Shown: positions 1-64,000 of the stretch, in pieces | Layout: each line of letters starts with the position of its first letter | Numbering within the stretch: the stretch's first letter is position 1 | IMG/VR virus record: IMGVR_UViG_3300023278_002893 | Location: 186,001-250,000 of that record | Direction: 5' to 3' (one strand) | Length of the DNA stretch: 64,000 nucleotides | The notes under the pieces: generated by a model | Told to the model about the DNA's origin: nothing | Databases searched by the model: none | The model's input: only the letters and a program-made list of their open reading frames with translations | Program-made: the position numbers and the translations under genes

Positions 1-670
1 CAGAAGCTGACGGGACTCGCCGCTCTCGGGTGACTTGCGCCATCTTCTGAGCAACATCGCGTACCATAGATACACACTTTTCGTCTTTCGGATCACAACC
101 AAGGCTTTCTGCGATAGAAGCAACTTCCTTCTCATCGAGTTCTGCCTCGGTATCTTCTCCTGCTTCTTCGGAAGAGGATGCGTACTTAGTCTTAAGAGCC
201 ACAAGTTCACTCTTGTACGCTTCAAAAGATTCGTCATCAAAACTTCGAACCTTAGCATACTGACGCTCGGCCTCGTCACCCTCAAGGGCAACACCTGCGT
301 CTTCCAGGTCGGACATACGTCCGGCGGCAGTTTCCTCACGAGCGAGCGTCTCCAAAGCGGCCTCGGCCACCTCGGCTCGGCGAGATAGTGTTTCAATCTG
401 CGCCTCAAGTTCAACGGTTCTCTCATTAGCTGCAACCTCTGCCTCAGATGGGGCAGTGGTGTCCAGCTGCGCAAGAGCTTCCTCGTACTCGGCAATCTTA
501 GCGTCCTTCGCCTCAAGGGCCGCTCGTAGCTTCGCAAAAGTATCTCGTGCTTCAGTGAGAGCTTCCTCGGCTGCGGTTCGTGCGTGTGCCTCTTCGCGAG
601 AAGATAGCACCTCATCGACCTTAGCCTGGACAGCATTGTTGAACTCTTCAGGAGTCATTTCCTTTGTCAT
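1..670 (-). CDS. Acidic coiled-coil protein, probable capsid scaffold (runs off window edge; not in ORF track)
   Basis: Manual translation from ATG at 670 (RBS AAGGAGG): MTKEMTPEEFNNAVQAKVDEVLSSREEAHARTAAEEAL..., open to base 1; A/E-rich; downstream of portal and protease. Confidence 0.65.
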   Translation of the reverse strand, partial: MTKEMTPEEFNNAVQAKVDEVLSSREEAHARTAAEEALTEARDTFAKLRAALEAKDAKIAEYEEALAQLDTTAPSEAEVAANERTVELEAQIETLSRRAEVAEAALETLAREETAAGRMSDLEDAGVALEGDEAERQYAKVRSFDDESFEAYKSELVALKTKYASSSEEAGEDTEAELDEKEVASIAESLGCDPKDEKCVSMVRDVAQKMAQVTRERRVPSAS

Positions 671-926
671 GGTCGCTCTTCCTCCTTTAATAGAGTTTAT
701 ATTGGCTTTGAAGTTTCGTCCCCCAACGTAACTTGTTATCTGCCGTGGCGTGCGCTTTGTGTCACGCTTCCTCTCATCTACTCCGTATCCTATTCCTTGG
801 TTTTAATCCAGTAAACCAATTACTTAATACCTAATACCTAGTGTCTTCGAAGACAATCTAGAAACCGTGTCAAACACGGCCTTGTGGTAACAGAGGCGCA
901 CCCCTGTTACCGAATACTTGTGGTAA

Positions 927-1451
927 TTAACTAGGTAAATCCATTCCCAATAACTTAATAGAAATACTATCAGCGCTGGTTCCTGAAGAGAGAACTGTAG
1001 TAGTACTTCCAAACTTGAAACTGATCGATACAATATTGTTTGTTGCGTCAGTATAAGCCTGGTTAAGAATCAAAGTAGAATCTGCCACATTATTACCATC
1101 GGTTCCACAGGCCACAAACTGTCCCCTGTAGGTCTTTTTAGCACCCGCAGAGCCGACCGACTCAAGGCCACCCGAAAAGTCCACCGCACTACCATCAACA
1201 GGCAACTCCACACAATTAATACCATCAAAATCAGAGGTGCTGTCCATAAGTCTGTAATTAGATTTAGTGTCGTCTAGATTATACTGAGCGATGATAGAAC
1301 CTCTACCGGAACCCTCGGTTGCAATCTTCACTTCCTTACCCTTGACAACAAGTTTAAGCATGTCGTGGGCAGTGTATCCCGAAACCGTAACTTCGTTCGT
1401 CGAGGTCAAAGATCCCTCTGTACTAGCTAGAACTTCCCATTCTCCTACCAT
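927..1451 (-). CDS. Probable virion structural protein (beta-rich, S/T/G-rich)
   Basis: 174 aa, RBS AAGGAGG, in head module. Confidence 0.5.
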   Translation of the reverse strand: MVGEWEVLASTEGSLTSTNEVTVSGYTAHDMLKLVVKGKEVKIATEGSGRGSIIAQYNLDDTKSNYRLMDSTSDFDGINCVELPVDGSAVDFSGGLESVGSAGAKKTYRGQFVACGTDGNNVADSTLILNQAYTDATNNIVSISFKFGSTTTVLSSGTSADSISIKLLGMDLPS

Positions 1452-1596
1452 ACGTAATACCTCCTTTTAGTTTATTTTTTATTAAATAAACAAAGAAAGT
1501 AAAACGGCCCCTATAGGGTGGGGCCCGGCCCTAATAAATATTACGACGCTCATAACTTCAAAGTGTGGTTATTTGAACTATTTAATAACTAAATGG

Positions 1597-1797
1597 TTAA
1601 GGTAACAGAACCGCTATACCACTAGTAACCACATCTACATACACACCACCAACAGGTACACCACTCGCAGTAGCATCGAGAGGACCATTAGCAGTTAAAA
1701 GACCGTTAAATGCAAGTGCTAATCCAAGTTTACCATCATCTCGGTACAGCTGTCCCACAGGGGTTACTGTAACGTTCTGCTGATCTGGCTTTGCCAT
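1597..1797 (-). CDS. Small probable virion protein
   Basis: 66 aa, strong RBS, GVPVGGVY motif. Confidence 0.5.
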   Translation of the reverse strand: MAKPDQQNVTVTPVGQLYRDDGKLGLALAFNGLLTANGPLDATASGVPVGGVYVDVVTSGIAVLLP

Positions 1798-1809
1798 AAC
1801 CTTCCTCCT

Positions 1810-2145
1810 TTATTCAGACTTTCTTGTAAAAATCAGCTGATCTTTTGTTATTTTAAATTCACCAATACTCGCTACAGCCTTCGATAAGAAGACAATAGTA
1901 TCTTGCCTATTAAGAAGCTCAACGGCTTGCTCAACGGCACGTTCCCGATCATCGCCGGCATCCACTATAGTAGGGCCAGATCCGACGAGTAAAAGAAAAC
2001 CAGAAGCTTTCTTGCGGTCAGCCATAGGATTTAACTCGTGAGCTTTCCTAAATGCGTCTATTTTGTGTCTGAATCTTTCGACAGAGTTGTCGGAAATTAC
2101 GGAAGAAGCGTCAATTGACTGGCTGCTAATTACGAATTTTTTTTT
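1810..2145 (-). CDS. ORF probably expressed as a -1 frameshift extension of the prohead protease (track ORF 1810..2025)
   Basis: Frame is open from the A10 run (2137-2146) to 1810; ATG at 2025 lacks a clear RBS. Confidence 0.55.
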   Translation of the reverse strand, partial: KKKFVISSQSIDASSVISDNSVERFRHKIDAFRKAHELNPMADRKKASGFLLLVGSGPTIVDAGDDRERAVEQAVELLNRQDTIVFLSKAVASIGEFKITKDQLIFTRKSE

Positions 2146-3545
2146 TCAGTCTCAATCACAAAATCCCTAAGAGAGTTTCGGAGAGACTGCGCCTCGTCAT
2201 GAAGTCGAACAATTTGATCTTGTCGTTCCGTTAGGGGCTCTACCGATGCGTCTACTTTATTAGTAACTGCGGGCAGAACAAGATCAGTGGTAAAACTATT
2301 ACCCGGTGTATTAGACAAGAATTCACGTACGGTCTTAGTAAATGCACCAGTGTCATCGGGGTTATTGGTCATAGAGTTTTTCTGATTTCGAAGACACTCG
2401 GGAGCTTTGGCGGTAGCACCAATAACAGGGCAGTGCTCCTCGAACAGAGCACAATAATGCTCCTGAATGACAGCACCTTCGGATTGATCTAGTGCGTTGT
2501 ACTTGGTCAGTCTCTTCTTGAAACTTACACAGGTACCGTCAATATTGCTCCCCACATAACCTGGACCAGGAAGACCACCCCCACTCCAACGAGCGGCTAC
2601 TTCCTTATTAGGGCTAACCGTAAGTACTCTGCTGATTCCTCCGGTCTCCTCATCAAGCTCGAGATAAAGTTTAGGGGCATCTTCGTCCGTCTGAACTGTA
2701 GAAACCTCTACTAAATTATCTGCCATTTCGACCTCCTTGTCAACCTGGGTTTCCCCTGCGGTTTCAGAAAGTACTACTTTGTGTCCTCGGAGATTATCAA
2801 TCATTTCTAGATCCACAACCTGCTCTCCCTTCTCCATCTGCTCACGTCGAGCTGCTGTCTCCATGATGATAGAGTGGGGGTTTGCAGGATTCTTAACAAT
2901 ACCCATCCCACTAAAGGTAATATGTCGAAGAACCCGCGCGACCTGTCGGACACCCATCTCCCTATGACCCGCCATTACCTTTACAAAACCACCTACCAGC
3001 TCATCAGGATCATACCCCAACGCCTGGGCCTCGTCACGTGTGATGATAGTATTGCCGATCTTAATGTCGAAGTCTTTAAAGAAACACTCCATGCTAACCT
3101 TCCACGCGCCTGCAGAAATTTCCTCTGCATACTCGGGGAAGCGCATCTTGTGGATAACACCTGCTACTGCAATGTCCATATCCACACCATCCAGATCCTG
3201 GGAAGCTTTTTCATAATCTGCCATAACTACCAGAGGATCAAACTGGCTACCATCCTTATACATATAAGCACATTCATAGATATGGCCGATGACCTTATCT
3301 TCCTCATGCTCGATATCAATGGCTTTATGCACTACAGTGTTGTGTGCCTTCATCATCTCTGATGGCAAGAAATGTGCACCATTCTTGTTAGTCCCTGCCG
3401 AGACCAGACAAGAGCGCATATATTGAAGATCCTGCTGCTTTTCATCAGGAAAAGCGAGCACGGCAGCTTTCTCCATCGCAGCCTTCTCTACCTCCTGCTC
3501 CACCTCAATGGGTGCATATACTCTAATCTTATTCTCTTCGACCAT
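2130..3545 (-). CDS. Prohead (head maturation) protease-like protein
   Basis: NKNGAHF, IDIEH, WKVSMEC and FSGMGIVKNPA motifs typical of large-phage prohead proteases; between portal and scaffold. Confidence 0.7.
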   Translation of the reverse strand: MVEENKIRVYAPIEVEQEVEKAAMEKAAVLAFPDEKQQDLQYMRSCLVSAGTNKNGAHFLPSEMMKAHNTVVHKAIDIEHEEDKVIGHIYECAYMYKDGSQFDPLVVMADYEKASQDLDGVDMDIAVAGVIHKMRFPEYAEEISAGAWKVSMECFFKDFDIKIGNTIITRDEAQALGYDPDELVGGFVKVMAGHREMGVRQVARVLRHITFSGMGIVKNPANPHSIIMETAARREQMEKGEQVVDLEMIDNLRGHKVVLSETAGETQVDKEVEMADNLVEVSTVQTDEDAPKLYLELDEETGGISRVLTVSPNKEVAARWSGGGLPGPGYVGSNIDGTCVSFKKRLTKYNALDQSEGAVIQEHYCALFEEHCPVIGATAKAPECLRNQKNSMTNNPDDTGAFTKTVREFLSNTPGNSFTTDLVLPAVTNKVDASVEPLTERQDQIVRLHDEAQSLRNSLRDFVIETEKKNS

Positions 3546-3743
3546 TTATTGTCCTCCCAACTCGGCTTCAGCTATTGCCGTGGCGGTATTCTCTTCTGAG
3601 TTTTCTTCGTCCTCTTTGAGAACCTTGTAAAGCTCATCTAACTTTTCTAAAGTCTGCTCACTTCTACGCTTAGTCTTTTGCTTAATCTCTGCTACTGTGG
3701 CTTCCATTGATTCTAGGTTTTGCATCGGATTTCTATCCTCCAC
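3546..3743 (-). CDS. Small coiled-coil hypothetical protein
   Basis: 65 aa, abuts both neighbours. Confidence 0.5.
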   Translation of the reverse strand: MEDRNPMQNLESMEATVAEIKQKTKRRSEQTLEKLDELYKVLKEDEENSEENTATAIAEAELGGQ

Positions 3744-3986
3744 TTAGTCTGAATTCCGTTTAAAGACCTTTATCAAAAGATCTATTGAATCGTCCAGTTT
3801 GTGAGCGAGCTCTTCATAGCGTTCTTTGCTCTCGGTCACATCACTGATTCTCTCACGGTAGAGAGTTAGCAACTGATCTTGTAACTTATTTTTTTCTTGA
3901 TAAAGATAATAAATAACACTACATAGTCCGACTCCTATTAGAGCAAAAAGACCATGCGCCTTAAATATTTCATTTAAGAGATCCAT
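3744..3986 (-). CDS. Small membrane protein (N-terminal TM helix + coiled coil; holin-like)
   Basis: HGLFALIGVGLCSVIYYLY hydrophobic segment; RBS AGGAGG. Confidence 0.5.
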   Translation of the reverse strand: MDLLNEIFKAHGLFALIGVGLCSVIYYLYQEKNKLQDQLLTLYRERISDVTESKERYEELAHKLDDSIDLLIKVFKRNSD

Positions 3987-4004
3987 AAGACTTCTGCCCT
4001 CCTA

Positions 4005-4262
4005 TTATGCTTGTGATATTGGGGATTCCGGCGCGCAAAGGCCTAAGTTATTTAAAATAAATCCCTCAGGGCACTCAAGAGTGCCTACCGGTTCAGCCCC
4101 CTCCACATTAGTAATAGGGATACAAGAACCCGATTTCGGATCAAAGACTTCCTCAGGTCTACACTGCGGATGGAACTCCTGAGGATCAGTTATCTGACTT
4201 TTGTCAGACCATCCTCTTAGGATTTTCCCAAGTTGGCCGCGATGATCTGGCGAGCATGCCAC
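4005..4262 (-). CDS. Cys-repeat ORF, probable -1 frameshift extension of 4217..6559
   Basis: Two further repeats (CRPEEVFDPKSGSC, CPEGFILNNLGLC); lies in the -1 frame after G GGA AAA. Confidence 0.6.
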   Translation of the reverse strand: MACSPDHRGQLGKILRGWSDKSQITDPQEFHPQCRPEEVFDPKSGSCIPITNVEGAEPVGTLECPEGFILNNLGLCAPESPISQA

Positions 4263-6559
4263 AAAAGATGTTCCTGAGCATCAGCGACTGCCTGGTCTGC
4301 ATACCCATCTATCTTAGACGACCTGGCCAATGCATTTCGCAATCTTGCAACATCCACAGATGCGGTATCGTAAGAATCCTCTACATCTGGGGTATGGTGC
4401 ATTAGATTACGTCGAGTATGTCCGACTAGGGAAGGAGGAAAAGCCTCGTTGGGTAGGTCCTTAGCGGCTACCTTGGACTTCTCCTTGTTTCCTTCCTCTG
4501 TCTCGTTTAGAATAACATCAAGAGCAGAGATTATCTTAGCAAGAGACATGTTACCCACAGTGTCTCCTACCGAGGCAGTGTTTCCTGGATTTTGAGGGCT
4601 GGAACCAGCAGGGCGACTTTTGTCCATGCTGTCCAGTGGGCGACAAATTTTATTCTTAGCATCCCAAATAGTGTCCTTAGGACAATCACTGGGGAGATTA
4701 AGTTTGCCAGCTGGAGCATCAACCAGTCCTTCTCTGTTTCCTGGGTTGGCATCAGCACTCTCATCTTCCGACTTACCCTTAAACGCACCCTTACGAGGCA
4801 TGCACTTTTTGGTAACAGGGTTCACGAACTGTCCCTCAGGACAACCAGGACCTCCCTTGTTACCCGGACCAGACGTGGTAGTCTGAGCCTCGTCCTCGGC
4901 GGACTTGGCTTTCTTCTTTTTCTTATTGTCTTTCTTGTCGTCTTTCTTATCTCCGTCTTTGCCCTTTTTCTTATCCAACATCTTCTGGATGAAGGGAGGT
5001 ATGAATGCATCTTCCTCACTGGACTTCGTATTCTTACTGGAGTCTAGAGGATCACAATCTTGCTTATCCGCATTCCAGATAGTACCCTTAGGGCAATCCT
5101 GAGGCAGTCTAGCAGGTCTTCCCTCAGGCAAGGGAGTGATGTCTCTCTTAGCTGCTTTGCTAGTATCCATTTCGATGCACTTACGTGCACCGAAGTTGTA
5201 CATCTGGCCGGGAGGACACTGGAAATTAACAGGGTCTCTTCGACCCTCAGGCTGAACAGCCTGCTCTGTCTTGACAGCATCGTAAAATCCCTGCACCTTA
5301 GAGCAATTCTTAGACTCGGAACTCCATTCCATTCCAGGAGGGCAGGGTCCTTGATTTACCTCAGAAGACTGCTCCTTCTCATAGGAAGACATCCTCGCCG
5401 CAACAATCTCCTCACGAATAGGACGCATTAGGTCATTGATTACTTCAGCAAAATCTAAAGAAGTTTCAGCCTTAGCAAAATTATTGACCTCAATCTCACA
5501 TGCCTTGGCACGTGCTAGAATCTTTCGTCTAAGTGATGCCTTCTCTGAGGAGGAGAGACCCTTCGCCTGGTTGAATCTGGACATCGCGTTTCTAACACGA
5601 GCGCAGGTGTCTAACGGAAACTTCCTCTTTCCAGGAACACCGAACGCACTGTCAGGCAGAGCATTACGCTGAGCGGATTTAATGGGCGCTGCAGACTCAT
5701 TACCTACCAAACTAGGAGAATCAACTGCGGTCGGGTCGTCGCCATACTCATAAACTTCCTGAGGAAGTGCGTGTCCAAAGTGCTGGGACTTATATCCCTT
5801 ACCAGAAAACTCCTCAACTATATAACCAGCTACATCGTGAGAATGTACCTCGTCCCCATAACCCTCGACGGAAGTCTTACCATTACCAGACGCATCTAGT
5901 GTTACTAGATGGGTGTGGCCGTGAAGGGGATCGGGGGAAGTCATAGCAACCTTACCACTCAGATAACGTGCCAGCTCCTGCTTCTCATCCTCAGTAAGTG
6001 CTGCGGATGACATCAGGGTGTCCTTGTTTAGAGGGATACACTGCCTAAGCTTAAAATCAAAAAGCTGCTTAGGGGGGCACTGGAAATTAACAGTGTCTCG
6101 GCGGCCCTCAGGATCCATATTAACAATCTCCTGATGTCCCCCAGTTCCTGGAGCAGCTGCTTCTTCTACTACATACTCGTTAGCCTCAGTCATTGCAAAC
6201 TCATCGCTAGTCTCAGACTCTGCTTCTTCCAGAGTAACACATCGTCTCTGGATAAAAGAAAAAGTCGTGCCCGCTGAGCACGACTCCGGTTCATCCATAT
6301 CATCTGCGTCAATTGCGACCTCGGTCTGGGACAGAACCTCCACAGACGCGGTACCTCGCCACTCAGGGCCGTGATCAACATTCACACTTCGGCTCTCCAA
6401 CGTGTGATCAATGCTGCCCATGGGAAGACATCGACCACTTGCAGGATCCTTACGATGTCCTTCGGGACAGTCTTCGTTCAACTCAATAGCGAACTCTCTC
6501 ATCTCTGTAAGAAAATCTAAAGGATTATTTCCCTCGTTTGATTTATTATTGTCGGTCAT
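4217..6559 (-). CDS. Head-module protein with eight C-x12-C repeats, a His-rich motif and two DUF6582-like segments
   Basis: Repeats such as CPEGHRKDPASGRC and CPKGTIWNADKQDC; HGHTH...HSHDV; LPDSAF..RKFPL..VRNAMSRF and LPNEAF..LRNALAR. Confidence 0.75.
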   Translation of the reverse strand: MTDNNKSNEGNNPLDFLTEMREFAIELNEDCPEGHRKDPASGRCLPMGSIDHTLESRSVNVDHGPEWRGTASVEVLSQTEVAIDADDMDEPESCSAGTTFSFIQRRCVTLEEAESETSDEFAMTEANEYVVEEAAAPGTGGHQEIVNMDPEGRRDTVNFQCPPKQLFDFKLRQCIPLNKDTLMSSAALTEDEKQELARYLSGKVAMTSPDPLHGHTHLVTLDASGNGKTSVEGYGDEVHSHDVAGYIVEEFSGKGYKSQHFGHALPQEVYEYGDDPTAVDSPSLVGNESAAPIKSAQRNALPDSAFGVPGKRKFPLDTCARVRNAMSRFNQAKGLSSSEKASLRRKILARAKACEIEVNNFAKAETSLDFAEVINDLMRPIREEIVAARMSSYEKEQSSEVNQGPCPPGMEWSSESKNCSKVQGFYDAVKTEQAVQPEGRRDPVNFQCPPGQMYNFGARKCIEMDTSKAAKRDITPLPEGRPARLPQDCPKGTIWNADKQDCDPLDSSKNTKSSEEDAFIPPFIQKMLDKKKGKDGDKKDDKKDNKKKKKAKSAEDEAQTTTSGPGNKGGPGCPEGQFVNPVTKKCMPRKGAFKGKSEDESADANPGNREGLVDAPAGKLNLPSDCPKDTIWDAKNKICRPLDSMDKSRPAGSSPQNPGNTASVGDTVGNMSLAKIISALDVILNETEEGNKEKSKVAAKDLPNEAFPPSLVGHTRRNLMHHTPDVEDSYDTASVDVARLRNALARSSKIDGYADQAVADAQEHLLWHARQIIAANLGKS

Positions 6560-6576
6560 TTTCTAATGTCCTCCGT

Positions 6577-8454
6577 TTAACTAGATTTACTTGGCTTTGT
6601 TGGTTTTGTGTTTGGTTTTGTAGATTTAGCTCGGGGCTTACCCCGTCCCTTTCGAGGCCGACCCTCGCTCGGAGTTCCCGTAGGGGTTCTCTGAATGTTC
6701 TGAATATTCTTCTGCAGGGATTGGATCTGATCTTGCATGTTTTTCTGGAAATCTTTAAGATCATCTTCTGTAACTGTAGTAGGCTTACCCCCCGGAGTAC
6801 CATCGCTCGTAGGTGCAACAGCCCCGGGTGCAACCTTGGGGTTGTACGGAGATCCAATAATGCCCAGAACTCCTGCTTGAACTGCGGGCGACTCCTGGAG
6901 CATGTTAGCATACTCGTTAGAGAAGTCGAAACCAAGCTTCTCAATACCGGTTTCATAAGAAATGATTCTTCGATCAATCATACCCTGGATGACGCTCATT
7001 AACATAATCTCATCCTTCAGAGTGTTCTCATCGAACCTAACCTTGGGATAACGATCGAAGCCCATTGCAAGTGCAACCTCTTCGTATTCGTGATCTATCC
7101 AACGTGTAACCACACGCCGGGCGTAATTAATCTCCTCAGCAAATGCCTTAGTGGCTGCCTCTATTGCCTTTGCGTTACCTGAAACCTCACCATCAATAAG
7201 GGCCCTAGTGACTCCCATGGACTGGCTTAGATCATCATTGACTTGTTCGAATTTACTCTGTCCTAGAATATTGTCAATCTCGGGAAAGGTGATCTTCTCT
7301 ACCTCCAGGGTGTGGTTCCACACGACATCAAAACTCTTACTAGAAGTATCGAACAACTGAGCGATTGCTTCTAACTGGGACTGATCAGTAACCGGATGCT
7401 CATCATTACCAATAGTTATCTTAAGAATATAGTTTGTAATTCCATCCAAGGTGGAGAAATCTGCCTTCTTTAATTCTTCCTTGTAGCGAATATCATCCAA
7501 AGCCCTAGAAAGCTTAGGCTTGGGGTACCGCTCATAATCCTGACGTCGATAATCACACTTTCCTACCAACTCCGGTGGAAGCAGCACAGGTTTGTCCTTC
7601 TTTACCTGATCTTTAAGTTCTTTAGGTAGGCTGTTAAGAAAAGCCTTCTGCTCTTTAGTCAGCTTAGAAGTATTCTTAAGCATTTTTTTCAACTCTTTGA
7701 AAGCTTGAGGCTTAAGTAGAGTTTCTGTCTGGTTAAATAACAAAGGACCTTGGATAACTACTAATCTAGGATCTAGAATTGTGTATTGTAAGGGTATAAA
7801 AGCCTTAGACCATATTTTCTTAGCAGCGCCCCATTCCGTATGTGCTTGTAATTTCTGTAGATCAGAGGTAGTTGAGAACATATTAGCTTTGGCTACGCGC
7901 TTGATCGTCTTATCAAAATCTTCTGGCTTCAACTTAGGCGCAAACTTACCCGCAATCTTGAAGGTCCTTACAAGTCCTACTCTAAAGAAGTCAAAGAATA
8001 TCTTCTCAACAGTTTCATGGAATCCAATCTCCCTAGTCCATGTATCATAAAAAAGTTTAATGGCGGGATCATCTATATCATTCTTAAAGCCCTTCGCGGC
8101 AAAGTTGGTTAGTGTGTCAATGACGGTGCCGATGTGTCCTTGAGAATGATAGGTATTAATTGCTGTATCGTAAAGCTGCTCGGGTCGTGCCTGTGTTACT
8201 TGCGGCTTACCAATAAGTAGATCAACATCTACACGTCGAAGCCAATCTCGAGAAATATTACGACCGCCCGTCCAAAACTTCATAGGATGTGGGTCTCCGT
8301 CTTTTCCTGTAAGAAACGCTAACTCCTTAACACCCCTACCCTCGGGACCAACATCAATCTCCATGGAATGAGAACCATCACCATTATCCTCATAGGAGAG
8401 AACTTCAGCATTTTCTAGACCCGCATTAAGCTTCTCTTTAACATCGTCGGACAT
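6577..8454 (-). CDS. Portal protein
   Basis: 625 aa immediately downstream of TerL; low-complexity C-terminus with GRP; size and position typical. Confidence 0.75.
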   Translation of the reverse strand: MSDDVKEKLNAGLENAEVLSYEDNGDGSHSMEIDVGPEGRGVKELAFLTGKDGDPHPMKFWTGGRNISRDWLRRVDVDLLIGKPQVTQARPEQLYDTAINTYHSQGHIGTVIDTLTNFAAKGFKNDIDDPAIKLFYDTWTREIGFHETVEKIFFDFFRVGLVRTFKIAGKFAPKLKPEDFDKTIKRVAKANMFSTTSDLQKLQAHTEWGAAKKIWSKAFIPLQYTILDPRLVVIQGPLLFNQTETLLKPQAFKELKKMLKNTSKLTKEQKAFLNSLPKELKDQVKKDKPVLLPPELVGKCDYRRQDYERYPKPKLSRALDDIRYKEELKKADFSTLDGITNYILKITIGNDEHPVTDQSQLEAIAQLFDTSSKSFDVVWNHTLEVEKITFPEIDNILGQSKFEQVNDDLSQSMGVTRALIDGEVSGNAKAIEAATKAFAEEINYARRVVTRWIDHEYEEVALAMGFDRYPKVRFDENTLKDEIMLMSVIQGMIDRRIISYETGIEKLGFDFSNEYANMLQESPAVQAGVLGIIGSPYNPKVAPGAVAPTSDGTPGGKPTTVTEDDLKDFQKNMQDQIQSLQKNIQNIQRTPTGTPSEGRPRKGRGKPRAKSTKPNTKPTKPSKSS

Positions 8455-10299
8455 TTATCTCCCCTTCTTCTTCTTCGGCTTAGGTTTCAAAACTGCGGCT
8501 CCGCTTAGACGTACCTTCTTATCGTTCCCCGCCTCTGACATAACTCTTCTCTTGAAGGCATCGGGATCACGGGCTATTTCCATCTTATCCATTATAGCCT
8601 GAGGAATAACTCCTCCAAAAGCATCTTCCATCTCTAAGGATTCTTTATCGCGGCTTCGACCACGTACCACCCCTCCGTGGTGCATGATGTCCTCTGGCAT
8701 ATCCTCTGTCCAGATCAAATCATAAATACAACGAGCTGCTAGAAAAAAAGCGGTGTAAAGATCCTTCTTCTGCTTCCCGTGACCTCCACCTTTAGGAACA
8801 TCGAAATGCTGTTTTCCAGTAGGAGTCTCAGTAAGCTCGATAGATTGCATCTGGTTCTTCATATCCCTAATCGTGTGCCAAGAGTCCTCTTCAGGAATGG
8901 TACCGTCCGTTAATGCTTTCAGTTTTTCACTCTGGGGAACCGATGGGAATAGAATGTCTCGATGCTCTAGTAACCGTAAAGCGTCGTAATTAGATTCCGC
9001 AATGAACTCAGCAGAAAAATTGCACATCGTTAGCATATCACGACCTGCTTTTAACTGGTGAACCTCATCCTCGGGATCAAGTATGGGACCTGCTGTATGG
9101 TTGGTGGGATTCTCTGCAAGAATGTCTTTGATGGCGAGGCCGCCACCCTGGGAATCCATATAGATATGGGTAACATTGAATGCTGAGCAAAGGTCTTCGA
9201 TGGTTTGGGCCATCTTGGGAAAGGGTTGATTATGAATTTCTAATGCGTGAACGACTTTAGCGGGCTGTCCAATCTCTACAACCGCAATGGCAAAAGAGTC
9301 TTCACTTCTAGCAGGATCTATACCTAAACAATAAGACTTACCGGGAGATCCCGCAACCTGAGTTGAGAAAGATTTACTACTACATGCTTCCAACAGCGAC
9401 GCTCTGTAAAAAGCATCTGTGTCGGGAATAAAAGCAGCCTCGTATTCCATCCGGAACTCAAGGCTAGACATTTCTTTTCTTGCGGACTCAACGTTATCTT
9501 TATCGAGGAATCCGGTCTCTAGTAATTTATACGGAACTCTAAAAGCTGCGTACTTAGGATTACCTGCACGCATCTCATCACGGTAGATCTTGTACAGATC
9601 ATACATGTGATTAAAAGTGAAATAACCAGATGATGTAATTATAATTTGGTTGGCGCTGCTGTCAGCGTCCAGCTCCTCTTGGGTGATCAACCCACGCTTA
9701 AGAAGCTCCTTCTGCCTTTTGATCCTCTCTACATTCTCCATAGGATTGGCTACGGTAGCTGCCATAGGACGAATGACCATGTTAAAAATCTCGGGTGGAA
9801 TGTGGGGAAACTCATCACAAACAATAGTAAAGAAACGTGAACCACGAATCTTAGTACCGTCGCCTAGAGGTATCGCTTGTATTAACGACCCCGGCTTACC
9901 CGCCACTGACTTAAATCTAATATAACAATTGTCTGATTGCTGGGTAGGTTTCTTCTCACACGCAGCTCGTAGGATCGGAGACCCTTGATACAAGCGCGTG
10001 CACTCATCAAAAATAAACTTAGATTGACGAAAAGTGGGTGCAATTAATCCTATCTTGTGTCCTGGATACAACATCCCTTTCAGTACAGCAAGCACAGCTT
10101 GGAGAAATGTTTTACCTGAACCACGACACATAATGGCGATGACGTTGCTCTTAGACCACATAGAGCGCAAGACTACTTTTTGGATTTTTGAAAGCTTGAG
10201 TCCCAATAGGTCTTCTGCTGCCATCTCGGGATATTCTCTATAGAACTCAATCAGCTCTGCTGCAGCTGATCTTAATTCCGGATCATCTTCGTTTAGCAT
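8455..10299 (-). CDS. terL: Terminase large subunit
   Basis: Walker A CRGSGKT, IRGSR, Walker B IVCDE, coupling ITSSG, nuclease LGIDPA and KKDLY. Confidence 0.93.
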   Translation of the reverse strand: MLNEDDPELRSAAAELIEFYREYPEMAAEDLLGLKLSKIQKVVLRSMWSKSNVIAIMCRGSGKTFLQAVLAVLKGMLYPGHKIGLIAPTFRQSKFIFDECTRLYQGSPILRAACEKKPTQQSDNCYIRFKSVAGKPGSLIQAIPLGDGTKIRGSRFFTIVCDEFPHIPPEIFNMVIRPMAATVANPMENVERIKRQKELLKRGLITQEELDADSSANQIIITSSGYFTFNHMYDLYKIYRDEMRAGNPKYAAFRVPYKLLETGFLDKDNVESARKEMSSLEFRMEYEAAFIPDTDAFYRASLLEACSSKSFSTQVAGSPGKSYCLGIDPARSEDSFAIAVVEIGQPAKVVHALEIHNQPFPKMAQTIEDLCSAFNVTHIYMDSQGGGLAIKDILAENPTNHTAGPILDPEDEVHQLKAGRDMLTMCNFSAEFIAESNYDALRLLEHRDILFPSVPQSEKLKALTDGTIPEEDSWHTIRDMKNQMQSIELTETPTGKQHFDVPKGGGHGKQKKDLYTAFFLAARCIYDLIWTEDMPEDIMHHGGVVRGRSRDKESLEMEDAFGGVIPQAIMDKMEIARDPDAFKRRVMSEAGNDKKVRLSGAAVLKPKPKKKKGR

Positions 10300-10973
10300 T
10301 AGTACCCGTCATCTTCCAGAACTTTATTTAGTTGCGCGGCGGTGTCATCCACCTCAGAAAGTAGTGACTGAACCCTGGCTTGCTGCTCACTCTTCTGCTG
10401 ACGGTCGAACTGAACTACCAAATCAACGATGTTAACGTCTGAGTTGATTTTAGAATCTTTACGATCTACTCTCCGGCTGGACAGATTCTCTTTAGATATT
10501 TGCTTACGTTTCCAAATCTTCTCTAGCGATTGCGATACTGCAATATGTGCCTGAGGGTCATTCTTTGTAGCCTGAAGCAATCTCATTTCCATTACGTCGC
10601 TTTTGGCTATTTCGAAGATATCATCCACATCGGCTGCGGTGGGCTCCTCGTTCTTGAAATCTGTCAGATAACTTACGACTATTCCTGTGAATCTCTTCTT
10701 CTCGGCAGGAGTGAAGACACCCCTCTGTGGAACAAGTCTCTTGATTAGATCGGGACTTAATTTGCGGCCCGCCGTAATTTCCTGCGCCTGGGCCTGATCC
10801 TCACCTTCCTCACCTAGGAGTTCGGGAACTAGAGGACCATCCTTTTGATACTGCTTTAGATTACTCCGGCTGTTAGCATTATTATAATTCTTACTGCCAG
10901 GATCTTTTTCTGCCTTTTTATCTAAATCTTTTTCGTCAATTTTAGGTTTCTTTGTCATAGGTTTGTCCGGCAC
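10299..10973 (-). CDS. Probable terminase small subunit
   Basis: Helical 224 aa whose stop overlaps the TerL start; NSRSNL motif. Confidence 0.55.
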   Translation of the reverse strand: MPDKPMTKKPKIDEKDLDKKAEKDPGSKNYNNANSRSNLKQYQKDGPLVPELLGEEGEDQAQAQEITAGRKLSPDLIKRLVPQRGVFTPAEKKRFTGIVVSYLTDFKNEEPTAADVDDIFEIAKSDVMEMRLLQATKNDPQAHIAVSQSLEKIWKRKQISKENLSSRRVDRKDSKINSDVNIVDLVVQFDRQQKSEQQARVQSLLSEVDDTAAQLNKVLEDDGY

Positions 10974-11042
10974 AAACAGGTGTGAGAGGGAACTGTAGAC
11001 AGCTCGCCTCTCATCTAACTTACAATTTTTTTAATAGTTATT

Positions 11043-11540
11043 TCAACAAGGAGAGTGTCGGATTCGCTCTGTATGTCCTCTTTTCTCCAATTCCTTAATC
11101 AACTTATCCTTCTCTTCGGGAGAACGCTGAATTAATTTAGTTGTCTTTGCCTTGTAACGTAAAAGCGGAGAATTAAAATCTAAAACCTTAACATATTCTA
11201 TCACCGACTGTATACGTTTTATAACACCCTCAATGTCACTAAAGACAGCACCTGCGGAGACCCTTAGAACTAAAATACCCGCATCTTCCCACAAACGTCG
11301 ATCTCTATCCGAATCCCTACGCCTATTCACGGAAGATTTGTGCCAATTACCGTCTACCTCAACCGCTAGGTTTAGTTCTGGGGAATAAAAATCTAAAATC
11401 CAATTAAGTACAGGTTCCTGAGATCTAAACGAATAACCCTCTAAACCCCGGGATAAGATATTCCAAAGTTTAGCCTCGGGGGGAGTTAGATTTTCACGAT
11501 ATTTCGCTGCCATCTTTTCATTCCTACTAAAATATTTCAC
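11043..11540 (-). CDS. DUF559/Vsr-like PD-(D/E)XK endonuclease
   Basis: TPPEAKLW, FRSQEP, LDFY, VEVDG.WH, D..RD motifs. Confidence 0.85.
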   Translation of the reverse strand: MKYFSRNEKMAAKYRENLTPPEAKLWNILSRGLEGYSFRSQEPVLNWILDFYSPELNLAVEVDGNWHKSSVNRRRDSDRDRRLWEDAGILVLRVSAGAVFSDIEGVIKRIQSVIEYVKVLDFNSPLLRYKAKTTKLIQRSPEEKDKLIKELEKRGHTERIRHSPC

Positions 11541-11600
11541 TTATTCCCCCCTCCACGTCCTAGAGGTAAGTTAATTAAAACCATGTATTTTTCAATGTTA

Positions 11601-12089
11601 TCAATGGGATACAGCATTTTCAGCGGAGACGAATTTTTTCAAAAGGTGGACGCTGTCCAATAATTCTATTACTAGATCCTCCTGTGCGAAGATGGAGCTG
11701 CTGCTGTATTGGTATTTTATACACTCCTCGGGAACCGCTTCGATGGGTGTCGTCTCTATATATTTTCTAATATCCCGTAATTCCTTTTCGGACCTAACGT
11801 CCCGCATTGCTTGAAGTAATTTGACTTTATTCTTATCAAAAAATTCTTCAAAACCCGGATACTCCGATCTAATGGAAATAAAACGATCTAGACACTTCTG
11901 TTCCAATCCAAGAAGGCTTTCGGACAGTGCTGCGCGGTGTGCCACAGATTTGGATTTACCAGACATTGATTCACTAATTTTCTTTTTGGTACTGGGATCT
12001 TGTACCTGCCCCGTATGGGACACACTAATTTTATTTTTAGTTTCTTTAGAATGCTTGTAGCCGGGCTTACGCCCTTTAGCTCTAGTCAT
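11601..12089 (-). CDS. NUMOD3-motif DNA-binding protein (homing-endonuclease related)
   Basis: GYKHSKETKNKIS and TKKKISESMSGK repeats; start reassigned to ATG 12089. Confidence 0.65.
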   Translation of the reverse strand: MTRAKGRKPGYKHSKETKNKISVSHTGQVQDPSTKKKISESMSGKSKSVAHRAALSESLLGLEQKCLDRFISIRSEYPGFEEFFDKNKVKLLQAMRDVRSEKELRDIRKYIETTPIEAVPEECIKYQYSSSSIFAQEDLVIELLDSVHLLKKFVSAENAVSH

Positions 12090-12090
12090 T

Positions 12091-12624
12091 TTAGATATCC
12101 TGTACGACGGTATTTTGCAATTCACTCTTCCGCTCCACAAGGTCCTCCTTAAGGTCCTGATCCACCCCTTTACCCAAAAGCTGGGCACCTACTCGAACCT
12201 TGACCATTCCACCGCCGACGGATTTTACCTTCGCCTCAAAACCAGCGAAAGGCCCCTCGAGCAGAACTACAGTATCACCTTTCCTATACCTACTGGTCTT
12301 AATGTCCACAAGAAGTTTACCTTGGTTCTCTTCCATAATACGAATTTCATCCTCGGCAACGATACCGGGGTGATGGGTTGTTATCCAAGGACACTGACTC
12401 ATTTTATGAAAAACTTGATCAGGATTATCATATCTGACAAAGAGATACCCCTCATATAGGGGGCTATCCTTAACTCTAACCCCCCGCTTGGTCACGATCT
12501 CCTGCTTTATCTGGGGGTAAAAATACTTATCTATTTCGGGGACATTCTTCCGTATGTGCGCGATAACGTTCTCGTATCTGTTCCTCTTGATTGACCAGGA
12601 ATGCCATCGTTTTGCAGTATCCAT
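12091..12624 (-). CDS. nusG: NusG/RfaH-family transcription factor
   Basis: NGN motif PLYEGYLFV; KOW motif GDTVVLLEGPFAGFEAKV. Confidence 0.88.
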   Translation of the reverse strand: MDTAKRWHSWSIKRNRYENVIAHIRKNVPEIDKYFYPQIKQEIVTKRGVRVKDSPLYEGYLFVRYDNPDQVFHKMSQCPWITTHHPGIVAEDEIRIMEENQGKLLVDIKTSRYRKGDTVVLLEGPFAGFEAKVKSVGGGMVKVRVGAQLLGKGVDQDLKEDLVERKSELQNTVVQDI

Positions 12625-12686
12625 ATCTATCTCCCCGTCTCTAAAAACAATTATAATAGGTATTTACGAAATACGCAAGCCAATTA

Positions 12687-13193
12687 TTACTTTTTCTTGT
12701 TTTCTTCTGCGGATTTACGATTCTCACGCATGTTTAGTATGTCCGTCGCGGATGCTAAAAAGCCCGGAATGAAGTCCCTATCCTCCCCGCGGGCCTCAGC
12801 TTCGGGGTTAGCTACCTTAGTGGATTTACCACAGTCTTCACAATATTTCATGTAAGTATGCTCTGATCCATAACTCTCATGTCCACATTCCGCACACGCT
12901 ACTAGAACATTGGTTCTGTGAGAACGAACTACCCTCTTCTTGGGAAACGTGAAAGGTAGTCTATCCAGGATATGCTTATTCTTATCATTATGCTCATGTA
13001 TCATATTCTTGTACTTGGAAGAACCCATCTCCTGCTCAAGGGCGGATTCTCTGCGAGAGATTCCCGGATCCAGCTCTTTACCCATAAGTTCCGGATTCGA
13101 CTTAGCGATCTGCTCGCCAACCTTTTTAGAATCTCTCTTTATAGCATCTACGTTAATCGTAGTCTTGGGTTTATTACTCTTCTTCTTGGGCAC
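12687..13193 (-). CDS. Hypothetical zinc-ribbon protein
   Basis: CAECG...CEDCG. Confidence 0.55.
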   Translation of the reverse strand: MPKKKSNKPKTTINVDAIKRDSKKVGEQIAKSNPELMGKELDPGISRRESALEQEMGSSKYKNMIHEHNDKNKHILDRLPFTFPKKRVVRSHRTNVLVACAECGHESYGSEHTYMKYCEDCGKSTKVANPEAEARGEDRDFIPGFLASATDILNMRENRKSAEENKKK

Positions 13194-13203
13194 GAAATAC
13201 TCC

Positions 13204-14052
13204 TTAAGTAACGTTCACAGAAATGGTTGAAATACCTTCCGGTGTCCTAAGATACTGAGAAGGGTCTATCTCCAGCTGGGGGTTGGTAGCAGACGTGGAT
13301 CCTAGACGTCCTATCCGTCCGTCCTGGGAACTAACACCCCCTCGAAACTGACCTTCGAAATCATTGATAGCATCATCAAGAATGACTCCTTGGGCGGAGG
13401 TTTCTAAATTGAAAACTCTCGCCTCTATAGACATGGATCCCAGAGCCTGATCGCTAGGAATATTATAAAGGAAAGTAAAGACAGTAGCCTTAGTAATCCC
13501 CTGCTCGCCTCGTGGGAGATTTCGGCGATCGACCGCGGTACCGCTCACGTACAAAGTACAGGACATAATCGACTGGAGGGCGGTAGCCTCCACTCTAATA
13601 GTTATTTGACTTCCACGAGAAACTGAAACCCCAGGAGCAGGTTCTAAAATTCTAGAAGTAGGAAATAGAGCTTGGAAATCAGAAGCAACCAGTTGTTCTC
13701 TTTCTAGAATCTGCGCCGCTTCAATTGCGGCGGCGTCAATAGATCGGGGCGGCGCTTCTGGTCTTAGATCTTTAATACTACCCACCCGAATAACTCGAAC
13801 AGGATTCAGAGGGTCTTGACCTTCAATGGGTACCAGACCCTTATATGATCTGAAGATATCACCTTTCTGGTCTGGACGCTCTTGCTCATTCCAATCTATT
13901 TCTCGTCCTCGAGGATTATCTCCAAGAGGGTAAGTAGGGCGTCTCTTAGTAAATTGATTACCTTCAGCCGTACCACGCTCTACATTATCTGCTGCGAAGC
14001 TGTGACCAAGCCCACGCCCGTCAGTATCGGTTTTATCTCTTCTCTCTACCAT
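13204..14052 (-). CDS. Ig-like (Big) domain protein, probably virion-associated
   Basis: ILEPAPGVSVSRGSQITIRVEA...LYVSG...MSIEARVF pattern. Confidence 0.55.
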   Translation of the reverse strand: MVERRDKTDTDGRGLGHSFAADNVERGTAEGNQFTKRRPTYPLGDNPRGREIDWNEQERPDQKGDIFRSYKGLVPIEGQDPLNPVRVIRVGSIKDLRPEAPPRSIDAAAIEAAQILEREQLVASDFQALFPTSRILEPAPGVSVSRGSQITIRVEATALQSIMSCTLYVSGTAVDRRNLPRGEQGITKATVFTFLYNIPSDQALGSMSIEARVFNLETSAQGVILDDAINDFEGQFRGGVSSQDGRIGRLGSTSATNPQLEIDPSQYLRTPEGISTISVNVT

Positions 14053-14761
14053 TAGACAACTCCTTAAGAACTTTTATAAATTCCGCATCAGTTTTTGTAT
14101 GTTTCTTTAAATTACAATTAGGACACGTTAAAACAATATTCTTAATAAAGTTATTCCCACCCCTACTCAGGGGTATTTTATGGTCTCTATGAAATCCTTG
14201 CGAAATATCAACTCTACAATAATAACACTCACCCTGCTGCTCAGAATAAATATTTACTATCTCTTGCTGGGTATACCTACCTTTCGCGTTTTTAATAAGT
14301 GCACGTCTGTTGGCGCAGTAGGTGGCTTGATATTCTTTAGTGTGCGATAACCCGTGTGTACGAGAACGTATTCCTGTCAGTTCAGCACCGTAGCAGCCGC
14401 AGCTCACAGAACTTCCATTTCTAAGTTTAGTACCCCGCACCACTCCCATATTACCACATTCACAAACACAGCGGTATGTTAGTTCATTACCTCTACCATC
14501 CCGACGCCTATTAACTATTTGTTCCTTAACTACCCATCGACCAAACTTAGTACCAAGTTTAATTTCTTTCCTGGCGGTTTCCACAACTAAGCAACCGCAA
14601 CTTGCAACGTTTCCTACCTTGAGATGGGAACTTTTGGCAGAGTGTAAATTACCGCAGTCACAAATACATTCCCATCTAATATGCTTACCGCCCCCTCCCG
14701 AAGTCAAAATCCTACTCAGCACAACGAGTCTCCCAAATCTTTTACCTTTCAGGTCATCCAC
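14033..14761 (-). CDS. HNH homing endonuclease with two N-terminal G.RFGRL.V/C.CDCG repeats
   Basis: CYYC...HRDHKIPLSRGG.N...N....CPNCN; start reassigned to GTG 14761. Confidence 0.85.
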   Translation of the reverse strand: MDDLKGKRFGRLVVLSRILTSGGGGKHIRWECICDCGNLHSAKSSHLKVGNVASCGCLVVETARKEIKLGTKFGRWVVKEQIVNRRRDGRGNELTYRCVCECGNMGVVRGTKLRNGSSVSCGCYGAELTGIRSRTHGLSHTKEYQATYCANRRALIKNAKGRYTQQEIVNIYSEQQGECYYCRVDISQGFHRDHKIPLSRGGNNFIKNIVLTCPNCNLKKHTKTDAEFIKVLKELSNGREKR

Positions 14762-15344
14762 TAATTTCAGACCCCCTCTCATCCAATCTTTGCCATCCAA
14801 TTTCCTCCGCAAGATCGCAAACGCTGAGAAAAAACTCATCCAAAGTACCGTTGTTCTCGATGATCTTGTAGTAGTCTGTGTAGTCCTGCATCGATGTCTC
14901 ACTAGAATGATTGACGCCGACAGTAACCCCACTTCCTTCCCGGGTCACCTTGACTACAACACCACCTACTTTTTTTATTTTTTCTGCTTCGTTCGGATAA
15001 CGCACATCTGAAATAACAAACCTACTAAAACCCTGCGCTCTAAGTCGAGGGATAGTAATATTAAGAACCGTATCAATCCAAATGTCAGGATAAATCTCCC
15101 GCATCTTCTCACCCAATCCCTGCATAATCTCTCGAGGTGTAAGATTGTATCTGGGATCCACTTTCTCTTTGACGGAAACAGGACCGTAACACTGCTCGTA
15201 CGAAAGTCCAAAAAGACTACTTGCTGTACTTTTTAGAGCATCGGCAAACGCTACCCTTTTAACCCCAGGACGTTCTTCCAGGTACTCTGCCGCCGTATCT
15301 TTACCCACCTGGGCAGTAACTCCTAATCCTAAAATATCAATCAT
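14754..15344 (-). CDS. Deoxynucleoside monophosphate kinase (T4 gp1-like)
   Basis: GKDTAA P-loop, FADALK, PREIMQ.LG, ISDVRYPNE, HSSE. Confidence 0.88.
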   Translation of the reverse strand: MIDILGLGVTAQVGKDTAAEYLEERPGVKRVAFADALKSTASSLFGLSYEQCYGPVSVKEKVDPRYNLTPREIMQGLGEKMREIYPDIWIDTVLNITIPRLRAQGFSRFVISDVRYPNEAEKIKKVGGVVVKVTREGSGVTVGVNHSSETSMQDYTDYYKIIENNGTLDEFFLSVCDLAEEIGWQRLDERGSEISG

Positions 15345-15345
15345 T

Positions 15346-15711
15346 TTAAATCCTCCAACGATTTATCTTAGTCGCTTTTTCTAGTCGGCTTAAACCTTGT
15401 TTAATTCTATCTGACGATTTTTTTATATCAGCGTTACCCTTCTCTACCTTCTTAGTAATACGCTTGATCTCACCCTTCGCTTGATCTGAAGGACGAGAGT
15501 TAGGCATAATCGTAATATCTATCATAGCCTCTGGACAATCTATTCCTGATTTTCTACACTCACAATAACCCTTGAGGTAGTTCTCATAAGGACAAAAGCA
15601 GGCTACGTCTCCCTCCTCATCCAAATTTACTATAGCTCTAAAATAGGACATTACTAGAGGGTACCTGTGAGGGGATGGGTACCAGTGTATCTGAATCTCT
15701 GATGGATACAA
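15346..15711 (-). CDS. Cys-containing hypothetical protein
   Basis: ORF track; true start probably ~15652. Confidence 0.45.
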   Translation of the reverse strand: MYPSEIQIHWYPSPHRYPLVMSYFRAIVNLDEEGDVACFCPYENYLKGYCECRKSGIDCPEAMIDITIMPNSRPSDQAKGEIKRITKKVEKGNADIKKSSDRIKQGLSRLEKATKINRWRI

Positions 15712-16190
15712 TAACTAACATCCCCATGCTTTTCGTCCAACGCAACGTCTCTCTGGATAACCTTGAAATCAAATTCAGACCATTTAGGGAAAAAAGTGTC
15801 TCCCACATATCCCTGGTTATTGGGGATATTGGTAATATAAAGGCGATCTACTCTCTCCAAACACTGCTCGTACAATGACTGCCCTCCTATTATAAATACC
15901 TCATGGTTGCGCATTCCTGCAAACTGTAAAGCGCCATCTATGTTATTAAATACGGTTGCGCCTTTTACTTTGTAGTCAGGATTAGATGAAAGTATGATAT
16001 TATCTCTCTTGGGAAGGGAACATCCAATAGATTCGTAGGTCTTACGCCCCATTACAACTGCATGACCTTTGGTGGATTCTTTGAACCAAACCATATCAGA
16101 AGGTATATGCCAGGGCAGCGTACCGTCCTTACCAATAACCATACGACCTTCCTTGTCCTTGGTGTATGCTACAATCATAGACAAGATCAT
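15654..16190 (-). CDS. folA: Dihydrofolate reductase
   Basis: [33 protein letters not shown]. Confidence 0.96.
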
Positions 16191-16984
16191 ACTGCAACCT
16201 CCGCCTTAATGGGCGGGTAATGTCTGTAGTTGAGGAGAGAGATATCCTCATATCTGAAATCATCTATATTCTTGATGTCAGGATTAAGTAAAATCCTAGG
16301 GTGCTCGTGGGGACGACGTGTTAGTTGGGTAGTAACCTGCTTCATGTGGTTGTTATAAATATGAACATCACCGAAGGTATGGATAAACTCCCCCACCGCT
16401 AAATCACAAACCTGGGCGATCATCATCGTGAGTAATGAATAACTCGCAATGTTAAACGGCACTCCCAGAAACACATCGGCGCTACGTTGGTACATTTGGC
16501 AACTCAACTTCCCATCATTGACGTAGAACTGAAATAGTAAATGGCAGGGCGGGAGCTTCATGTTTGGAACTTCACTGACGTTCCACGCATTGACGATCAG
16601 TCGTCTTGAATTTGGATTACTCTTGATCTCCGCAATGACGTCCGATAGTTGATCCACCGGCTCTGTTCCCGGACGTCCTTGCCAATTACGCCACTGAGAT
16701 CCATACACGGGACCGAGGTCTCCATTCTCATCCGCCCACTCGTCCCAAATCCTAACTCCGTTGTCGTTGAGATACTTGATGTTTGTATCACCGCTAATAA
16801 ACCAAAGGAGTTCATGGGCAATAGATTTGAAGTGGATCTTCTTAGTGGTGACTAACGGGAATCCTTTGGCTAGGTCGAACGCCATTTGGTATCCGAATCT
16901 ACTGATAGTTCCCGTGCCTGTCCTATCTCCCTTACTTGTACCACCATCTTTTACAAAGGAAAGTAGATCTAGGTATTCCTGCAT
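16187..16984 (-). CDS. thyA: Thymidylate synthase
   Basis: [34 protein letters not shown]. Confidence 0.98.
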
Positions 16985-17085
16985 TTTAAAGCTCTCCCAG
17001 TTTTGCTGTGCATTACCTTATCTATTATAAAGTACCTTACCTATCTTATACTATAACTATTAAACCTTTCGCTTTCGTCCCTGTT

Positions 17086-17114
17086 ACTATAAGATAATTA
17101 TTACCAAATGTCAA
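17086..17114 (-). promoter_or_regulatory. sigma70-type promoter upstream of thyA
   Basis: TTGACA-17-TATAGT. Confidence 0.75.
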
Positions 17115-17122
17115 GAAAAAAA

Positions 17123-17686
17123 TTAAATATTGTCTTTTTTTATTAGATTGTCTTTTGCCCAAAGAGGCTGAAGGTTAGTATAATGTACCGCCTTCAAAAA
17201 ATCACCCCTATCAGACAGGTCAAAAGATGCCAAAGGTTTAACATGGTCTATATGCCACTCACCGTGGTTATTCCATGACATCCCCGGTTGGAACTTGGAT
17301 TCTAAATGATGTCTTAGAGTTTGTAAAGAACATCCCAAATCTTTCATGGCCGAACCGTTACGTCCAAAACGTAAGGAATTGACTACTCTACTTCTTAAAA
17401 GGCAGCGTATTTTAAAATCTAAATCCTTATGGTATCTGTTCTTTTTATATTCACGGTAATATCTACGCTGTTGGTCTTTGTGAGATTGCCGATATTGTTT
17501 TCTATAAACACTCAACTTCTCCCTATTCCCAGTAGCGTATAATTTGGCGTATTCTAATCTATCTACTTTATTTTTATTGTAGTACTCCTTAAAACAAGAC
17601 TTGCATCTAGGTGTGGGTTTATCTTTTGTCTGGTAAAAATCAGAAATATTTTTGGTTTTACCGCACCCGTTACAAAACTTGGTCAT
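17123..17686 (-). CDS. HNH homing endonuclease (WHIDH...HYTNLQPLW type)
   Basis: CxxC N-terminus; NHGEWHIDHVKPLASFDL...HYTNLQPLWAKDN. Confidence 0.85.
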   Translation of the reverse strand: MTKFCNGCGKTKNISDFYQTKDKPTPRCKSCFKEYYNKNKVDRLEYAKLYATGNREKLSVYRKQYRQSHKDQQRRYYREYKKNRYHKDLDFKIRCLLRSRVVNSLRFGRNGSAMKDLGCSLQTLRHHLESKFQPGMSWNNHGEWHIDHVKPLASFDLSDRGDFLKAVHYTNLQPLWAKDNLIKKDNI

Positions 17687-17949
17687 TTAGATTTATCTTC
17701 CTTTTCTAAGAAATCAGGCATCTGTGCGACAGCCTCTTCGTAGGTAATGTCGCCGGATAAATATTTGTTATAGGGGTGTTTGAAGTTAGGAAGAGTGCCA
17801 CATCCTGGACACGCCTGGGTTCCTCTACTGCCAAATTGATGCTTACCGGTTCCCGAAGCTTTCCAAAGAAATCTCTTACGACATCGCTTGTCTTGTTTAT
17901 GTGGCCTCTTCTTAACTCCGAAACATTGAACAATTCTATAGTCTGACAT
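17683..17949 (-). CDS. Small zinc-binding hypothetical protein
   Basis: C...C...CPGCG; RBS AGGAG. Confidence 0.5.
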   Translation of the reverse strand: MSDYRIVQCFGVKKRPHKQDKRCRKRFLWKASGTGKHQFGSRGTQACPGCGTLPNFKHPYNKYLSGDITYEEAVAQMPDFLEKEDKSK

Positions 17950-18174
17950 AAATCACTCCTACTTAAGATCCCTTAACGGGTCCTAGATTACCAGGGCCCG
18001 GACGCGCCGGACCTCTGCGATGAATCGCACCTGAGTTGACATTCTCAGGGGTGTGTCCTGTGGTTTCCATGTATTCGTTTTCATAAGCCGCGACGACGCC
18101 TATAGCCTCCACATGATTTCTTCCACCCTCCAGATCTCGGGTTTCTGCTCTGGGTCGAATGAAGAATCCTCCCA

Positions 18175-18582
18175 TTAGTTTTCCTCCTCGGGGTCTATTA
18201 CCGGAATATCTGGTATTTGTAGATCGAACCCCCAATAAACTGTTTGGATTATAATTTCAGTTGCTTTTTTGGCAATGAAAATACTATCCACCTTCTCTCG
18301 CAACTCAGGAGAGGAGGTGTTTTCTAGTAAAGCGGCCACACGTTCCATGTGATCCACCTTGTTTAGGTAAGCTCCCAGAGGCTCACCTCTCACGGACAAA
18401 TGCTGCATAGTCCAATCAAGGGCATCTTGCAGGTCAAGCATCCTGGAGGACGCCTGCTCGATTTGTTCCATAATATGCGTCGTAGGTCGCCCCTGATCCA
18501 GATCGTTCGTTAGACGTGATTCTAGGACGTTTAGTTGGTTATCTAGAGAGTCTCTCTCCAGTACAGCTTCTCCGATTTTCAA
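18175..18582 (-). CDS. DIP1984-like coiled-coil protein
   Basis: N-terminus MKIGEAVLERDSL...LESRL. Confidence 0.45.
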   Translation of the reverse strand: MKIGEAVLERDSLDNQLNVLESRLTNDLDQGRPTTHIMEQIEQASSRMLDLQDALDWTMQHLSVRGEPLGAYLNKVDHMERVAALLENTSSPELREKVDSIFIAKKATEIIIQTVYWGFDLQIPDIPVIDPEEEN

Positions 18583-18592
18583 AACGGTTTTC

Positions 18593-18832
18593 CTAGTCTG
18601 TCTTTTCTTGGAAGTTTAGTTCTGGAGTAGCGTCTGGGTAATAGAATCTTTTATTCTCGACTAGGATTAGACCCTCGACCACAATCATAGCCGCCTCTGG
18701 ATCTGGGCAAGAACAAACCCATTCTTTGTGTCCGCCTGTGTCCTCTACTTTATAAACCACGCTGGGGCCATTAGAAACCTCTACCACATAATTTCCTGTT
18801 TTTAAAGTCTGTACCTCTTCCTGTTCACCCAT
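18593..18832 (-). CDS. Hypothetical protein
   Basis: ORF track, coupled to neighbours. Confidence 0.5.
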   Translation of the reverse strand: MGEQEEVQTLKTGNYVVEVSNGPSVVYKVEDTGGHKEWVCSCPDPEAAMIVVEGLILVENKRFYYPDATPELNFQEKTD

Positions 18833-19184
18833 TTGGCTTCTCCTTAATATTTACTTCTGTTATACCGTCCCACACCTTACCACCTAGATCAGGCTTGAAC
18901 CCATCCAACTCAACGCCAATTTCGCCCGCGGTGTGGAGTCCTTTTGGCGTAATAGTACTTTCGTCTAGTTTGTGACCGTCGGGTAGTTGGTACTCTTCCT
19001 TCTCGGATTGTTTAATGACGCCGTGATGCTTCCCACACTGAAAATGATTCACATCACTCATACCTGCATCGGGATCTACAAACATGGCCCGGTCGCCCTC
19101 AAAGCCTAGATTGCAAGGGGTACCGTCCTTATCTTCCCAATCACAAACGATTACCCAAATACCGCCTTCCCTCTTCTTAGACAT
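18825..19184 (-). CDS. Hypothetical protein (Cys/His)
   Basis: ORF track, coupled to neighbours. Confidence 0.5.
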   Translation of the reverse strand: MSKKREGGIWVIVCDWEDKDGTPCNLGFEGDRAMFVDPDAGMSDVNHFQCGKHHGVIKQSEKEEYQLPDGHKLDESTITPKGLHTAGEIGVELDGFKPDLGGKVWDGITEVNIKEKPNG

Positions 19185-19800
19185 GTCCTAACTCCTTGTG
19201 TGTGGTAAGATCTAAAAGCATTTCGGATCCGGAGCACTGACACTCTGCCCCGCACTTAATACATGGTTTATCTTCGTTGTGATAATTAACCCAATAATCT
19301 TCATAGGTTCTTATCAATTTTCCACCGGCCCGCCTAAAATATTTGAAAGCACTATTACCCGGACTGTTCATCCGGATATGACATACCCCCGCCACCGCCC
19401 CCATTCGTCTAAGCTCACCGACAGATTTATCTAAAAGCATTCTACCAAAAGCCTTACCTCTAAACTCCTCCTCTAGAGCATTACATTTGAAATAAGCTAC
19501 GTTGGAAGGTTCTGGTCCCCACTCTTCGGGGTGCAGTTCTAGAGGGTAATCTTCTATCCAGGTTCCAGGTGCGTACGTTAGTCTAAAACCTATTAATCTT
19601 TCCAGCGTACCGTCTCCCTCGTTGAAATATAAGGTAAAGCTGCAATTACGACCATCTTTCAAACTTCTCTTTAAGATAACTTCCATTTCCTCTTCAGTTA
19701 TATAATCTTTTCCAAAGATCTTATCACCCAAAGATGTAATAGATTTGAAGTCTTTTTCCCTCAAGAACCTAATGGAGTAGGTGTGATCCATTATTCCCAT
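19177..19800 (-). CDS. GNAT-family acetyltransferase with C-terminal Cys cluster
   Basis: EEFRGKAFGRMLL acetyl-CoA motif; N..A..YF; CIKCG.EC.C. Confidence 0.8.
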   Translation of the reverse strand: MGIMDHTYSIRFLREKDFKSITSLGDKIFGKDYITEEEMEVILKRSLKDGRNCSFTLYFNEGDGTLERLIGFRLTYAPGTWIEDYPLELHPEEWGPEPSNVAYFKCNALEEEFRGKAFGRMLLDKSVGELRRMGAVAGVCHIRMNSPGNSAFKYFRRAGGKLIRTYEDYWVNYHNEDKPCIKCGAECQCSGSEMLLDLTTHKELGHV

Positions 19801-19802
19801 AA

Positions 19803-20093
19803 TTAATTACCTTTATCCTTAAGATTATTTAATATTTTGATACATTCAATAATCTCTTCACCCTCCTCGTTAATACTTAGAACTATCTTTTCCGACTCTT
19901 CTTCCGAGATGTAACCCTCTTTGGCATTCTTAAGGGTTCTAATCACCAATGTGCGGAGAGAGTCCAGCCTTCTTTTGTACATATCTCGCCAAGCCGCATA
20001 CTCGGCGGCACTCATTCGTTTCACCATAGGTTCTCCCAAGTGGATATGAATCTCATCGTGTACACGATCCAGCTCTCTATGAATTTTATTCAC
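19803..20093 (-). CDS. Hypothetical helical protein
   Basis: ORF track. Confidence 0.45.
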   Translation of the reverse strand: MNKIHRELDRVHDEIHIHLGEPMVKRMSAAEYAAWRDMYKRRLDSLRTLVIRTLKNAKEGYISEEESEKIVLSINEEGEEIIECIKILNNLKDKGN

Positions 20094-20110
20094 CAGGATA
20101 TCGAAGTGCT

Positions 20111-20353
20111 TTATTTATATCTTTCGTACAGTAATTGCATAACATTCTTTTGACTAACTCCCCAAGTAGTAATTTTACCGCACCTGGGACAGGTAAATTG
20201 TGTGAAAACATCATTATCTATGTCGGGTTTTATCTTGTATAGTCCTAGAGCTTTATCATTCAAACTATTATCGCTAGCCTTCATGTTTTCCGGCACGAAC
20301 ATTTCGTTCATGCATTGATCTGAATCGCAGATTATAGATTTCCATTCTTCCAT
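20111..20353 (-). CDS. Zinc-ribbon hypothetical protein
   Basis: CDSDQC...CPRCG; RBS AGGAG. Confidence 0.55.
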   Translation of the reverse strand: MEEWKSIICDSDQCMNEMFVPENMKASDNSLNDKALGLYKIKPDIDNDVFTQFTCPRCGKITTWGVSQKNVMQLLYERYK

Positions 20354-20402
20354 AACTACTCCTGGTGACTCCCCGGACTACAAGACCGGAGAGTCTTGTA
20401 CC

Positions 20403-21206
20403 CTATCGTTTACGCCGCTTAGGTGGGAATTTAGTACCGCATGCTCCGCAGAATTTGTCGGATCTTCTTACCCTACTGATACCACAACCTGTACAGTATA
20501 CAGGCAAGAACCTGGGGTTAAGACCGTGATCGGGTGTTCGTCGTTTCCGGGGCCCTTGTATCTTTAAAGTCAGGGTTGTTGGAAATGTAGAAGTTTCGAA
20601 GTCGGCACCCTCTACAAACCTTTGGTTAGAGTTACTTCCCTCTACTGTGGCACCTGCTTGTCCGGGGCTAGCTATGTAGTTGCTTTGAGCTACGCTTTCA
20701 GTACTGGACAAGGTAGAGTTGGAAGTAAAGGTCGTAGTAGTGGTGGCCCTATAACCCCCACCCGCACCAGTATTATCCACTATTGGGTAGGTTGGGTAAG
20801 TGGGACCTTTCGAAGGATAAACCGGGTAAATTGGAATATTCCAATTTAAGTTAATGGGATTTATCTGCTCCAGGTAGAATTCTACCTTTATGATACCATT
20901 CTCAGTATCTGTGGGATCATTGACCCTGCTGTCCGATAGAGATACGAACTTGAAGCGATTTCCCTCCGACATACTTTCGTCCAGGAATCTTTCAAGATCT
21001 AGGGTTTCTCCTGCGTGTAGAATAAAGTCTCCGAGTCCGGACACCTGTCTTCCGTCAATCCACACACGCGCTTTTGCTCTTACATTGTTTTTGTTCTTAA
21101 GTCTAATCTTGTATTCCGAACCAAAAGGTAAAGTAATTTTACCATCGATTTCCCTAACTGGGGAATTATTCTTCAGAACAGCCAATACAAATTGCTGATT
21201 GTACAT
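20403..21206 (-). CDS. Phage hypothetical protein with C-terminal zinc ribbon
   Basis: PFGSEYKIRLKN...IDG...LERF; CTGCG...CGACG. Confidence 0.65.
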   Translation of the reverse strand: MYNQQFVLAVLKNNSPVREIDGKITLPFGSEYKIRLKNKNNVRAKARVWIDGRQVSGLGDFILHAGETLDLERFLDESMSEGNRFKFVSLSDSRVNDPTDTENGIIKVEFYLEQINPINLNWNIPIYPVYPSKGPTYPTYPIVDNTGAGGGYRATTTTTFTSNSTLSSTESVAQSNYIASPGQAGATVEGSNSNQRFVEGADFETSTFPTTLTLKIQGPRKRRTPDHGLNPRFLPVYCTGCGISRVRRSDKFCGACGTKFPPKRRKR

Positions 21207-21288
21207 TATGTCTTCCTCCCTTACATACGGGACGCCTACAGAACCCGCTTCATATTTTAGTAGGCATTTTGTTATCGGGGAATTAAAT

Positions 21289-22455
21289 TTAGGCCTCGAA
21301 CCTTCTACCTGAGAAGATCCCAGGATCCTTTCCCGCGAGTATCAAGTCTGCTGTTAATTCACCGGTCGCAAAAGTGAAACCCAATCCGTGTGCTGTAAAT
21401 CCTACGTTATAGAAAATCCTCGGGTCTTCGGACAATGATCCTACCAATGGATATCCATCAGCAGAAAAGCCCATAACCCCAGACCAGCGATAGTCAATTC
21501 GTTTCCCACGCAGAGTGGGGAAATGCTCATTAAGAAAACCTTCCAACTTCTCATGTATAGCGGGATTAACTTCATCTGAGAATCCGACCTCCCTTTCTAA
21601 ATCGACGTTTCGGAAACCGCCAATGAGAACTCTTCCATCAACAAGCTGACGGAAGTAGTCAAGAACGAAGCTACAATATGATGGTTGTAAGAATGGTTCA
21701 ACAGGCTCCGTTACAATAATCTGACCACGCATAGGTGAGACCTTGTCTTTGAACCACGGGAATAGCTGCTCAGACCAAGCGTTAGTACAAACCACTACAG
21801 CATCTGTCTTGATTCGTTTCTTGTTGGTTCTGACAACCAGGTTGTCTTCTTCTACATCGACCCCAAAGACTTCCGCGTCCTCCATTATTTGGACACGTTT
21901 TCCAGTTCTCAAGGCCAGGTGCCACAAGTATTTCATGGGATGAATCTCACCATCATCTGCGTAAAACGCCCCGCCATGGAAACCTTCGGTTCCAGAATAC
22001 GGCTCATCTCGCCATTCCACATTAACGCCTCGTGTTCGCAACGCGGCTACAGTTTCCTTAGTAACCGAGACCTCATGATCTGTTGCCGCTAGCGTCCAGC
22101 TCCCCAACTTGCGATATTCACAGAGTTCTTCTAACTTCTCACGTCCAAACTCCTCAAGCATGAGATTGTGATTATGCTCAGTGAATTTCCAAATACCCTC
22201 TGCCTTGCCTTCTCCATATGCAGTTGTCATACGAGAGAAGTGTTCGGTAGATCCGCAGGTAATAAACCCTGCATTTCTACCAGAGGCACCGTGTCCTATC
22301 TTTCCCTTCTCAACCACAATGATATTGAGGGTGGGATCTTTCTTACTCAGCCAGTAAGCTGTGGATAGTCCTGCCAGTCCCGCACCGATAATCGTGACAT
22401 CGGCATTTAATTCCACACCCAATCCCACAGTGTCCTGCCAATAGGAAACAGACAT
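21289..22455 (-). CDS. FAD-dependent oxidoreductase, DAO/PuuB family
   Basis: IIGAGLAG, GASGRNAG, RWSG.MGFS.DG.P, GFTAHG. Confidence 0.92.
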   Translation of the reverse strand: MSVSYWQDTVGLGVELNADVTIIGAGLAGLSTAYWLSKKDPTLNIIVVEKGKIGHGASGRNAGFITCGSTEHFSRMTTAYGEGKAEGIWKFTEHNHNLMLEEFGREKLEELCEYRKLGSWTLAATDHEVSVTKETVAALRTRGVNVEWRDEPYSGTEGFHGGAFYADDGEIHPMKYLWHLALRTGKRVQIMEDAEVFGVDVEEDNLVVRTNKKRIKTDAVVVCTNAWSEQLFPWFKDKVSPMRGQIIVTEPVEPFLQPSYCSFVLDYFRQLVDGRVLIGGFRNVDLEREVGFSDEVNPAIHEKLEGFLNEHFPTLRGKRIDYRWSGVMGFSADGYPLVGSLSEDPRIFYNVGFTAHGLGFTFATGELTADLILAGKDPGIFSGRRFEA

Positions 22456-22470
22456 ATCTATATAATTCCT

Positions 22471-22827
22471 TTATGCGTACTTTATCTTTATTCCGGTTAT
22501 TAGACTTAACCAGCGCCTAACTCCCTCCATACCTGCTTCCCACACAGCGGCAGCTACGTCCCTACGTCCCGTCTGCTCATATACCTCATACATTAGGTTA
22601 TCCACCCGAGACAGCTCTATCAGGAGGATCTTTTGAATCTCTTCTAGTTTTTCCTTATCGAAATTACAAAGGAATGCTATCTCTAGAACTCCTTGGATAA
22701 ATTCCAATCTCATCTCTAACTGATGGACGGGATCTAGTAAGTTTGACACAAGTACTCCCCCCACCTCCCCGCTCCTATAAGTAAAATTCGTGTATTCCTT
22801 GATTATACGGATCGTCACTAATATCAC
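22471..22827 (-). CDS. Hypothetical helical protein
   Basis: ORF track; start uncertain. Confidence 0.45.
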   Translation of the reverse strand: MILVTIRIIKEYTNFTYRSGEVGGVLVSNLLDPVHQLEMRLEFIQGVLEIAFLCNFDKEKLEEIQKILLIELSRVDNLMYEVYEQTGRRDVAAAVWEAGMEGVRRWLSLITGIKIKYA

Positions 22828-23155
22828 AAATCTTAAAATCCTTAGACTTGGAATTAGACTCTACAATTACATATCCGTCAATTAAATGAATTAGAATATC
22901 TATACCATCTTCTGTTTCTTCTAGAAAACCAACAGAGCTGCAAATTTGATGGGCTTTGTCGTACTTCATAATACCTTTATCCCAAAAGAGAAGTTCGACA
23001 TCGTCTAAACAAAGCATAGTGAGAAGTTCTTGTCCTAGATTTTCCATGCCTACTAATAGAATCTTCTTGCCCCTGAAATCCTCTTTACCGTATGCACTAC
23101 GCACAGCTCCTCGAAGAAAGTTAAATATCTTAGTCGCATTTATTGTCATTGTCAA
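22775..23155 (-). CDS. Truncated, degenerate Leu/Phe/Val-dehydrogenase-like Rossmann domain
   Basis: GAVRSAYGKEDFRGKKILLVGMENLGQEL resembles the NAD-binding segment, with an altered glycine motif. Confidence 0.45.
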   Translation of the reverse strand: MTMTINATKIFNFLRGAVRSAYGKEDFRGKKILLVGMENLGQELLTMLCLDDVELLFWDKGIMKYDKAHQICSSVGFLEETEDGIDILIHLIDGYVIVESNSKSKDFKICDISDDPYNQGIHEFYL

Positions 23156-23816
23156 GTTCCACGGATTTACCTTTACGCAGGTTGTCTTCTGCCCAAAGAG
23201 GTTGAAGATTAGTATAATGACATACTATGTGGAGTTGCTTTTCATCTGCTAAATCAAAAGATGATAAGGGTCTAATATGATCGATATGCCATTCGCCATA
23301 ATTTTCCCAGGACATTCCCGGTTGAAATTTAGACTCCAGATAGGATTTTAGGTTTTCTATACTGCAGCCTAGGTACTCATTTAAATTTTTGTCTTTTCGG
23401 ATATCTTTTAAAGCAGATCTTAGCCTAGATCTCATTGTAACTGCGATACGAAAATTGATATCGTTTTTGAACTTATACCTACGATACTCGTTAGATCGTT
23501 TTCGTACATGTTCTTTATTTTCTTTTAGCCACGCACGGTTGTATTCTTTAACGTGATTAGAATTTTTTGCTCTCCATCTTTTCAAACGTTCCTTATTTTC
23601 TATCTTGTGTTTAGTAAGGGAAGTTTGTGTGTATTGTTTTACTTTTTCGGGATTTTTCTTTCGCCATTCTGCTTGGTATTTTGAATTTATTCCTCTCCAT
23701 TTCTTATTACGAGATAATTCTGTTTGTTTTGTTCTTTTCATAATATTCTTTGCGGTGGATTTTATAACACTCCCTACACCAACTCGATAAACTATCTTTA
23801 GCGGTTTTAGCCACAT
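23130..23816 (-). CDS. HNH homing endonuclease, paralog of 17123..17686
   Basis: LESKFQPGMSW.N.GEWHIDH...HYTNLQPLWA shared. Confidence 0.85.
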   Translation of the reverse strand: MWLKPLKIVYRVGVGSVIKSTAKNIMKRTKQTELSRNKKWRGINSKYQAEWRKKNPEKVKQYTQTSLTKHKIENKERLKRWRAKNSNHVKEYNRAWLKENKEHVRKRSNEYRRYKFKNDINFRIAVTMRSRLRSALKDIRKDKNLNEYLGCSIENLKSYLESKFQPGMSWENYGEWHIDHIRPLSSFDLADEKQLHIVCHYTNLQPLWAEDNLRKGKSVELDNDNKCD

Positions 23817-23851
23817 AAAAATAATCTACAGATTTAGAAATTTTACATCTT

Positions 23852-24490
23852 CTACAGGTTTTCGTCATCAAACTTTGGATTATCATTTAAAAGTTCAGTA
23901 TTCCAGTACGCTACATCCAAGAAATTCACCCACTCCTTGTGAGGAACCATTCCCAAAGGGATACTAATTGTTGGGTGCCACTTAGGCATGGATGGAGCGC
24001 TTAGCAATTTCCAGCCCATCTGACGAAGAGTTCTATCTCCCTTCTTACCATTACATTTGAAGCACGATGCTACGATATTGTCCCAGGTAGTTTTACCGCC
24101 CTTAGATCTAGGAATAACATGATCCAAATTAAGGTCGGCCCTAGTTGGGGAAATACCACAGTACTGGCATTGCCAATTGTCCCGTTCAAAGATGTTCTTT
24201 CTGCTAAACCTGACGTGTCTTTTGGGCAGTTTGTCATAAAGTGTTAGCACGATGACTCTCGGGATCTTGATGTTTATAGAGGGGGAGGAAATGAGTTCGG
24301 CAGAACTAACCTCAACCATCTGCTGAGAAACATCTTGCCAATCATTGAAATTATATGCCTGATAACTATCGGGGTCAATGGCTTTGGCGTGTCCTTGGTA
24401 GAGCAAGTTTATAGCTCTCTTTACAGAACATACCTGTATAGCCAACCAGCTCCGATTCAAAACCAAGGTATTGCCATTAAGTTTGCCCAT
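23852..24490 (-). CDS. HNH endonuclease (McrA-like)
   Basis: TLVLN, IFERD..QCQYC, LDHVIPRSKGG..W.N...C..CN. Confidence 0.9.
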   Translation of the reverse strand: MGKLNGNTLVLNRSWLAIQVCSVKRAINLLYQGHAKAIDPDSYQAYNFNDWQDVSQQMVEVSSAELISSPSINIKIPRVIVLTLYDKLPKRHVRFSRKNIFERDNWQCQYCGISPTRADLNLDHVIPRSKGGKTTWDNIVASCFKCNGKKGDRTLRQMGWKLLSAPSMPKWHPTISIPLGMVPHKEWVNFLDVAYWNTELLNDNPKFDDENL

Positions 24491-24536
24491 AACAAATTGC
24501 CCCTTTGTCTTACAACTATATGATATTATTTCTATA

Positions 24537-24896
24537 TTAGCAAGCGTTAGATCCTTTCCACCCTAACAAACCCTCTATGGCAGCGGTCGATCCCTCTGTA
24601 ATAAATGATAATTGCGACACTGCGTCATAATCCATTGTGAAGGTACAACCCGCTCCTAGTTTGATATCATCTCCCGGAACAAAGCTCACCGCCGTTGTGG
24701 CATCCCCATCATTTACTCTGAAATAAATAGCTACCGAGCTGCTCTTATTTATAAGATGTAGCCTACGGGCAGGTGGGGTTATGGTAAAACCACTTGCCGT
24801 TCCTGTGATATCGCCTTCGAAGTATTTTACTTCATCGAACCCAAGTTCAAGGACAGCATCTACTAATCCTCCGCTATGGGCTATTTGAGTAGTCAT
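24537..24896 (-). CDS. Small beta-rich probable virion protein
   Basis: 119 aa after the adhesin genes. Confidence 0.45.
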   Translation of the reverse strand: MTTQIAHSGGLVDAVLELGFDEVKYFEGDITGTASGFTITPPARRLHLINKSSSVAIYFRVNDGDATTAVSFVPGDDIKLGAGCTFTMDYDAVSQLSFITEGSTAAIEGLLGWKGSNAC

Positions 24897-24920
24897 TAAT
24901 TTTTACCTCTCTTGTACCCG

Positions 24921-26177
24921 TTATGCTCTAGTTATTCTTCTGCGCCGCCAATCGATTTCAATCTTGATCCGGGTGTCTAGAGTTGCATCCTCTCCGTCCA
25001 TGGAAGCATTCAATCTCTGGTCTCCACTATCTGCATCCCCTGGTCCCATGCATAAACCTATCGGAACACTTGCGTCATAATCAGGACGATTGAAATACTC
25101 CTGCATGACCTCAGTTATACCGCTACTGGAATGAGTAACGATACCGGAGATAGTTAGGAAAGAGGGCATACTGTCCCGCGAAACAGATCCAAAAGGAGCA
25201 ACATTCTCAGTGACTCCGTCCTCATGAATTTGGGTGGGTAGATCAACGTCGATGGGGTAATTAACGTTATTGAACGCCTCCGGTATTCCGTAGGTGGAGG
25301 GAGAACCGTTAGGATATAAAGACGCCCCCGTGGTGTTTGCCTTGAACCCCCAAAGCACGTGAGTGCCTGCGGAGGTATTACCAGTCCAGTTCTTTGCAAG
25401 AACAACTGCGTATCTGGTGCCCGAGACAACATCTGCTGTAATACCTGAACCAGTAGTATGATCAAAACTGATTACAGACTCGCTGGTAGCGATAGTAGAC
25501 ATAGCTTGGTAGTCTCCCAAACCAATCGATCCACCATCAATATCTGGTCTATCATCTGTTCCATCTTGTGAGAGAGTGTTGTAGTATTCAGGTCTCATTG
25601 CGTCTCCCGGATCAAACGCACTTCCCCCTTCTACCTTCCAAACAACCAAATTAGTAGTCGCTACAGTCCCCGTAGCGTCTGCTGTGAATGTCTGACACAA
25701 ACTATCGGAAGTTAGCCAGAGATCATCATTTTCTGAATGAGTTACTGACCCATCTACAGCGATACCCGTCGCGGTGATTCCTAATGTAGCAGCCCCGGCG
25801 GTCTCACACTGAAACTGAAAATCCAGATGAGAGTTAGGGTGTCCGATCCACTGGGCTGTTCCAGAACCGGGTTGAGTCCATTTTCCATCATCAGCAAGAA
25901 GACTGGTATCTGCGGAAAATGCGGTGGAATCTACACGACTAGCAACGAACTTTATTCGAGCACCGGTCACCACCGCAGTTCTAGGAACAGGAGTACCAGA
26001 TACAGCTTCCAAAACAATTAGGATGGAGTGTCTCGCGAAAGGAGTTTTAGTAGCCCTCCCCCAGGCTACATTATCGGTATATAAGAATTCCGAATTTGCG
26101 AAATCTCCATTACTACGCGTGTCTGCATTTCCAGCTATATGGTTCATTTGGTTTGTCTGATATATGGTTGTTCTCAT
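24921..26177 (-). CDS. Probable virion adhesin/decoration protein (DNRLRE/CBM96-like segments)
   Basis: P..AVVTGARIKF and LLADDGKWT; T/G/S/D-rich. Confidence 0.5.
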   Translation of the reverse strand: MRTTIYQTNQMNHIAGNADTRSNGDFANSEFLYTDNVAWGRATKTPFARHSILIVLEAVSGTPVPRTAVVTGARIKFVASRVDSTAFSADTSLLADDGKWTQPGSGTAQWIGHPNSHLDFQFQCETAGAATLGITATGIAVDGSVTHSENDDLWLTSDSLCQTFTADATGTVATTNLVVWKVEGGSAFDPGDAMRPEYYNTLSQDGTDDRPDIDGGSIGLGDYQAMSTIATSESVISFDHTTGSGITADVVSGTRYAVVLAKNWTGNTSAGTHVLWGFKANTTGASLYPNGSPSTYGIPEAFNNVNYPIDVDLPTQIHEDGVTENVAPFGSVSRDSMPSFLTISGIVTHSSSGITEVMQEYFNRPDYDASVPIGLCMGPGDADSGDQRLNASMDGEDATLDTRIKIEIDWRRRRITRA

Positions 26178-26815
26178 TAGGGAGTCTTCTCGATGTATAA
26201 TACTTTTCGACCATCGGGCAGAAGATCAGGAGCATCGATGAGACGAAGACCACGGGCAGCAAAATCCAGATTCTTTACAGCGAGTTCTGAAGCCTGCATC
26301 TTCTTGAATGCGTCATTGGCGCCCTCGGGCATTTCGAATCGTCTAAAATGCATTGTGACCATCTTCTTTTCAGTGGGGATCTTGGTCTCTAATAGGTATT
26401 GAAATATTTCAAAAGTCCGATTCATCCAAGCATCAGAACCAGGATTACGTAAGAAAGGAGTTACAAGTGCGGATACTTGAATATCATTACCATTTCTTGA
26501 GATGAGTTTGATGCGTATAATGCTCAACCCGCCGATCAACTTACTATCCTCGAAAACACCAAAAAACAGAGAAGGGAAATCCCCTTCACCAATCTGAACT
26601 CTTGAGAATCCTCGACTTCCTTTTTTGTTGGGATGGGAATCACATCTTATATCCCGATGCACCCCTCGATTTTTTATCATGCCTGACAACCTCGCAACCG
26701 CTCTGGATTCCATCTCATCTTTATTCACAAACACAAGATTGCCTACATTGAAGGTTCTGATTTTCACTTCTTCCCTGGGAAGCCTGGGCACACTATTATC
26801 AATCAGTCGCGTCAT
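26177..26815 (-). CDS. Unknown protein, paralog of 56137..56733
   Basis: Shared FGV..., GN...VSA..TP..RN, LET and F.P motifs. Confidence 0.6.
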   Translation of the reverse strand: MTRLIDNSVPRLPREEVKIRTFNVGNLVFVNKDEMESRAVARLSGMIKNRGVHRDIRCDSHPNKKGSRGFSRVQIGEGDFPSLFFGVFEDSKLIGGLSIIRIKLISRNGNDIQVSALVTPFLRNPGSDAWMNRTFEIFQYLLETKIPTEKKMVTMHFRRFEMPEGANDAFKKMQASELAVKNLDFAARGLRLIDAPDLLPDGRKVLYIEKTP

Positions 26816-26824
26816 GGTATCTCC

Positions 26825-29800
26825 CTATATCAACGTCAGACTAAACTCGTCTGCTGTTCCGCTCTGTGTTGTGGTCTCCATCCAGACAAAGGAGTCAACT
26901 GGAATATTTGGATTGTCGAAACTCGTGATGACCTCTCCAGTATTTCCGCTGTGAGTTGTAGTTCCTCCGGTGATGACTTCTGTTCCTACTCCCGATCTGG
27001 TAGGATCGTGTCTGACCGTCCAGGTAGCTCCGAGTGCTCCCGTTCCTCTGATGGAACCGATCAGCTTCTGAACTGTTCTGGCTGCTGTAGTGTAGAAGAA
27101 GAAAACATCCTCTCCGTTGAAGAGGTTCTCTACTCCAAGATTGTAAGGACCACCTACTGTATCCACATAGTTCTTCGTAGCGAGATCGTCTGAAGCGACG
27201 GGATCGGCTCCACTTACTGTCGCACTGAATCCCCGAGTTCCATCGGCAAGAGCATACTGAGTATGATCATCATCGGGAAGACCGGTGAGTAATCCATGAT
27301 CTGTAATTCCTGCTCCACCTATTACTACTCCCCCTGGGAAGGAAGAGGGAGAAACTCCTCTCAGATCTGTATTGGCTATAATAGTCCAATTATTACTAGA
27401 CTGACGTCTAACGGTCAGACGTGATAGTAACCAACCCACTCCTGCATAGTCTCTGGGGATAGTATATAGAGCGGTGTTCTCAACATCATTGATAGCATTG
27501 GTGTTGTTGTTATAGCCGTCACCGGGGAGATTCAAAAACAGCTTGGTATCCGAATCATTCTCTGCTACTGCTCCCCACAAGACTACATTGAATCTGTCAT
27601 TTGCTCCGATGGACGAACCATCGCTATATGCTGTAATCTCTGACAGAGACTGGATAGTAGTATAGGGAGTAGTAAAGTCATTGAATACATAGATTAAATC
27701 AGCTCCAGAGGTATCGATGGTAGGTGTAGAATGAGTATGGAGCTGATAGATACTACCCGCTGCGACCTGAATAGTAATATCATCTGGAGTTGGTCCGGTA
27801 TCTACCGTAGTAGTCAGGGCTGTTCCAGTTTGCCACTCTGCGTATTGTGATCTGATTCTCTCACTGATAGCGTGGATATGACCAATACCTCCTCGTGAGA
27901 GAGGTTCGTGATTATGATCTGTATATGCGTGGAGTTTCAATGGTCCATCGGTTTGAACCGTGGGTTCTGTTTGAACTATTACTCTTGCTACTCTCGCATG
28001 TTCAGCTGCTGGGAATCCGCTGGTATTAGCAGTTAGAACAAGAGACCCTGCGCTTTCCAGTAGATATACCCAGTTTTCTTGTGGATTAATATCCGTTCCC
28101 GCAGCAGTTAGAATAACCGAATCCGGGACTGAGTGGGTGATATTTACCCCACTGATTTGAACAGTGTTGGTGCTCCCTCCGATTCTATCCAGAGTGAAAG
28201 TGATGTCTGCTCCATCGGAAGATACTGTGTATGTATTATCAGTCTCAGCGATGGTTCCATCATAAGCAAACTCTAAGTTTTCAAGGAAGGTGGTGTTACC
28301 ACTTAGTTCATTTAGGAAGGGAGTATTGATGGGGCTGACTAATATACTACCATTACTTACCCCAGAGGCAACAGCGAGCCCCATGAAGATTACTCTTTCA
28401 GTTCCTGTTGGTAGAACCTTTGTAAGTTCTCCTGGGGTATTGGAAACATAAAGTCTATCGCCTGGTGAAAATGCAGAAGTATCCACATCACGCACCAAAC
28501 CAAAGGTGGTTACATATCCATTACTATTGTTACTGATATCTTCAGTAGCAAGTCCGAAAGCTCCTGATGTGGGATCGGTTGCATCTGCTAATCCGACAAG
28601 GGGTCTGCCTGCCTGAATCCCTAGAATATTCACTGCGGTTCCGTCAGTTATAGTAGAACCGGTTGTATTCCGAGTCCTAACTAATTGCTCTTGACCTACC
28701 TGGAGATTTACACTACCTCCAGGCATACCAAGATTCAGAGTTCCATCATCATCGTTCCAGGATAGTCTACCCTCTGTCGGGGTAATACCATTAACCAGAT
28801 TGAAGTCTATCCATCCGACATCACCAATCCGATTATCCGACATATCTAGCTCACCTTGTAGGGTGCCGGATACACCCTGAATGTGGGTTCCTGCTATATC
28901 TCCTGCTACCGTCAGATTCTGAGCAATCCCCATTCCCGGAGTAGATCCTACAATTCCTGAGATTGTTACTCTTTCCACCCCTCCCCCAGTAAAACCGAGC
29001 ACTGCGTTACCCTTACGATACATCCCCGTGTTGTGCTGCTGCTTGAATGAAAAAGGAGCATCACTCGCATTCCCATCCCCCGCATGAACTCGCTGAACGT
29101 CTTCGATCTTGAAGGAGTTACATTCCAAATGTGAACCAAGGACGGGAGATAGATCTTGAACTATCTCGGTTAGAAATGTTCCAGATGCGGCGAGGAACTC
29201 ATCTCTGAATCCAGAAACTGTAATGTTTTGTCCCAATTCAGAGACACTTATTCCATCAGATCCTGAAATAATAACGTCACCCGTAATCGCATTTACTGAA
29301 TCAACATCAGAACTTTCGACAGCGTCTATCTGAGATTGAAGGGAACCAGAGGTGGCTACAAATTCATCTCTAAAACCGCTTATAGTTACAGTATCACTTC
29401 CTGAAATAACGGTATTGCCATCCAGTCCAAGTATCGCATCATTCTCATTTTTGGCGTATCGAGAGTGGTGGGCGTCTTCGGCTTCAGCGTGTGTTGTTAT
29501 ATCTGTGTCTATTTCAGAAGATAGGGAACCAGATGCCGCAACGAACTCTGCATAGAATCCACTAATAGTATCTACATTGGATCCAGAGACAACGGTTATT
29601 CCATCATCTCCTACAAGAGCGTTGGGAGTACTACCTGACCCTCCCCCGCCACCAGTGGAGGAAATAGTAATAGAGTTAGCCCCAGAAACTACTACAATGT
29701 TACTACCTGCAATAATAGCATCATTCTCATCCTTAGTATATCGGATGTGGTGCGCAGAAGTATCTGATGCGTGAGTGTTGATATCAGAATCAATCTCAGC

Positions 29801-31540
29801 AGCCAGAGTTCCGCTTGCGCTAACGAACTCGGTATAGAATCCAGACACGGTAATGGTTGAGGAACCAGAAATAACTGTAATCCCATCTGCACCTACAATA
29901 GCAGTCGAAGCGGCGTCTATTGAACTCTGTAAAGCACCTGATGCACTAACAAACTCATCTCTAAACCCGCCTATTGCTATAGCACTGGCACCACTAATAA
30001 CGGTTATTCCATTTGAACCTACAAGTGGAAGGCCAAAACTAGAACTAATGGCAATAGCGGGGGATTCTCCAACATAGTTTTCGGTTGGGTTCCCCGCTCC
30101 GGCGCTGTAGAGAGCGTCGATTTCATCTAAGGTCAGCGCTTTGTCCCAGAATAGAATTTGGTCCAGAAGACCACTAAACGGACGGTCGCCTCCACCACCG
30201 TTGGGTTGATTTCCAATACATGTGTTGATTGAAGCCGAAGTGGGAACAAACCCTGTCTTTGAGTCAGTCGCCACTTCGACACCGTCGAGATAAATTTTGT
30301 AAGTACTTCCGTTGTACCACGTGATTAAGTGGTACCATGTTCCAGTACTTAAAGCGGAAACAGATGCCTGCACCTGTGTTCCAGTACCTAACGTACCTGT
30401 TGTTAGTCTAAAATTAATGGTCGTTGAGTTAGGTATCCCAGCCATAAACACATGGTCCGCGGTACTAGTACCGTCCGCTTTGGACCAAATACGAGTATCA
30501 CCGGCAAATGAGTCAGAATTAAACCAACCACTGATTGAGAATTCCGATACATTTGGAACATCTAATGTTCCTATATTAAATCTAGTACCACCTGCCCCGT
30601 CAAAGTCGGCGGCCTGCCCGAAACCTGATTTCCCTGCAGTGTATGTAACCCCTCCCGCGATAGTACCGTCTTGGGAGCCGAAGGAATCGTCTGTATTATC
30701 TTCGAAATCGTAACCATTTGTTATATTCTGGTCGCCGGTAGTTGTTGTAACCGAGATCGACGCGTCTAATGCCTTGATCTTTTTAAACTCAAAAACGGGA
30801 CCTGTTTTTTGAAAAAATACGTCCTCGCCTAGGATTCCTATATTAGTACCAGATACAGCCAGGGATCCTGAAGCCGCTAGGAACTCCGCCCGGAAACCCG
30901 AAACCGTAGTTTCGCCCGCGGTGGGAGTTCCTGAGATAACAGTAATTCCATCTACACCCACCATCGCGTCCGAGACCGTACCGCCCCCACCTCCACCACC
31001 GCCCGCAGTGGAAGATATGGTAATAATGTTAGTTCCTGACACGACTGTAACATTACTGCCTGCCACGATAGCGTCGTTTTCGTCCTTAGTGTATCTGACG
31101 TGGTGCGCACTTGCGTCCGCGGCGTGTGTAATGATATCACCATCTATTTCCGAAGACAGGGTTCCAGAAGCGGCAACAAACTCTGTTCTAAAACCAGAAA
31201 CTGTGATTGTCTGGGATGCTGTCGAAACGACATTTCCATCAGTACCGTCTATTACAACCGCACCTACTACACTGTTTACGCTATCTACAGCACCTCCGCC
31301 CCCACCAACACCGCTAGTACTAATTTCTACAAAATTAGTTCCCGTAGTAACTACAATACCAGAGCCTGCGGTAATTAGTCCCTCTCCCGGAAAATAACTA
31401 TTGAAAGTTGTAACCAATTCGGTATCGTCACGCCCACCAGTTCCTGTAATAACTACCTCACCGAAAAATTCATTGAACTCTAGCTCACTGAGAAAATCCT
31501 CGTCCACTGATTGATGTTCTCTTATTCTAGTCTTTACCAT
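26825..31540 (-). CDS. Large tail-fibre/adhesin with internal repeats and a LamG (ConA-like) domain
   Basis: Repeats GFR.EF.AASG and H.....AHH.RY.K.ENDAI; LamG motifs FSISGWF, GTWYHLITWYNG...YLDG, FSGLLDQI; DHGLLTGL.DDDHTQY. Confidence 0.8.
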   Translation of the reverse strand: MVKTRIREHQSVDEDFLSELEFNEFFGEVVITGTGGRDDTELVTTFNSYFPGEGLITAGSGIVVTTGTNFVEISTSGVGGGGGAVDSVNSVVGAVVIDGTDGNVVSTASQTITVSGFRTEFVAASGTLSSEIDGDIITHAADASAHHVRYTKDENDAIVAGSNVTVVSGTNIITISSTAGGGGGGGGTVSDAMVGVDGITVISGTPTAGETTVSGFRAEFLAASGSLAVSGTNIGILGEDVFFQKTGPVFEFKKIKALDASISVTTTTGDQNITNGYDFEDNTDDSFGSQDGTIAGGVTYTAGKSGFGQAADFDGAGGTRFNIGTLDVPNVSEFSISGWFNSDSFAGDTRIWSKADGTSTADHVFMAGIPNSTTINFRLTTGTLGTGTQVQASVSALSTGTWYHLITWYNGSTYKIYLDGVEVATDSKTGFVPTSASINTCIGNQPNGGGGDRPFSGLLDQILFWDKALTLDEIDALYSAGAGNPTENYVGESPAIAISSSFGLPLVGSNGITVISGASAIAIGGFRDEFVSASGALQSSIDAASTAIVGADGITVISGSSTITVSGFYTEFVSASGTLAAEIDSDINTHASDTSAHHIRYTKDENDAIIAGSNIVVVSGANSITISSTGGGGGSGSTPNALVGDDGITVVSGSNVDTISGFYAEFVAASGSLSSEIDTDITTHAEAEDAHHSRYAKNENDAILGLDGNTVISGSDTVTISGFRDEFVATSGSLQSQIDAVESSDVDSVNAITGDVIISGSDGISVSELGQNITVSGFRDEFLAASGTFLTEIVQDLSPVLGSHLECNSFKIEDVQRVHAGDGNASDAPFSFKQQHNTGMYRKGNAVLGFTGGGVERVTISGIVGSTPGMGIAQNLTVAGDIAGTHIQGVSGTLQGELDMSDNRIGDVGWIDFNLVNGITPTEGRLSWNDDDGTLNLGMPGGSVNLQVGQEQLVRTRNTTGSTITDGTAVNILGIQAGRPLVGLADATDPTSGAFGLATEDISNNSNGYVTTFGLVRDVDTSAFSPGDRLYVSNTPGELTKVLPTGTERVIFMGLAVASGVSNGSILVSPINTPFLNELSGNTTFLENLEFAYDGTIAETDNTYTVSSDGADITFTLDRIGGSTNTVQISGVNITHSVPDSVILTAAGTDINPQENWVYLLESAGSLVLTANTSGFPAAEHARVARVIVQTEPTVQTDGPLKLHAYTDHNHEPLSRGGIGHIHAISERIRSQYAEWQTGTALTTTVDTGPTPDDITIQVAAGSIYQLHTHSTPTIDTSGADLIYVFNDFTTPYTTIQSLSEITAYSDGSSIGANDRFNVVLWGAVAENDSDTKLFLNLPGDGYNNNTNAINDVENTALYTIPRDYAGVGWLLSRLTVRRQSSNNWTIIANTDLRGVSPSSFPGGVVIGGAGITDHGLLTGLPDDDHTQYALADGTRGFSATVSGADPVASDDLATKNYVDTVGGPYNLGVENLFNGEDVFFFYTTAARTVQKLIGSIRGTGALGATWTVRHDPTRSGVGTEVITGGTTTHSGNTGEVITSFDNPNIPVDSFVWMETTTQSGTADEFSLTLI

Positions 31541-31552
31541 TGTTATCCCGTA

Positions 31553-31897
31553 TTACCCGACCTTCAGAAATTGTAGAATATCGCTATTCCTGATATCATA
31601 TACAAAGGATAGATTGCTGACGGCGGAAACGAAGAAAACATCTTTATCCACAGTCCCGCTGCTACCTGGAAGTTGGAGTATCCCATTTGTAAATGTTTGA
31701 GTATCGTCAATGAACTCTTGTACGCCAGAAACAGAAACTGGGCCTCCTACGGAAGTCCAGCCTACTCCTGGGGCATTAATGTCTATGGTAGTGCCTGCCG
31801 GGACAACGTCTCCTGTTCTAATCAAGAACAGTTTCTCGGTGGTTATACTACCACCGCTGCTGCTACTAACAGGGCAGGTGATTCCCAGCTCTGCCAT
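31553..31897 (-). CDS. Probable virion/fibre-associated protein
   Basis: FTNGILQ..G motif; upstream of the fibre gene. Confidence 0.5.
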   Translation of the reverse strand: MAELGITCPVSSSSGGSITTEKLFLIRTGDVVPAGTTIDINAPGVGWTSVGGPVSVSGVQEFIDDTQTFTNGILQLPGSSGTVDKDVFFVSAVSNLSFVYDIRNSDILQFLKVG

Positions 31898-32403
31898 ATT
31901 ATCTTATGTCCGTCTTGGTGTCCTGGTTATTGCTACCAACACTAGTTACCGTCGCTGTGCTCCCGGTGATTACCTGGAAGTTTCTGAGAATGAACATTAT
32001 GTAGTCTCCTTTTTTTCGTATTTACAATACTCCAAGGAAGTGCTGCAGACCTTAGACATGTTCTGCAGCTTCGGTACTGCAGTATCTAGGGGCGCCCCAC
32101 ATCCTCCCGACTTAACGGCTCTTCTCCCACAACAACCTCGAGTGAAGTTCCACTTAAAATACTTACAATCTTCTTTATCGTAGTTCTTGATAACTGTAAC
32201 CATTACATAGCCTCATAGTCTGTTATAGATAAGAAATCATCCTCATCCATAATTAAAGTCATGCCGTTAAATAAATGAACCATTACTTGACGTACCGGAG
32301 TACCACCACAATTCCAAGTGTAGTATCCCCAATCCGCTATTACCTGATCCAATAATCTAATCAAAGGGCGTTCCCCCCTCTCCGCGCAGGGCCCAAGTAC
32401 GCG

Positions 32404-33039
32404 CTATTGTATTGAGTTGGTAATCATTGTTAGAGTGCCAATATAACCACCACCGACGCTGCTATTAAGCATAATCTCTCGCGGCGGAGTTAACCACCCC
32501 GTATTGTCAGTAAGCGCAATCTTGGCTTCCATAAGACATAATAAAAGATCTGTTTTTCTATCAGGACCTAACGCCAGTCTATCATAACGCCATTGCCACG
32601 AAGAATGACCAGCCGACATTGCTGCCCAGTAAAACCTTGCGGGAGTCAGAGACTTCCCAGAACTAGCCTTTTGGATCTCGAAGAACTGACGTGCTATCAT
32701 CTCAGCTCTGGAATAACTATCCTCGTTTCCTTGGCTTATACGGAAGAGTATCATCGCAGTCGCCAGATAGACGTCATATCCCTGAGGTTGTTTGATGTCC
32801 CCGCTGATAAAAATTACAGCGAAGTCCATGGTGCTATCTACCTTCTCTTTGAGAAGATCGGGATCACAGCCTTCCTTGGATACCACATAACTGTCACCTT
32901 CCGAACAAGCCGCATAAAGAGCAACCACCTCATTGTCTTGATCCGCCAAAGATCCCATAAGCATGGGAGTGGGGGCGGTAGTCTTACACGCAGAAAGCAA
33001 CAGCACACAGGCTGTTAGTAAAGAAACTATCCATTTCAT
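32404..33039 (-). CDS. Lipoprotein
   Basis: Signal MKWIVSLLTACVLLLSAC with lipobox LSAC. Confidence 0.75.
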   Translation of the reverse strand: MKWIVSLLTACVLLLSACKTTAPTPMLMGSLADQDNEVVALYAACSEGDSYVVSKEGCDPDLLKEKVDSTMDFAVIFISGDIKQPQGYDVYLATAMILFRISQGNEDSYSRAEMIARQFFEIQKASSGKSLTPARFYWAAMSAGHSSWQWRYDRLALGPDRKTDLLLCLMEAKIALTDNTGWLTPPREIMLNSSVGGGYIGTLTMITNSIQ

Positions 33040-33047
33040 AACGGCTC

Positions 33048-33782
33048 CTAAATTATGGTGTCAATTATTTCTAGTAATTCTTCGAAGCCCTCAGAGTTAA
33101 ATAAAGACCAATCCCGCATGGCGGGGAAAAGATCCTTCAATGCCTCCAAAGCCTCGGCAAGATTGGTATCTACCTGAGGGTTATGGGATACCTTCTGTAT
33201 CTCCTGCGTTATTAGGGTTAGATTGGCTTGTAGTACTTCCTTGTTCCGCACGCAGCGGGTTTTAAGATACTCTCCATCTACGTGAGGATACTTCTCTTGC
33301 ATAAACTCAAAGCTAGTAATAAAGGAAAAATCATTAAAGATTATTTCTAACTCCGCAATGGATTCAGCATTCCAATTGTTCTCAGCGCAAAGATACCCAT
33401 AGTGCTTATCTAGCTCTTCATCCATCTCAAACTGCAATCGCATAATGTTAGGGTCGATGGGTGGGTATTTAATCTGATCATATTCCTGTGAGAGCGCAAT
33501 GCGTTTCCAAATATTAAATCCCACCTCACCGAGACTGAGAATAGGTACAGCAATCGCCGCTGGGGGTATAAATGTAAGAACAGCTCTTAGTGCAGAAACA
33601 CTCCTTAGTATATTGTCATCTGACAACATTCGAGGTTTGATCACTATATATTTAGGATCAACTTTCTGATCTTCTTTTTTAGTAGCCTTAAGTATCGCTA
33701 AGGCGGCTCCTAACCAATCTATCATTACAAGTCGCCTCCAAAAGCGTTTTGCAAATTCAAAGGATTTACTCTTCGGTTCCAA
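33048..33782 (-). CDS. Hypothetical protein
   Basis: ORF track, 244 aa. Confidence 0.55.
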   Translation of the reverse strand: MEPKSKSFEFAKRFWRRLVMIDWLGAALAILKATKKEDQKVDPKYIVIKPRMLSDDNILRSVSALRAVLTFIPPAAIAVPILSLGEVGFNIWKRIALSQEYDQIKYPPIDPNIMRLQFEMDEELDKHYGYLCAENNWNAESIAELEIIFNDFSFITSFEFMQEKYPHVDGEYLKTRCVRNKEVLQANLTLITQEIQKVSHNPQVDTNLAEALEALKDLFPAMRDWSLFNSEGFEELLEIIDTII

Positions 33783-34176
33783 GGCCTGCGTCCTCGGCTT
33801 CGGTTCCTGTAAGATTTAACTTCTTATCCGCAAAATCCCGCGCCGCTTTCTGAGCTGCTGCCAGAGACGCATCCATGTTTTCAATTGTAGTCTTACCGAT
33901 TTGAATATTGTACTTATTGGCTGCAATCTCAATGGCCTCACCAATGATCCCTGAAGAGATCTCACTCGCCTCCGCCTCTGCGTTGTCGATGATGGCATCT
34001 AGAATAACGTCCCTCTTATCCTTACTGGACAGGTCGTGTCTAAAAGCAACACTAATAACCATAGGTAGGATAGCCTTTACCATCTCTTCTAGATGGTCGT
34101 CGTGTCTCTTCCAAAGTGCCTGAATCCAATCCCATGCCTTACTAAAAAAATCTCGCATTTTCTTTCTTATGCTCAT
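33766..34176 (-). CDS. Hypothetical helical protein
   Basis: ORF track; overlaps both neighbours. Confidence 0.5.
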   Translation of the reverse strand: MSIRKKMRDFFSKAWDWIQALWKRHDDHLEEMVKAILPMVISVAFRHDLSSKDKRDVILDAIIDNAEAEASEISSGIIGEAIEIAANKYNIQIGKTTIENMDASLAAAQKAARDFADKKLNLTGTEAEDAGLGTEE

Positions 34177-34949
34177 TTTTCCTCCATTATCACCCCAGAC
34201 TCTAGATGCAAGTACGCTGGTGATATTTTTTCTATGCGGATTCCGTCAGGATCCTTAGAGACAAGAAGTTTTCCGTCAGGAAGCTCGAACCAATTCACCG
34301 AGTCCCCAACCGAAACCTCCTCCTCCATAACAATCTTACTCCGCTCTAGTGCTAGAATCCCCTCCACTTTCTGCATCCCGTGTACGTTGGCGGGGTTTTC
34401 GTAATCGTTGTTTAACCTCATTCTCCGCTTCCTTCCTCTTTTCTACAAACTTGTCGAACTGTCTCTGCCTTGTGGTTATGAAATCTAGAACATCTAGGAG
34501 TTTAGGCCCCGAATGTCCTGTGAGCCCTACATGAAGTACGTCGTCATCTGGTTGTTCTACGCACCAGACTCTATTAGTATAATCTGTCAAAACTACGGGC
34601 ATGTCAATCTCCAATCGTTAATCAAACTCAAAACGAGCGTATAGGCAGGAACCGCCCCTGCGCTTTAAAAAAAACGGGAAGTCCTACCTATTCATTCAAT
34701 AATGTAAGTTGGGTTTATTCTATCTTCTCAGATTCATTGACTACTACGTTGGTCAGGCTCTGTAGGTCTCTCTGTTGGTCCTCGGAGATCGACCACTTCT
34801 GAAGCTTAAGTCCCTGTGCAGTTACTGACTGGTGAAGAACTGAAGCCACTCTCTCCGTAATCCTTAACTCTGCAGGGCATTTAAGAGTAGCAATTCCATC
34901 TTCTTCGTCTATTTCAACTTCTAGTTTTAGAATGATATTCTCTGCCATG

Positions 34950-35393
34950 TTAATGCCTTCCGGTGGAACCAAAGCCACCATCGCCTCGCGTTGAGGTCGT
35001 GAGGTCGTCCTCTTCTTTATACGTAGTATAGAGAGGCCCTGCAAGAACCGCTTGTGCGATTCTATCACCTACCTCAACGCGAAACCTCTTTCTACCGTGG
35101 TTGATCAGGAGAACCCCAATTTCACCACGATAGTCCGAGTCTATTGTTCCTGGCGCATTCAGAACGGTAACTCCGTGCTTGAATGCCAGGCCGCTTCTTG
35201 GTCTAATTTGCATCTCCCACCCCTCAGGAAGCTCTACAGCAAGACCTGTCTTTACCAGTGCGTACTGTCCCGGCTTTATGACAACGTCCTCTACGGACGA
35301 AAGATCAGCGCCTGCAGACCCTTTAGTTTTATATACGGGAATAGTTGCGTCGGGGTGGAGTTTCTTAATCTTAATTCCACTTTTTCTCAACAC
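34950..35393 (-). CDS. dut: Trimeric dUTPase
   Basis: All five motifs: AGADL, RSGLA, GTIDSDYRGE, RIAQ, RGDGGFGSTG. Confidence 0.97.
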   Translation of the reverse strand: MLRKSGIKIKKLHPDATIPVYKTKGSAGADLSSVEDVVIKPGQYALVKTGLAVELPEGWEMQIRPRSGLAFKHGVTVLNAPGTIDSDYRGEIGVLLINHGRKRFRVEVGDRIAQAVLAGPLYTTYKEEDDLTTSTRGDGGFGSTGRH

Positions 35394-35854
35394 TAAGTCA
35401 CCTCAAATTTGATTTTACTCCCCTTCCTAATGGGGGTAGTACGCACAGGTTTCTTATCACTCACAGGTTCGATCTCTTCGATCTCGACCTTCGCCACTTG
35501 CGTAAGATAACCACGAGCTATGACCGCACCTTCCATTAAATGAAGGGGATTTCCTGCGTGATTTTTCACCGGAATCTCTAAGATCTGCCTTGGGACGGTG
35601 CCGTCTATTACCAGGGTGCCTGGAAACACCTCAGCAGCCTTCTCATAGATTGAGGGGGTACTGAAAATGGTTAGAACGTATCCAGGTTCTATTTCAAGAG
35701 TGATGTCCGTAGGGATCTTCTTTATTTCTGAAGATTGAATTATTACAGGTTTAGCACATACGAAAGTAAAAATGTTATCTTCGATCGGCGCCTCGACACC
35801 CTTTTTATTGTGAAAGCCTACATTCATAATACGCCTTGAAACCGCCTGGGGCAA
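35393..35854 (-). CDS. Degenerate dUTPase-fold paralog
   Basis: IPTDITLEIEPGY, LVID, IPVKN, GAVIARG align to the Dut scaffold; catalytic motifs lost. Confidence 0.6.
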   Translation of the reverse strand: MPQAVSRRIMNVGFHNKKGVEAPIEDNIFTFVCAKPVIIQSSEIKKIPTDITLEIEPGYVLTIFSTPSIYEKAAEVFPGTLVIDGTVPRQILEIPVKNHAGNPLHLMEGAVIARGYLTQVAKVEIEEIEPVSDKKPVRTTPIRKGSKIKFEVT

Positions 35855-35884
35855 GGCCCCAGGTCGGTTGTAAAAAAAACTGGA

Positions 35885-36181
35885 TTACGAATTTCGTCCA
35901 GGGTTATTGCTAGTAGTAACTCCCGGAAGAGTTGCATTACCAACAGGCAGCTTACCTGATCGACCAGTACTGACGGTAGCATTGCCGGTGGAGCTACCTC
36001 GGATCTCCTGATTCTGGAAGTATCCTCGGTTCCACGCCATGCCGTGCTGTGCGCCTGTTACGGGGCCAGCCATGTCGGGGTTACGAGTTGACTCGGGCCC
36101 GAATCCATTAGCATTAGTGTCAAAAATTGCTGCAAGTGCGTCTAGGTTGACGACAGTGCCGTCGTGTTGTAGTACACCCAT
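35885..36181 (-). CDS. G/N/T-rich small hypothetical protein
   Basis: RBS GGAGG; ORF track. Confidence 0.5.
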   Translation of the reverse strand: MGVLQHDGTVVNLDALAAIFDTNANGFGPESTRNPDMAGPVTGAQHGMAWNRGYFQNQEIRGSSTGNATVSTGRSGKLPVGNATLPGVTTSNNPGRNS

Positions 36182-36634
36182 GTTGTTTCCCTCCGTTACA
36201 TTTTTTTTTATGTTATCTTGGGCTGTAGTAGTCGCCGGTGAGAAGGACCGGTTAAGTTAGGCACAGAAGGCCTGGATTAGTCTTGAAAAGACAATCACTC
36301 ACTTATGGAGGGGAACCCAAGATATACTATCTAGGAAGCTCAGCTTCGTCTATCCTAGATAAATTTGATAGGTTATTTCCCTCAGTTGCGTCCGCCTCCG
36401 TTCTAACAGCGTTATTACCATAAGCACGGAGTCGAACTGGTTTAAAACCATCCCAATGTCTAACTACTAGATTCTCGTCAAACGCGACGAGGGCGTTTAA
36501 ATCCTTTTTACTTATAGTAAGCACATAATCTTCATCCGGTTCCACCTCTGCCAATACCTCTAAATCCACATATACTGTTTCGTCCATTTCAAAACTCCTT
36601 TTCCTTGTGAGACGAAGTTTCCTCTCAGTTACCA

Positions 36635-36663
36635 ATCATAAGTTCTTTGGCCAAAGTTGTCAA
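36635..36663 (-). promoter_or_regulatory. sigma70-type promoter
   Basis: TTGACA-17-TATGAT. Confidence 0.75.
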
Positions 36664-36681
36664 CCCTACCCAGCCATTTAG

Positions 36682-36912
36682 TTACTCCTGCCCGCCTCGA
36701 ACTACGTTCTCTGCTTGGGGCTTACCGTCGTCTGCATGGACAAGATCGAATATAATAACCTCTCCCTGCTCCAGCTTCTTAAAGCCGTCCATGGTAATCT
36801 TAGTCCAATGAACGAATATATCCTGCTCTTTATCTTCGGCGTCGATCACCTCAGGGCTGTTAATAAAACCATATCCTTTCTTAGCATCAAACCATTTACA
36901 AATACCTTGCAT
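36682..36912 (-). CDS. Cold-shock domain protein
   Basis: KWFDAKKGYGFI, DIFVHW, GFKKL..G, PQAENV; start reassigned to 36912. Confidence 0.93.
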   Translation of the reverse strand: MQGICKWFDAKKGYGFINSPEVIDAEDKEQDIFVHWTKITMDGFKKLEQGEVIIFDLVHADDGKPQAENVVRGGQE

Positions 36913-36984
36913 GATTGTACTCCTAAATTCCACGAATGGATTGCGGGAATTTCCCGTTATTTTAATTATATGTTTTTTATCTGA

Positions 36985-37746
36985 CTATAGGGATAATATC
37001 TCAGGTTCATCCTCAGAAACACACACCATGTGTTCGATGTGGGTGGCTCTGGAGTAGTCCTTAGTTATAATCGTCCATTTGTCAGGTAGTACTCCTAGTT
37101 CCGCTCGCTGGTACAAAAGCATGGGTTCGAGGCAAAATACCATTCCGGGCTCCAAATCTATACCTTTATTGGATGCTCCAAAATTGGGTACTTGGGGCTC
37201 TTCGTGTACCTTCTGCCCGATAGCGTGTCCGCAGAACTGAAGTACATTCTCATATCCGCTGTGGTAAATAGAGGACTGTATAGCGTTACTGATGTCTCCT
37301 AGTTTGTTTCCGGGACGGCATTTATCAATACCCGCATCTAGTGCCGCACGGGTTGCGTCCATAATCTTCTGATCTTTCTCAGAAGCATCTCCTACGGTAA
37401 ACAATCTTGCAAAATCCGCACACCACCCGTTCAGTACTACTCCGCAATCAATAGAAAGCATATCTCCCTCTTCGAGAGGTTCATCATCGGGTATCCCATG
37501 AACGAGCACGTGGTTTTTGGAAAAACAAATACTAGCAGGGAAATCTGGAACTCCGGGAGGTCCAGGGTACCCTTTGAAAGCAGGCACCGCTCCGTGGTCT
37601 CTAATGTAGGAATCTGCCATCTCGTCTAGAAATGTTCCAGTTACTCCGGGGGCAGCGTTCTCCACTAGTAATGCTAAACAGCCGGAAAGAACTTTCGCAC
37701 TCTCCCGCATCTTCACGACCTGCTCGGGTGTTTTAATTACGGACAC
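36985..37746 (-). CDS. map: Methionine aminopeptidase type I
   Basis: HGIP, SIDCG...D, GHAIG..VHEEP, LEPM, EH. Confidence 0.95.
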   Translation of the reverse strand: MSVIKTPEQVVKMRESAKVLSGCLALLVENAAPGVTGTFLDEMADSYIRDHGAVPAFKGYPGPPGVPDFPASICFSKNHVLVHGIPDDEPLEEGDMLSIDCGVVLNGWCADFARLFTVGDASEKDQKIMDATRAALDAGIDKCRPGNKLGDISNAIQSSIYHSGYENVLQFCGHAIGQKVHEEPQVPNFGASNKGIDLEPGMVFCLEPMLLYQRAELGVLPDKWTIITKDYSRATHIEHMVCVSEDEPEILSL

Positions 37747-38476
37747 GGTTGGGGAATTCTCCAGGAAGAATGAGAGTTACCTCAGTTAGACCTTCGCGTA
37801 CATCAACAATTACATCTACGTCGTCCTCTAGTCCTAGCAAACGAAGGACTTCTACGAGGGCTGCGTATTTACCCTCTGCCTTCTCAGAAGTATCAAAGGG
37901 ATCGAGAGAACCTCGGTGCTTCTCTGACCCGAGAAGTTCATGCCAGGCTATATACCACTGGGTTACCTCAGGTGCGTAATGTGCTGCTTGGGATCTGTAT
38001 CTAGAAGGCAGTGCTTCAATTGCTGCAAGTGCGTTAGCGTGTCCTCCATGAGTAATCACAAGGTACGCAGCTTTACCCCCAGAATTGTAGAAAGTAAGTA
38101 CAGCCTCTAGTTGGACCTTCTTGTCAGTTACCTTACGATACTTCTTGTGGAACAACCACCAGAGAGTCGCACAAACTGCTTTCACTCCCAGATCAGGATC
38201 TGACGCATCTCTCTTAGTAAAGTTTTCCAGTTCCAACGGATCAGGGCAATCAGGCATAGCAGCAATTTGAGCCACTTGCCTAGAACCGATCCCTGTCATC
38301 TGCCCCAAACCGTAAGCCCCTGTGGGACTAACTGCTTCGGGTTTGAATCTAGATTCTTGGGTGATGAGGGCGCGAACGAGATTAGGATCCAGATCAAAAG
38401 ATTTGGAGTGCTCTTCTATGTATATTCTGATTTCTCTTTCGCGACTCTTCGCACCCTGGGAAATAGTTACTGACAT
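37733..38476 (-). CDS. Lytic transglycosylase (SLT domain)
   Basis: ALITQESRF...AVSPTGAYGLGQM; FYNSG. Confidence 0.88.
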   Translation of the reverse strand: MSVTISQGAKSREREIRIYIEEHSKSFDLDPNLVRALITQESRFKPEAVSPTGAYGLGQMTGIGSRQVAQIAAMPDCPDPLELENFTKRDASDPDLGVKAVCATLWWLFHKKYRKVTDKKVQLEAVLTFYNSGGKAAYLVITHGGHANALAAIEALPSRYRSQAAHYAPEVTQWYIAWHELLGSEKHRGSLDPFDTSEKAEGKYAALVEVLRLLGLEDDVDVIVDVREGLTEVTLILPGEFPNRVRN

Positions 38477-39546
38477 TAGTCCCTCCGTGGGTTGCTTTCG
38501 TATCCGTAGTTGGCGGACACCTGCATAAATTCAGCTTTGCGTTGTAGTTCTTTGATATCTTCAGCACCTGCATAAGTTAGTCCGCTTCTTAGACCTCCGA
38601 GGAGATCGTTAATGGTATCCTGTGCAGAGCCCGTCACCGGGGCCCAGAAGTCAGTTCCCTCAGCAACTGTCTTCTCCTTCAAACCCCCGTAGAAATCGTT
38701 CTGGAAATCCGCACTTGCCTGTCCTCTGTACTTAGCTTGTCTTACAGGAACTCCCTCAGAAATGAAAGAGCAGTCTTCTATTTTATCCCCTGTGGTATAT
38801 ACTGCATTACGTGGGTCTCTTTTTTCAGCAGCACTCTCCTCAGTCAGTGCAAATATTTTACCTATCATTACCGTACAAGCCCCTACCGCAAGAGCCTTTA
38901 CAATGTCCGAAGAGTTTCGAATCCCTCCGTCTGCAATAATTGGTACTCCAAGGTGTACAGCTTCATCCGCGCAGTTCTTAATCGCTGTAAATTGCGGGAC
39001 TCCGAACCCTGTGACGTTACGCGTAGTGCATGCAGCTCCTGGGCCGATACCAACTTTAACTGCATCCGCACCTGCATTAACAAGATCATGATAAGCACGC
39101 GCTGTGCATACATTTCCCGCGATGACTTCCAGGCTTGGACAAGTATTTTTAAGATAACTTATGGTATTAATCATTAACTCAGAGTGTCCATGGGCTACGT
39201 CCAATACTACGCCTTTTAAGTGATGCGCCTCGACAAATCTTTCTAATTCTTTAATACTCTCTTTACCTAAACCAGAACTTAAGAAACAGTTCGGAAAGTC
39301 TGACAACCACTTTATCTTCTGAGCAGAATCTGAAAATCTGTGAAATAAAGGAATTCCTCCATTCCCCACAACGACATGTGCAAGCTCCGTACCTATAACA
39401 GTATCCATGTTTGCAGGAATTAAAGGCAGTTCTATTTTTGTATTCTTTGTAAGCCACGTAGTTAATTGGGGCTCGGCCCTGCTACCGACATTACTATAAC
39501 GAGGTACTAAGCATACATCATCAAAAGTTAAACCTCTGCTTATCAT
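38476..39546 (-). CDS. guaB: IMP dehydrogenase/GMP reductase family enzyme (no CBS domain)
   Basis: LTFDDV.LVP, ANMDTV, DVAHG, GIGPGAACTTR, IIADGGI, LRSGLTYAG; start 39546. IMPDH versus GMPR not resolved. Confidence 0.85.
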   Translation of the reverse strand: MISRGLTFDDVCLVPRYSNVGSRAEPQLTTWLTKNTKIELPLIPANMDTVIGTELAHVVVGNGGIPLFHRFSDSAQKIKWLSDFPNCFLSSGLGKESIKELERFVEAHHLKGVVLDVAHGHSELMINTISYLKNTCPSLEVIAGNVCTARAYHDLVNAGADAVKVGIGPGAACTTRNVTGFGVPQFTAIKNCADEAVHLGVPIIADGGIRNSSDIVKALAVGACTVMIGKIFALTEESAAEKRDPRNAVYTTGDKIEDCSFISEGVPVRQAKYRGQASADFQNDFYGGLKEKTVAEGTDFWAPVTGSAQDTINDLLGGLRSGLTYAGAEDIKELQRKAEFMQVSANYGYESNPRRD

Positions 39547-40019
39547 GATGTACCTCCGTGATTTAATTCGCTCATTTCCAAATAACAACTATCCCTCTTC
39601 TCGGTGATTTCTTTAGGTAAAGTACTACCCTTTCCCCTCCCACCTTGAAACCGGGGAATCTTCATAAATCTATATGCTAGTTTTATCTGTTCTTTTTTAG
39701 TTACACAATAAGGGAATAGCAACTCTAAAATCTCTAATGTTTTATGGCTACAAACTGACCAGCCATATACTATCTTTCCTTTGACTGTTCGTCTTTTTAT
39801 TTCTAAACATTGCCCATCAAAAATCTCAGCAAGTTTTTCTATTGTGGGTTTGTGTGTCATTCTCACAGAAAGACGCAGTGTATAAGAAGGACTTCTTTCC
39901 CGTCTAGTTTTTGTCTTAGCTCCAGGATAAACTTTACCAACACAATTTACCTTTTGAATGAAAATACTACCTTCTCCATCCACTATTCCCGCAGCCCATG
40001 CTAAATCTGTTTTCTTCAT
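39543..40019 (-). CDS. LAGLIDADG homing endonuclease, free-standing
   Basis: LAWAAGIVDGEGSI; P....KKEQ; stop overlaps the guaB start (ATGA). Confidence 0.88.
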   Translation of the reverse strand: MKKTDLAWAAGIVDGEGSIFIQKVNCVGKVYPGAKTKTRRERSPSYTLRLSVRMTHKPTIEKLAEIFDGQCLEIKRRTVKGKIVYGWSVCSHKTLEILELLFPYCVTKKEQIKLAYRFMKIPRFQGGRGKGSTLPKEITEKRDSCYLEMSELNHGGTS

Positions 40020-40086
40020 AATAATTCCTTTTCTTGTGTCCCATGTTTTTATAGAGTCTGGGACTGAACCCTATCTCTGGAGGAGA

Positions 40087-40245
40087 TTACTCAGGTCTCT
40101 GCGATGACTCCTCAACACAAAGAACCAAGACCGCCTTAATTTCAATAACCTCTTTGCTTTTAAAGGGCAGCGGTGCTTCCTCAAAAAGCGCAGCGCTGGA
40201 AATGGTTCCTGCGCACGTAAGGGCGTGTTCGGTTTTTTCAACCAT
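40087..40245 (-). CDS. 52-aa hypothetical protein (not in track)
   Basis: RBS GGAGGT, then MVEKTEHALTCAGTISS... Confidence 0.45.
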   Translation of the reverse strand: MVEKTEHALTCAGTISSAALFEEAPLPFKSKEVIEIKAVLVLCVEESSQRPE

Positions 40246-40568
40246 AAACACCTCCATAGGTCTTAATTAGATACCCATCCTTCTGGATGTCTACGTCTGA
40301 CCTAAAGGACGTAGCCAAATCTAACTCCTTGTCTGATGGGAGCATTCGCCCTCACCAGTTAAATAATAAGACTAATCTCCCGTAACTTCAATGTTGATTC
40401 CACCGGAACCGTAAGGACCCTTCTTTTTTCTCTTCTTTTTCTTGTCCTCGATTGCGGTAAATCGTCTAGTCTTCTCAGACTCCTTAAAGTCCCGGTCTGC
40501 TTTCCAATCCTTAGCAAACTTCTCGCGATCTTTTTGATCGGCGGGAATATGTTGTCTATGCTCTACCA

Positions 40569-40931
40569 TTAAATCCTCCCATAGTTATCACGGATTCTTT
40601 CCATGTCCGACTCGTCGAAGTCACCAAAAGAAATCTCCATAAATCTAACGTCAAAGCCCTCATTAACATTCTTGACAGAATGCAAAGTGCCTCTTGGTAT
40701 CCAGATAGGGTATTCCCCTACAGCAACGTCTCGCATGAAGATAGTCTCATCACCTACTAGAGCTATAAGTCCCTGATCTAGTGCTATCCACATCTCATCT
40801 CTGTTAGTGTGTTTCTTATAGGACAATGAATGTCCTGCTTTCACTTTAATGATTTTTACAGTAGTTTTTTCGTTCTCACAAAACTTTACGAACTCACCCC
40901 AAGGTCTAGTGGAGACAGTGGGCTCTTCCAT
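40569..40931 (-). CDS. Cupin, mannose-6-phosphate isomerase type II C-terminal-like
   Basis: RPWG, SLSYKKH..RDE.W, H...N, EISFG.FDE.D..R..D.YGR. Confidence 0.85.
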   Translation of the reverse strand: MEEPTVSTRPWGEFVKFCENEKTTVKIIKVKAGHSLSYKKHTNRDEMWIALDQGLIALVGDETIFMRDVAVGEYPIWIPRGTLHSVKNVNEGFDVRFMEISFGDFDESDMERIRDNYGRI

Positions 40932-40993
40932 ATTTAAACCCCCTATAAATATTATGAAACTTATTTTAGTAAAACTATATGGTATCTACTGTA

Positions 40994-42310
40994 TTACTCC
41001 ATAGACGCAGCGAGAGTAAGTCCATTACTCACCGCGTGCAGTGGATCCGCTGCGTGCCTAACCTCTGAAATCTCGATAGGCATGTTCACCGCGCCCAGGG
41101 CCTGTTCGAACTTCTGAATGAAGCCTCGCGGTAGAGATGTACCTCCTGCCACTATAAGTGGGACAGGATCCCTGAACTTGGGTAGAGATGGAGAACTTGC
41201 TAGATCGTGTGCTATGTTCTCTAGGGTATATACTAGGAGGTTACCGTAATACACAGAGATCGCAGCTTGGATCTGATTTCCCGGCTCCGGATTCATAAGA
41301 TCTAGATCTGGGTGTTCCTTCTCCTGCTGGATAATGCTAGGAGTAAGGTTAGTTGCCGTGGCTGCCTGTTGATCTACCCAGTCCCCCGATCTAGAGGTAC
41401 TAAAGGTAACCACAGGATCACCTGCGGAAAGAACAGCCACGTTCATCATTCCCGCACCGCAAGATATTGCGATGCCTGTAAGTCCTTCGTCAAGCAACTC
41501 CGAATAAGCAAGAGCTTCCGCTTCATTCATCGGTTGGGCATCAAATCCTAAACTATCAATAAAAGACTTGATCATGTCCTGGTGAAAGAGTTGATCGAAT
41601 TCAGCATCAATGGGTTTGGCAGGGACAGAGAATACCAAAACCTCATTCTCGGTCTTAGGCTCGCCTACAATCCTCTTAATGAGTTCTTGTAGGATAGGAA
41701 ATGCTTCACTTTCCTGGGGAGCTAAAACTCCACGATGCATGGGTCTCCGAGTGGTGATGTGTCTTTCGTTAGCCATTAGGAATGCATCTTCACCGATGAC
41801 ATAAAAACCGTCGTCCTTTTCTATGTAGGGGGCTTTTCGATCATCTAACCCCTTCTTGAGAATGCTTCGATTGATCTTAGATTTCGGCTCTATTTTGATA
41901 AAGCAATCTCGCATCTTCTTGAAACCAATCTTACCATCATTACCAAAGCGTCCGGCAACGAGGAAAGAGGTTCCGACATCAAGACCTACTCCGTTTGGAA
42001 CATCTTCATCAGGCATAATGAACTCCTTCTTCTTGAGAATTTCTCTCTTCTGAATATCTACAGGCGGTTGAAAGGTAGGTACTACTACCTCTTCTTCCTG
42101 TTCTTCCCCCTCCTGCATTGGAGGTGGAGCAGGTTTTTTCTTTGTATCTTTTTTGCGCCGTTTCTTTCCCACTTGCCGACGTACATCTTCCTTGTGACGT
42201 GTCCTTACGTTCCCGGAAGGAAGTTTAGACGCATCAATGGTTCGGATACCGTCTTTACCTGTCTTAACTACTCCCTTCGCCTCCAAATCCCGAACGCGTG
42301 GATCCGCCAT
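40994..42310 (-). CDS. Actin-like ATPase (MreB/MamK/ParM superfamily) with a charged N-terminal extension
   Basis: Phosphate-1 GLDVGTS, connect-1 MNEAEA, phosphate-2 SCGAG, GDWVD, adenosine IVAGGTS. Confidence 0.88.
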   Translation of the reverse strand: MADPRVRDLEAKGVVKTGKDGIRTIDASKLPSGNVRTRHKEDVRRQVGKKRRKKDTKKKPAPPPMQEGEEQEEEVVVPTFQPPVDIQKREILKKKEFIMPDEDVPNGVGLDVGTSFLVAGRFGNDGKIGFKKMRDCFIKIEPKSKINRSILKKGLDDRKAPYIEKDDGFYVIGEDAFLMANERHITTRRPMHRGVLAPQESEAFPILQELIKRIVGEPKTENEVLVFSVPAKPIDAEFDQLFHQDMIKSFIDSLGFDAQPMNEAEALAYSELLDEGLTGIAISCGAGMMNVAVLSAGDPVVTFSTSRSGDWVDQQAATATNLTPSIIQQEKEHPDLDLMNPEPGNQIQAAISVYYGNLLVYTLENIAHDLASSPSLPKFRDPVPLIVAGGTSLPRGFIQKFEQALGAVNMPIEISEVRHAADPLHAVSNGLTLAASME

Positions 42311-42840
42311 TACTTAGATCCCTTTATCTCCCGCAGGCGCCTCAACTTAGCGGCAGCATCTTCCTCCCCCTCAGACTCCTCCGCAAGTGTGTCTCCGTGA
42401 CTAATACTAACCTCAGAATCTTTATGAGCAATAGAGGTTAGGCTGGTGTGCTTCATACCAGGTCGAGACGTGGGTTTTACAAGACCTGTTCCCACCCCAC
42501 CACCTGAGGAATTGGATATAGAGGACACCACTTCTGTCAGCGCCTCCTTAAGCGCGATAGCAAGTGTATCTGCATCAATGCCATTAGACTCAGCGGGTCT
42601 CCCAAGCAATTCGTTCAACTCCAATGCGAGCTTAATTTGCTCGACCTGCTCGGCATCCGCTTCGTGAAGCCTACCCTCCTTAATAAGCTTGAGTAGATTC
42701 TCTCTGTTATACTTACGCCCTCTTTGTTCTTGGGCGGCTCTAGTTCGCCTTTCGGCATCTGCAACACCCGGCACTGTTTTATCTCCCTTCCAAAATGTCA
42801 AGAAGTTTATCACTCCCCGCGCTCTCGACCTCAGACTCAT
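42310..42840 (-). CDS. Hypothetical protein coupled to the actin gene (candidate adaptor)
   Basis: TAATG overlap; helical N-half, flexible linker, C-terminal AAAKLRRLREIK helix. Confidence 0.55.
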   Translation of the reverse strand: MSLRSRARGVINFLTFWKGDKTVPGVADAERRTRAAQEQRGRKYNRENLLKLIKEGRLHEADAEQVEQIKLALELNELLGRPAESNGIDADTLAIALKEALTEVVSSISNSSGGGVGTGLVKPTSRPGMKHTSLTSIAHKDSEVSISHGDTLAEESEGEEDAAAKLRRLREIKGSK

Positions 42841-43222
42841 GATTACCTCCGCTACCCGAACCGTTTTCCAGCTTTACAATATGTGATTTCATTTCTGCTA
42901 TTTCTCCAGCATGCTTGTTCACTCTCTTCTTATTACCAGAAAATAAATCATAAGACTTGGAAGCCGTCATATAAGTAGCGACCGCAATGAGTAATTGACT
43001 CATCCCAAACTTCCCCACCTCCACAACATTCCCATCTAAAACTTCGAGGATCTCCAGTTCCGGGGTATGCCAAAACCACCACAGAGGGCAAACGACTAAC
43101 GCAACGACAAAAGACACAACATCAGCCTTATACCTGAAGGAGAAGTTCTTCTTCAAGAGCTGAGTTATGAATATGATTATCGGAACCGCTGCTGCGTTGC
43201 CTAAGAGGGCAAACTCCTCCAA
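42779..43222 (-). CDS. Membrane protein with ~3 TM segments (holin-like)
   Basis: Three hydrophobic stretches and a charged C-terminal tail. Confidence 0.55.
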   Translation of the reverse strand: MEEFALLGNAAAVPIIIFITQLLKKNFSFRYKADVVSFVVALVVCPLWWFWHTPELEILEVLDGNVVEVGKFGMSQLLIAVATYMTASKSYDLFSGNKKRVNKHAGEIAEMKSHIVKLENGSGSGGNHESEVESAGSDKLLDILEGR

Positions 43223-43232
43223 AGGCTACCTC

Positions 43233-43766
43233 CTAATATAATCCTCCAAGCACGTCATGTGCTACTTGCTGAGAATTCATCTTATCTCTCAGAACATGGC
43301 TGTGGTCATCTACGTATTCCAACAGAGCTTCGAAATCCGCGAATATCTGAGTAGTTTCACCGATCAACCACGTCGGTATATCCTTTAGGGTAAAATCGGT
43401 TACCAGATACACTGGGCGACCTTCGCGGAAAGATTCCCACGCTTCAGAGATGGTACCCGCACCCCGCTGGACGGACTCATCGTAATATACGATAATGGCG
43501 TCGGACATCTGGATCGCATACATGTCCTTTCGGAACAGTACTTTCCGCACCAGACTTCTTACCTCATCCAACTTTCCATCACACTTCAGTTGGGTTAGGC
43601 GTGTTTGGATTGGGACGTCGTGGTCGAGTTCCTCTTCGACAATCTCAAGCTTAACAGGGTTAATCGCCTCGTGCCGTCTATTTTCGAGTTCCTGTGTAAC
43701 CCACTCTCTCCAACCCATTCCCAAATTCTTCTTGTACTCCATGCCTCCTGATAAATAAAATATCAT
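43233..43766 (-). CDS. Nucleoside 2-deoxyribosyltransferase-like protein
   Basis: YLSGGM...WR, D...I..SD, GAGTISE. Confidence 0.75.
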   Translation of the reverse strand: MIFYLSGGMEYKKNLGMGWREWVTQELENRRHEAINPVKLEIVEEELDHDVPIQTRLTQLKCDGKLDEVRSLVRKVLFRKDMYAIQMSDAIIVYYDESVQRGAGTISEAWESFREGRPVYLVTDFTLKDIPTWLIGETTQIFADFEALLEYVDDHSHVLRDKMNSQQVAHDVLGGLY

Positions 43767-44371
43767 GCGTAATACTCCTTAGCAACCTCCACCATCTCTC
43801 TCCAGTTATAGACACGGGTGAGTCTGCCTTTGTTGTCCTCAAGTTCGTGAGGATCTGTGGACAGGTGTTGATTCCAAGGTTGATCCCTCATAATAACATC
43901 AATACCTGCATTTACTAAATTTGTTATTTGCCAAACCTCGTCTTCGATCATGACTTGGATTCCAGATAACTTACAGAATTCAGCCTTATCCGAAACGTGG
44001 AATATGTCGTCATAATAAGCGGTGTTTTTATTTAACCACTTGCGGGTATCTTCCATAATAACAGGATGATTTTCACGAGCGGTGACAAAGTAAATCTTTA
44101 TATCCGGCCCAAGTTGTTTTTTAAGATCCCGAGTGAGAAGACTATTATCTTCTTCAAGTGGGGGAATCTTGGCAAACAACCGGTTTTCAATATAAAGAGT
44201 CTTGCGCATATCCTTTGGACGGGTTTCTCTAGTTAATCCGAAGACCTCTTCAATATGATATGCTTCTATTTCATAATCTGGTTCTAACCCGTAGTGTTCT
44301 TTGAGTGCGGGAATTGCACCTGCCATATAGTCCGCCACACAACCATCGCAATCGATTCCAATTTTTTTCAA
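43763..44371 (-). CDS. HAD 5'(3')-deoxyribonucleotidase-like protein
   Basis: IGIDCDGCVAD, FVTAR, K, IED, PWN. Confidence 0.82.
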   Translation of the reverse strand: MKKIGIDCDGCVADYMAGAIPALKEHYGLEPDYEIEAYHIEEVFGLTRETRPKDMRKTLYIENRLFAKIPPLEEDNSLLTRDLKKQLGPDIKIYFVTARENHPVIMEDTRKWLNKNTAYYDDIFHVSDKAEFCKLSGIQVMIEDEVWQITNLVNAGIDVIMRDQPWNQHLSTDPHELEDNKGRLTRVYNWREMVEVAKEYYA

Positions 44372-44385
44372 TTATCCATCCTTAT

Positions 44386-44631
44386 CTAGTAGAAATCTGC
44401 GTCTTCTGGTTCATTCCCATAACCTAGCTCATATGCCTCGTCAATATCCAGATACATATGGGTGGGCCAGAAAGAAATACGTCTTCGGGTTTTGGGATAC
44501 CAGTCCTTACTATACTTACACTTGGGAAACTGATCACACCCCACGAAGAGCGCACCGCTTGCTTTATTTGTTCTTTTTACGGTGGCTCCCTCGTTGCAGT
44601 GGGGACAGCTTTGTCCTGTCTTCTTCATCAC
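44386..44631 (-). CDS. Topoisomerase-type C4 zinc-ribbon protein
   Basis: CPHC...G.LFVGCDQFPKCKY. Confidence 0.8.
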   Translation of the reverse strand: MMKKTGQSCPHCNEGATVKRTNKASGALFVGCDQFPKCKYSKDWYPKTRRRISFWPTHMYLDIDEAYELGYGNEPEDADFY

Positions 44632-44848
44632 TCGGCTCCTCTTCTAATGAACCAAAATAACTTGTAAGCCATTCATTTACGCCGTGAATCTTATCGGGAA
44701 CCACGTCAGTGATTATACGCCATTGCTTATACTCTTTATTGACGTAGGCTATTACCAACTCTTCGTCCCAGATGAAGGAGAGTTTATTCTCGTCTCTCCA
44801 CTCCAGGCTCCTTTCAGCAATAATACGATTTAATTCCCGGGAAGTCAA
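44564..44848 (-). CDS. Hypothetical protein
   Basis: ORF track. Confidence 0.45.
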   Translation of the reverse strand: MTSRELNRIIAERSLEWRDENKLSFIWDEELVIAYVNKEYKQWRIITDVVPDKIHGVNEWLTSYFGSLEEEPSDEEDRTKLSPLQRGSHRKKNK

Positions 44849-45159
44849 TTAATTTGTGCCCACCGAAGAGCAATTTCCCTCTTTTCCACCAAAGAGGTTG
44901 ATGCCTTTATAACATCTCCTACATTGTCGGGAAGCTGGTTATTGATCTTCAGGTACTTTAGTAATGCGTAATCTATTAGAGCATCTATCTCAAGGGCGTC
45001 CGGAGCATCTGGATCACCAGCAATACCACTCATAAGTCGAAGTTTTATGTCCCGGTACTTACTAGATGCGGTAGCCAGCATAAGACCGAAAGAATCCAGA
45101 TCCTTCAATTTGGAACCCTTCGCTTGTAGAAAATATCGAGCCTTAGTAATATCATTCAT
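44845..45159 (-). CDS. Hypothetical protein
   Basis: ORF track; RBS GAGGT. Confidence 0.5.
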   Translation of the reverse strand: MNDITKARYFLQAKGSKLKDLDSFGLMLATASSKYRDIKLRLMSGIAGDPDAPDALEIDALIDYALLKYLKINNQLPDNVGDVIKASTSLVEKREIALRWAQIN

Positions 45160-45188
45160 TTCAATTATACCTCATATATGTATTTTTA

Positions 45189-45926
45189 TCAAGGCGTGCA
45201 AATTTTTATTAGCGACATCTGCAATAACATCTTCTCATCATACTGCCAAGTCCTAATGAGACGGTCTAGCTTCTGCATCTCTTGCAGGGCGTTGTCTATA
45301 TCCTCACCCGACCACTCTCTGAGGGCAGGCATGGTCTTCTTGACACGATAGACGTGCTGCTTGATTTCCCTAGCGATAACTTCCGCTGAGCTTCCCTGGT
45401 GCTGCTTGATCTTCTTCAATAGAAGGATATGACCCGAGAGCAGCGAGAATAAAGCCAAAGGATTATAATCATTGGCAAACAGAAGATTACTCTGTTGGAT
45501 GACCCGCGCCGCATTCTTAAAGTTCAAAGAATCCAGCAGGTCAAATGGTTTTATCTCTGGCTTATTTAGTTCCTTAACGATGAAGTTCTTCTTTACTAAC
45601 TTACCCAGTCTCGTAGTCTTGTTCCAGGACTTGGATATTAGGATAAGAGCGTTGGTAGGTATCGGGTTCTCTAATAGAGAAGATGCCAGTTCTTCTATCT
45701 GTCCAAACTTAGTATCTGCATTTCTGATCACGATAACTTTTGAATCGGCGAAAAGATCATTTGCATTATATTCAGTAGTTAGATTACCAATACGTATATC
45801 ATCTATAGCGGCATCGTAACGCAGCCAAGACGCGGACGCATACTGCTTCTCTAGATCAGGAAGATACTTCTTCTCAATCATATCTGCATCGTCTCCATAG
45901 ACGAAGTAGAATCCTTTTACTGGCAT
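45189..45926 (-). CDS. holA: DNA polymerase III delta-like clamp-loader subunit
   Basis: YFVYGDD, DLFADSKVIVIRN, PFDLLDSL, HVYRVKK, LD..I C-terminal collar pattern; shorter than typical HolA. Confidence 0.7.
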   Translation of the reverse strand: MPVKGFYFVYGDDADMIEKKYLPDLEKQYASASWLRYDAAIDDIRIGNLTTEYNANDLFADSKVIVIRNADTKFGQIEELASSLLENPIPTNALILISKSWNKTTRLGKLVKKNFIVKELNKPEIKPFDLLDSLNFKNAARVIQQSNLLFANDYNPLALFSLLSGHILLLKKIKQHQGSSAEVIAREIKQHVYRVKKTMPALREWSGEDIDNALQEMQKLDRLIRTWQYDEKMLLQMSLIKICTP

Positions 45927-46267
45927 ATATGTCCTTGTTCTACAATATAACGCACAGAGACCAAACTTTCTGCAACATCGTGAAGTGCCCGTACTTTATC
46001 CCCAATGTACTGCTCGCATTCATTTATATCAAATCTGATAGGAGCTGCTGTGGAGATAAAGGGCGGATCATACAACCCATCCGCGGTTGTAACATATATT
46101 TTTTCGAAGAATTTATTGAGTTCAAAAATATCTTTGTTTAGCTTCCGTATATAAGCATACGCTGCCGTCTTATCTCTCATAGAAAACTCTTCATATTTTC
46201 TCAACACCCCTGCAATCTTCTGATGGATTCTATGAATGTCCTGTACGTCATGTACTGCTTGTAACAT
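45917..46267 (-). CDS. Hypothetical protein
   Basis: ORF track. Confidence 0.45.
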   Translation of the reverse strand: MLQAVHDVQDIHRIHQKIAGVLRKYEEFSMRDKTAAYAYIRKLNKDIFELNKFFEKIYVTTADGLYDPPFISTAAPIRFDINECEQYIGDKVRALHDVAESLVSVRYIVEQGHICQ

Positions 46268-46318
46268 AATAAACTCCTCATTCTCCCCTAAAAGACAGAC
46301 GTGTGTGAAAAAAAATTA

Positions 46319-46696
46319 CTATAAGCTTTCTTTAAACTGGAAAGTTCCTAGTACCTCAAGTCGATCACTGAATATTTTGACAGCCTTACGAAATAACCTC
46401 TCAACAGCATCTGCATTTTCAAAAGTAAGATTCGCGTATTCCACTATTTGAGACTCTCTATTACGACTAAAGTCTGAAAATTTCAAAGCTCTCTTTTTGA
46501 TTACACCAGGACGCTCGATTTTTTCTCTTATCTGGAAAATTTCCAGATAGAACTCGTATCCAAACTGTATGTGCTCTTCAATGATTTTATGTTCTTCATC
46601 TGTGACGTCCAAACTTAAGTTTATGGAATACAATCGTCGCAGATCCGACTCCAGATCTCTATTACGTGTATAACTCTTTTTAATGTTAATTTTCAT
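46319..46696 (-). CDS. Hypothetical protein
   Basis: ORF track. Confidence 0.45.
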   Translation of the reverse strand: MKINIKKSYTRNRDLESDLRRLYSINLSLDVTDEEHKIIEEHIQFGYEFYLEIFQIREKIERPGVIKKRALKFSDFSRNRESQIVEYANLTFENADAVERLFRKAVKIFSDRLEVLGTFQFKESL

Positions 46697-47400
46697 TTTT
46701 CTTTCCCCTTTGCCTGAAATTCTTTTTCAGTCATTGTGCCCTTCCTTAAATTACAACTTGGGCAGGTTAGTGCTATATTTTCTTTAGTGTTACTTCCATT
46801 ACGACTGAGTGGTGTTTTGTGATCTGCGTGATAATCTGTAGGTAGTTTGGTTCCACAATAATAACACCTATTGTTCTGTATTTTCAATAAATCTTCTAAA
46901 TCTCCAATTGTAAACCAATTACTTCTTCTACCCTTCCTACGACGCCTCAACAAACTATGAACTTTATAATATCCCAAAGTTCTAGATTTACCATGGGTAG
47001 TTACTGCTTCTAATTGTCCGCAGCCGCAACTTCTTGTTTTCCCAGATCTTAATGTTGCGCCTTTAGTGACGTGAATGTTTCCACAATCACAAAGGCATTT
47101 GAACCTCATGTTTCCCCACTTGTCTTGATGAGAAAATTCTAACACTTTCAACTTTCCAAAACGACCACCCTTACGTACAGGTTTAAGTTGTCTTTTGTGG
47201 GTAGACTCTGCGATGAAGCACCCACAACTTCTAGTGTGTCCTCCACGAAGAGATTGACCTAGGACCTTCTTTTCTTTTCCACAATCACAAATACAATCCC
47301 AGGTAGTTCTATTTGAAAGTTTAGAACTGGATAACCCCACAACCAGAAGTTTGCCAAAACGTTTTCCAGTATGATCGTATTTTAACGGTCTCTTACTCAT
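46693..47400 (-). CDS. HNH homing endonuclease, paralog of 14033..14761
   Basis: GKRFGKL.V/C.CDCG/SCGC twice; CYYC...HADHKTPLSRNG.N...CPSCN. Confidence 0.85.
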   Translation of the reverse strand: MSKRPLKYDHTGKRFGKLLVVGLSSSKLSNRTTWDCICDCGKEKKVLGQSLRGGHTRSCGCFIAESTHKRQLKPVRKGGRFGKLKVLEFSHQDKWGNMRFKCLCDCGNIHVTKGATLRSGKTRSCGCGQLEAVTTHGKSRTLGYYKVHSLLRRRRKGRRSNWFTIGDLEDLLKIQNNRCYYCGTKLPTDYHADHKTPLSRNGSNTKENIALTCPSCNLRKGTMTEKEFQAKGKEK

Positions 47401-48368
47401 GTTATCAAAGACATTCTAATGATGCCCATTTCAAGCACCGACTTACTGTTAGGTGTGGCGGTGAAATTCCTCTCCACATCCAAACAAATGTTGAACAGGT
47501 TCTGCAGATGGTTCAAATCAAACACAGGGGCATGTTCTGGCAAATGCTGACGTGCGGGAGTCTTCATTCCAAAATTCTCGAGCGAAAAATAATACCACCA
47601 TTTACCCAAAGTCTGAATGATTACACGTGCGTCTTCTTTTTTCCTAAGGTTTCCCACCAGTTCCAAAGAGGTTGCGAGATCTGCAGCGTAAAGAGAACTG
47701 ACCAAATCAAAGTAAACAGAAGCATTACTTTCAACATCTTCGCCTGAAAGATACTTTTGTAGAAGGGTGAGTCCGTCTCGAACACTTCCCTCAGCACGGA
47801 TTGCAACATCATGAATCACCTCACTCGATAGGCTAAGACCTTCCTTTTCAGATACCTGCTTGTAATACTCATTCAGGGTATCTGTATCTACATCCGTGAA
47901 TTCATACAAAGCACATCGAGACCTTACGGTCGGGATAAGCTTGTGCGGTTCCGTGGTGGACAGAATGAAGGTTGTATTGGGCGGTGGTTCTTCCAGGGTC
48001 TTGAGTAGGGCATTGAACGCGTTCTTAGAAAGCATGTGCGCTTCGTCAAGGATAATAACCTTGTGACCCTTACTGGAGTACCTAATTCCTTCAATCATCT
48101 CTCTCACGCTATCTACGCCTGTGTTAGACGCAGCGTCGACCTCACTTACCACCATTGACATCTCAGCTTCAGATAGTTCTGGATTGAGAAGTCTGGCTAC
48201 AATCCTGGCGGAGGTGGTCTTTCCACATCCTCTTGTACCGGCAAAGATAAGGGCGTGGCCAAGGGTACCCTTCGTCAGTGCGCTTTCTAATTGCTTTACT
48301 GTCCCATCCTGGCCAATGACCTCAGAGAAATCCTGGGGTCTGTACTTAAGCGCTAATACATCGCTCAT
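47397..48368 (-). CDS. dnaX: DNA polymerase III gamma/tau-like clamp-loader ATPase
   Basis: LALKYRP..F.EVIGQ, GTRGCGKTT, DAASNTGVD, ILDEAHML...FNALLKTLEEPP, SRC, GSVRD. Confidence 0.93.
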   Translation of the reverse strand: MSDVLALKYRPQDFSEVIGQDGTVKQLESALTKGTLGHALIFAGTRGCGKTTSARIVARLLNPELSEAEMSMVVSEVDAASNTGVDSVREMIEGIRYSSKGHKVIILDEAHMLSKNAFNALLKTLEEPPPNTTFILSTTEPHKLIPTVRSRCALYEFTDVDTDTLNEYYKQVSEKEGLSLSSEVIHDVAIRAEGSVRDGLTLLQKYLSGEDVESNASVYFDLVSSLYAADLATSLELVGNLRKKEDARVIIQTLGKWWYYFSLENFGMKTPARQHLPEHAPVFDLNHLQNLFNICLDVERNFTATPNSKSVLEMGIIRMSLIT

Positions 48369-48390
48369 AGTTAAATCCTTTCCTTATGTT

Positions 48391-48624
48391 TTACTCCAAC
48401 AGACCTAAAGCTGCCTTTACCTTGTCGTTATGTGTGTAGTCCTCGGGATCAACCTTCCAGTTACCCTTCATCCGATGACGTCCCCAATGGGCGCCGCAAT
48501 CATCACAGATGAACCAACGGGTGTCGGGCATCATTCTTAAGAACCGATAATCTGAGGGCGCGTCCGTCATTGAGGCGTCGCAGCACTTTGAACGGATGTC
48601 CTCGTAACTTCTTTCCTCTGCCAT
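48391..48624 (-). CDS. Small zinc-binding hypothetical protein
   Basis: SKCC...CDDCG; RBS AAGGAG. Confidence 0.5.
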   Translation of the reverse strand: MAEERSYEDIRSKCCDASMTDAPSDYRFLRMMPDTRWFICDDCGAHWGRHRMKGNWKVDPEDYTHNDKVKAALGLLE

Positions 48625-48979
48625 GTTGTTCTCCTTAAAACGTAATTTTAGCTAGGTTTATTTGTAGCACACTTTGATGTAGGTACACCAATAGAGAAGA
48701 GTGTTATAGGTAACTCTGTAATGTAAACAGTGAGGGCCTCTAACGAGACCTTTATACTATCACTGTCGATTGTGTCGCCCATTTATAATATTCCTCAATC
48801 TGCGAAGCTTGAAAGGCCATCTGTCTTTTAGTATCCGGGTACATTGTTCTCGACTAACGGCAGAATACACATCTCCGCCTAAGAGTCTAATAATTATCTT
48901 CAGTCGCTCTCGTACTATATAAACACCAACTTCAGAAAGGTGCTTTTTATTTACGAGATTGATTACAACACTGATGGAC

Positions 48980-49699
48980 TTATGCAGTCGCTTCTTCTCT
49001 ACCGGTGTGAGAGTTTTGTAGAGCATTAAACTCCTCCATTATCTTCACACCTGCACTAGTTCCTAGCCTGTCTGCTCCCGCTTCAATCATCGCCAGTGCG
49101 GTATCCAAATCACTTATACCCGCCGAGGCTTTGATCAGGGGGCGAGAAGCATTGCCCCTTAGTTCTGACCAACGCGCAACATCTTCTACCTGGGCTCCGG
49201 CACTGCCGAACCCGGTGGAAGTTTTAATGTAGTCTATGTGCGGCGCGTAGTCCTTGATATAATGGAAAATGGTATCCTTTTCTTTCTCGGTCAGATAGCA
49301 AGTCTCCACGATACATTTTAACGTTCCTCCAGCATTGGAAGCAGTTTTGCCCATCAACTGGAGTTCTTTAATTATAAGATCAAACTTCTTGTTTTTCAAT
49401 TCACCATAGTTCAGAACAAAGTCAATCTCGTCAATCCCACGCCCAAAGAAATAACGTGCCTCTTCCACCTTAAGTTGGAGAGGGATGTTGCCGTGGGGAA
49501 ATCCTACAACTGTACATACTTTGATGTGTGAATAACCTGTTGTATTTAACACCTGTCTAGCAGGCACTGCCATATATGGAGATAAACAGATTGCTGCGAA
49601 TTCATATTCAATTGCTTCGTCCAGCAATTTCTCGAACTGTTCTTCAGTGGCATTCGGCTTGAGAAGCGAATGATCTATGTAAGTATTAAGAGGTCTCAT
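48980..49699 (-). CDS. deoC: Deoxyribose-phosphate aldolase
   Basis: IDHSLLKP, TVVGFPHG, EIDFV, KCIVET, IKTSTGF, KASAGI, RLGTS; start 49699. Confidence 0.95.
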   Translation of the reverse strand: MRPLNTYIDHSLLKPNATEEQFEKLLDEAIEYEFAAICLSPYMAVPARQVLNTTGYSHIKVCTVVGFPHGNIPLQLKVEEARYFFGRGIDEIDFVLNYGELKNKKFDLIIKELQLMGKTASNAGGTLKCIVETCYLTEKEKDTIFHYIKDYAPHIDYIKTSTGFGSAGAQVEDVARWSELRGNASRPLIKASAGISDLDTALAMIEAGADRLGTSAGVKIMEEFNALQNSHTGREEATA

Positions 49700-49967
49700 T
49701 ACGTCTCTCTTTTTCTTTTTCAATGGCTTGATTGAATACCGTAGATGCTCTATCTAAATGTTCATCGGTCCAATACTGGAGAAAGAATACCTGGTTCCCA
49801 AATAAGAGAGCAGTGCCTGCCCCCTCGACGTCGTAAAAATCAAAACCAAGTTCCTCTCCCCGTTCCTGGGTAAAAGTAAAACCTTTCTCCGTAGTAGTAA
49901 CCTTATTACCATCAGAATCAACATCACCTACTACATAAGTGCCCTTGCTTTCTATAATGTGCGTCAT
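49686..49967 (-). CDS. Hypothetical protein
   Basis: ORF track. Confidence 0.45.
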   Translation of the reverse strand: MTHIIESKGTYVVGDVDSDGNKVTTTEKGFTFTQERGEELGFDFYDVEGAGTALLFGNQVFFLQYWTDEHLDRASTVFNQAIEKEKERRNETS

Positions 49968-49982
49968 TTTTAATCCCTTTCA

Positions 49983-50354
49983 TTAAAATACTTCATGTCC
50001 CATTTCTCTTATGAAGTGTATGATATCATCCTCTAAATCATCAAAGGCGGGTCCGTGATCCCATTCTTTCAAATGGGCCAGTTCGTGCGACAACGTTGAT
50101 AATATAGTCTTACTCGATAGCGCTATGCGCGGTTTGTTTAACTGGTGTAATCGAATATATAAAATCTTTTCGTTACAATTCCTTTCGTCAATATGTTTAG
50201 CACCAATACATTTTTTACAGGGCCAGCAAATACCGTAATACTGGGCTAATTTCTTAGTTTCTGGCACGATCTTTCCATAGGTCATTCCGAAATGTGCACA
50301 TACCTTATCCGCAATTTCGTGCATGTCTTTCCATAGAATGATACTATTTGTCAT
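49983..50354 (-). CDS. WLM/SprT-like zinc metalloprotease domain protein
   Basis: TLSHELAH....HGPAF. Confidence 0.75.
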   Translation of the reverse strand: MTNSIILWKDMHEIADKVCAHFGMTYGKIVPETKKLAQYYGICWPCKKCIGAKHIDERNCNEKILYIRLHQLNKPRIALSSKTILSTLSHELAHLKEWDHGPAFDDLEDDIIHFIREMGHEVF

Positions 50355-50403
50355 TTAGGTAGATCACCTCCAGCGTATTTGTTTATCTCCTATAGGTAAA
50401 TTC

Positions 50404-50880
50404 TCAGACTGCGAATTTTTCGTCATTGGCTTGTTCCACGCGGCGGGCCATAGTAATCTCTCTATCAAAGAAGAATCTAATCTCTCTATCAACATCTACA
50501 TCGTTAGCGCTGCCGTGTATTGCGTTTAGAGTAATGTTATTGTGATCCCCGAAGTCGTGTCGTATAGTCCCAGCCGTTGCCTCTGCGGGATGTGTCGCAC
50601 CAATTAATTCCCGAAACTCACTAATACCGTCGTGTTTCATTATTACCATTGGCCATACCGGACCCGCACATATAGTGGTGATCAGGTTAGGAAAGAAATC
50701 CTTATCCTTGTGCTCTTCATAGAAGAACTCCGCGCCCTCCTTGTGAATCTGAACTGATTTGACAATCAATATTGCAAATCCAGCATCTTCGATTCTGGAA
50801 ATAATCTCACCCACTTTTCTGGCTCTAACGGCGTGGGGCTTAATCATCCCCAATGTTATGTGATCTACGGTCTCATTCAT
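50404..50880 (-). CDS. ndk: Nucleoside diphosphate kinase
   Basis: IKPHAV, RELIGAT.P..A..GTIR, NAIHGS. Confidence 0.95.
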   Translation of the reverse strand: MNETVDHITLGMIKPHAVRARKVGEIISRIEDAGFAILIVKSVQIHKEGAEFFYEEHKDKDFFPNLITTICAGPVWPMVIMKHDGISEFRELIGATHPAEATAGTIRHDFGDHNNITLNAIHGSANDVDVDREIRFFFDREITMARRVEQANDEKFAV

Positions 50881-51134
50881 TTTGTACGCACCCTAACTCT
50901 GACTTTCCACCCTTCATCCGAGGAGCCCCTCTCCCAGGTACTATCAGGATAGAATATTTTCATTACGTGGATAATATAGTTCCAGTTGTTCTCAGTGTTG
51001 GGCATACCACCATTGAGAAGTAATTCTTTCGCGCTCCAAGTCCCAGCACGCCATTGACCTGCGTTCTCTCCCTCCGTTGATAGGAGAGTATCAATTCCTC
51101 TTACTAAACTTTCATGTTCTTGGACGGTAGGCAT
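50877..51134 (-). CDS. Hypothetical protein
   Basis: ORF track, coupled. Confidence 0.45.
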   Translation of the reverse strand: MPTVQEHESLVRGIDTLLSTEGENAGQWRAGTWSAKELLLNGGMPNTENNWNYIIHVMKIFYPDSTWERGSSDEGWKVRVRVRTK

Positions 51135-51646
51135 TAGTCCCAGGCCTCGTATATTAGTTTCTCGATCTTATCTCTGTAATTTCTCATTAAATACATCTCA
51201 AATAGCATTCTCTCCCAGAGATCGGGATTACTGATTCCCAGATACTTATCCCTTTCCAGGGCAAGTTTTATCTTGATCACGTTGGTTAGTTGATGTCGCC
51301 AGACAAAGAATTCTAGATATGCGGTATCTAAAGTTGAGATTTGTGCCGCATTTCCTTCGTCCAGCGAAGAGCCTGCGGTCAATTCCCATAAGCGCTCACA
51401 GCGCGCGTTTCGATCTCTAAGCTCTTTTATATTGGATGCGTCACCCCCTTCCACTATGAAACGCATAAAAGCACTGTCCATCGCAATTACACAGCTTCTG
51501 GCGGACATTAGAGACGTGTGATAGGTAAATCTTTGTTCGTTCCGCGCCATTTCCTCAGTAAGGGTATCCACACCACTCCTGTACTCTAATCCCAAAGCTC
51601 CCAGTAAAACTACAAGCACGAGTAATACAGAAAGCACTATTCGCAT
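51134..51646 (-). CDS. Membrane-anchored helical protein
   Basis: N-terminal hydrophobic IVLSVLLVLVVLLGALGL. Confidence 0.55.
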   Translation of the reverse strand: MRIVLSVLLVLVVLLGALGLEYRSGVDTLTEEMARNEQRFTYHTSLMSARSCVIAMDSAFMRFIVEGGDASNIKELRDRNARCERLWELTAGSSLDEGNAAQISTLDTAYLEFFVWRHQLTNVIKIKLALERDKYLGISNPDLWERMLFEMYLMRNYRDKIEKLIYEAWD

Positions 51647-51954
51647 CAGAACCTCCCAATATTAAGCAGTTGTGGTTTCTCTTCCTCCATATCTTTTAAT
51701 GTTCGATTAAGTCCCTCTACTAGTGTCTTGACTTCTTCCAAAGGTACAGAAACTATGGTAGTAAGTCTTGCGATTTCACTACCAAAATGATCTTTGATTC
51801 TCTTCTTATCGGCGGTCATGGTGTCAGGATCTTCCTTTTGAAATGACACATAGACCTCGCCCTCACCACTAATACCAATGAAATTACAACCAGGACATTC
51901 TACCTCTATGAAATCCCCCAAACGCTTCTGAACAGGATCATTTTTTGAGTTCAT
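51646..51954 (-). CDS. Hypothetical protein
   Basis: ORF track; RBS GGAGGGAG. Confidence 0.5.
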   Translation of the reverse strand: MNSKNDPVQKRLGDFIEVECPGCNFIGISGEGEVYVSFQKEDPDTMTADKKRIKDHFGSEIARLTTIVSVPLEEVKTLVEGLNRTLKDMEEEKPQLLNIGRF

Positions 51955-52200
51955 CTAGCTCCCTCCATCTGAAATAGAAATCAGACATTGATGTGTGGAT
52001 CCAAAGAGCCGCGCCCGGATTCTTCTCTACCGTAGATTTAACTAGTTCCAGCAGCATCATCTTTGTTATATAGTCGAGCATTGGGGGTTTATCTTTAGGA
52101 GCCATTATTATTATAAACTTCTTCTGTTTTATTTACCATGTGGATTAACCAAACAGCCTCTATCATGCAGGCGTTCATATCCTCAAGGGGAATTGAATGG

Positions 52201-52809
52201 TCATCTAGTACCTCTCGCATATATTTTAGCATTGGTAGTTGGGCCATAAGCTATCCTCCTCGCCTCTTCCAGATCGTATAGAAAATCCTCTTCGATCTTC
52301 GTATTTCGGTTACGTAATACGTAGGACGGATGGTATATAATGGAAACTAAGATATCCTCATCAAACGGTAGGGGTTCTACCCTCCCGCGCTCCTTGGTGA
52401 TCTTGATCTTGCGCCCAAGGAGATGGCTTGCTGATATTCTACCTAATGTTACTATAAGTTTAGGTTTCAGCACAGATACCTGGTCTTTCAACCAAGGCAT
52501 ACATGCCTCTACTTCTACTGGTAAGGGATCACGATTATCAGGAGGACGGCACTTGACGATATTAGTAATGAATACATCACTCCTATCTAATCCAACCTTC
52601 CTCAGAGATTCGGTCAGTATTTGACCGGATCTCCCCACGAAAGGTTCCCCTTGGTTATCTTCATTTTCTCCAGGTGCTTCCCCCACTATCATTATTCCCC
52701 TCGAAAGGAGGTTGGTACCGGGAATGGGACTCCTGCACGTTTTGTGCAGATCACATTTGGTACATAGTAGGATCTCAGAACTACAAATACTGACCATGTC
52801 CTTCACCAT
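52201..52809 (-). CDS. Uracil-DNA glycosylase family 4 (Fe-S)
   Basis: CTKCDL, VGEAPG..ED..G.PFVG, NIVKCRPP.NR, YHPSY. Confidence 0.93.
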   Translation of the reverse strand: MVKDMVSICSSEILLCTKCDLHKTCRSPIPGTNLLSRGIMIVGEAPGENEDNQGEPFVGRSGQILTESLRKVGLDRSDVFITNIVKCRPPDNRDPLPVEVEACMPWLKDQVSVLKPKLIVTLGRISASHLLGRKIKITKERGRVEPLPFDEDILVSIIYHPSYVLRNRNTKIEEDFLYDLEEARRIAYGPTTNAKIYARGTR

Positions 52810-53095
52810 TTACTTCCTCTCCACTCACCGTAGTGGGTGTTCTCTTTCCTCCCATCATGGAAGGATCCATTTGCATCCCCATGGGCATCCCCTCCATTCC
52901 AGGCATTCTGTCGAACATCGAAGGATCAACTTCTCCGCTGTCCATCATGTTCTTTAGATTTTCTTCATATTTTTTCTGGATTCGCCGGACATACCACGTG
53001 CCAAAAGTTACGCTTATCAATTGAAGCAAAATGTTGCCTAATACGAACGCAGCCAAAACCGACCAGAATATTTCCCAACTAAAACCAAAGAGCAT
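52781..53095 (-). CDS. Single-TM membrane protein
   Basis: Hydrophobic N-terminus, M/P/G-rich tail. Confidence 0.55.
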   Translation of the reverse strand: MLFGFSWEIFWSVLAAFVLGNILLQLISVTFGTWYVRRIQKKYEENLKNMMDSGEVDPSMFDRMPGMEGMPMGMQMDPSMMGGKRTPTTVSGEEVNGEGHGQYL

Positions 53096-53116
53096 TTATG
53101 GTCTCCTTTATATTCA

Positions 53117-53145
53117 ATTATATTTATTTTGGGGGGTGATGTCAA
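53117..53145 (-). promoter_or_regulatory. Consensus sigma70 promoter
   Basis: TTGACA-17-TATAAT. Confidence 0.85.
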
Positions 53146-53536
53146 GTCGTTGGTCCTTCCTGACTTAAGTATTGAATTTTTTTTTTAGCGTTTCGAAATC
53201 CGACTTCCCCTTTGTGTTATCTTATCCGTCTGTATTCCCTCTTAAATACATTCAGTTTCAATAAGGTTTTCCGTGATACGCCTGCTCGCTGTCGATCGGA
53301 AAATTCTTCCCATAGTTTATCTTCCGATCTCGTCACCCCCGCATCCCCCACACCCAATTCCTCTCTCAGAGCTGCTCACTCTCTTGGTTTCTAAAGACTG
53401 GACTCTCTAACCCATATGGTATTCCCTCTTATGGAGAAGGTATAGATCAGTGGGTGATCCTCTCTCTAAAGGATCTACACTTGCCCCATCAGATTATTTG
53501 ATACCCGCGCGATAATATTAGGTTTTTACACCCTTT

Positions 53537-53785
53537 TTACCGCCCACCTTGTCCGCAACCGAGATGCTTGTTTCTCCGGTTCCTAGCATGCGATGTTGTC
53601 CGGGGCGCTCCCGCATCATAGGGACTCGCTACGCTTCGTCCCGGGGAGCCATTGGGAGGAGGATACACCTTCTCCCATTTCGCCTGATCTTCTCTGTCTC
53701 TCTTCTCCATCCTGAAAATTATATCCTCAAGAACCTCTACCCGTTGCTCCAGAATTTCCATTCTCGACTTCGATGATGCTGGCAT
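53537..53785 (-). CDS. Hypothetical protein
   Basis: ORF track; RBS GGAGG. Confidence 0.45.
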   Translation of the reverse strand: MPASSKSRMEILEQRVEVLEDIIFRMEKRDREDQAKWEKVYPPPNGSPGRSVASPYDAGAPRTTSHARNRRNKHLGCGQGGR

Positions 53786-53788
53786 ATT

Positions 53789-54088
53789 TTAATCCTCCGC
53801 CATTTTGTTCATGACTTCGTAGGCCACTTCGGTACAAACCTCAGCTACGGTTTCCATCTCCTCATCAGTTAGGGGATGAAGCTCTTTCATGTTCTTCATC
53901 AAAACTCTCCTGACAACACCTGCGATCTCGCCTGGGGTTAATTCAGAAACTGGCAAGTAGCCAATTTCTTCTCGGGCCAGGAGAATTTTCTCTTCTATTG
54001 TAATCTGCTCGAGGTCTTCCATTGAATACTCATCTGGATTGTTTAATTCCGGTCTCATGCTCTTTGGTTCCTCTTCGTTGTTTAACAT
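53789..54088 (-). CDS. Acidic hypothetical protein
   Basis: ORF track. Confidence 0.45.
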   Translation of the reverse strand: MLNNEEEPKSMRPELNNPDEYSMEDLEQITIEEKILLAREEIGYLPVSELTPGEIAGVVRRVLMKNMKELHPLTDEEMETVAEVCTEVAYEVMNKMAED

Positions 54089-54365
54089 TTCTTTTCCTTT
54101 TCTCGTAAGCGGATAATTTTATTTGCCGCCTCCAAAAATTCTGCTAAGTGCGGGTAATTACTAACTATCTCTACTTAGAAATTCCTCAATTGCCTTATGT
54201 ACCCTCTCTTCTGCTTCTAAGATAATACGATGGCGTTCTTCCTCAGCCTTCTTCAGTTTTTCTACAATTTCGAAACAAATGCTTCCATTGATTGGAGTAT
54301 CATCCGTATTTATTCCGATGGACATAGTATCTCCCTCTAACTGTTTATTTGTGCTGCGGGAATCA

Positions 54366-56132
54366 TCAAGGCTGATCTGTGACAACACTGTTAATACCCG
54401 TAGCTGTGGCCCCTGTACCCGCGGCAATATCTATAATACCGGCGTAGTCAGTTCCCACATTTGGAAAATCATCTCCGGGCTTCCAATAGTGTATCAAGCT
54501 CGCACTACTTGTATAAGTCCCAGAATCTGTCGTGAGGTCGTAATCAAAACCTCCCGAAACTAGAGTCGGATACTGCCCCGGCTCTAGCGCTATATCCCAT
54601 ACCCCTATATGTCCTAAACTACCAGACCAAGCCGCTAGCGATGGTGCTGTGTCCTCTAAGAGGTCTCCTACGCGGAGTTGACGTCCACCCGTTGGCTCGT
54701 TCATGTTGCCAGTTCCGGAAAATAATAAGGTTTGGTCCGTGACAAGTAAGCCCTGATCGTATGCGATCAGGTTGGTCCCGTCCCAGACGCATGAGAAATT
54801 CCTCCACTGATTATGCTTCTGGATCTTATTGAAACGCGTTATACGTAATCTACGACCTAGAGAGTTTCCCAATTCTATGACAAGCTCTTCTTCATATTTG
54901 GAGTTTTCTAGTTTGGCCGCCCATATCAATATCTCACTTCTAGGGGTGCTCCCCTTTAGGTGTAATAACGTTCTATGACTATCAATTGCTGCTTGTGGGA
55001 CAAACAGGGTGGGTTTCAACCAAAAACCAAACGTCCATGCATTCCCGATACCTATTTCTTGATTGGGGGAACTTTCTAATCTATCACTAGATCCCCCAAA
55101 TTCTGTGGCTACTGAATTAGTTACCCCTACTCCCCCAGTAGTTAAACTAACCGCCCATTCTTGTGTCGCTGTCCCCGAAAGAGTAGAAGTTACAACAACT
55201 TTGAAATCCTGGCTCGGTTGTTGGCTTACATGTGGTATCCAAGCAACTGACCCTGTTGTGGGGGATATAGTCGCCCCCTCCGGATTAGTTTCGAATGTAT
55301 AAGTCAAAGTCAGGTCTTCGTCGCTTCGTGCATCCACTTCATAGGTGTAAGACTGAGACGTTAGACCTGAAGTAGTTGGTATCCCTGAAATTGTTGGATC
55401 GTGGTCATTGTATTGTACTATTAGGCGGAAACCACCCCCCGCGCGATCTTCTGCATCAAAGAAAACCCGTTCTTCGTCCGACCCGTCCCCGCTACTGCTA
55501 TTATACCAATCCAGGGCAAATGCGATTCCTGAGATTGTCGGGTTTGTACCCCGCCACGCTTCTAAGTTCTCAGCAATGGCATTTGTAGGGGCGGCTGAAA
55601 GTTCAAAGTCTGGTGAATAGTCCGGATCACCGATTGATCCTGAAGTACCCGTCAAGAAGTCACCACTGTCGTAAGTTATTGTACCTAATTCCGCCCCGCC
55701 GAAAACGCGTGATCCGCTAATAGTGTCTGATAACTCACCCGTAGGGAAAGGAAAATCAGTCGAACTTGTATAAGCCCCCCATCCTCCGGAAGTTCCTGAA
55801 AGGGGGACAGTCCAAACACCATCATCTTCGAGCATAAACACACGGAAACTATTATCAGTATCTGTTATAACTGGATTCAGGAAGAACGTGGTCTTCCAAT
55901 TAAGCTTTGCTTTAACATATGACGACCTGTTGGGGATGATTGATAAATCATAATAAAGAAATACCGCATCCGTTGGCTCAAATCCCTTACCTCCAACAGC
56001 CCCTACCCAGAGCTGCTCGGGGGATTCCGGGAGAGGCCAATGCGTCTCTTCATCGACATTGACGCGTACATCCCCCAAAAATCCATGACTATCACTTTCG
56101 GATACTGCGAAACTAGATTCCCGTAATACCAT
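54366..56132 (-). CDS. Probable virion adhesin: DNRLRE-like N-domain, Ig-like domain, LamG domain
   Basis: IP....VKAKLNW, MLEDDGVWT; PTISG.P...YTYEV.A...PEGATI...TG.V.W.P; WTFGFWLKP, WRNFSCVWDG. Confidence 0.7.
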   Translation of the reverse strand: MVLRESSFAVSESDSHGFLGDVRVNVDEETHWPLPESPEQLWVGAVGGKGFEPTDAVFLYYDLSIIPNRSSYVKAKLNWKTTFFLNPVITDTDNSFRVFMLEDDGVWTVPLSGTSGGWGAYTSSTDFPFPTGELSDTISGSRVFGGAELGTITYDSGDFLTGTSGSIGDPDYSPDFELSAAPTNAIAENLEAWRGTNPTISGIAFALDWYNSSSGDGSDEERVFFDAEDRAGGGFRLIVQYNDHDPTISGIPTTSGLTSQSYTYEVDARSDEDLTLTYTFETNPEGATISPTTGSVAWIPHVSQQPSQDFKVVVTSTLSGTATQEWAVSLTTGGVGVTNSVATEFGGSSDRLESSPNQEIGIGNAWTFGFWLKPTLFVPQAAIDSHRTLLHLKGSTPRSEILIWAAKLENSKYEEELVIELGNSLGRRLRITRFNKIQKHNQWRNFSCVWDGTNLIAYDQGLLVTDQTLLFSGTGNMNEPTGGRQLRVGDLLEDTAPSLAAWSGSLGHIGVWDIALEPGQYPTLVSGGFDYDLTTDSGTYTSSASLIHYWKPGDDFPNVGTDYAGIIDIAAGTGATATGINSVVTDQP

Positions 56133-56136
56133 TTAG

Positions 56137-56733
56137 TTAAGGGTTGCGGCGGATAGATACGTGCGTGCCATCTCCTAATTTAGTATGTTGGAAATTTCCA
56201 ACTAGTGGCGTAAGAATGTCAGATACTCTGTCTGAACGCCATTGATGTCCAAACTCCGTAGGAAAATCCCACTGCATAAGTCTGAATATTTTATTTCCGC
56301 CCTTAAATTCTAGATCCGTCTCAAGAAATGCCTTCATTAGGAAAGCAAAGGATCTATTAGCGGTATGTCCTGGTATATTGCGAATACCCGGAGTTATCAT
56401 AGCAGATACTTCCATTAAATTCCCATCATCGGATTCTGTACGTACATTATAAAGATTACATGTACCCAGAAGCACATCTCGTTTATTGTTCTGATCTAAG
56501 GTATAGACTCCAAAATTGACTACACCCAAGTCATCGTCATAAGTAGGGGAATCTCTTCTACAGAGGAAGACGTCAGGTTTATCTGCGAGTTCAATTGCTC
56601 GGAATATAACCCTTCTGAGAATTTTTATCGCCTGATGACGCCGATCTCTAGTCATATCCCTAAAATGAACGAGTCTTATATCCGCGCCGCGGGGATTAGT
56701 AATTGTAAAAGGCTTTATGGCAGGTAATTTCAT
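56137..56733 (-). CDS. Unknown protein, paralog of 26177..26815
   Basis: DGNLMEVSAMITPGIRN versus NGNDIQVSALVTPFLRN. Confidence 0.6.
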   Translation of the reverse strand: MKLPAIKPFTITNPRGADIRLVHFRDMTRDRRHQAIKILRRVIFRAIELADKPDVFLCRRDSPTYDDDLGVVNFGVYTLDQNNKRDVLLGTCNLYNVRTESDDGNLMEVSAMITPGIRNIPGHTANRSFAFLMKAFLETDLEFKGGNKIFRLMQWDFPTEFGHQWRSDRVSDILTPLVGNFQHTKLGDGTHVSIRRNP

Positions 56734-56737
56734 TTTA

Positions 56738-57052
56738 CTAACCTCTAGGGTTCCTCAGTTGATTGAGGTGGTGGATTGCCAATACGTCATCCGCCGCATC
56801 TGCTAAATTCTTTTCATCTAGGGGATCAAGTACTAAACCCAAAAGAGACTCAACCTGACGAGGACCATATTCCTCATTCAGTAGAGCCTCTTCATTTGTT
56901 TCGTCAATGGAGATAGAAGTGTGGTGATGCATTTTATCTCGCCAATCTGCTTCTAGTAAATCCGCATCGTCACACTTTTCAGTTGGCGCAAAAATACTCT
57001 GTTTGCGACGCGTCTTCAGTTCCTCCTGAAATATATCATTGACCTTTGTCAT
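56738..57052 (-). CDS. Hypothetical protein
   Basis: ORF track. Confidence 0.45.
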   Translation of the reverse strand: MTKVNDIFQEELKTRRKQSIFAPTEKCDDADLLEADWRDKMHHHTSISIDETNEEALLNEEYGPRQVESLLGLVLDPLDEKNLADAADDVLAIHHLNQLRNPRG

Positions 57053-57056
57053 TGTT

Positions 57057-57458
57057 TTATGTCCTATTTACCGTTATTCCTAGTGGTATTCTAAGCTCCA
57101 TAACGTTTTCTTGGCTGTACTCCCGCATATTTGGCGAACTAGACTTACTTGACGCTCGCCTCTCAACCGACCGCTGCAATAGCTGTTCCTCTATTTCTTC
57201 AATGGTGAAAGGAAGATCAACAGTCTTGGCTTCTTTAATCAGACCCCACTTAGGTGTGAGTTTCTTTACGACCCAAGCAGTAAATCGTTCTTTTATGGAA
57301 ACCGGTTCTGGCGTAAAGGTCACGTACCACAATTCGTCTTGGATCGCATCCCGCATAATTTTCTTTTCTTCGGCGGGGAGATTTTCTTCTTCACGTTCCC
57401 CCACCTTAGCTACTAGTTGTCTTGGCATTACCTTCTCCTTCCTTAAATATCTGCCCAT
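57057..57458 (-). CDS. Hypothetical protein
   Basis: ORF track; start probably ~57428. Confidence 0.45.
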   Translation of the reverse strand: MGRYLRKEKVMPRQLVAKVGEREEENLPAEEKKIMRDAIQDELWYVTFTPEPVSIKERFTAWVVKKLTPKWGLIKEAKTVDLPFTIEEIEEQLLQRSVERRASSKSSSPNMREYSQENVMELRIPLGITVNRT

Positions 57459-57786
57459 CCGCCATCATCTGACGCAGGGAAGAATAATATCCTACGAATC
57501 TCTGGAAGATCTCATTGTAAGTCTGAGTGAGTTCTTCTTTACTTCCCGTGACGGACAATACTCCTTCATTGGCCTCCTCGGCGGTGATGAGGCCCTTCTC
57601 GGTGAGAAGGTCTAGTGTCTTAAGGCTGACTGACATGTTCTCGGTCAGCAAATATAGGAGAGCATTGAAGTTTGCCTTCAGCTCGTCCTTGTCCATGTCC
57701 CCTCCTAGCAGGGGCACTACTACATCGTCGGGTCTATCCTCTGGTGGGGTTTGGGTCAGATTAAGAGACCCCGTTACGTCAATCAT
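57406..57786 (-). CDS. Hypothetical protein
   Basis: ORF track; downstream of a consensus promoter. Confidence 0.5.
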   Translation of the reverse strand: MIDVTGSLNLTQTPPEDRPDDVVVPLLGGDMDKDELKANFNALLYLLTENMSVSLKTLDLLTEKGLITAEEANEGVLSVTGSKEELTQTYNEIFQRFVGYYSSLRQMMADGQIFKEGEGNAKTTSS

Positions 57787-57891
57787 GGTAATCCTCGTGT
57801 GTTAGCAAAGTGGCAGCTAAATGGTTGATATCGAAAGGTTTAGTGCGATATCCTTAGCAACATACTAACTATATCGCAGTATCCGCAAACA

Positions 57892-57920
57892 ATTATAAGT
57901 TCTGCCGCGCGTAATGTCAA
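57892..57920 (-). promoter_or_regulatory. Consensus sigma70 promoter
   Basis: TTGACA-17-TATAAT. Confidence 0.85.
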
Positions 57921-58107
57921 TGTAACCCCTATAATAGTAGGGTGTGGTAAAACCACTTATATAAGGCTAATAGTGAGGTAATACAGATACTTATACCTCC
58001 AAGCCAATAACCTAGGTTCCAGGATTTCTCACATATATAACACTCCTCTCCGAGCCAATGGATAAGGATCAGCCAGAGCAGAGACACCGCTATGAGCGCC
58101 AGATAAA

Positions 58108-58326
58108 TCAATCTTCTATGTCCTCGTCCAGTTCGTCCGAGGTCACACCGACCAGGAGACGAATGGCCTCGAATAGATTTTTCAAATCGGTGGAAGAAAC
58201 ATATCCCTCCCAGATTTTATACTTGTTCCAGTAAAGACTGGATCTTCCCCTTCTGTCAGTATGTAGTTCGTACATTAACTGCTCCTTAATGGTCCAAGAA
58301 CTTTCATGTTCTGTGCGATCAGCCAC
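58108..58326 (-). CDS. Hypothetical protein
   Basis: ORF track. Confidence 0.4.
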   Translation of the reverse strand: MADRTEHESSWTIKEQLMYELHTDRRGRSSLYWNKYKIWEGYVSSTDLKNLFEAIRLLVGVTSDELDEDIED

Positions 58327-58583
58327 TCCCCGCCTTGGCTGTTCGGTCTCTTGAAACTAACGAAGTCGCGGATCTCAACTTTGTACCACACCCTACCTTT
58401 CGTCGAGAGGTGAGGGGCGCTCGGTTCGCGACCAGCGTGCCAACCGGGACGGTGCGCAAAGCCTTTTGTTGGAATGTCCTCAGCGGGGAGCCACACCCCG
58501 ATCGGGATCCGTTGTCGTGTTCCGATGAACAGAGGCCCGATGGTACCGTCCTTGCGTTGTTTAAACAATTTGTAAGCTTTCAT
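58275..58583 (-). CDS. Phage hypothetical protein (AYKLF...PLFI...GFA.RPGWH)
   Basis: RBS GAGGAG before ATG 58583. Confidence 0.65.
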   Translation of the reverse strand: MKAYKLFKQRKDGTIGPLFIGTRQRIPIGVWLPAEDIPTKGFAHRPGWHAGREPSAPHLSTKGRVWYKVEIRDFVSFKRPNSQGGEWLIAQNMKVLGPLRSS

Positions 58584-58599
58584 CTTTCTCCTCAAACCA

Positions 58600-58628
58600 A
58601 TAATACGAGAAGTGTTCCCCCGTGTCAA
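58600..58628 (-). promoter_or_regulatory. sigma70-type promoter
   Basis: TTGACA-17-TATTAT. Confidence 0.8.
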
Positions 58629-58700
58629 GCACTATCTTCCCCTTTTCACTCGGGGTGGTTTATGATCTATATAGTGGCAAAGAAAGTGATTCCAACGAGA

Positions 58701-58729
58701 ATAATAAGAGAGAATAGAGAGGATGTCAA
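58701..58729 (-). promoter_or_regulatory. sigma70-type promoter
   Basis: TTGACA-17-TATTAT. Confidence 0.8.
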
Positions 58730-58987
58730 ATAAATGACTAGGAGGTCAATATACATCTTCCCCCTTGAGATATAATGGGAGATAATATTGCCTTAGGGAC
58801 CCTAGCATAGTTACCTCACCTTGTGAGGTAATCATTGTTTATACCCCCCTCCTCCGTCGAGGGATATACACATTGATTAACTATGCTACACGCGCTACCA
58901 CTTGTTACCTCACTGCGTGAGCTAATAATTCTCGCTTCGCTCGAATTAGACATGTCGTCTACTTCCAGCAAGCTGAAAGGAGACACC

Positions 58988-59026
58988 ATGTCACGACACG
59001 GAGGTCGCAAGCTCCCTCGTCACTGA
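58988..59026 (+). CDS. 12-aa micropeptide MSRHGGRKLPRH
   Basis: RBS GAAAGGAG 5 nt before ATG. Confidence 0.4.
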   Translation: MSRHGGRKLPRH

Positions 59027-59089
59027 GCTTGTCTAACGCAGCACTCATGCTGCACCGCACGGAGAGCTACGCTCTACCGTGCAGGAGGT

Positions 59090-59284
59090 ATGACTATGTC
59101 ATCCCCCACGCTCGTGCTCCGTGTTCCGACCTGCGACGCTGTCGATTGCATCGACCCCAGCGCAGGGTGCTACCCCGCACTCGATGTCTTCGAAGATATC
59201 GAGCTGTGCGTACATCACGAGAGTGAGTACGCCACTGCGGGTCGCATCAATGAGAGCGATCGACTCGTCGATCACTCTTCCTGA
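59090..59284 (+). CDS. Small Cys/His acidic protein
   Basis: RBS AGGAGGT; followed by a G/C hairpin. Confidence 0.6.
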   Translation: MTMSSPTLVLRVPTCDAVDCIDPSAGCYPALDVFEDIELCVHHESEYATAGRINESDRLVDHSS

Positions 59285-59454
59285 TGCTTGGGGACCCCCC
59301 TCTGGGGGGTCCCTGTGGTTACCTCTCCGAGGTACCCTTCTATCCCTCGCTTCGCTCGGGTACCCCATCACCACGTGGATCTCGCTGCGCGAGCCCTAGT
59401 TGCATCACTTCGTGATACAATCATTTCTCGCTTATCACTCGAAAGGAGTATGAC

Positions 59455-59628
59455 ATGCCCAGTCTCGTCTTCGACTTTGACTGTTCCTGTGAGGTCCTCC
59501 CTTCGGGGGACCTCTGGTGCTGCGATGTGTGCAGCACCGAAGCTGACCCTTGGGGTCAGCTTGCTACCGAAGAATCCGATCGGATTCTCGGACACAACAC
59601 CTTCCTCGATATCTCTCGAAAGGAGTAG
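59455..59628 (+). CDS. 57-aa Cys-rich protein MPSLVFDFDCSCEVLPSGDLWCCDVC... (not in track)
   Basis: RBS GAAAGGAG 6 nt upstream; its 3' end supplies the RBS of the next gene. Confidence 0.6.
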   Translation: MPSLVFDFDCSCEVLPSGDLWCCDVCSTEADPWGQLATEESDRILGHNTFLDISRKE

Positions 59629-59631
59629 ATC

Positions 59632-59754
59632 ATGCTCGAACAATTCGCTATCGCTCTTGTCCCCACCATCGCGTTGCTCTTGGTGGGTCGCTTGATCTGG
59701 ATCACCGATCCAGAGGTCAAGCGACTGCGCAAAGCTGAGCAGAAGCTCAGCTAG
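59632..59754 (+). CDS. 40-aa single-TM protein MLEQFAIALVPTIALLLVGRLIWIT... (not in track)
   Basis: RBS GAAAGGAG; hydrophobic helix and basic tail. Confidence 0.6.
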   Translation: MLEQFAIALVPTIALLLVGRLIWITDPEVKRLRKAEQKLS

Positions 59755-59760
59755 CGCATC

Positions 59761-59789
59761 GGACCCCCCTAACGGGGGGTCCTCTTTTT
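59761..59789 (+). terminator. Intrinsic terminator-like hairpin
   Basis: GGACCCCCC-TAAC-GGGGGGTCC followed by TCTTTTT. Confidence 0.7.
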
Positions 59790-59954
59790 ACAGCACCGAC
59801 CCGCTTCGCTAAGTCGGTCTTGTTCATTTACTCGTGAGTACCCCCTTCGGGGGTACCAACGAGCACCGCTCGTTCCTCGCTCTCGTCGTTCCTCCTCACT
59901 AGTTGCATCACTTTGTGATACAATCATTTCTCGCTATCGCTCGAAAGGAGATCC

Positions 59955-60185
59955 ATGTTTATCATTCTTCTCGATTCCTCGAAGAACGAACTCCGCGTCG
60001 TCCGTGCTGACTCTGTCAGCGACTCCGGGACGCGGGTCGTTGTGGTTCCTCACCACAACGGTCACTCGTACGACTTCGAACTCCCTCCGGGAGTCGAAGC
60101 CTTCGCAGACCTCGCTACCTTCGACGATGTCGAAGCTGCGTGGTCGTCGGTTCGCACCGACTTCTGCCCCTCGCTCCACCCCTAG
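59955..60185 (+). CDS. Small hypothetical protein
   Basis: RBS GAAAGGAG after a repeat module. Confidence 0.65.
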   Translation: MFIILLDSSKNELRVVRADSVSDSGTRVVVVPHHNGHSYDFELPPGVEAFADLATFDDVEAAWSSVRTDFCPSLHP

Positions 60186-60304
60186 CGGGGTGGGGTGTCC
60201 CCCTTCGGGGGTAGTTACCTCACTCTGTGAGGTAATACTTCTCTGGGTACTAGCGTACCCTTTGAAGTATTATCTTTCTCGTTAATCTCTCGAAAGGAGA
60301 CTCT

Positions 60305-60784
60305 ATGCGTTGCTCGTTCTGTAACGATCCCCGTGGGATCATCATGGTTGATGGTATCCCCGAGCCCTGCTGTGATGAGATCATCACGCAGCAAGTCCGC
60401 GAAGTACGCGGCATCTGTGTCAATTGTGGGGAATCCCACACTCGCATGAACGAGGGTGTAGACACCCTCTCCGCCATGTGCTCCGATGAGTGCCTCACCG
60501 AAGCCATGGATCGCATCGAAGCAATCGCGCTGCGCGACGATTGTGGCGGTGAGATGCCCGACCAGGAGGTCATGGACCTCCATGACTCCGTCGATCGTAT
60601 CGACGCAGCCAACCTCGCGTGGTACCGCCACGCGGGTCAGTACATCGACAACGGTGTCGATGACTGTCTCGGTACTCCTCCCTTCTGGTTGGAGTACTCG
60701 ATAGAGCGCGACGCTCTGGAGAGCGATGCACGCATCGCTAAGCTCCAGAACGACGAGCACAAGTACGGGTGTATCCCGTTCTAG
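60305..60784 (+). CDS. Acidic Cys-rich (zinc-binding) hypothetical protein
   Basis: CSFC..CC..CVNC..CSDEC; RBS GAAAGGAG. Confidence 0.7.
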   Translation: MRCSFCNDPRGIIMVDGIPEPCCDEIITQQVREVRGICVNCGESHTRMNEGVDTLSAMCSDECLTEAMDRIEAIALRDDCGGEMPDQEVMDLHDSVDRIDAANLAWYRHAGQYIDNGVDDCLGTPPFWLEYSIERDALESDARIAKLQNDEHKYGCIPF

Positions 60785-60869
60785 TGCTCTGGTCCCCCTA
60801 GCGGGGGACCTACCGCTCCGCTCTCGCTTCGCTCACTAGTTCCTCCACTTCGTGAAGGAGGTCACTCAC

Positions 60870-60944
60870 ATGACCAAGTTGATCCTGTGCACCTACGCTC
60901 CGCTGCTCTACTTGCTTGCGGAATTCGCTTCACTCATCCCTTAA
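60870..60944 (+). CDS. 24-aa hydrophobic peptide MTKLILCTYAPLLYLLAEFASLIP
   Basis: RBS AAGGAGGT. Confidence 0.5.
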   Translation: MTKLILCTYAPLLYLLAEFASLIP

Positions 60945-60962
60945 CCAAGAAGGAGCTACGCT

Positions 60963-61016
60963 ATGGATGATCTCGACCGCGACATCCAGGACGTCATTGA
61001 CGACCTGTGCGAATAG
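60963..61016 (+). CDS. 17-aa acidic peptide MDDLDRDIQDVIDDLCE
   Basis: RBS AAGGAG 7 nt upstream. Confidence 0.45.
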   Translation: MDDLDRDIQDVIDDLCE

Positions 61017-61524
61017 ACCCATGTGGGTAGGAGTGCGTTACCGCGCACTCCTGCCCACCCGCTTCGCTCGCTACGCTCGCTCGCTCCTCTAAGAGCAAGG
61101 GAGGACTCTGTTGAGTCCTACTCCAGTACCGCTCGTCCCTCGCTCTCGCTTCGCTCACTCCCCTTCGGGGATAGTCCCATCACTTCGTGATCGGTAGTAC
61201 ATTTTTTTCGCTCATCGCTCAAAAAGGAGTCCTCCATTGGATGGATGACACCCCACAGCTACCTGCCCGAGCACGGCTTGGTAGCACCACGGGGGCCGTA
61301 GTGCTCCCTCCGCTGCGAGACGCAGTACAAGCAGTGACCTGCTTGTGGCGGAGGTTGATCAGCTCGCTTCGCTCGCTAACGGATGCTCCGCATCCTTAGA
61401 GACCCGGAGCGTCCCCCCTACGGGGGGTAGTTTCACCGCTGCGCGATGAAGTATCGGTTCTTGCGAACCTCGTTGTTAGACCACAGTGGTCTGATGCAGG
61501 GTTCGCTTGATAGGAGGACATGAC

Positions 61525-61881
61525 ATGTCCAATGCAGTAAAGACCACGATCAAGAAGTTTTCGTTCACGAAGTGGATCAGTGAGATCGAAGGTTCGGGTG
61601 CTCGCGTACTCGGATTCTGTGAGATGACGGTCTGCGTCGATGGTCTGGAGTTCACGTTCAGTGACCTGAAGGTTCGCGTGAATCAGAAGGGTGAGCATCA
61701 CCTGTGCGCACCGAGTCGTCGCTACAAGAACTCCGAAGGTGCCTGGAGGACGTCGAGCGCGTACAAGTTCGACAATTCGACGTATGCTGCTCTGCGCAGT
61801 TTCGTCTACGGTCGCGACGAAGTGAAGGTCGCGATCGACGAAGCCGCGGATCTCGAAAAGGAGATTCCGCTGAGCGCGTAG
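61525..61881 (+). CDS. SpoVG-like nucleic-acid-binding protein
   Basis: GFCEMTV...FTFSDLKV....GEHHLCAPSRRYK..EG.W matches the SpoVG pattern; RBS AGGAGG. Confidence 0.7.
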   Translation: MSNAVKTTIKKFSFTKWISEIEGSGARVLGFCEMTVCVDGLEFTFSDLKVRVNQKGEHHLCAPSRRYKNSEGAWRTSSAYKFDNSTYAALRSFVYGRDEVKVAIDEAADLEKEIPLSA

Positions 61882-62104
61882 TACATAGCAGTACCTCTAA
61901 GTAGGGGTACTGCTAGTCCCACCCCACCGCTTCCCGGGGGGTGGGACCTCGCTCTCTTTCTGCTATCACGCGTGCTCATTGAGAAATGAAGGACTCTGAT
62001 GAGTCCTCCTTTATTGACGTTCGCTTCGCTCTCTCTCAGTTCCTCCGCTTCGCTCCCCCCTTCGCTATAGTCTCCGCATTCTCTGGATGCGGTTACTATT
62101 ATAA

Positions 62105-62134
62105 GAGACCCTCTAACGAGGAGTCTCTTTTTTT
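62105..62134 (+). terminator. Intrinsic terminator-like hairpin
   Basis: GAGACCCTC-TAAC-GAGGAGTCTC followed by a T7 run. Confidence 0.65.
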
Positions 62135-62497
62135 ATTGACGCGCGCTGTTGCTCGGTGGATTCGTTCGGTACTGTTCATTCGGTGGTTGATTCGTTTACT
62201 CTCATTTGTTAGGGCACCACCCCAGTAGACGAAACTAATTACGGAGATATCAATTCCTTACGGAAACGCTGATTTACTCGTCGTCGCTGTGCTCCTCGTT
62301 GTTCCTTCTTTTTTTGATCTTTCATCTCGGTGCACCATTCGTAGAGATATCTATGGATGCACGCCCGTCGGATACGTAAGTACTTGCAATACTCCGACAG
62401 TGCTTTATCGATACGTCTAGGTAGTTCCTAGCGGACGAGATGGGAGATCTTTTTTCGCGGCCGCTCAAAAAAGCCTATTACAAGGAGATTAGAAACA

Positions 62498-62628
62498 TGG
62501 AACACATCCTCAAGAAGATGGCTGTACCCAACATCTTGCACTGCGCAGAACTAGTGGTTCTGACCATCGTCGTGCATTTGGCCTCAGGATTGGTATTCTT
62601 ACCATTATTCATCCCGAGGCAAGAATAA
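62498..62628 (+). CDS. Small membrane peptide MEHILKKMAV... (start approximate)
   Basis: RBS AAGGAG; hydrophobic C-half. Confidence 0.45.
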
Positions 62629-63516
62629 ACCCAACCCCGAAGAAGATAGGAGATCAAACCCATGTTCTACACAATACTACTAATGGTACTGAAAGAATAC
62701 AAGGACAGCAACAATCCATTCACCTGAGAGACCCCTCAGTTGAGTTAGACCACCCAGGAGGGATGGGACACTGGTAGGTGGTGGTCAGCTTTTACCAGGC
62801 GGTGACATCATTTTGCTCGGCGGACAAATCAATAGTAATTTCAAATAGATAGAGTAAATATGTAGGGCTCTGACGTTACTACAGTAGGGGGTTTCGCGCG
62901 TCCCTGTCCAGGTGACTCATTCATTAGGAGATCGATCTCTGGGTGAAACCCTTCTGTATTGCTTCTTACGAATTATTCACTATACTCAGAATTTTCACCC
63001 GCCGGATAAAACACCCAATATCACCCTGTACTCAAACTGAATAAGGCTAGAACCCCCCTAGACAAGAAGAACTCCAGTAGTGCCCTCTGTTAGAGCCAAT
63101 TGTATTACTGCTTTAGCAGATTCATTGCAAGCATGGTGATGATTTACCTGTTGTACTCCCAGTATGCCTCTGTATCGATCCATGCTCATCGATCGATGTA
63201 GTTGATTTCATTGAGGAATTTAGTGTAGTGAAATGGTAAATGCCAATAGGTCGATCAAGTGGGTGTGATCGAGTACCCCGTATTAGTTGAATAGGTCGGT
63301 CTGTGTTGGTGCTTTGGCACCCCATGAGGGGTCTAGGTTGTTCCTTCATTTTGATGTTCTGTGCTCCCATGTGCTTGGTTTCGTTGATGATTGGAGCCGG
63401 GGGTGGAGTGTGAGGGGAACGTGTAGGAGAAGCGAAGTGTGAGCGTCTCAGGTACCACCTGTGAGAGCTAGTGAGTACAGAGGAGAGTTAATCCATTACC
63501 GGTTTCTACCGGGAAC

Positions 63517-63834
63517 ATGCCTATTAGAGGCGGGAGAACTATTATGTTGGAGAAGAGACAGCCGAGAGGAAAGACAATAAGATGCTGGAGCAGGAACGGT
63601 GAGCCCCTCGATCCCGGTGCAGAACTCCACATGGAGCTGTTAAAACTAGAACACGTGTACTGGCGCAATGAGCTGACAGCGTGCGACGATTGCGGCACAG
63701 CTATACCCAATCGCGATCTTCGACTTACTCCATATGGATTGGTATGTGAGGATTGCAGAGAGACCGTCAAGAAGACAAGAATCAACTTGGGTAGGTTTCT
63801 ACGTAAATGGGAACCTAGCGGAGAGGCATGCTAG
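63517..63834 (+). CDS. Zinc-ribbon hypothetical protein
   Basis: CDDCG...CEDC. Confidence 0.55.
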   Translation: MPIRGGRTIMLEKRQPRGKTIRCWSRNGEPLDPGAELHMELLKLEHVYWRNELTACDDCGTAIPNRDLRLTPYGLVCEDCRETVKKTRINLGRFLRKWEPSGEAC

Positions 63835-64000
63835 ACTGTTTTATCCGCCGCTGAAAAATGCCAATAACCCTGGGAGGGGAAAGGAGAGAATCATGGACAG
63901 AACACTACTGGAAGCATCTGGACTGGCCTGTCATCGTAGTACCTGTGAGGAGCAGGCTCAATGGGAAGGCTACGCTGACACCTACAGGCCTATTACAGGA

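Follow-up and report, generated by a model that had tools for sequence, protein, structure and literature searches.

A Volactin-family actin of an uncultivated phage and an upstream adaptor-like protein whose C-terminal helix is predicted to bind the actin's groove

Is the actin-like gene of a large uncultivated phage part of a cytoskeletal system, and if so, does this system segregate DNA, shape the host cell or organise the infection? The locus lies in a 64,000-nucleotide stretch (positions 186,001 to 250,000 of IMG/VR record IMGVR_UViG_3300023278_002893; here called the window) of a 298-kb phage genome. The original prediction described a phage actin with complete actin-fold motifs behind an extension of about 100 aa rich in K, E and P, an overlapping 176-aa upstream gene ending in an amphipathic helix after a flexible linker, and a preceding protein with three transmembrane segments (3-TM). 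The three genes were found as described, and the observation was confirmed with two corrections. The features are as follows (positions in the window).

40994..42310, minus strand: actin-like ATPase of the Volactin family, 438 aa, stop codon at 40994-40996
42215..42310, minus strand: conserved N-terminal module of the actin extension, residues 1-32 (helix 4-11 plus hairpin 15-25)
41990..42214, minus strand: rest of the extension, a variable K/R/P/E-rich disordered linker (about residues 33-81), then a conserved D-I-x-K-R-E...K-K-E-F-x-M segment leading into the core
42310..42774, minus strand: adaptor-like protein, 154 aa from GTG 42774 (176 aa if read from ATG 42840, i.e. 42310-42840), its stop overlapping the actin ATG (TAATG)
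42313..42357, minus strand: C-terminal amphipathic tail helix of the adaptor, residues 140-154, predicted to bind the actin
42779..43222, minus strand: three-segment membrane protein, 147 aa, TTG start behind AGGAGG, with a charged cytoplasmic C-terminal part and an invariant tail D-K-L-L-x-I-L-E; membership of the system is uncertain

The first correction concerns the start of the upstream gene. Its homologues are mostly 153-157 aa long and begin with M-P-G-V-A-D. Hence the real start is probably GTG 42774 (RBS GGAAGGGAG), which gives 154 aa and removes the 62-nt overlap with the 3-TM gene. The second correction concerns the actin motifs, which are not all canonical. The core begins with phosphate-1, G-L-D-V-G-T-S, at residue 109; phosphate-1 (D-x-G-T-S), the N-E-A-E catalytic region and the adenosine motif G-G-T-S are standard. 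In contrast, phosphate-2 reads S-x-G-A-G-M-x-N where MamK has D-I-G-A-G-T-T-D, and this is conserved in all relatives examined. The loop lacks the usual Asp and Thr, with S283 and M288 in their place, so nucleotide handling may be unusual. Furthermore, the extension of about 105 aa holds 16 K, 10 R, 11 E, 9 D and 11 P in 108 residues, but is not just low complexity: residues 1-32 and about 82-105 are conserved. A K-G-V-V-x-T-x-x-x-G-I-R-V-I-D-A-S-K-L block was found in 18 long-form homologues, and the module occurs only in the clade that also has the soluble adaptor. AlphaFold gave a pLDDT of about 70 for this module and below 50 for residues 31-41 and 49-95.

The family of the actin is clear. 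The match to Pfam PF25216 (Volactin) reached 221.9 bits (2e-65) against a cut-off of 35, covering residues 108-435 and profile positions 3-321 of 321; in a search of the full record it was found again with 222.6 bits. MreB_Mbl scored only 30.7 bits over residues 169-315, and MreB chains of the PDB matched at E 0.004-0.1 with 16-20% identity. The AlphaFold core is confident, and the best Foldseek matches were MamK and MreB (TMt 0.65-0.70). The classification thus rests on Pfam and fold search. Volactin (VolA, HVO_2015) of Haloferax volcanii belongs to the same sequence family over the whole actin core and forms dynamic filaments in vivo whose tips touch the membrane (PMC10869688), which fits the end-tethering role proposed below for the adaptor. 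The protein examined here is phage-encoded, carries the N-terminal extension and has a dedicated upstream adaptor. The host is probably bacterial, as indicated by SLT, a bacterial-type clamp loader and Shine-Dalgarno sites here and by RecA and DnaB in sister phages. No volactin-binding partner is known in Haloferax. A non-polymerising ASKHA ATPase (chaperone- or EutJ/PilM-like), with its groove permanently occupied by a partner peptide, was also considered. The phosphate-2 loop, non-canonical across the family, and the large surface covered by the predicted partner (128-132 contacts), as by a sequestering peptide, would fit this reading. It is regarded as unlikely, since the founding member of the family forms filaments and the best structural matches are filament formers, whereas Hsp70s match poorly.

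The adaptor-like protein has no Pfam or PHROG family. A profile search of 1.84 billion representatives with the adaptor alignment found only 37 proteins, all of the same family or fragments of it, with no fusions or distant relatives; a comparison of language-model features gave a best score of 0.77, which is uninformative. AlphaFold predicts helices at 4-33, 41-57 and 68-87, a disordered stretch at 88-139 and a helix at 140-152. Co-folding with the actin and conservation of the neighbourhood had been named beforehand as checks, and both were carried out. The co-fold places the C-terminal helix in the hydrophobic groove between actin subdomains IA and IIA, with about 25 preceding residues running along the actin surface. 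The ipSAE values were 0.82, 0.81 and 0.82, the best of three controls reached 0.58, and the mark was reached by 58 of 80 solved complexes and 2 of 110 mismatched pairs. The runs agree in at least 93% of contacts, and the partner's pLDDT is at least 73. K143, L144 and L147, which are invariant, and I150 touch actin residues 269-277, 432-437, 122 and 126-133 with an expected error of 0.9-1.5 A; the best contacts are K143/L144/L147 and the conserved actin residues Y269, L273, L277 and L433. However, these values are the model's own confidence, and solved actin-peptide complexes may be remembered by it. The groove is the place where ParR binds ParM and WH2 motifs bind actin.

The gene pair recurs in other uncultivated phages. 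More than 100 full-length homologue clusters of the actin were found, and at least 324 IMG/VR stretches encode related actins. In the 80 loci fetched, the gene directly upstream nearly always ends in the same tail, K-L-x-x-L-K. A search with the tail pattern matched 58 of 1150 distinct ORFs, of which 54 lie directly upstream of the actin, 2 are separated from it only by an inserted gene and 2 lie elsewhere. An HMM of the membrane-type adaptor hit 68 loci, 66 of them directly upstream of the actin. The N-terminal part of the adaptor varies: it is a single membrane helix in most loci and a soluble domain here. Soluble adaptors of other clades end in the same tail. The tail of this window's clade aligns end to end with those of the membrane-type adaptors, but this homology is statistically weak (hhalign P 0.0016, probability 16%). 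A resemblance between the actin's N-terminal module and the I-D-D-x-K-F motif of membrane-type adaptors, seen by eye, was dropped, since hhalign gave nothing (P 0.5). In a quick IQ-TREE analysis the deep branching among the phage clades was unresolved, so that the ancestral adaptor type cannot be named.

It remains uncertain whether the 3-TM protein belongs to the system. Hydrophobic segments were found at about 4-20 and 35-51 and a weaker one at 66-88, and the loop charges fit an N-out/C-in topology. The adaptor and 3-TM genes are present upstream of the actin in all 8 long-form loci, and 73 homologue clusters of the 3-TM protein lie on the same contigs as the adaptor and actin. But this co-occurrence is limited to one closely syntenic clade; the soluble-adaptor clades labelled L003 and L012/14/25 have no such neighbour. 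It is possible that the protein is simply a holin, or another unrelated membrane protein kept beside the actin pair by synteny, and that the system has two genes. The topology with a charged C-terminal domain fits this, and the language-model features are nearest to phage membrane proteins and Phage_holin_5_2 (score 0.85, 178 shared features), which is only a lead. On the other hand, no Pfam holin hit was obtained at E up to 1, the SLT gene is 4.3 kb away, and the surroundings are replication and nucleotide genes. The extreme C-terminus is invariant at L140, I143 and L144 and resembles the adaptor tail by eye; the extreme C-termini align with hhalign, but not significantly (P 0.13, probability below 1%).

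Gene order (adaptor, then actin), translational coupling, a tail predicted in the same groove as that of ParR on ParM and a basic first helix of the adaptor could suggest a ParMRC- or AlfAB-type system (ParM/ParR, AlfA/AlfB, Alp7A/Alp7R), partitioning the phage genome as a plasmid prophage, with the adaptor binding a centromere and the actin pushing copies apart. This explanation is considered very unlikely. In agreement with the original prediction, which had seen no centromere-like repeat nearby, no repeat arrays were detected in 39.5-46.5 kb; the only tandem repeat in the window is a 33-nt array at 4919-4951. The adaptor is predicted all-helical without an N-terminal, ribbon-helix-helix strand and matches no DNA-binding family in Pfam. 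No tyrosine-integrase or ParB match was found in the record, which CheckV rates 100% complete. In most related phages the adaptor is a membrane protein with no room for a DNA-binding domain. Moreover, the actin belongs to a different family.

The cassette of this window lies among genes for clamp loader, pol III delta, NT5C and GMP reductase. In the short-form phages gp32-like SSB, RecA, dUTPase or RuvB, 5'-3' exonuclease and DnaB helicase were found as neighbours. However, gene context in phages is only a weak guide to function. As another possibility, membrane-tethered filaments could change host cell shape or block division, for example to enlarge the cell before lysis, independently of phage DNA. 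Volactin affects cell shape in Haloferax (PMC10869688), most adaptors are membrane anchors, and the nearest solved folds are the membrane-associated MreB and MamK. This reading is doubtful, as the recurring neighbours are replication and recombination genes and not envelope genes, the adaptor of this clade is soluble, and no link to peptidoglycan synthesis partners was seen.

In our opinion the locus encodes a cytoskeletal pair of a Volactin-family actin and a translationally coupled adaptor. The analysis establishes the family assignment, the conservation of the gene pair and of a C-terminal tail (core K-L-x-x-L-K/R) on the gene directly upstream of related actins in several phage clades, and, by structure prediction, the actin fold, whereas the position of the tail in the groove is predicted. 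Nucleotide hydrolysis, binding of the adaptor, polymerisation, by analogy with the Haloferax protein, and the biological role are inferred from sequence and modelling alone. In this view, the tail would couple filament ends or monomers to whatever the N-terminal part of the adaptor holds. In most phages this part is one membrane-spanning helix with the tail in the cytoplasm, which would make a membrane tether; in this window's clade it is a soluble helical domain for which no cargo could be named, the actin has gained its N-terminal module, and the 3-TM protein with a similar-looking tail lies just upstream. As the cassette lies among replication and recombination genes in separate clades and this genome shows no lysogeny or partition genes (no tyrosine-integrase or ParB match), the most likely role is the spatial organisation of the infection, above all of membrane-associated phage DNA replication, rather than plasmid-like segregation. 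We hold this explanation with moderate confidence. Thus, the proposal of an actin-based positioning, segregation or cell-shape system with a tail-binding adaptor was partly supported: the phage actin and the adaptor-like behaviour of its neighbour are supported, but a ParM/AlfA-like segregation role is disfavoured.

Comparable functions are known from other phages. AlpC and AlpA of the Corynebacterium prophage CGP3 are the closest functional precedent, a phage-encoded actin with a co-transcribed adaptor, expressed early and needed for efficient phage DNA replication (PMC4446434). The parallel is functional only. AlpA binds a DNA site in its own promoter; nothing comparable was found here. CGP3 is an integrated prophage; this 298-kb phage gave no tyrosine-integrase match. 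Replication of phi29 depends on host MreB and the phage membrane protein p16.7 (as summarised in PMC4446434), a phage membrane protein plus an actin-like cytoskeleton organising membrane-associated phage DNA replication. phi29 borrows the MreB of its host, and the phages examined here bring their own actin. The PhuZ spindle of nucleus-forming jumbo phages likewise serves intracellular organisation, but is a tubulin. No tubulin gene is present in this genome, which fits the contrast with PhuZ drawn in the original prediction.

Phage cell biology currently rests on a few systems, chiefly the PhuZ spindle, the chimallin nucleus and AlpC. An actin of a family so far studied only in one haloarchaeon is now found in uncultivated phage contigs, nearly always with a small partner that shares one short tail and carries different anchors. 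The gene pair was not described in any paper found. None of 50,697 deposited phage genomes has a close copy (two uncultured huge phages at 33-34% identity), and PHROGs has no matching family; the system has therefore escaped cultured-phage work. It suggests a simple design, tail into groove, with the anchor choosing the target, and offers a way to ask how phages without a tubulin spindle organise replication in space. More speculatively, and with doubt, the phages may carry a previously undescribed, widespread actin machine, in which a universal groove-binding tail is fused to exchangeable anchors (membrane helix, coiled coil or the soluble domain seen here) and tethers growing filament ends to the membrane and to a cargo, so as to position replicating phage DNA. 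Cellular Volactin genes occur in haloarchaea and in Myxococcota-type loci such as those labelled L086 and L087. The same principle may explain how cellular volactin filaments attach to the membrane by their tips, and the tail motif could point to the volactin-binding factors in archaea.

A promoter and terminator scan of 39.5-46.5 kb marked no boundary inside the three-gene run: promoter-like sites were at chance level, and the minus-strand hairpins lie inside the actin ORF. No alternative genetic code was needed. A scan of genome contigs gave only four MAG contigs; those labelled Altiarchaeales and Flavobacteriales carry the phage cassette and are probably phage contigs placed in those bins.

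The window covers bases 186001-250000 of a 297,725-bp IMG/VR virus record, which is rated 100% complete by CheckV. The genes are densely packed on the - strand and include a large terminase, a bacterial-type clamp loader and pol III delta, an SLT transglycosylase and homing endonucleases. The record is an uncultivated jumbo phage, and the SLT, clamp-loader and Shine-Dalgarno features point to a bacterial host. The endonuclease genes are the following:
39543-40019; 46693-47400; 14033-14932: a LAGLIDADG endonuclease gene and two HNH endonuclease genes.
The first two sit between genes that are adjacent in the relative L002 and therefore look like mobile insertions.

The observation underlying the original prediction was confirmed, with a correction to a start codon. 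All three ORFs are present at the stated coordinates (40994-43222), and the ATG of the actin overlaps the stop codon of the upstream gene as TAATG. However, the upstream gene is better read from GTG 42774, giving 154 aa. Of 58 homologue clusters, most are 153-157 aa long and begin M-P-G-V-A-D. In addition, a GGAAGGGAG site precedes the GTG, and this start removes the 62-nt overlap with the membrane-protein gene. The membrane protein has segments at about 4-20 and 35-51 and a weaker one at 66-88, with loop charges that fit N-out/C-in. No centromere-like repeats occur.

Residues 108-435 of the actin match Pfam Volactin (PF25216) at 2e-65 and 222 bits against a cut-off of 35. In contrast, MreB_Mbl scores only 30.7 bits, no PHROG family matches, and sequences of the PDB match only weakly. 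An AlphaFold model (pLDDT 77.6, core mostly above 85) matches MamK and MreB best, with TM 0.65-0.70 and 16-20% identity, whereas the best matches among UniProt viral models have TM 0.6 or below. Phosphate-1, the N-E-A-E region and the adenosine motif are canonical. Phosphate-2 differs from the usual form:
41444-41485 (actin residues 276-289): phosphate-2 loop, S-x-G-A-G-M-x-N in place of D-x-G-x-G-T-T-D; MamK has D-I-G-A-G-T-T-D.
This replacement of Asp and Thr is shared by all relatives examined, including probable cellular ones. The N-terminal extension consists of three parts, a conserved 32-aa module (helix plus hairpin, pLDDT about 70), a variable K/R/P/E-rich disordered linker and a conserved lead-in to the core.

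More than 100 clusters of full-length long-form homologues (60-85% identity) were found on metagenomic contigs of up to 296 kb. A profile scan of IMG/VR revealed at least 324 stretches encoding relatives. Of the 80 that were kept, 7 are long-form and 73 are short-form, the latter with about 333 aa at 42-53% identity on contigs of up to 461 kb. Deep nodes remained unresolved in a quick tree. Among 50,697 deposited phage genomes, only two uncultured huge phages match, at 33-34% identity. In L088 (LR745208.1, a 485-kb uncultured phage) the 207-aa gene at 3325-3948 overlaps the start of a distant actin (34% identity) and ends in a loosely similar basic tail (A-L-K-A-V-R-K-K...), whereas no such tail is seen in L089 (LR756511.1). 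Hence, the cassette may extend to huge phages.

A search of species-representative genomes gave four MAG contigs. Two of these, from Myxococcota/Deltaproteobacteria (L086, actin at 4884-6053; L087, actin at 4809-5990), have a different, probably cellular context. Their actin relatives show 34-36% identity, carry an N-terminal extension of about 60 aa and are preceded by a STAS-like gene of 101-120 aa and coiled-coil genes, but by no tail-bearing adaptor. This is possibly a cellular bacterial Volactin-like operon. Furthermore, the same three-gene phage module at 69-75% actin identity was found on contigs filed in archaeal MAG bins, namely L084 (contig WJJK01000141.1, labelled Candidatus Altiarchaeales MAG) and P0101 (labelled Nitrososphaera sp.). 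These are most likely phage contigs binned by mistake and should not be read as indicating an archaeal host.

In all 8 long-form loci the 154-aa and 147-aa genes lie upstream of the actin. In one sub-clade, represented by the loci L009 and L010, a 255-aa Laminin_G_3 (concanavalin-like) gene is inserted between adaptor and actin at about 5219-5986, which breaks the translational coupling but keeps both genes. In the short-form loci the gene at position -1 encodes a protein of about 100 aa with one N-terminal membrane helix followed by basic residues, a linker and a conserved C-terminal region ending K-L-A-Q-L-K-K-M-K-G or similar. An HMM of this protein hits 68 loci, 66 of them directly upstream of the actin. 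In clades where the -1 protein is soluble (loci L003/L011; L012/L014/L025), and in locus L039, it still ends in the same tail. A regular expression for the tail matches 58 of 1150 distinct ORFs in these loci, of which 54 lie directly upstream of the actin, 2 are the adaptors of L009 and L010, and 2 are elsewhere.

The adaptor of the window ends A-A-K-L-R-R-L-R-E-I-K-G-S-K, with K143, L144 and L147 invariant. Profile-profile comparison with the membrane-type family aligns only the extreme C-termini of the two families and is weak (P 0.0016, probability 16%). Common descent of the tails is plausible but not proven. A profile search of 1.84 billion representatives revealed no relatives of the adaptor family beyond its own clade.

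Binding of the tail was examined by co-folding of actin 100-438 with adaptor 98-154. The ipSAE was 0.82, 0.81 and 0.82 against a best control of 0.58; the mark was reached by 58 of 80 solved complexes and 2 of 110 mismatched pairs. The runs agree in at least 93% of contacts, and the pLDDT of the partner is at least 73. The model supports binding, but does not show it. As our own alignments were used, the calibration holds only roughly, and solved actin-peptide complexes may also be remembered by the model. The predicted contacts of lowest error join K143, L144, L147 and I150 to actin 269-277, 432-437, 122 and 126-133, which is the groove between subdomains IA and IIA. These actin positions are conserved. 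Residues 114-138 of the adaptor run along the actin surface in the model.

No tubulin, no tyrosine integrase and no ParB were found in the genome. The cassette lies between clamp loader, pol III delta, NT5C and a deoxyribosyltransferase-like gene on one side and a cupin and GMP reductase on the other. In short-form phages it lies between gp32-like SSB, RecA and dUTPase or RuvB on one side and 5'-3' exonuclease and DnaB helicase on the other. The replication and nucleotide-metabolism context therefore recurs across clades that otherwise share little synteny.

The pair is inferred to work like an actin plus adaptor module of the ParM/ParR or AlpC/AlpA kind, but it is not a member of those systems. 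The DNA-binding adaptor domain and the centromere, two defining features of ParMRC, were both looked for and not found. The anchor is interchangeable and is usually a membrane helix. The original interpretation as an actin with a coupled adaptor for positioning, segregation or cell shape is partly supported. Everything functional is inferred, including binding by the tail, which is predicted only. We infer that filaments are coupled by the tail to the membrane or, in this clade, to an unknown cargo, and further that they organise phage DNA replication in space. This echoes AlpC and the case of phi29 p16.7 and MreB (PMC4446434), and the tip-anchored volactin filaments of Haloferax (PMC10869688). 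Manipulation of host shape is the main functional rival to this reading. The 3-TM protein may be a third component, as its tail is invariant, but it may equally be a holin-like neighbour. The papers on volactin that were considered concern Haloferax or are general reviews, and the founding paper never mentions phages or viruses. In the open-access literature searched, studies on actin or MreB in phages and jumbo phages comprised AlpC, reviews on PhuZ and unrelated work; none described this cassette.

Further regions of the window are the following:
57800-64000: about 6 kb with no ORF longer than 181 aa and a GC of 0.52-0.57 against about 0.44 elsewhere.
4217-6559: a 780-aa protein with a chitin-binding peritrophin-A (CBM_14) match.
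26825-31540: a 1571-aa protein with a Laminin_G_3 domain.
In the first region the + strand carries 4-5 copies of an element of about 37 nt with inverted half-sites (GTTACCTCAC..GTGAGGTAAT), followed by TCTCGAAAGGAG and an ATG, plus GC-rich hairpins. No Rfam family or tRNA was found there. It looks like a block of small oppositely oriented genes, each with the same promoter or operator. The two large proteins are probably virion or host-recognition proteins, and CBM_14 is unusual in a phage.

Follow-up and report, generated by a model that had tools for sequence, protein, structure and literature searches.

How is a cluster of tiny phage genes packed with short palindromes expressed, and do these palindromes act in the DNA or in the RNA? 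The question is raised by a 3.3-kb cluster of about ten tiny genes in an uncultivated jumbo bacteriophage, represented by a contig of 297,725 bp (IMG/VR record IMGVR_UViG_3300023278_002893). We analyzed a stretch of 64,000 nucleotides of this contig (positions 186,001 to 250,000 of the record, hereafter the window) and extended the searches to record 186-295.6 kb, which corresponds to 37% of the genome and leaves out the other 186 kb. The initial annotation of the window had described an array of hairpins with GNA loops and tandem G·A pairs on the template strand, lying between tiny genes, and had proposed that this strand is selected to fold as single-stranded DNA or extruded cruciforms, for example in a first-injected early region read from hairpin promoters. 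The observation proved to be real and strong, while its interpretation received only partial support from our data.

Hairpin excess and strand asymmetry

All individual hairpins listed in the initial annotation were present at their positions. To verify that their number exceeds that of shuffled sequence, which had been set beforehand as a condition for the reading to hold, we counted the perfect hairpins (stem >=5, loop 3-4) in region 58800-62100 of the window. We found 61 of them, compared to 7.5±3.0 (maximum 17) in 300 dinucleotide shuffles, which is roughly eight times more than expected by chance. When only stems of 6 bp or more are considered, the density is 11.5/kb, which is 20 times that of the other 58.5 kb of the window (0.56/kb). 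The boundaries of the island are sharp, and no second island occurs in the 109.6 kb of the contig that we examined, apart from one single-gene cassette at window-equivalent 66.6-67.4 kb. The folding energy has a z of about -5 on either strand, compared to about -1 in controls. Unlike what was initially described, however, the hairpins are not only intergenic. They are nearly as dense inside the ORFs, where we observed 29 against 8.8±2.4 after synonymous-codon shuffling.

The 28 non-coding hairpins are strand-specific. The closing pair is 5'C-G3' in 23 of them and G-C in none, and the loops are T..C in 15, G..A in 1 and C..T in 1 (p=5e-4 against either alternative, p=1e-9 against local base composition). 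On the + strand these are c-T(N)NC-g loops, which read cGNAg/cGNNAg on the template strand. The same asymmetry is detectable in five independent metagenomic relatives (37 against 8 against 3; T..C against G..A, p=1.5e-5), where the conservation of the loops and of the pairing had been indicated in advance as a further test. There are exceptions, such as a GTTA loop on the + strand in L128 (L numbers designate loci).

Other details of the sequence point in the same direction. The motif CGCTTCGCTC (up to 1 mismatch) occurs 12 times, all on the + strand and all in the island, against 2.4 expected. The heptamer GCTNCGC occurs 45 times across the loci, against 9 for GCGNAGC on the + strand. TC/TC tandem mismatches flanked by covarying outer stems occur 4 times in the window and 3 times in relatives, while GA/GA on the + strand occurs 0 times. 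In 26 distinct promoter-associated hairpins (P hairpins) we counted 194 Watson-Crick pairs, 8 C·A mismatches, which are T·G wobbles on the bottom strand, and 0 G·T on the + strand (p=0.008). When all hairpins are considered, the A·C against G·T test gives only p=0.064, and only 18 of the 26 P-hairpin loops are GNA on the template strand. The stems of the P hairpins covary: 83.8% of positions are paired against 69.4% in shuffles, with 35 double-change cells against 12.1 and a covariation score of 0.462 against 0.196 (0/500; slid controls <=0.165).

A repeated cassette between tiny genes

The island is a self-contained cluster built from one repeated composite cassette, which is composed, in this order, of a G/C-run hairpin just after each stop codon, a C/T-rich tract carrying the heptamer GCTNCGC, the tetranucleotide T(A/T)GT, the centre of a 7-9-bp hairpin with a pyrimidine triloop exactly 13 nt further on, and a short leader with a strong ribosome-binding site followed by the gene (Table 1). 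The distance of 13 nt between T(A/T)GT and the loop centre is found in 19 of 22 modules. A covariance model of the module returned matches only on the + strand, and within 110 kb of this phage only in the island, before a SpoVG-like gene and before an SSB gene.

Table 1. Elements of the island and its immediate context (window coordinates; D numbers indicate sequence families)
Position	Strand	Element	Details	Module score (bits)
58600..58628	-	Sigma70-type promoter (TTGACA-17-TATTAT) of the leftward gene block	11/12 match; faces away from the island	
58701..58729	-	Second sigma70-type promoter of the leftward block	11/12 match	
58808..58833	+	P-module 1: TAGTT followed by a 9-bp hairpin (loop CTT)	Flanks AGGGACCC and GTTTATACCCCC conserved in L125 and L132	31.0
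58902..58927	+	P-module 2: TTGTT followed by a hairpin	Loop TGC, one C·C mismatch	28.0
58926..58948	+	M-type hairpin TAATTC-TC-GC-TTC-GC-TC-GAATTA	Leader of cassette 1; outer stem covaries in L127 (CTTAT/ATAAG)	
58988..59026	+	12-codon ORF remnant	Strong ribosome site; L127 has the Cys-rich gene at this position	
59096..59284	+	ORF, 62 aa	Acidic	
59291..59313	+	G/C-run hairpin (10 bp, loop TCT)	7 nt after the stop codon, no T-run	
59344..59360	+	M-type hairpin CCC-TC-GC-TTC-GC-TC-GGG		
59381..59393	+	Hairpin CTCGC-TGC-GCGAG	Heptamer GCTGCGC; centre 12 nt before the G of TAGTT	
59397..59422	+	P-module 3	Loop TTC, one C·A mismatch	31.0
59455..59628	+	ORF, 57 aa	Cys-rich and acidic	
59632..59754	+	ORF, 40 aa	Hydrophobic; homologue in L127 813-938	
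59761..59790	+	Canonical intrinsic terminator	9-bp G/C stem, loop TAAC, T-run	
59838..59856	+	Hairpin GTACCCCC-TTC-GGGGGTAC		
59900..59925	+	P-module 4	Near-copy of module 3, loop TTT	
59927..59946	+	Leader hairpin TTTC-TC-GC-TATC-GC-TC-GAAA	Abuts the ribosome site; related copies at 59424-59448, 59601-59625, 60275-60299 and 61204-61228 (D3)	
59955..60185	+	ORF, 76 aa		
60176..60211	+	Two hairpins, CCACCCC-TAGC-GGGGTGG and CCCCC-TTC-GGGGG	Stop codon in the loop of the first; abutting TAGTT (D7)	
60212..60237	+	P-module 5	Perfect 9-bp stem, loop TCT	33.1
60305..60784	+	ORF, 159 aa	Cys-rich and acidic; 14 internal hairpins (3.0 expected); homologues in L127 and L128	
60791..60810	+	Hairpin GGTCCCCC-TAGC-GGGGGACC	After the stop codon, no T-run	
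60811..60836	+	C/T-rich tract with heptamers GCTCCGC and GCTTCGC (60826-60832)	Centre of the second heptamer 10 nt before the G of TAGTT	
60837..60862	+	P-module 6	3' arm overlaps the ribosome site	27.8
60870..60944	+	ORF, 24 aa	Hydrophobic	
60963..61016	+	ORF, 17 aa	Acidic	
61058..61079	+	(CGCT)n-like tract	Overlapping heptamers GCTTCGC and GCTACGC	
61126..61171	+	Conserved C/T-rich tract, then hairpin TCCCC-TTC-GGGGA	Heptamer at 61148-61154; hairpin abuts TAGTC (D20, D7)	
61172..61197	+	P-module 7		27.2
61241..61399	+	ORF, 52 aa	Contains M-type hairpin AGC-TC-GC-TTC-GC-TC-GCT at 61361-61377	
61413..61427	+	Hairpin CCCCCC-TAC-GGGGGG	Abuts TAGTT (D7)	
61428..61453	+	P-module 8	Loop TGC, one C·A mismatch	24.7
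61456..61530	+	Conserved structured leader of the 118-aa gene	Hairpin with loop TTGC (in 5 of 6 relatives), second hairpin, segment GGTTC complementary to the 3' arm of the first hairpin, and hairpin GGACAT-GAC-ATGTCC over the ribosome site and start codon	
61525..61881	+	ORF, 118 aa, SpoVG-like fold	Best-conserved gene of the island (54-62% identity in five relatives); not hairpin-rich	
61886..62007	+	Three long hairpins after the last gene	The last (61990-62007) is followed by a T-rich tail	
62020..62056	+	Two further GCTTCGC heptamers	62023-62029 and 62047-62053	
62067..62135	+	Weak P-like module (TAGTC plus hairpin), then a terminator (stem with loop TAAC, then T7)	May be a small non-coding transcript; right edge of the island	15

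The contrast with a left arm driven by sigma70, which had been part of the initial interpretation, is real. The left arm has nine sites of >=10/12, all on its coding strand, of which two match 12/12 and four 11/12. No sigma70 promoter lies on the coding strand of the island, and the right arm is depleted in such sites (8 against 18±3.9).

Possible template folding and its alternatives

The hairpins are selected as structures. Their non-Watson-Crick details (cGNAg and cGNNAg loops, the GCGNAGC mini-hairpin, tandem G·A pairs in a Y-GA-R context, and T·G wobbles) are favourable only on the strand that is the template for these genes, which are probably immediate-early. Our preferred, although tentative, reading is that the template DNA strand itself folds, through supercoil-driven extrusion that a single-strand-binding protein may stabilise, and that these hairpins are start signals, and perhaps stop signals, for a polymerase or holoenzyme other than host sigma70 RNA polymerase, as at the early promoters of coliphage N4. 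The same palindromes are necessarily copied into the mRNAs, where they also act as 5' and 3' protective stem-loops, terminators and ribosome-site occluders. The excess of hairpins, their strand asymmetry and covariation, the order of the cassette, the absence of sigma70 promoters and the conservation in relatives come directly from the analysis, whereas folding at the DNA level, promoter function and the existence of a dedicated polymerase are inferred from them.

This reading is supported by the similarity with N4, whose promoters P1-P3 read [stem]-GC-T(T/C)C-GC-[stem]-TT(at)-G, with the loop centre at -11 (PMC4496689). Eight heptamers of the 45 have their centre 9-13 nt (mode 11) before the G of T(A/T)GT, compared to 1.6% of background positions, and the phage encodes three SSB paralogues. 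On the other hand, only these 8 of the 45 heptamers sit at an N4-like distance from a conserved G, 29 have no T(A/T)GT nearby, and most have only 2 Watson-Crick pairs plus putative G·A pairs. The search for a virion or single-subunit RNA polymerase, which had been proposed beforehand to verify the reading, gave a negative result: no RNA polymerase or sigma gene is recognisable in record 186-295.6 kb, either by Pfam or by tblastn with N4 vRNAP and RNAPII. There are no transcription start data, and whether the region is injected first was not assessed, as a contig gives no indication of this. In addition, there are many more hairpins than transcription units, and the hairpins inside the genes are not explained by any promoter model. 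Some elements are plainly at the RNA level, such as the U-tract terminators and the hairpin over the ribosome site and start codon, which keeps pairing through an ATG-to-GTG change.

The alternative that survives best, which is possible but somewhat less likely, is that all hairpins act in the + strand mRNA, and that the island is transcribed from ordinary duplex promoters of an unrecognised type or as one long transcript that is then processed. The hairpins would be 5' stem-loops starting 1-3 nt after the start site, 3' exonuclease barriers, terminators, translational occluders and attenuator-like switches, resulting in unusually stable or tightly controlled early messages, and the loop bias would reflect some RNA-level constraint, for example pyrimidine-only unpaired segments that avoid a purine-specific nuclease. 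Canonical terminators at 59761, 62105 and L001:17047, the fixed distance between T(A/T)GT and the hairpin centre, the fixed position of the leader hairpin next to the ribosome site and the start-codon hairpin agree with this. Moreover, a three-way complementarity that suggests alternative RNA folds covaries in the window (GGTTC/GAACC/GGTTC), and hairpins occur inside ORFs beyond the synonymous expectation, of which five of 14 sit at homologous positions in an orthologue with different stem sequences. However, there are 0 G·U pairs but 8 C·A mismatches in 213 stem positions of the P hairpins, and the conserved TC/TC tandem mismatches are destabilising in RNA. The c-UNC-g and c-UNNC-g loops have no known RNA stability, while their complements are the classic stable DNA loops (PMC13037366). 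Finally, the stems are symmetric about a 3-nt loop and not about a UNCG tetraloop, and most G/C-run hairpins lack a U tract.

Two further readings are unlikely. In the first, the bottom strand is transcribed, for example late in infection from the right edge near 62100, into a highly structured antisense RNA that silences or processes the early messages and to which the GNA/GNNA loops, tandem G·A pairs and G·U wobbles would belong. All bottom-strand features are also good RNA motifs, and a perfect TATAAT on the - strand at 62098-62103 resembles the -10 regions of the two leftward promoters (family D12). Nevertheless, no -35 element lies there and the promoter scan did not call it, the tetraloops are mostly GYUA rather than GNRA, the right-hand neighbours are all + strand genes, and the relatives show no conserved leftward promoter. 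In the second, the mini-hairpins are replication origin or priming signals, read by a primase on the lagging-strand template as in phage G4 and RSF1010 ssiA, where GCGNAGC and CCGAAGG mini-hairpins occur (PMC13037366). The island does lie at the switch between leftward and rightward genes, near a sign change of GC skew at about 62 kb and next to replication genes, with clamp loader, UDG and NDK genes to the left and SSB and PIF1 helicase genes to the right. It is, however, G+C-rich with no A+T-rich unwinding element or iterons, its elements repeat once per gene in register with ribosome sites and stop codons, and the same module precedes isolated genes elsewhere (SpoVG-like and SSB).

The weakest readings are very unlikely. 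Weak sigma70-like promoters (TAGTTA-16-AATCAT) with a palindromic operator in the spacer, bound by a dimeric repressor, suggested by one 9/12 match at 58902-58929 and by the A2/T6 pattern of AATCAT, AATAAT and AATACT in five window copies, are largely refuted by the covariation, as the half-sites differ completely between copies and covary (ACCTCAC, GCATCAC, CCCCAT, CCTCGC). In addition, the '-10' is not conserved in orthologues, and the real sigma70 promoters of the phage are near-perfect. A functionless by-product, either foreign DNA of higher G+C (0.57 against 0.44; GC3 0.66-0.78 against 0.33-0.47) with moron-like cassettes or the result of template-switch mutation that perfects quasi-palindromes, is contradicted by the covariation, by the conservation of grammar, loop bias and compensatory changes across relatives whose proteins are only 54-62% identical, and by the excess over dinucleotide and synonymous shuffles.

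Comparison with known systems

The closest system is that of the early promoters of N4 and N4-like phages (Schitoviridae), which are read by the injected virion RNA polymerase. In both cases the hairpin is on the template strand with a 3-nt GNA-type loop closed by C-G, the core heptamer is identical (coding strand GCT(T/C)CGC), a conserved G lies about 11 nt downstream of the loop centre (here in a subset), several such signals sit among small early genes (LUZ7 has nine; PMC9163698), and the late or structural genes run from sigma70 promoters. SSB is involved in N4, and SSB paralogues are present here. The phage is instead about 298 kb and unrelated in gene content, no giant virion polymerase has been found so far in the 37% of the genome examined, the few Watson-Crick pairs of most heptamers are extended by putative tandem G·A pairs, and a second, longer hairpin follows at a fixed distance after T(A/T)GT. 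Hairpin density is 4 times that of the N4 early region (4.6/kb) and extends into the ORFs, and the island is internal in the contig.

The PeSLs (promoter-early stem-loops) of T4-like phages are composite terminator/promoter cassettes between small variable genes (PMC2839356, PMC4122927). Also there a repeated, conserved stem-loop-plus-promoter cassette lies between tiny genes of unknown function, and gene order and content are shuffled between relatives: the Cys-rich gene is first in L127 and fifth here, and the first cassette here has lost its gene. PeSLs carry ordinary sigma70 early promoters and one terminator hairpin, while here there is no sigma70 promoter, each cassette has several hairpins, and the loops are strand-specific DNA-type loops.

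Intrinsic terminators and mRNA-stabilising stem-loops, for example those of T7 transcripts, share with the island G/C-rich hairpins right after stop codons, three of which have U tracts, and a hairpin within 1-3 nt of the likely start site. Here most hairpins lack U tracts, there are no G·U pairs, and the loops and mismatches are unfavourable in the RNA sense. The single-strand promoters (Frpo/ssi type) in the leading regions of conjugative plasmids likewise express early anti-defence-type small genes from folded single-stranded DNA on entry, but they are long (~300-nt) hairpins that rebuild a duplex -35/-10 promoter, and nothing of that kind is present here.

Finally, a related group is that of the d(GCGNAGC)/d(GCGNNAGC) mini-hairpins and tandem sheared G·A pairs, together with the single-strand initiation signals of G4, St-1, alpha3 and RSF1010 ssiA (PMC13037366). 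The bottom strand of the island carries exact GCGAAGC, GCGCAGC, GCGTAGC and GCGGAGC, cGNNAg tetraloops, and tandem GA in the required 5'-Y-GA-R-3' context. Those signals occur once or twice at origins of single-stranded replicons, whereas here there are dozens, in register with genes of a double-stranded phage.

Genomic context of the hairpin island

The contig that carries the island (JGI 3300023278, Ga0255981_100001, 297,725 bp, also in IMG/VR), of which the window is record positions 186,001-250,000, belongs to a jumbo phage that encodes a large terminase, clamp-loader subunits, an actin-like protein, nucleotide-metabolism enzymes and homing endonucleases. We found no detectable DNA or protein relatives among 50,697 deposited phage records, either with blastn of the island or with tblastn of a neighboring 588-aa protein. 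A homolog search with the latter returned only Ig-domain hits, and PHROGs annotated almost nothing. The leftward gene block has a G+C content of 0.44 and is driven by near-perfect sigma70 promoters, all on its coding strand, with two 12/12 and four 11/12 matches in the last 20 kb. From about 62.5 kb onward, small rightward genes run for at least 47 kb with a G+C content of about 0.50. The island lies exactly between the two blocks.

The observation made in the initial annotation is correct, as all of its example hairpins are present where it placed them. Positions 58800-62100 hold 61 perfect hairpins (stem >= 5 bp, loop 3-4 nt) compared to 7.5±3.0 in dinucleotide shuffles, and for stems >= 6 bp the density is 11.5/kb compared to 0.56/kb elsewhere in the window. 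The edges are sharp, and in the 109.6 kb of this genome that we assembled there is no second island, but only a one-gene cassette. Minimum free energies are about 5 standard deviations below shuffles on either strand, against about 1 in controls. The G+C content of the island is 0.57, and GC3 is 0.66-0.78 compared to 0.33-0.47 in the left arm. Beyond what had been noted initially, hairpins are almost as dense inside the ORFs (15/kb) as between them (19/kb), with 29 observed against 8.8±2.4 after shuffling of synonymous codons. In the orthologous Cys-rich gene of a relative, 5 of 14 hairpins recur at the homologous position with quite different stem sequences. The well-conserved 118-aa gene is the exception to this density.

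The island is filled by ten + strand ORFs of 12-159 codons, each with an AAGGAG-type ribosome site, of which two are certainly real genes. The 118-aa protein has five metagenomic homologs at 54-62% identity, and its predicted structure (pLDDT 76) best matches SpoVG (2ia9; E 8.6e-3; TM 0.49/0.59). SpoVG proteins bind nucleic acids, and a distant paralog (weak Pfam SpoVG hit, E 0.0033) lies 5 kb to the right. The 159-aa Cys-rich protein recurs in two of the metagenomic relatives, L127 and L128.

Between the genes, one composite cassette is repeated. It starts with a G/C-run hairpin a few nucleotides after the stop codon, followed by a C/T-rich tract of consensus aCCGCTCGTyCCTCGCTCTCGCTnCGCTCAcG, the motif T(A/T)GT(T/C), a 7-9-bp hairpin and a leader, which often contains a hairpin with TC/TC mismatches abutting the ribosome site. 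The T of T(A/T)GT lies exactly 13 nt before the center of the hairpin loop in 19 of 22 modules.

Features of the island, of the two flanking arms and of related loci (window positions unless a locus is named; L001 and L134-L137 carry right-arm sequence, L125, L127 and L132 are metagenomic relatives)
Position	Strand	Feature
1-58,583	-	Leftward gene block (left arm)
4217-6559 and 26825-31540	-	780-aa protein with chitin-binding peritrophin-A (CBM_14) repeats and DUF6582, and 1571-aa protein with a concanavalin-like (Laminin_G_3) domain; probably virion or host-binding proteins
46693-47400, 23852-24490, 39543-40019	-	Two HNH and one LAGLIDADG homing-endonuclease-like genes, interspersed among replication and metabolic genes
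40994-42310	-	Actin-like protein, strong Volactin family match (E 2e-65) and weaker MreB match; uncommon in phages
38800-58780		Left-arm segment scanned for sigma70-like sites
58988-59026 (compared with L127 157-618)	+	12-codon ORF of the first cassette, at the position of the Cys-rich gene in L127
59381-59393	+	Heptamer hairpin with a 5-bp stem
59761-59790	+	G/C-rich hairpin followed by a T-run
60305-60784	+	159-aa Cys-rich ORF
61525-61881	+	118-aa gene, predicted SpoVG-like fold, best-conserved protein of the island
62105-62135	+	G/C-rich hairpin followed by a T-run
L001:17047		G/C-rich hairpin followed by a T-run
62446-62470; window-equivalent 63843 and 67481; L125 2843; L132 940		T6-C-GC-GGCC-GC-TC-A6 before the first right-arm gene, a hairpin of the same TC/TC type conserved in two relatives; second motif, ATCCGCCGCTGAAAAAT(G/A)CCAAT, before two other right-arm genes; may be a different promoter class
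L001 14887-15465 (window-equivalent 65.2-65.8 kb)		192-aa gene made of 72-nt tandem repeats, leucine-rich-repeat-like, weak Recep_L_domain hit
Window-equivalent 66.6-67.4 kb		One-gene cassette
L135 17215-17239 (window-equivalent about 87,282) and L001 16362-16387		T(A/T)GT-hairpin module before a phage SSB gene and before a 189-aa SpoVG-like gene; the latter has its own G/C-run, T-tract terminator and forms a one-gene copy of the cassette
L136 7056-7586, 11316-11618, 14600-15001		Three SSB-family genes (one faint Pfam hit); unusual in one phage and possibly relevant to hairpin handling
L137 14046-14471; L135 9332-9904		Acb5-family gene and faint macro-domain gene; candidates for anti-defense functions, which fits an early or middle region
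L134 900-20372		Right-arm segment scanned for sigma70-like sites

Strand asymmetry and covariation of the hairpins

Strand-specific enrichment, whose absence would have counted against the initial annotation, was found. Among the 28 non-coding hairpins, the closing pair is 5'C-G3' in 23 and G-C in none, while loops are T..C in 15, G..A in 1 and C..T in 1 (P = 5e-4 against either alternative and P = 1e-9 against local composition). The 15 loops are c-T(N)NC-g and read cGNAg and cGNNAg on the bottom strand. The motif CGCTTCGCTC (up to 1 mismatch) occurs 12 times, always on the + strand and only in the island, and is the commonest 10-mer in 70 kb. The core TC-GC-loop-GC-TC, flanked by outer stems that differ but stay paired, occurs 4 times here and 3 times in relatives, whereas the mirror form never occurs. 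The sequence criteria of the d(GCGNAGC) mini-hairpin and of tandem sheared G·A pairs are fulfilled on the bottom strand in all 7-8 TC/TC hairpins, and the tandem GA always sits in the 5'-Y-GA-R-3' context needed for sheared pairs. Actual folding was not tested, because the DNA parameters of ViennaRNA carry no GNA bonus. An energy comparison of the two strands did not discriminate between them: ViennaRNA gives TTC and GAA triloops the same energy, and the strand difference follows GC skew in the controls too. We rejected a reading of the loops as UNCG tetraloops because the stems are symmetric about 3-nt loops, and only G-run stems could shift register. No Rfam 15 family matched either strand of 58400-62600 with E <= 1.

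To assess whether these features are conserved, we used the 118-aa family, which led to five independent loci (L123, L125, L127, L128 and L132) from marine-sediment and other metagenomes. A metagenome scan with this family added only L128, and a scan of a collection of genome contigs found nothing. Motif scans of IMG/VR with the TAGTT-hairpin, the leader motif, or the heptamer plus TAGT returned only this contig or single chance hits; one locus, L140, is unrelated, A+T-rich DNA. Contigs L125 and L126 (GCA_044232445.1 and GCA_044232185.1), which carry the 118-aa gene and the same cassettes, are deposited within 'Nitrososphaerales archaeon' bins. This is probably phage DNA mis-binned with an archaeal genome, because the related phage uses canonical bacterial sigma70 promoters. 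The five loci share almost no 30-mers with one another or with the window. All carry the same cassette, hairpin densities of 6-19/kb, and the same loop bias (T..C 37, G..A 8 and C..T 3, P = 1.5e-5).

Covariation in related phages had also been named in advance as a test, and it was detected. The 22 aligned T(A/T)GT-hairpin modules are 83.8% paired compared to 69.4% in shuffles, with 35 double-change cells against 12.1 and a covariation score of 0.462 against 0.196 (0/500 shuffles; slid controls <= 0.165). Six of nine stem positions show compensatory changes, and one pair shows all four Watson-Crick types. This shows selection for pairing and rules out a sequence-specific duplex operator, so that we rejected a sigma70 promoter combined with the palindromic operator of a dimeric repressor, which requires conserved half-sites. 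In 26 distinct copies there are 194 Watson-Crick pairs, 8 C·A mismatches, which are T·G wobbles on the bottom strand, and no G·T on the + strand (P = 0.008). When all hairpins are considered, the same A·C against G·T comparison is only a trend (P = 0.064). Eighteen of the 26 loops are TNC. A covariance model finds the module only on the + strand, and in 110 kb of this phage only in the island, before the 189-aa SpoVG-like gene and about 90 nt before an SSB gene.

Gene order differs among the window, L127 and L128. The first cassette of the window keeps its module, leader and ribosome site but encodes only 12 codons, which looks like a deletion or shuffling scar.

Transcription signals and the search for a polymerase

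We next asked which known signals could account for transcription of the island. Whether its genes are preceded by ordinary sigma70 promoters (TTGACA-17±1-TATAAT) bears on a condition set beforehand as contrary to the hairpin reading, and none was found: the best + strand match in the island is 9/12. In the scanned segments, the left arm has nine sites >= 10/12, all on its coding strand, while the right arm is depleted in sigma70-like sites (8 against 18±3.9) and has none >= 10/12 on its coding strand. This suggests that two or three transcription regimes operate in one genome. Most G/C-run hairpins also do not conform to intrinsic terminators, as only three are followed by a U tract and about eight other post-stop G/C-run hairpins have no T-run.

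We then compared the island with the early region of coliphage N4. On the coding strand, its three promoters read GTTGC-TTC-GCAAC-ttat-G, AAGAAGC-TCC-GCTTCTT-tt-G and AAGCTGC-TCC-GCAGCTT-tt-G. The heptamer is therefore GCT(T/C)CGC, centered 11 nt before the initiating G, in agreement with the published description of a GC-rich heptamer at -11 and a template-strand GNA loop with a sheared G·A pair, extruded by supercoiling and stabilized by SSB (PMC4496689, PMC13037366). The commonest motif of the island is that same heptamer, and across all loci GCTNCGC outnumbers its complement 45 to 9 on the + strand. The loop and heptamer features of N4-type promoters are therefore present. The stem of 5-7 Watson-Crick pairs formed by inverted repeats flanking the heptamer is seen in one window copy, and L128 has a 4-bp stem, but most copies have 2 Watson-Crick pairs plus TC/TC (GA/GA on the template strand) and then outer stems of 3-6 bp, or no outer stem at all, so that the evidence on stems falls on both sides. 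There are no 5'-end data. As a proxy for the distance to the start site, 8 of 45 heptamers have their center 9-13 nt (mode 11) before the G of T(A/T)GT, against 1.6% of background positions, while 29 of 45 have no T(A/T)GT nearby. The three G/C-run hairpins that abut TAGT put that G at +9 to +10.

A search for a virion or single-subunit RNA polymerase had been suggested from the start. No polymerase or sigma gene appears in the Pfam lists for record 186,001-295,584, and tblastn with N4 vRNAP, mini-vRNAP, RNAPII, gp2 and SSB against 110 kb gave nothing significant (best E 0.025 with vRNAP and RNAPII). Record 1-186,000 was not covered, so this result neither establishes nor excludes such an enzyme in the genome. 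Dependence on negative supercoiling and SSB and location in the first-entering DNA were not measured either, and the only circumstantial support comes from the three SSB paralogs, one of which is preceded by the T(A/T)GT-hairpin module.

Interpretation and comparison with known systems

Our analysis establishes that the hairpins are real, selected and strand-specific, and that the optimized strand is the template for the genes of the island; their extrusion and their reading by a polymerase are inferred. The proposal in the initial annotation that this strand is selected to fold as single-stranded or extruded DNA is thus partly supported. We tentatively favor, as the most economical mechanism, an N4-type one in which extruded template-strand hairpins signal to a non-sigma70 polymerase. 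The same palindromes would then serve in the transcripts as terminators, protective stem-loops and translational occluders.

A purely RNA-level reading is somewhat less likely but possible, since some elements clearly work in RNA. Besides the three hairpins with U tracts, the hairpin GGACAT-GAC-ATGTCC covers the ribosome site and start codon of the 118-aa gene, and in L127 it becomes GGACAC-TAC-GTGTCC, keeping the stem while the start codon changes to GTG. Moreover, the 3' arm of a hairpin with loop TTGC can also pair with a downstream copy of its 5' arm, and all three segments covary in the window. Finally, a hairpin that begins 1-3 nt after T(A/T)G is what a 5'-terminal protective stem-loop would look like.

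We also consider a more far-reaching possibility, which is unlikely but not excluded. The template strand of the whole island, genes included, may be kept foldable because this segment spends part of the infection single-stranded or extruded. It would be read by a hairpin-recognizing polymerase that arose independently of the N4 enzyme in a jumbo-phage lineage, and would represent a second, unrelated 'hairpin-coded' immediate-early expression system. In this view, mini-hairpins extended by tandem G·A pairs replace the Watson-Crick stems, and hairpins within the genes protect or mark the exposed DNA. Antisense RNA, origin or priming signals, operators and by-product explanations are unlikely even when taken together.

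Promoters that work as extruded DNA hairpins are known only from N4-like podophages, and we found no description of hairpin promoters in jumbo phages in the papers searched. The same heptamer and the same strand logic now appear in an unrelated ~298-kb phage lineage from sediments, conserved by covariation and combined with tandem G·A mini-hairpins and a second fixed-distance hairpin. This suggests that structure-coded transcription signals are more widespread than thought, and provides a concrete, synthesizable set of about 30 natural variants for testing how such signals are read. LUZ7, an N4 relative, has nine hairpin early promoters among small genes (PMC9163698). In the N4-type view, the three-tier layout of N4 would also be mirrored here, with hairpin early promoters, a middle class of its own, and sigma70 late promoters. 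However, the early region of N4 has only 4.6 hairpins/kb, and the fourfold higher density here, and above all the hairpins inside the ORFs, need another explanation. The hairpin saturation of the coding sequences is a separate, unexplained phenomenon, which bears on how early phage genes survive host nucleases or defenses.

Architecturally, the cassettes resemble the PeSL terminator/promoter modules that shuffle small early genes in T4-like phages (PMC2839356, PMC4122927). As in PeSLs, a conserved cassette is repeated between small variable genes (repeat families D4-D10 and D20 of the island) and gene order is shuffled among relatives, but the promoter type is different. The cassette structure extends the PeSL idea of gene shuffling to a non-sigma70 system.

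What the first reader, a model, noticed from the sequence alone, without database searches (positions are those of the whole stretch)
58808..61450. Conserved TAGTT linker at the foot of each gene-proximal hairpin: candidate initiation site
Seen: TAGTT (variants TAGTC, TGGTT, TTGTT) directly precedes a hairpin of variable sequence about nine times (TTACCTCAC-nnn-GTGAGGTAA, GCATCAC-nnn-GTGATAC, TCCTCCAC-TTC-GTGAAGGA, TTCACCGC-TGC-GCGATGAA). It usually follows another hairpin and precedes an AGGAG RBS. Established: DnaG on the G4 origin starts pppAG at template 5'-CTG beside a hairpin, and Firmicute primases prefer 5'-CTA. Here the bottom strand reads hairpin-AA-CTA. Inference: the module could be a primase/ssi-like signal, a phage-RNAP promoter or a nicking site. 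Two copies also contain an extended -10-like TGaTACAAT, so host RNAP use is possible.
Basis: partly seen in the sequence, partly recalled or inferred. Interest (0 to 1): 0.7.

Follow-up and report, generated by a model that had tools for sequence, protein, structure and literature searches.

The report
Hairpin-linked start signals before phage genes
A short conserved sequence, (G)T-A/T-G-T-C/T, followed at once by a small hairpin, is repeated in front of the first rightward genes of an uncultured 298-kb phage and its relatives; it is most likely a phage-specific transcription-start and leader signal rather than a DNA-priming site.

Summary
Eight strong copies lie at window 58808-61449, plus one weaker copy at 59316. 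All are on the + strand and sit 33-97 nt upstream of a start codon. A degenerate pattern gives 7 hits against 0.18 expected.

A covariance model finds 11 copies in the 297,725-bp phage genome, all on the + strand, all at genome 244.8-276.8 kb. Four or five related metagenomic phages carry the element at orthologous positions. Their stems differ by compensatory changes. The linker is nearly invariant: T1 25/25, G3 23/25, T4 25/25. The loop is always 3 nt.

A more distant relative has GTAGTYNCTC, 13 forward and 1 reverse, upstream of genes. There the pyrimidine tract pairs with the ribosome-binding site.

Rightward sigma-70-like promoters are lacking, while leftward ones are canonical. Canonical terminators precede some copies. 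The phage encodes a fused beta-beta' RNA-polymerase-like protein and a sigma factor.

Best reading: a compact phage-specific promoter or initiator whose transcript begins with a 5' hairpin. RNA processing and an N4-like DNA-hairpin promoter remain open. A primase site is unlikely. No RNA data could be obtained.

The parts
58808..58831 (+). P copy 1: linker TAGTT plus a 9-bp stem and 3-nt loop. It is the first element of the rightward block. A conserved GGGACCC lies 8 nt upstream and a conserved TTTATACCCCC lies downstream.
   Evidence: orthologous copies with compensatory stem changes in G003, L219, L213 and L216
58902..58923 (+). P copy 2: linker TTGTT plus a 7-bp stem with one C.C mismatch. 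The CTCGCTTCGCTCG tract follows after 7 nt, then the ribosome-binding site and the ATG at 58988.
   Evidence: the only copy that passes the sigma-70 scan (TTGTTA-16-AATAAT)
59316..59333 (+). Weaker P-like copy: TGGTT plus a 5-6-bp stem and 3-nt loop, followed by a CGCTTCGCTC tract.
59397..59418 (+). P copy: TAGTT plus a 7-bp stem with one C.A mismatch. The 3' arm gives TGATACAAT. The ATG is at 59455.
59900..59921 (+). P copy, a near-duplicate of the 59397 cassette. It lies 118 nt after a canonical terminator (59761-59782 plus a T run). The ATG is at 59955.
60212..60235 (+). P copy: TAGTT plus a 9-bp stem, abutting a C(TTCG)G hairpin. The ATG is at 60305. Its 3' arm overlaps a longer alternative leader hairpin (60230-60275).
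60837..60858 (+). P copy whose 3' arm is the GAAGGAGG ribosome-binding site of a 24-codon ORF (60870-60944).
61172..61193 (+). P copy: TAGTC, where the last linker base covaries with its partner. It abuts a C(TTCG)G-type hairpin. The ATG is at 61241.
61428..61449 (+). P copy upstream of the SpoVG-like gene (ATG at 61525). The 97-nt leader has further conserved helices.
   Evidence: orthologous copies in L219, L216 and L217 have different stems
58933..58942 (+). One of eight CGCTTCGCTC tracts; the others start at 59348, 60825, 61060, 61147, 61365, 62022 and 62046. These are pyrimidine-rich tracts found only in this 3.1-kb region and only on the + strand. They often lie between a P hairpin and the ribosome-binding site.
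   Evidence: 8 forward, 0 reverse, none elsewhere in 298 kb
59761..59790 (+). Canonical intrinsic-terminator-like hairpin with a T run, downstream of the 59632-59754 ORF.
58600..58729 (-). Two near-consensus sigma-70-like promoters (TTGACA-17-TATTAT) that point leftwards, away from the P cluster.
   Evidence: the TTGACA of one is conserved in five phages
61525..61881 (+). 118-aa protein with a SpoVG-like predicted fold. It is the last gene of the P cluster. Paralogues lie further right, one of them behind P copy g252666.

Best explanation
Each copy is a compact, phage-specific transcription-start and leader module for the first rightward genes, which look like early or host-takeover genes.

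The proposed mechanism has three steps.
1. An RNA polymerase other than the plain host sigma-70 holoenzyme starts at or next to the conserved (G)T-W-G-T-Y, probably at the invariant G. The candidate enzymes are the phage's fused beta-beta' enzyme, or host core redirected by a phage factor. A consensus of 4-5 bp that overlaps the start is known for the phiKZ non-virion polymerase.
2. The first ~20 nt of the RNA then fold into a 6-9-bp triloop hairpin. One arm is pyrimidine-rich (CCUC-type) and the other is purine-rich (GAGG-type).
3. This hairpin caps the 5' end. In copy 60837, and in the distant relative G001, it occludes the ribosome-binding site.

Shown: the motif, its strand and position bias, covariation of the stem, invariance of the linker, orthologous conservation, the lack of sigma-70-like rightward promoters, terminators upstream of some copies, and the presence of polymerase-like and sigma genes.

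Inferred: that RNA 5' ends lie at the linker, which enzyme makes them, and what the hairpin does.
For: 1. Distribution. There are 11 copies, all on the + strand and all in genome 244.8-276.8 kb. Eight lie in the first 2.7 kb of the rightward block. All are intergenic and 33-112 nt upstream of a start codon.

2. Conservation. 25 curated copies from 6 phage records show T1 25/25, G3 23/25, T4 25/25 and G at -1 in 18/25. The loop is always 3 nt. Stems differ among orthologous copies with full compensation.

3. Promoter context. No rightward sigma-70-like promoter lies in the cluster apart from a weak match at 58902. By contrast, 17 near-consensus ones point leftward on the other strand, two of them immediately left of copy 1.

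4. Terminators. A canonical terminator precedes copy 59900. In G001, two strong terminators (stem plus T8-T9) are each followed by a TAGTTGCTC before the next gene, with no sigma-70-like promoter between them.

5. The G001 motif. GTAGTYNCTC is 13 forward, 1 reverse and 3/3 for the control. Copies lie 16-36 nt from ribosome-binding sites, and one lies only 29 nt from the ATG. The conserved core must therefore sit at or near the RNA start, not at -35.

6. Orthology. G000 copy g252666 and G001 site 36540 both precede homologous genes and share TWGTT plus CTCGCT..CGCTCG. Only G000 has the tight hairpin.

7. RNA-level pairing. In G001 the tract after the linker pairs with the ribosome-binding site and includes G.U pairs. 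The SpoVG-like leader has conserved helices with G.U pairs.

8. Enzymes. The phage encodes a 1054-aa beta-beta'-like protein and a sigma factor.

9. Precedent. phiKZ non-virion polymerase promoters have a 4-5-bp consensus that overlaps the start.
Against: - No RNA evidence exists. No sequencing run could be listed, so no 5' end has been observed.
- Nothing is conserved upstream of the linker, which is unusual for sigma-dependent enzymes.
- Three copies abut tetraloop hairpins that lack T runs. Read-through RNA would carry a hairpin, a single-stranded linker and a second hairpin, which is the classic context of an endonuclease site.
- Within the arms, mismatches are C.A six times and T.G never. 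That would fit pairing on the bottom strand rather than in the mRNA. At the stem base the opposite holds, with T.G six times.
- The G001-type motif is not enriched in G000.
- The polymerase-like gene lies about 80 kb downstream in the same block. If it is the enzyme, it would have to be carried in the virion or made first from another promoter.
Confidence: 0.45

Rival explanations
1. Intercistronic RNA-processing site. A host or phage endoribonuclease cuts the single-stranded (G)UWGUY between two hairpins of a long early transcript. The upstream RNA keeps a 3' hairpin and the downstream RNA gains a 5' hairpin, and both ends are protected.
For: - The hairpin-linker-hairpin layout occurs at 60212, 61172 and 61428, and at copy 2 in 4 of 5 phages.
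- The upstream hairpins carry RNA-type UUCG or UACG tetraloops and lack T runs.
- A perfect TATAAT lies 37 nt upstream of copy 1 and could feed a long transcript.
Against: - Copies 1 and 2 are in tandem with no gene between them in five phages.
- Canonical terminators precede copy 59900 and the G001 motifs, so a new start is needed there.
- Near-invariance of three linker bases is tighter than the loose specificity of RNase E or RNase Y, as recalled from established knowledge and not tested here.
Confidence: 0.2
2. N4-like DNA-hairpin promoter. Supercoiling extrudes the inverted repeat. A polymerase recognises the template-strand (bottom-strand) hairpin together with the linker, and starts a few nt downstream of the stem.
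For: - The loop is invariably 3 nt and the stem is 5-9 bp.
- Bottom-strand loops are GAA 10, GGA 3 and GCA 2, so G-N-A accounts for 15 of 25. The closing pair is C:G in 20 of 25.
- N4 promoters need a template-strand 5'-G-R-A-3' triloop closed by C:G.
- C.A mismatches on the top strand become G.T on the bottom strand.
- The tetraloop hairpins in the same region use RNA-type loops, in contrast to these triloops.
Against: - No sequence is conserved downstream of the stem where the start would lie.
- Loops of orthologous copy 1 on the bottom strand include AAG, TCA and AGA.
- In copy 60837 a start downstream of the stem would leave out the ribosome-binding site.
- The distant relative keeps the linker motif without tight hairpins, with loops of 4-26 nt.
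- No T7/N4-type polymerase was detected. That search was weak, because its control rang nowhere, and the large proteins had no family hits.
Confidence: 0.1
3. Ordinary host-polymerase promoters. T(T/A)GT(C/T)N acts as a weak -35, the hairpin lies in the 16-nt spacer, and a -10 follows the stem. Cruciform extrusion might modulate activity.
For: - Copy 2 reads TTGTCA or TTGTTA at the -35 position. TTGTCA matches 5 of 6 in G003 and L216.
- Five window copies have AATCAT, AATAAT or AATACT 16 nt after the hexamer.
- Orthologues of copy 1 have TACTAT or TACTGT there.
- Two copies have TGATACAAT.
Against: - Only one copy passes the scan.
- Copies 60837, g252666 and g273281, the SpoVG-gene orthologues and the 6-bp-stem copies have no -10 at any sensible spacing.
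- Leftward promoters in the same phage are near-consensus, so a weak, odd form used only for the rightward cluster would need explaining.
- Stem covariation is not explained by this reading.
Confidence: 0.1
4. Purely post-transcriptional leader element. It would be a translational operator or decoy ribosome-binding-site hairpin, bound by a phage protein or by ribosomes, and would not define an RNA end.
For: - 3' arms contain GAGG or GGAG in 14 of 25 copies, and 5' arms are CCUC-like.
- Copy 60837 and the G001 copies sequester the real ribosome-binding site.
- The leader has alternative pairings.
Against: It does not explain the invariant linker, the tandem copies 1 and 2 with no gene between them, or the need for promoters after terminators.
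Confidence: 0.08
5. DNA-level initiation or cleavage site: a primase/ssi signal, a nick site, or a REP-like GTAG-plus-palindrome element.
For: - The phage encodes a DnaG-type primase.
- The bottom strand reads hairpin-RA-CTA in 15 of 25 copies, and the top strand carries G-T-Y.
- GTAG precedes the stem in 10 of 25 copies, as in REP elements (recalled from established knowledge, not tested).
Against: - All copies are co-oriented with and upstream of genes, and orthologously fixed.
- The CTA triplet is CAA in 9 copies and AAA in 2 of the 25.
- There is no Y1 transposase and no dispersed high-copy family. The genome has 11 copies, all in one region.
Confidence: 0.05

Closest known systems
phiKZ non-virion RNA polymerase late promoters (TATG overlapping the start)
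   Same: Both have a very short conserved core of 4-6 nt with no conserved upstream element, in a large phage that encodes a beta/beta'-type polymerase.
   Different: - The sequence is T-W-G-T-Y, not TATG.
- A covarying hairpin follows immediately.
- The polymerase-like protein here is a single fused 1054-aa chain, not four or five split subunits.
- The start site has not been mapped.
Phage N4 virion-polymerase early promoters (DNA hairpin)
   Same: - Both have a stem of 5-7 bp or slightly more and a 3-nt loop.
- The template-strand loop is often G-N-A closed by C:G.
- Both are clustered at the head of the early region.
- Stem bases vary but pairing is kept.
   Different: - The conserved single-stranded piece lies upstream of the hairpin, not between the hairpin and the start.
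- No start-site bases are conserved.
- No N4-type polymerase was found.
- The distant relative lacks tight hairpins.
Early-promoter motifs of jumbo phages with virion polymerases (phiKZ, AR9)
   Same: [quoted passage not shown]
   Different: The known motifs are AT-rich, about 10 nt long, centred near -10, and have no hairpin. This one is not AT-rich and is defined by a hairpin.
5'-terminal stem-loops that stabilise bacterial and phage mRNAs
   Same: In both, the hairpin starts within 0-2 nt of the putative 5' end. That is the geometry such stabilisers need (established knowledge, not tested here).
   Different: Here the hairpin is coupled to a conserved initiator-like sequence and is reused as a repeated cassette.
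G4-type single-strand initiation sites for DnaG primase
   Same: Both have a trinucleotide next to a hairpin on the template strand, with RNA synthesis running into the hairpin.
   Different: The copies here follow genes rather than an origin, the triplet varies at the would-be first nucleotide, and 25 copies are conserved as gene leaders.

Membership tests
N4-type hairpin promoter | Inverted repeat giving a 5-7-bp stem and a 3-nt loop | tested here: met
   All 25 copies have a 3-nt loop, with stems of 5-9 bp.
N4-type hairpin promoter | Template-strand loop 5'-G-R-A-3' closed by 5'C:G3' | tested here: inconclusive
   G-N-A occurs in 15 of 25 copies and a C:G closing pair in 20 of 25. The other loops are AGA, AAA, AAG and TCA.
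N4-type hairpin promoter | Conserved bases from the hairpin to +1, with the start 11 nt after the loop centre | tested here: not met
   No column downstream of the stem is conserved. The start site itself cannot be tested.
N4-type hairpin promoter | A giant virion polymerase of the T7-like family is encoded | tested here: inconclusive
   PF00940 gave no hit, but its control rang nowhere. The 2631-aa and 2208-aa proteins have no family hits.
Sigma-70-type promoter | -35 and -10 hexamers 16-18 nt apart | tested here: not met
   One of eight copies passes (58902, 9 of 12). Leftward promoters in the same region score 11 of 12.
Jumbo-phage virion-polymerase early promoter | AT-rich conserved block of about 10 nt centred near -10 | tested here: not met
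   The motif is T-W-G-T-Y plus a G+C-containing hairpin.
phiKZ-type start-overlapping promoter | Consensus of 4-5 bp that overlaps the start site | not testable with these tools
   A short consensus is present. The start site is unknown because no RNA runs were listed.
G4-type primase/ssi site | Fixed primase trinucleotide beside a hairpin in an origin context | tested here: not met
   The bottom-strand triplet is CTA in 15 copies, CAA in 9 and CCA in 1. All copies are gene-proximal leaders.
REP element with RAYT | GTAG or GTGG head plus palindrome, many dispersed copies, and a Y1 transposase | tested here: not met
   GTAG occurs in 10 of 25 copies. There are only 11 copies, all in one region, and there is no PF01797 hit.
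Intrinsic terminator | G+C-rich hairpin followed by a T run | tested here: not met
   Only copy 58808 is weakly flagged. The other P hairpins have no T run.
Any Rfam family | A match to a curated covariance model | tested here: not met
   No match at E up to 1 over window 58000-64000.

The most novel reading that the evidence does not exclude
The hairpins are extruded DNA structures on the template strand, recognised together with the T-W-G-T-Y linker by the phage's fused beta-beta' (two-barrel) polymerase. That would be an N4-style structured-DNA promoter used by a polymerase of the cellular type. It would also give the first promoter assignment for a widespread, uncharacterised family of ~1050-aa fused polymerases in huge phages.
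Probability: 0.1. Interest if true: 0.85.

Novelty: new variant of a known kind. Interest (0 to 1): 0.5.

Why it matters
Huge uncultured phages carry a large family of about 1050-aa fused beta-beta' polymerase-like proteins. The search returned 240 relatives at E up to 1e-5, and the named ones are all 'hypothetical protein'. Their promoters are unknown.

This element is a defined, covarying, orthologously conserved candidate signal at the head of the rightward, early-looking gene block. That gives a concrete template for in-vitro transcription with that enzyme.

If the hairpin acts as DNA, it would extend structured-DNA promoters beyond N4-like phages. If it acts as RNA, it is a compact start-plus-5'-cap cassette that could be reused in expression design.

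If it proves to be an ordinary processing site, it is still a useful annotation marker for early genes in this phage lineage.

Tried and rejected
- **BLAST of the region against phage records:** no match.
- **Public sequencing runs:** none listed for the 3.5-kb region or for an 830-base stretch within it. No RNA 5' ends could be examined.
- **Degenerate 19-mer scan of viral contigs:** only single chance hits.
- **Exact 18-mer downstream of copy 1:** found the same phage, G003, and one unrelated temperate phage by chance.
- **Small ORFs of the cluster:** no Pfam or PHROG hits.
- **TAGTT alone:** not enriched in intergenic DNA.
- **Degenerate RTAGTYNC:** too common to mean anything, 89 forward against 66 reverse.
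- **G001-type GTAGTYNCTC in G000:** not enriched.
- **Deciding which strand folds from the mismatch types:** ambiguous. Inside the arms C.A occurs six times and T.G never; at the stem base T.G occurs six times.
- **Dimeric-protein operator reading of the palindrome:** rejected, because the arms covary instead of keeping a half-site consensus.
- **Lambda-nut-like boxA/boxB reading of hairpin plus CGCTTCGCTC:** considered and dropped. Spacing and order vary, and eight copies in 2.6 kb do not fit.
- **Tiny ORF after copy 1 (TTG start):** not conserved in relatives.
- **Polymerase-based search for more long relatives in viral contigs:** gave only G001 and one contig that does not reach the region.
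Full report
**Setting**

The window is bases 186001-250000 of a 297,725-bp IMG/VR virus record rated 100% complete. Genes run leftwards from about 243 kb down to 51.5 kb. They run rightwards from about 244.8 kb through the record's end to about 51 kb. The finding (genome 244,808-247,450) is therefore the very start of the rightward block.

That block is richer in G+C, about 51% against about 45%. In the distant relative G001 the contrast is about 60% against 45%.

The phage has:
- a terminase and a 4554-aa tape-measure protein;
- at least 28 tRNA genes and a CCA-adding enzyme;
- a DnaG-type primase;
- a sigma-70-family factor with regions 2 and 4;
- a 1054-aa single chain carrying both the beta (Rpb2_6) and beta' (Rpb1_2) double-psi barrels.

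That polymerase-like chain belongs to a large, unnamed family found on 100-330-kb contigs.

**The observation**

Eight strong copies begin at 58808, 58902, 59397, 59900, 60212, 60837, 61172 and 61428. A weaker one begins at 59316.

All share one geometry: a 5-nt linker, a 7-nt arm, a 3-nt loop and a 7-nt arm. The last linker base usually pairs as well.

- A degenerate pattern finds 7 copies in the window against 0.18 expected.
- In the genome the count is 12 forward and 1 reverse.
- Covariance model R1 finds 11 significant copies, all on the + strand. The three outside the cluster are at genome 252666, 273281 and 276776, and there are none in the other 260 kb.
- Pairing is supported by covariation: 92% of cells paired, four pairs with double changes, and no shuffle reaching the score.

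Each copy is intergenic and lies 33-112 nt upstream of a start codon with a strong ribosome-binding site.

**Relatives**

By terminase, G002 is the same phage. G003 (77% identical) and G004 end at or just after copy 1. G001 (296 kb, 68%) is a complete, more distant relative.

A conserved 55-aa protein lies left of the cluster. Using it as a query retrieved metagenome contigs L213, L216, L217 and L219. All carry the element on the expected strand and side.

Orthologous copies can be recognised: copy 1, copy 2, the copy before the SpoVG-like gene, and a fifth copy. Their stems differ with full compensation. For the SpoVG-gene copy, for example, the arms are TCACCGC/GCGATGA, TCCGCA/TGCGGA and TCCACG/CGTGGA.

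Over the 25 curated copies:
- Linker: T1 25/25; W2 is A 15, T 9, G 1; G3 23/25; T4 25/25; Y5 is C 15, T 10. G precedes the linker in 18/25.
- Loop: always 3 nt. On the top strand it reads T-Y/G-Y, and TTC occurs ten times.
- Arms: the 5' arm is 59% C and the 3' arm is 53% G.

The linker is therefore constrained in sequence and the hairpin is constrained in structure.

**The distant relative**

G000 252.7-272.6 kb is syntenic with G001 36.7-58 kb. The cluster itself has no counterpart in G001.

G001 lacks the tight hairpin. It has TAGTTGCTC six times forward and never reverse. More generally it has GTAGTYNCTC 13 times forward and once reverse, with 3/3 for the control. Ten of these lie in its rightward block. 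Most are 16-36 nt from a ribosome-binding site, and one is only 29 nt from the ATG.

In several of these copies the pyrimidine tract after the linker pairs with the ribosome-binding site itself. The pairings include G.U pairs and have loops of 4-26 nt. Examples are CUCUUC with GAGGAG, and UCUCUC with GAGAGA.

G000 copy g252666 and G001 site 36540 precede homologous genes. They share TWGTT followed by a CTCGCT..CGCTCG tract. The tight hairpin is present only in G000.

The common core is therefore the linker plus a CYC-rich tract. The tight triloop hairpin is a lineage-specific form of a more general pairing.

**Context that bears on function**

Leftward transcription has near-consensus sigma-70-like promoters. 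There are 17 on that strand at 11-12 of 12 matches. Twelve lie between 188 and 244.7 kb, and two lie just left of copy 1. One TTGACA is conserved in five phages.

Rightward, only copy 58902 scores, with 9 of 12.

A canonical terminator at 59761-59782 is followed 118 nt later by copy 59900 and then a gene. In G001 two strong terminators are each followed by a TAGTTGCTC before the next gene, with no sigma-70-like promoter between them.

Other hairpins in the cluster use UUCG or UACG tetraloops and mostly lack T runs.

A second motif, CGCTTCGCTC, occurs eight times. It is found only here and only on the + strand. It usually lies between a P hairpin and the ribosome-binding site. In the SpoVG-like leader it takes part in a conserved long-range helix with G.U pairs that covers the ribosome-binding site.

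**Interpretation**

A new transcription start is needed after the terminators. The only recurrent, oriented, gene-proximal motif available is this one. Its conserved core must lie close to the RNA start, as the 29-nt case in G001 shows.

A 4-6-nt consensus without upstream elements has a precedent in the phiKZ non-virion polymerase.

I therefore favour an initiator-type, phage-specific promoter whose transcript begins with a hairpin within 0-2 nt of its 5' end. That geometry is known to protect mRNA 5' ends (established knowledge, not tested). In one copy, and in G001, the hairpin also masks the ribosome-binding site. Confidence is about 0.45.

**Rivals**

1. *RNA processing.* An endonuclease would cut the single-stranded linker between two hairpins. 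This gives the same 5' end and cannot be separated from a start without RNA data (0.2).

2. *N4-like DNA-hairpin promoter.* The invariant triloop, the bottom-strand G-N-A loops (15 of 25), the C:G closing pair (20 of 25) and the C.A mismatches match N4's rules. Against it, nothing is conserved where the start would be. Copy 60837 would lose its ribosome-binding site. G001 manages without tight hairpins (0.1).

3. *Host promoters with the hairpin in the spacer.* This is plausible for copies 1 and 2 and the 59397 pair. It does not hold generally (0.1).

4. *A purely translational element* (0.08).

5. *Primase, nick or REP-like sites* (0.05). The triplet varies at the would-be first nucleotide, the distribution follows genes, and there is no Y1 enzyme.

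**Comparison with known systems and novelty**

No Rfam family matches. The element differs from jumbo-phage early promoters, which are AT-rich with no hairpin. It differs from N4 promoters in where the conserved single-stranded part lies. It differs from sigma-70 promoters.

I class it as a new variant of a known kind: phage-specific start and leader signals. Its main value is as a concrete candidate promoter for an uncharacterised fused polymerase family.

Noticed in passing
genome 26734-29898 (+), outside the window; locus L199:6734-9898: A 1054-aa single chain carries both the beta (Rpb2_6) and beta' (Rpb1_2) barrel domains. The search returned 240 relatives at E up to 1e-5, and the best listed ones are about 1000-1200 aa. 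They lie on contigs of up to 327 kb, and none has a functional name.
   Followed up: partly
window 61525-61881 (+); paralogues at genome 252759-253328 and 270447-270893: A family of small proteins with a SpoVG-like predicted fold (atlas TM 0.64; Pfam finds nothing). They are repeated in the rightward block and in relatives, and each lies behind a copy of the motif or its G001 equivalent.
   Followed up: partly
window 58933, 59348, 60825, 61060, 61147, 61365, 62022, 62046 (+): CGCTTCGCTC occurs eight times, only in this 3.1 kb and only on the + strand. Related tracts sit just 5' of ribosome-binding sites in relatives. They may be unstructured pyrimidine leaders or pairing partners.
   Followed up: partly
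window 58600-58628 and 58701-58729 (-); genome-wide: Near-consensus TTGACA-17-TATAAT promoters are strongly biased to the leftward strand between genome 188 and 244.7 kb. This suggests that the host polymerase reads that arm.
   Followed up: partly
whole record; G001 36-60 kb: The rightward block is richer in G+C than the leftward block: 51% against 45% here, and 60% against 45% in G001. This compositional split within one phage genome is unexplained.
   Followed up: no
window 60870-60944 (+); G003, G007, L219, L213 and L216 equivalents: A conserved tiny hydrophobic peptide gene, with an ...ASLIP end or an ISLIP start, is the first or an early gene behind the motif in several relatives.
   Followed up: no
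window 4217-6559 (-): A 780-aa protein scores for the chitin-binding Peritrophin-A domain (CBM_14, E 1.3e-15), a domain mostly known from animals and their viruses.
   Followed up: no
genome 274.7-297.7 kb and 1-22.3 kb (+): At least 28 tRNA genes, one with a 4-base anticodon call, plus a CCA-adding enzyme gene at about 44.9-46.4 kb.
   Followed up: no
window 62420-62470 (+); L219 equivalent: A conserved block carries a GCGGCCGC core flanked by T6 and A6 arms. It lies downstream of a TAGTT site and ahead of the gene that starts at 62498.
   Followed up: no
window 60230-60275 (+): A 21-nt-arm leader hairpin overlaps the 3' arm of copy 60212, so the two structures are mutually exclusive.
   Followed up: no
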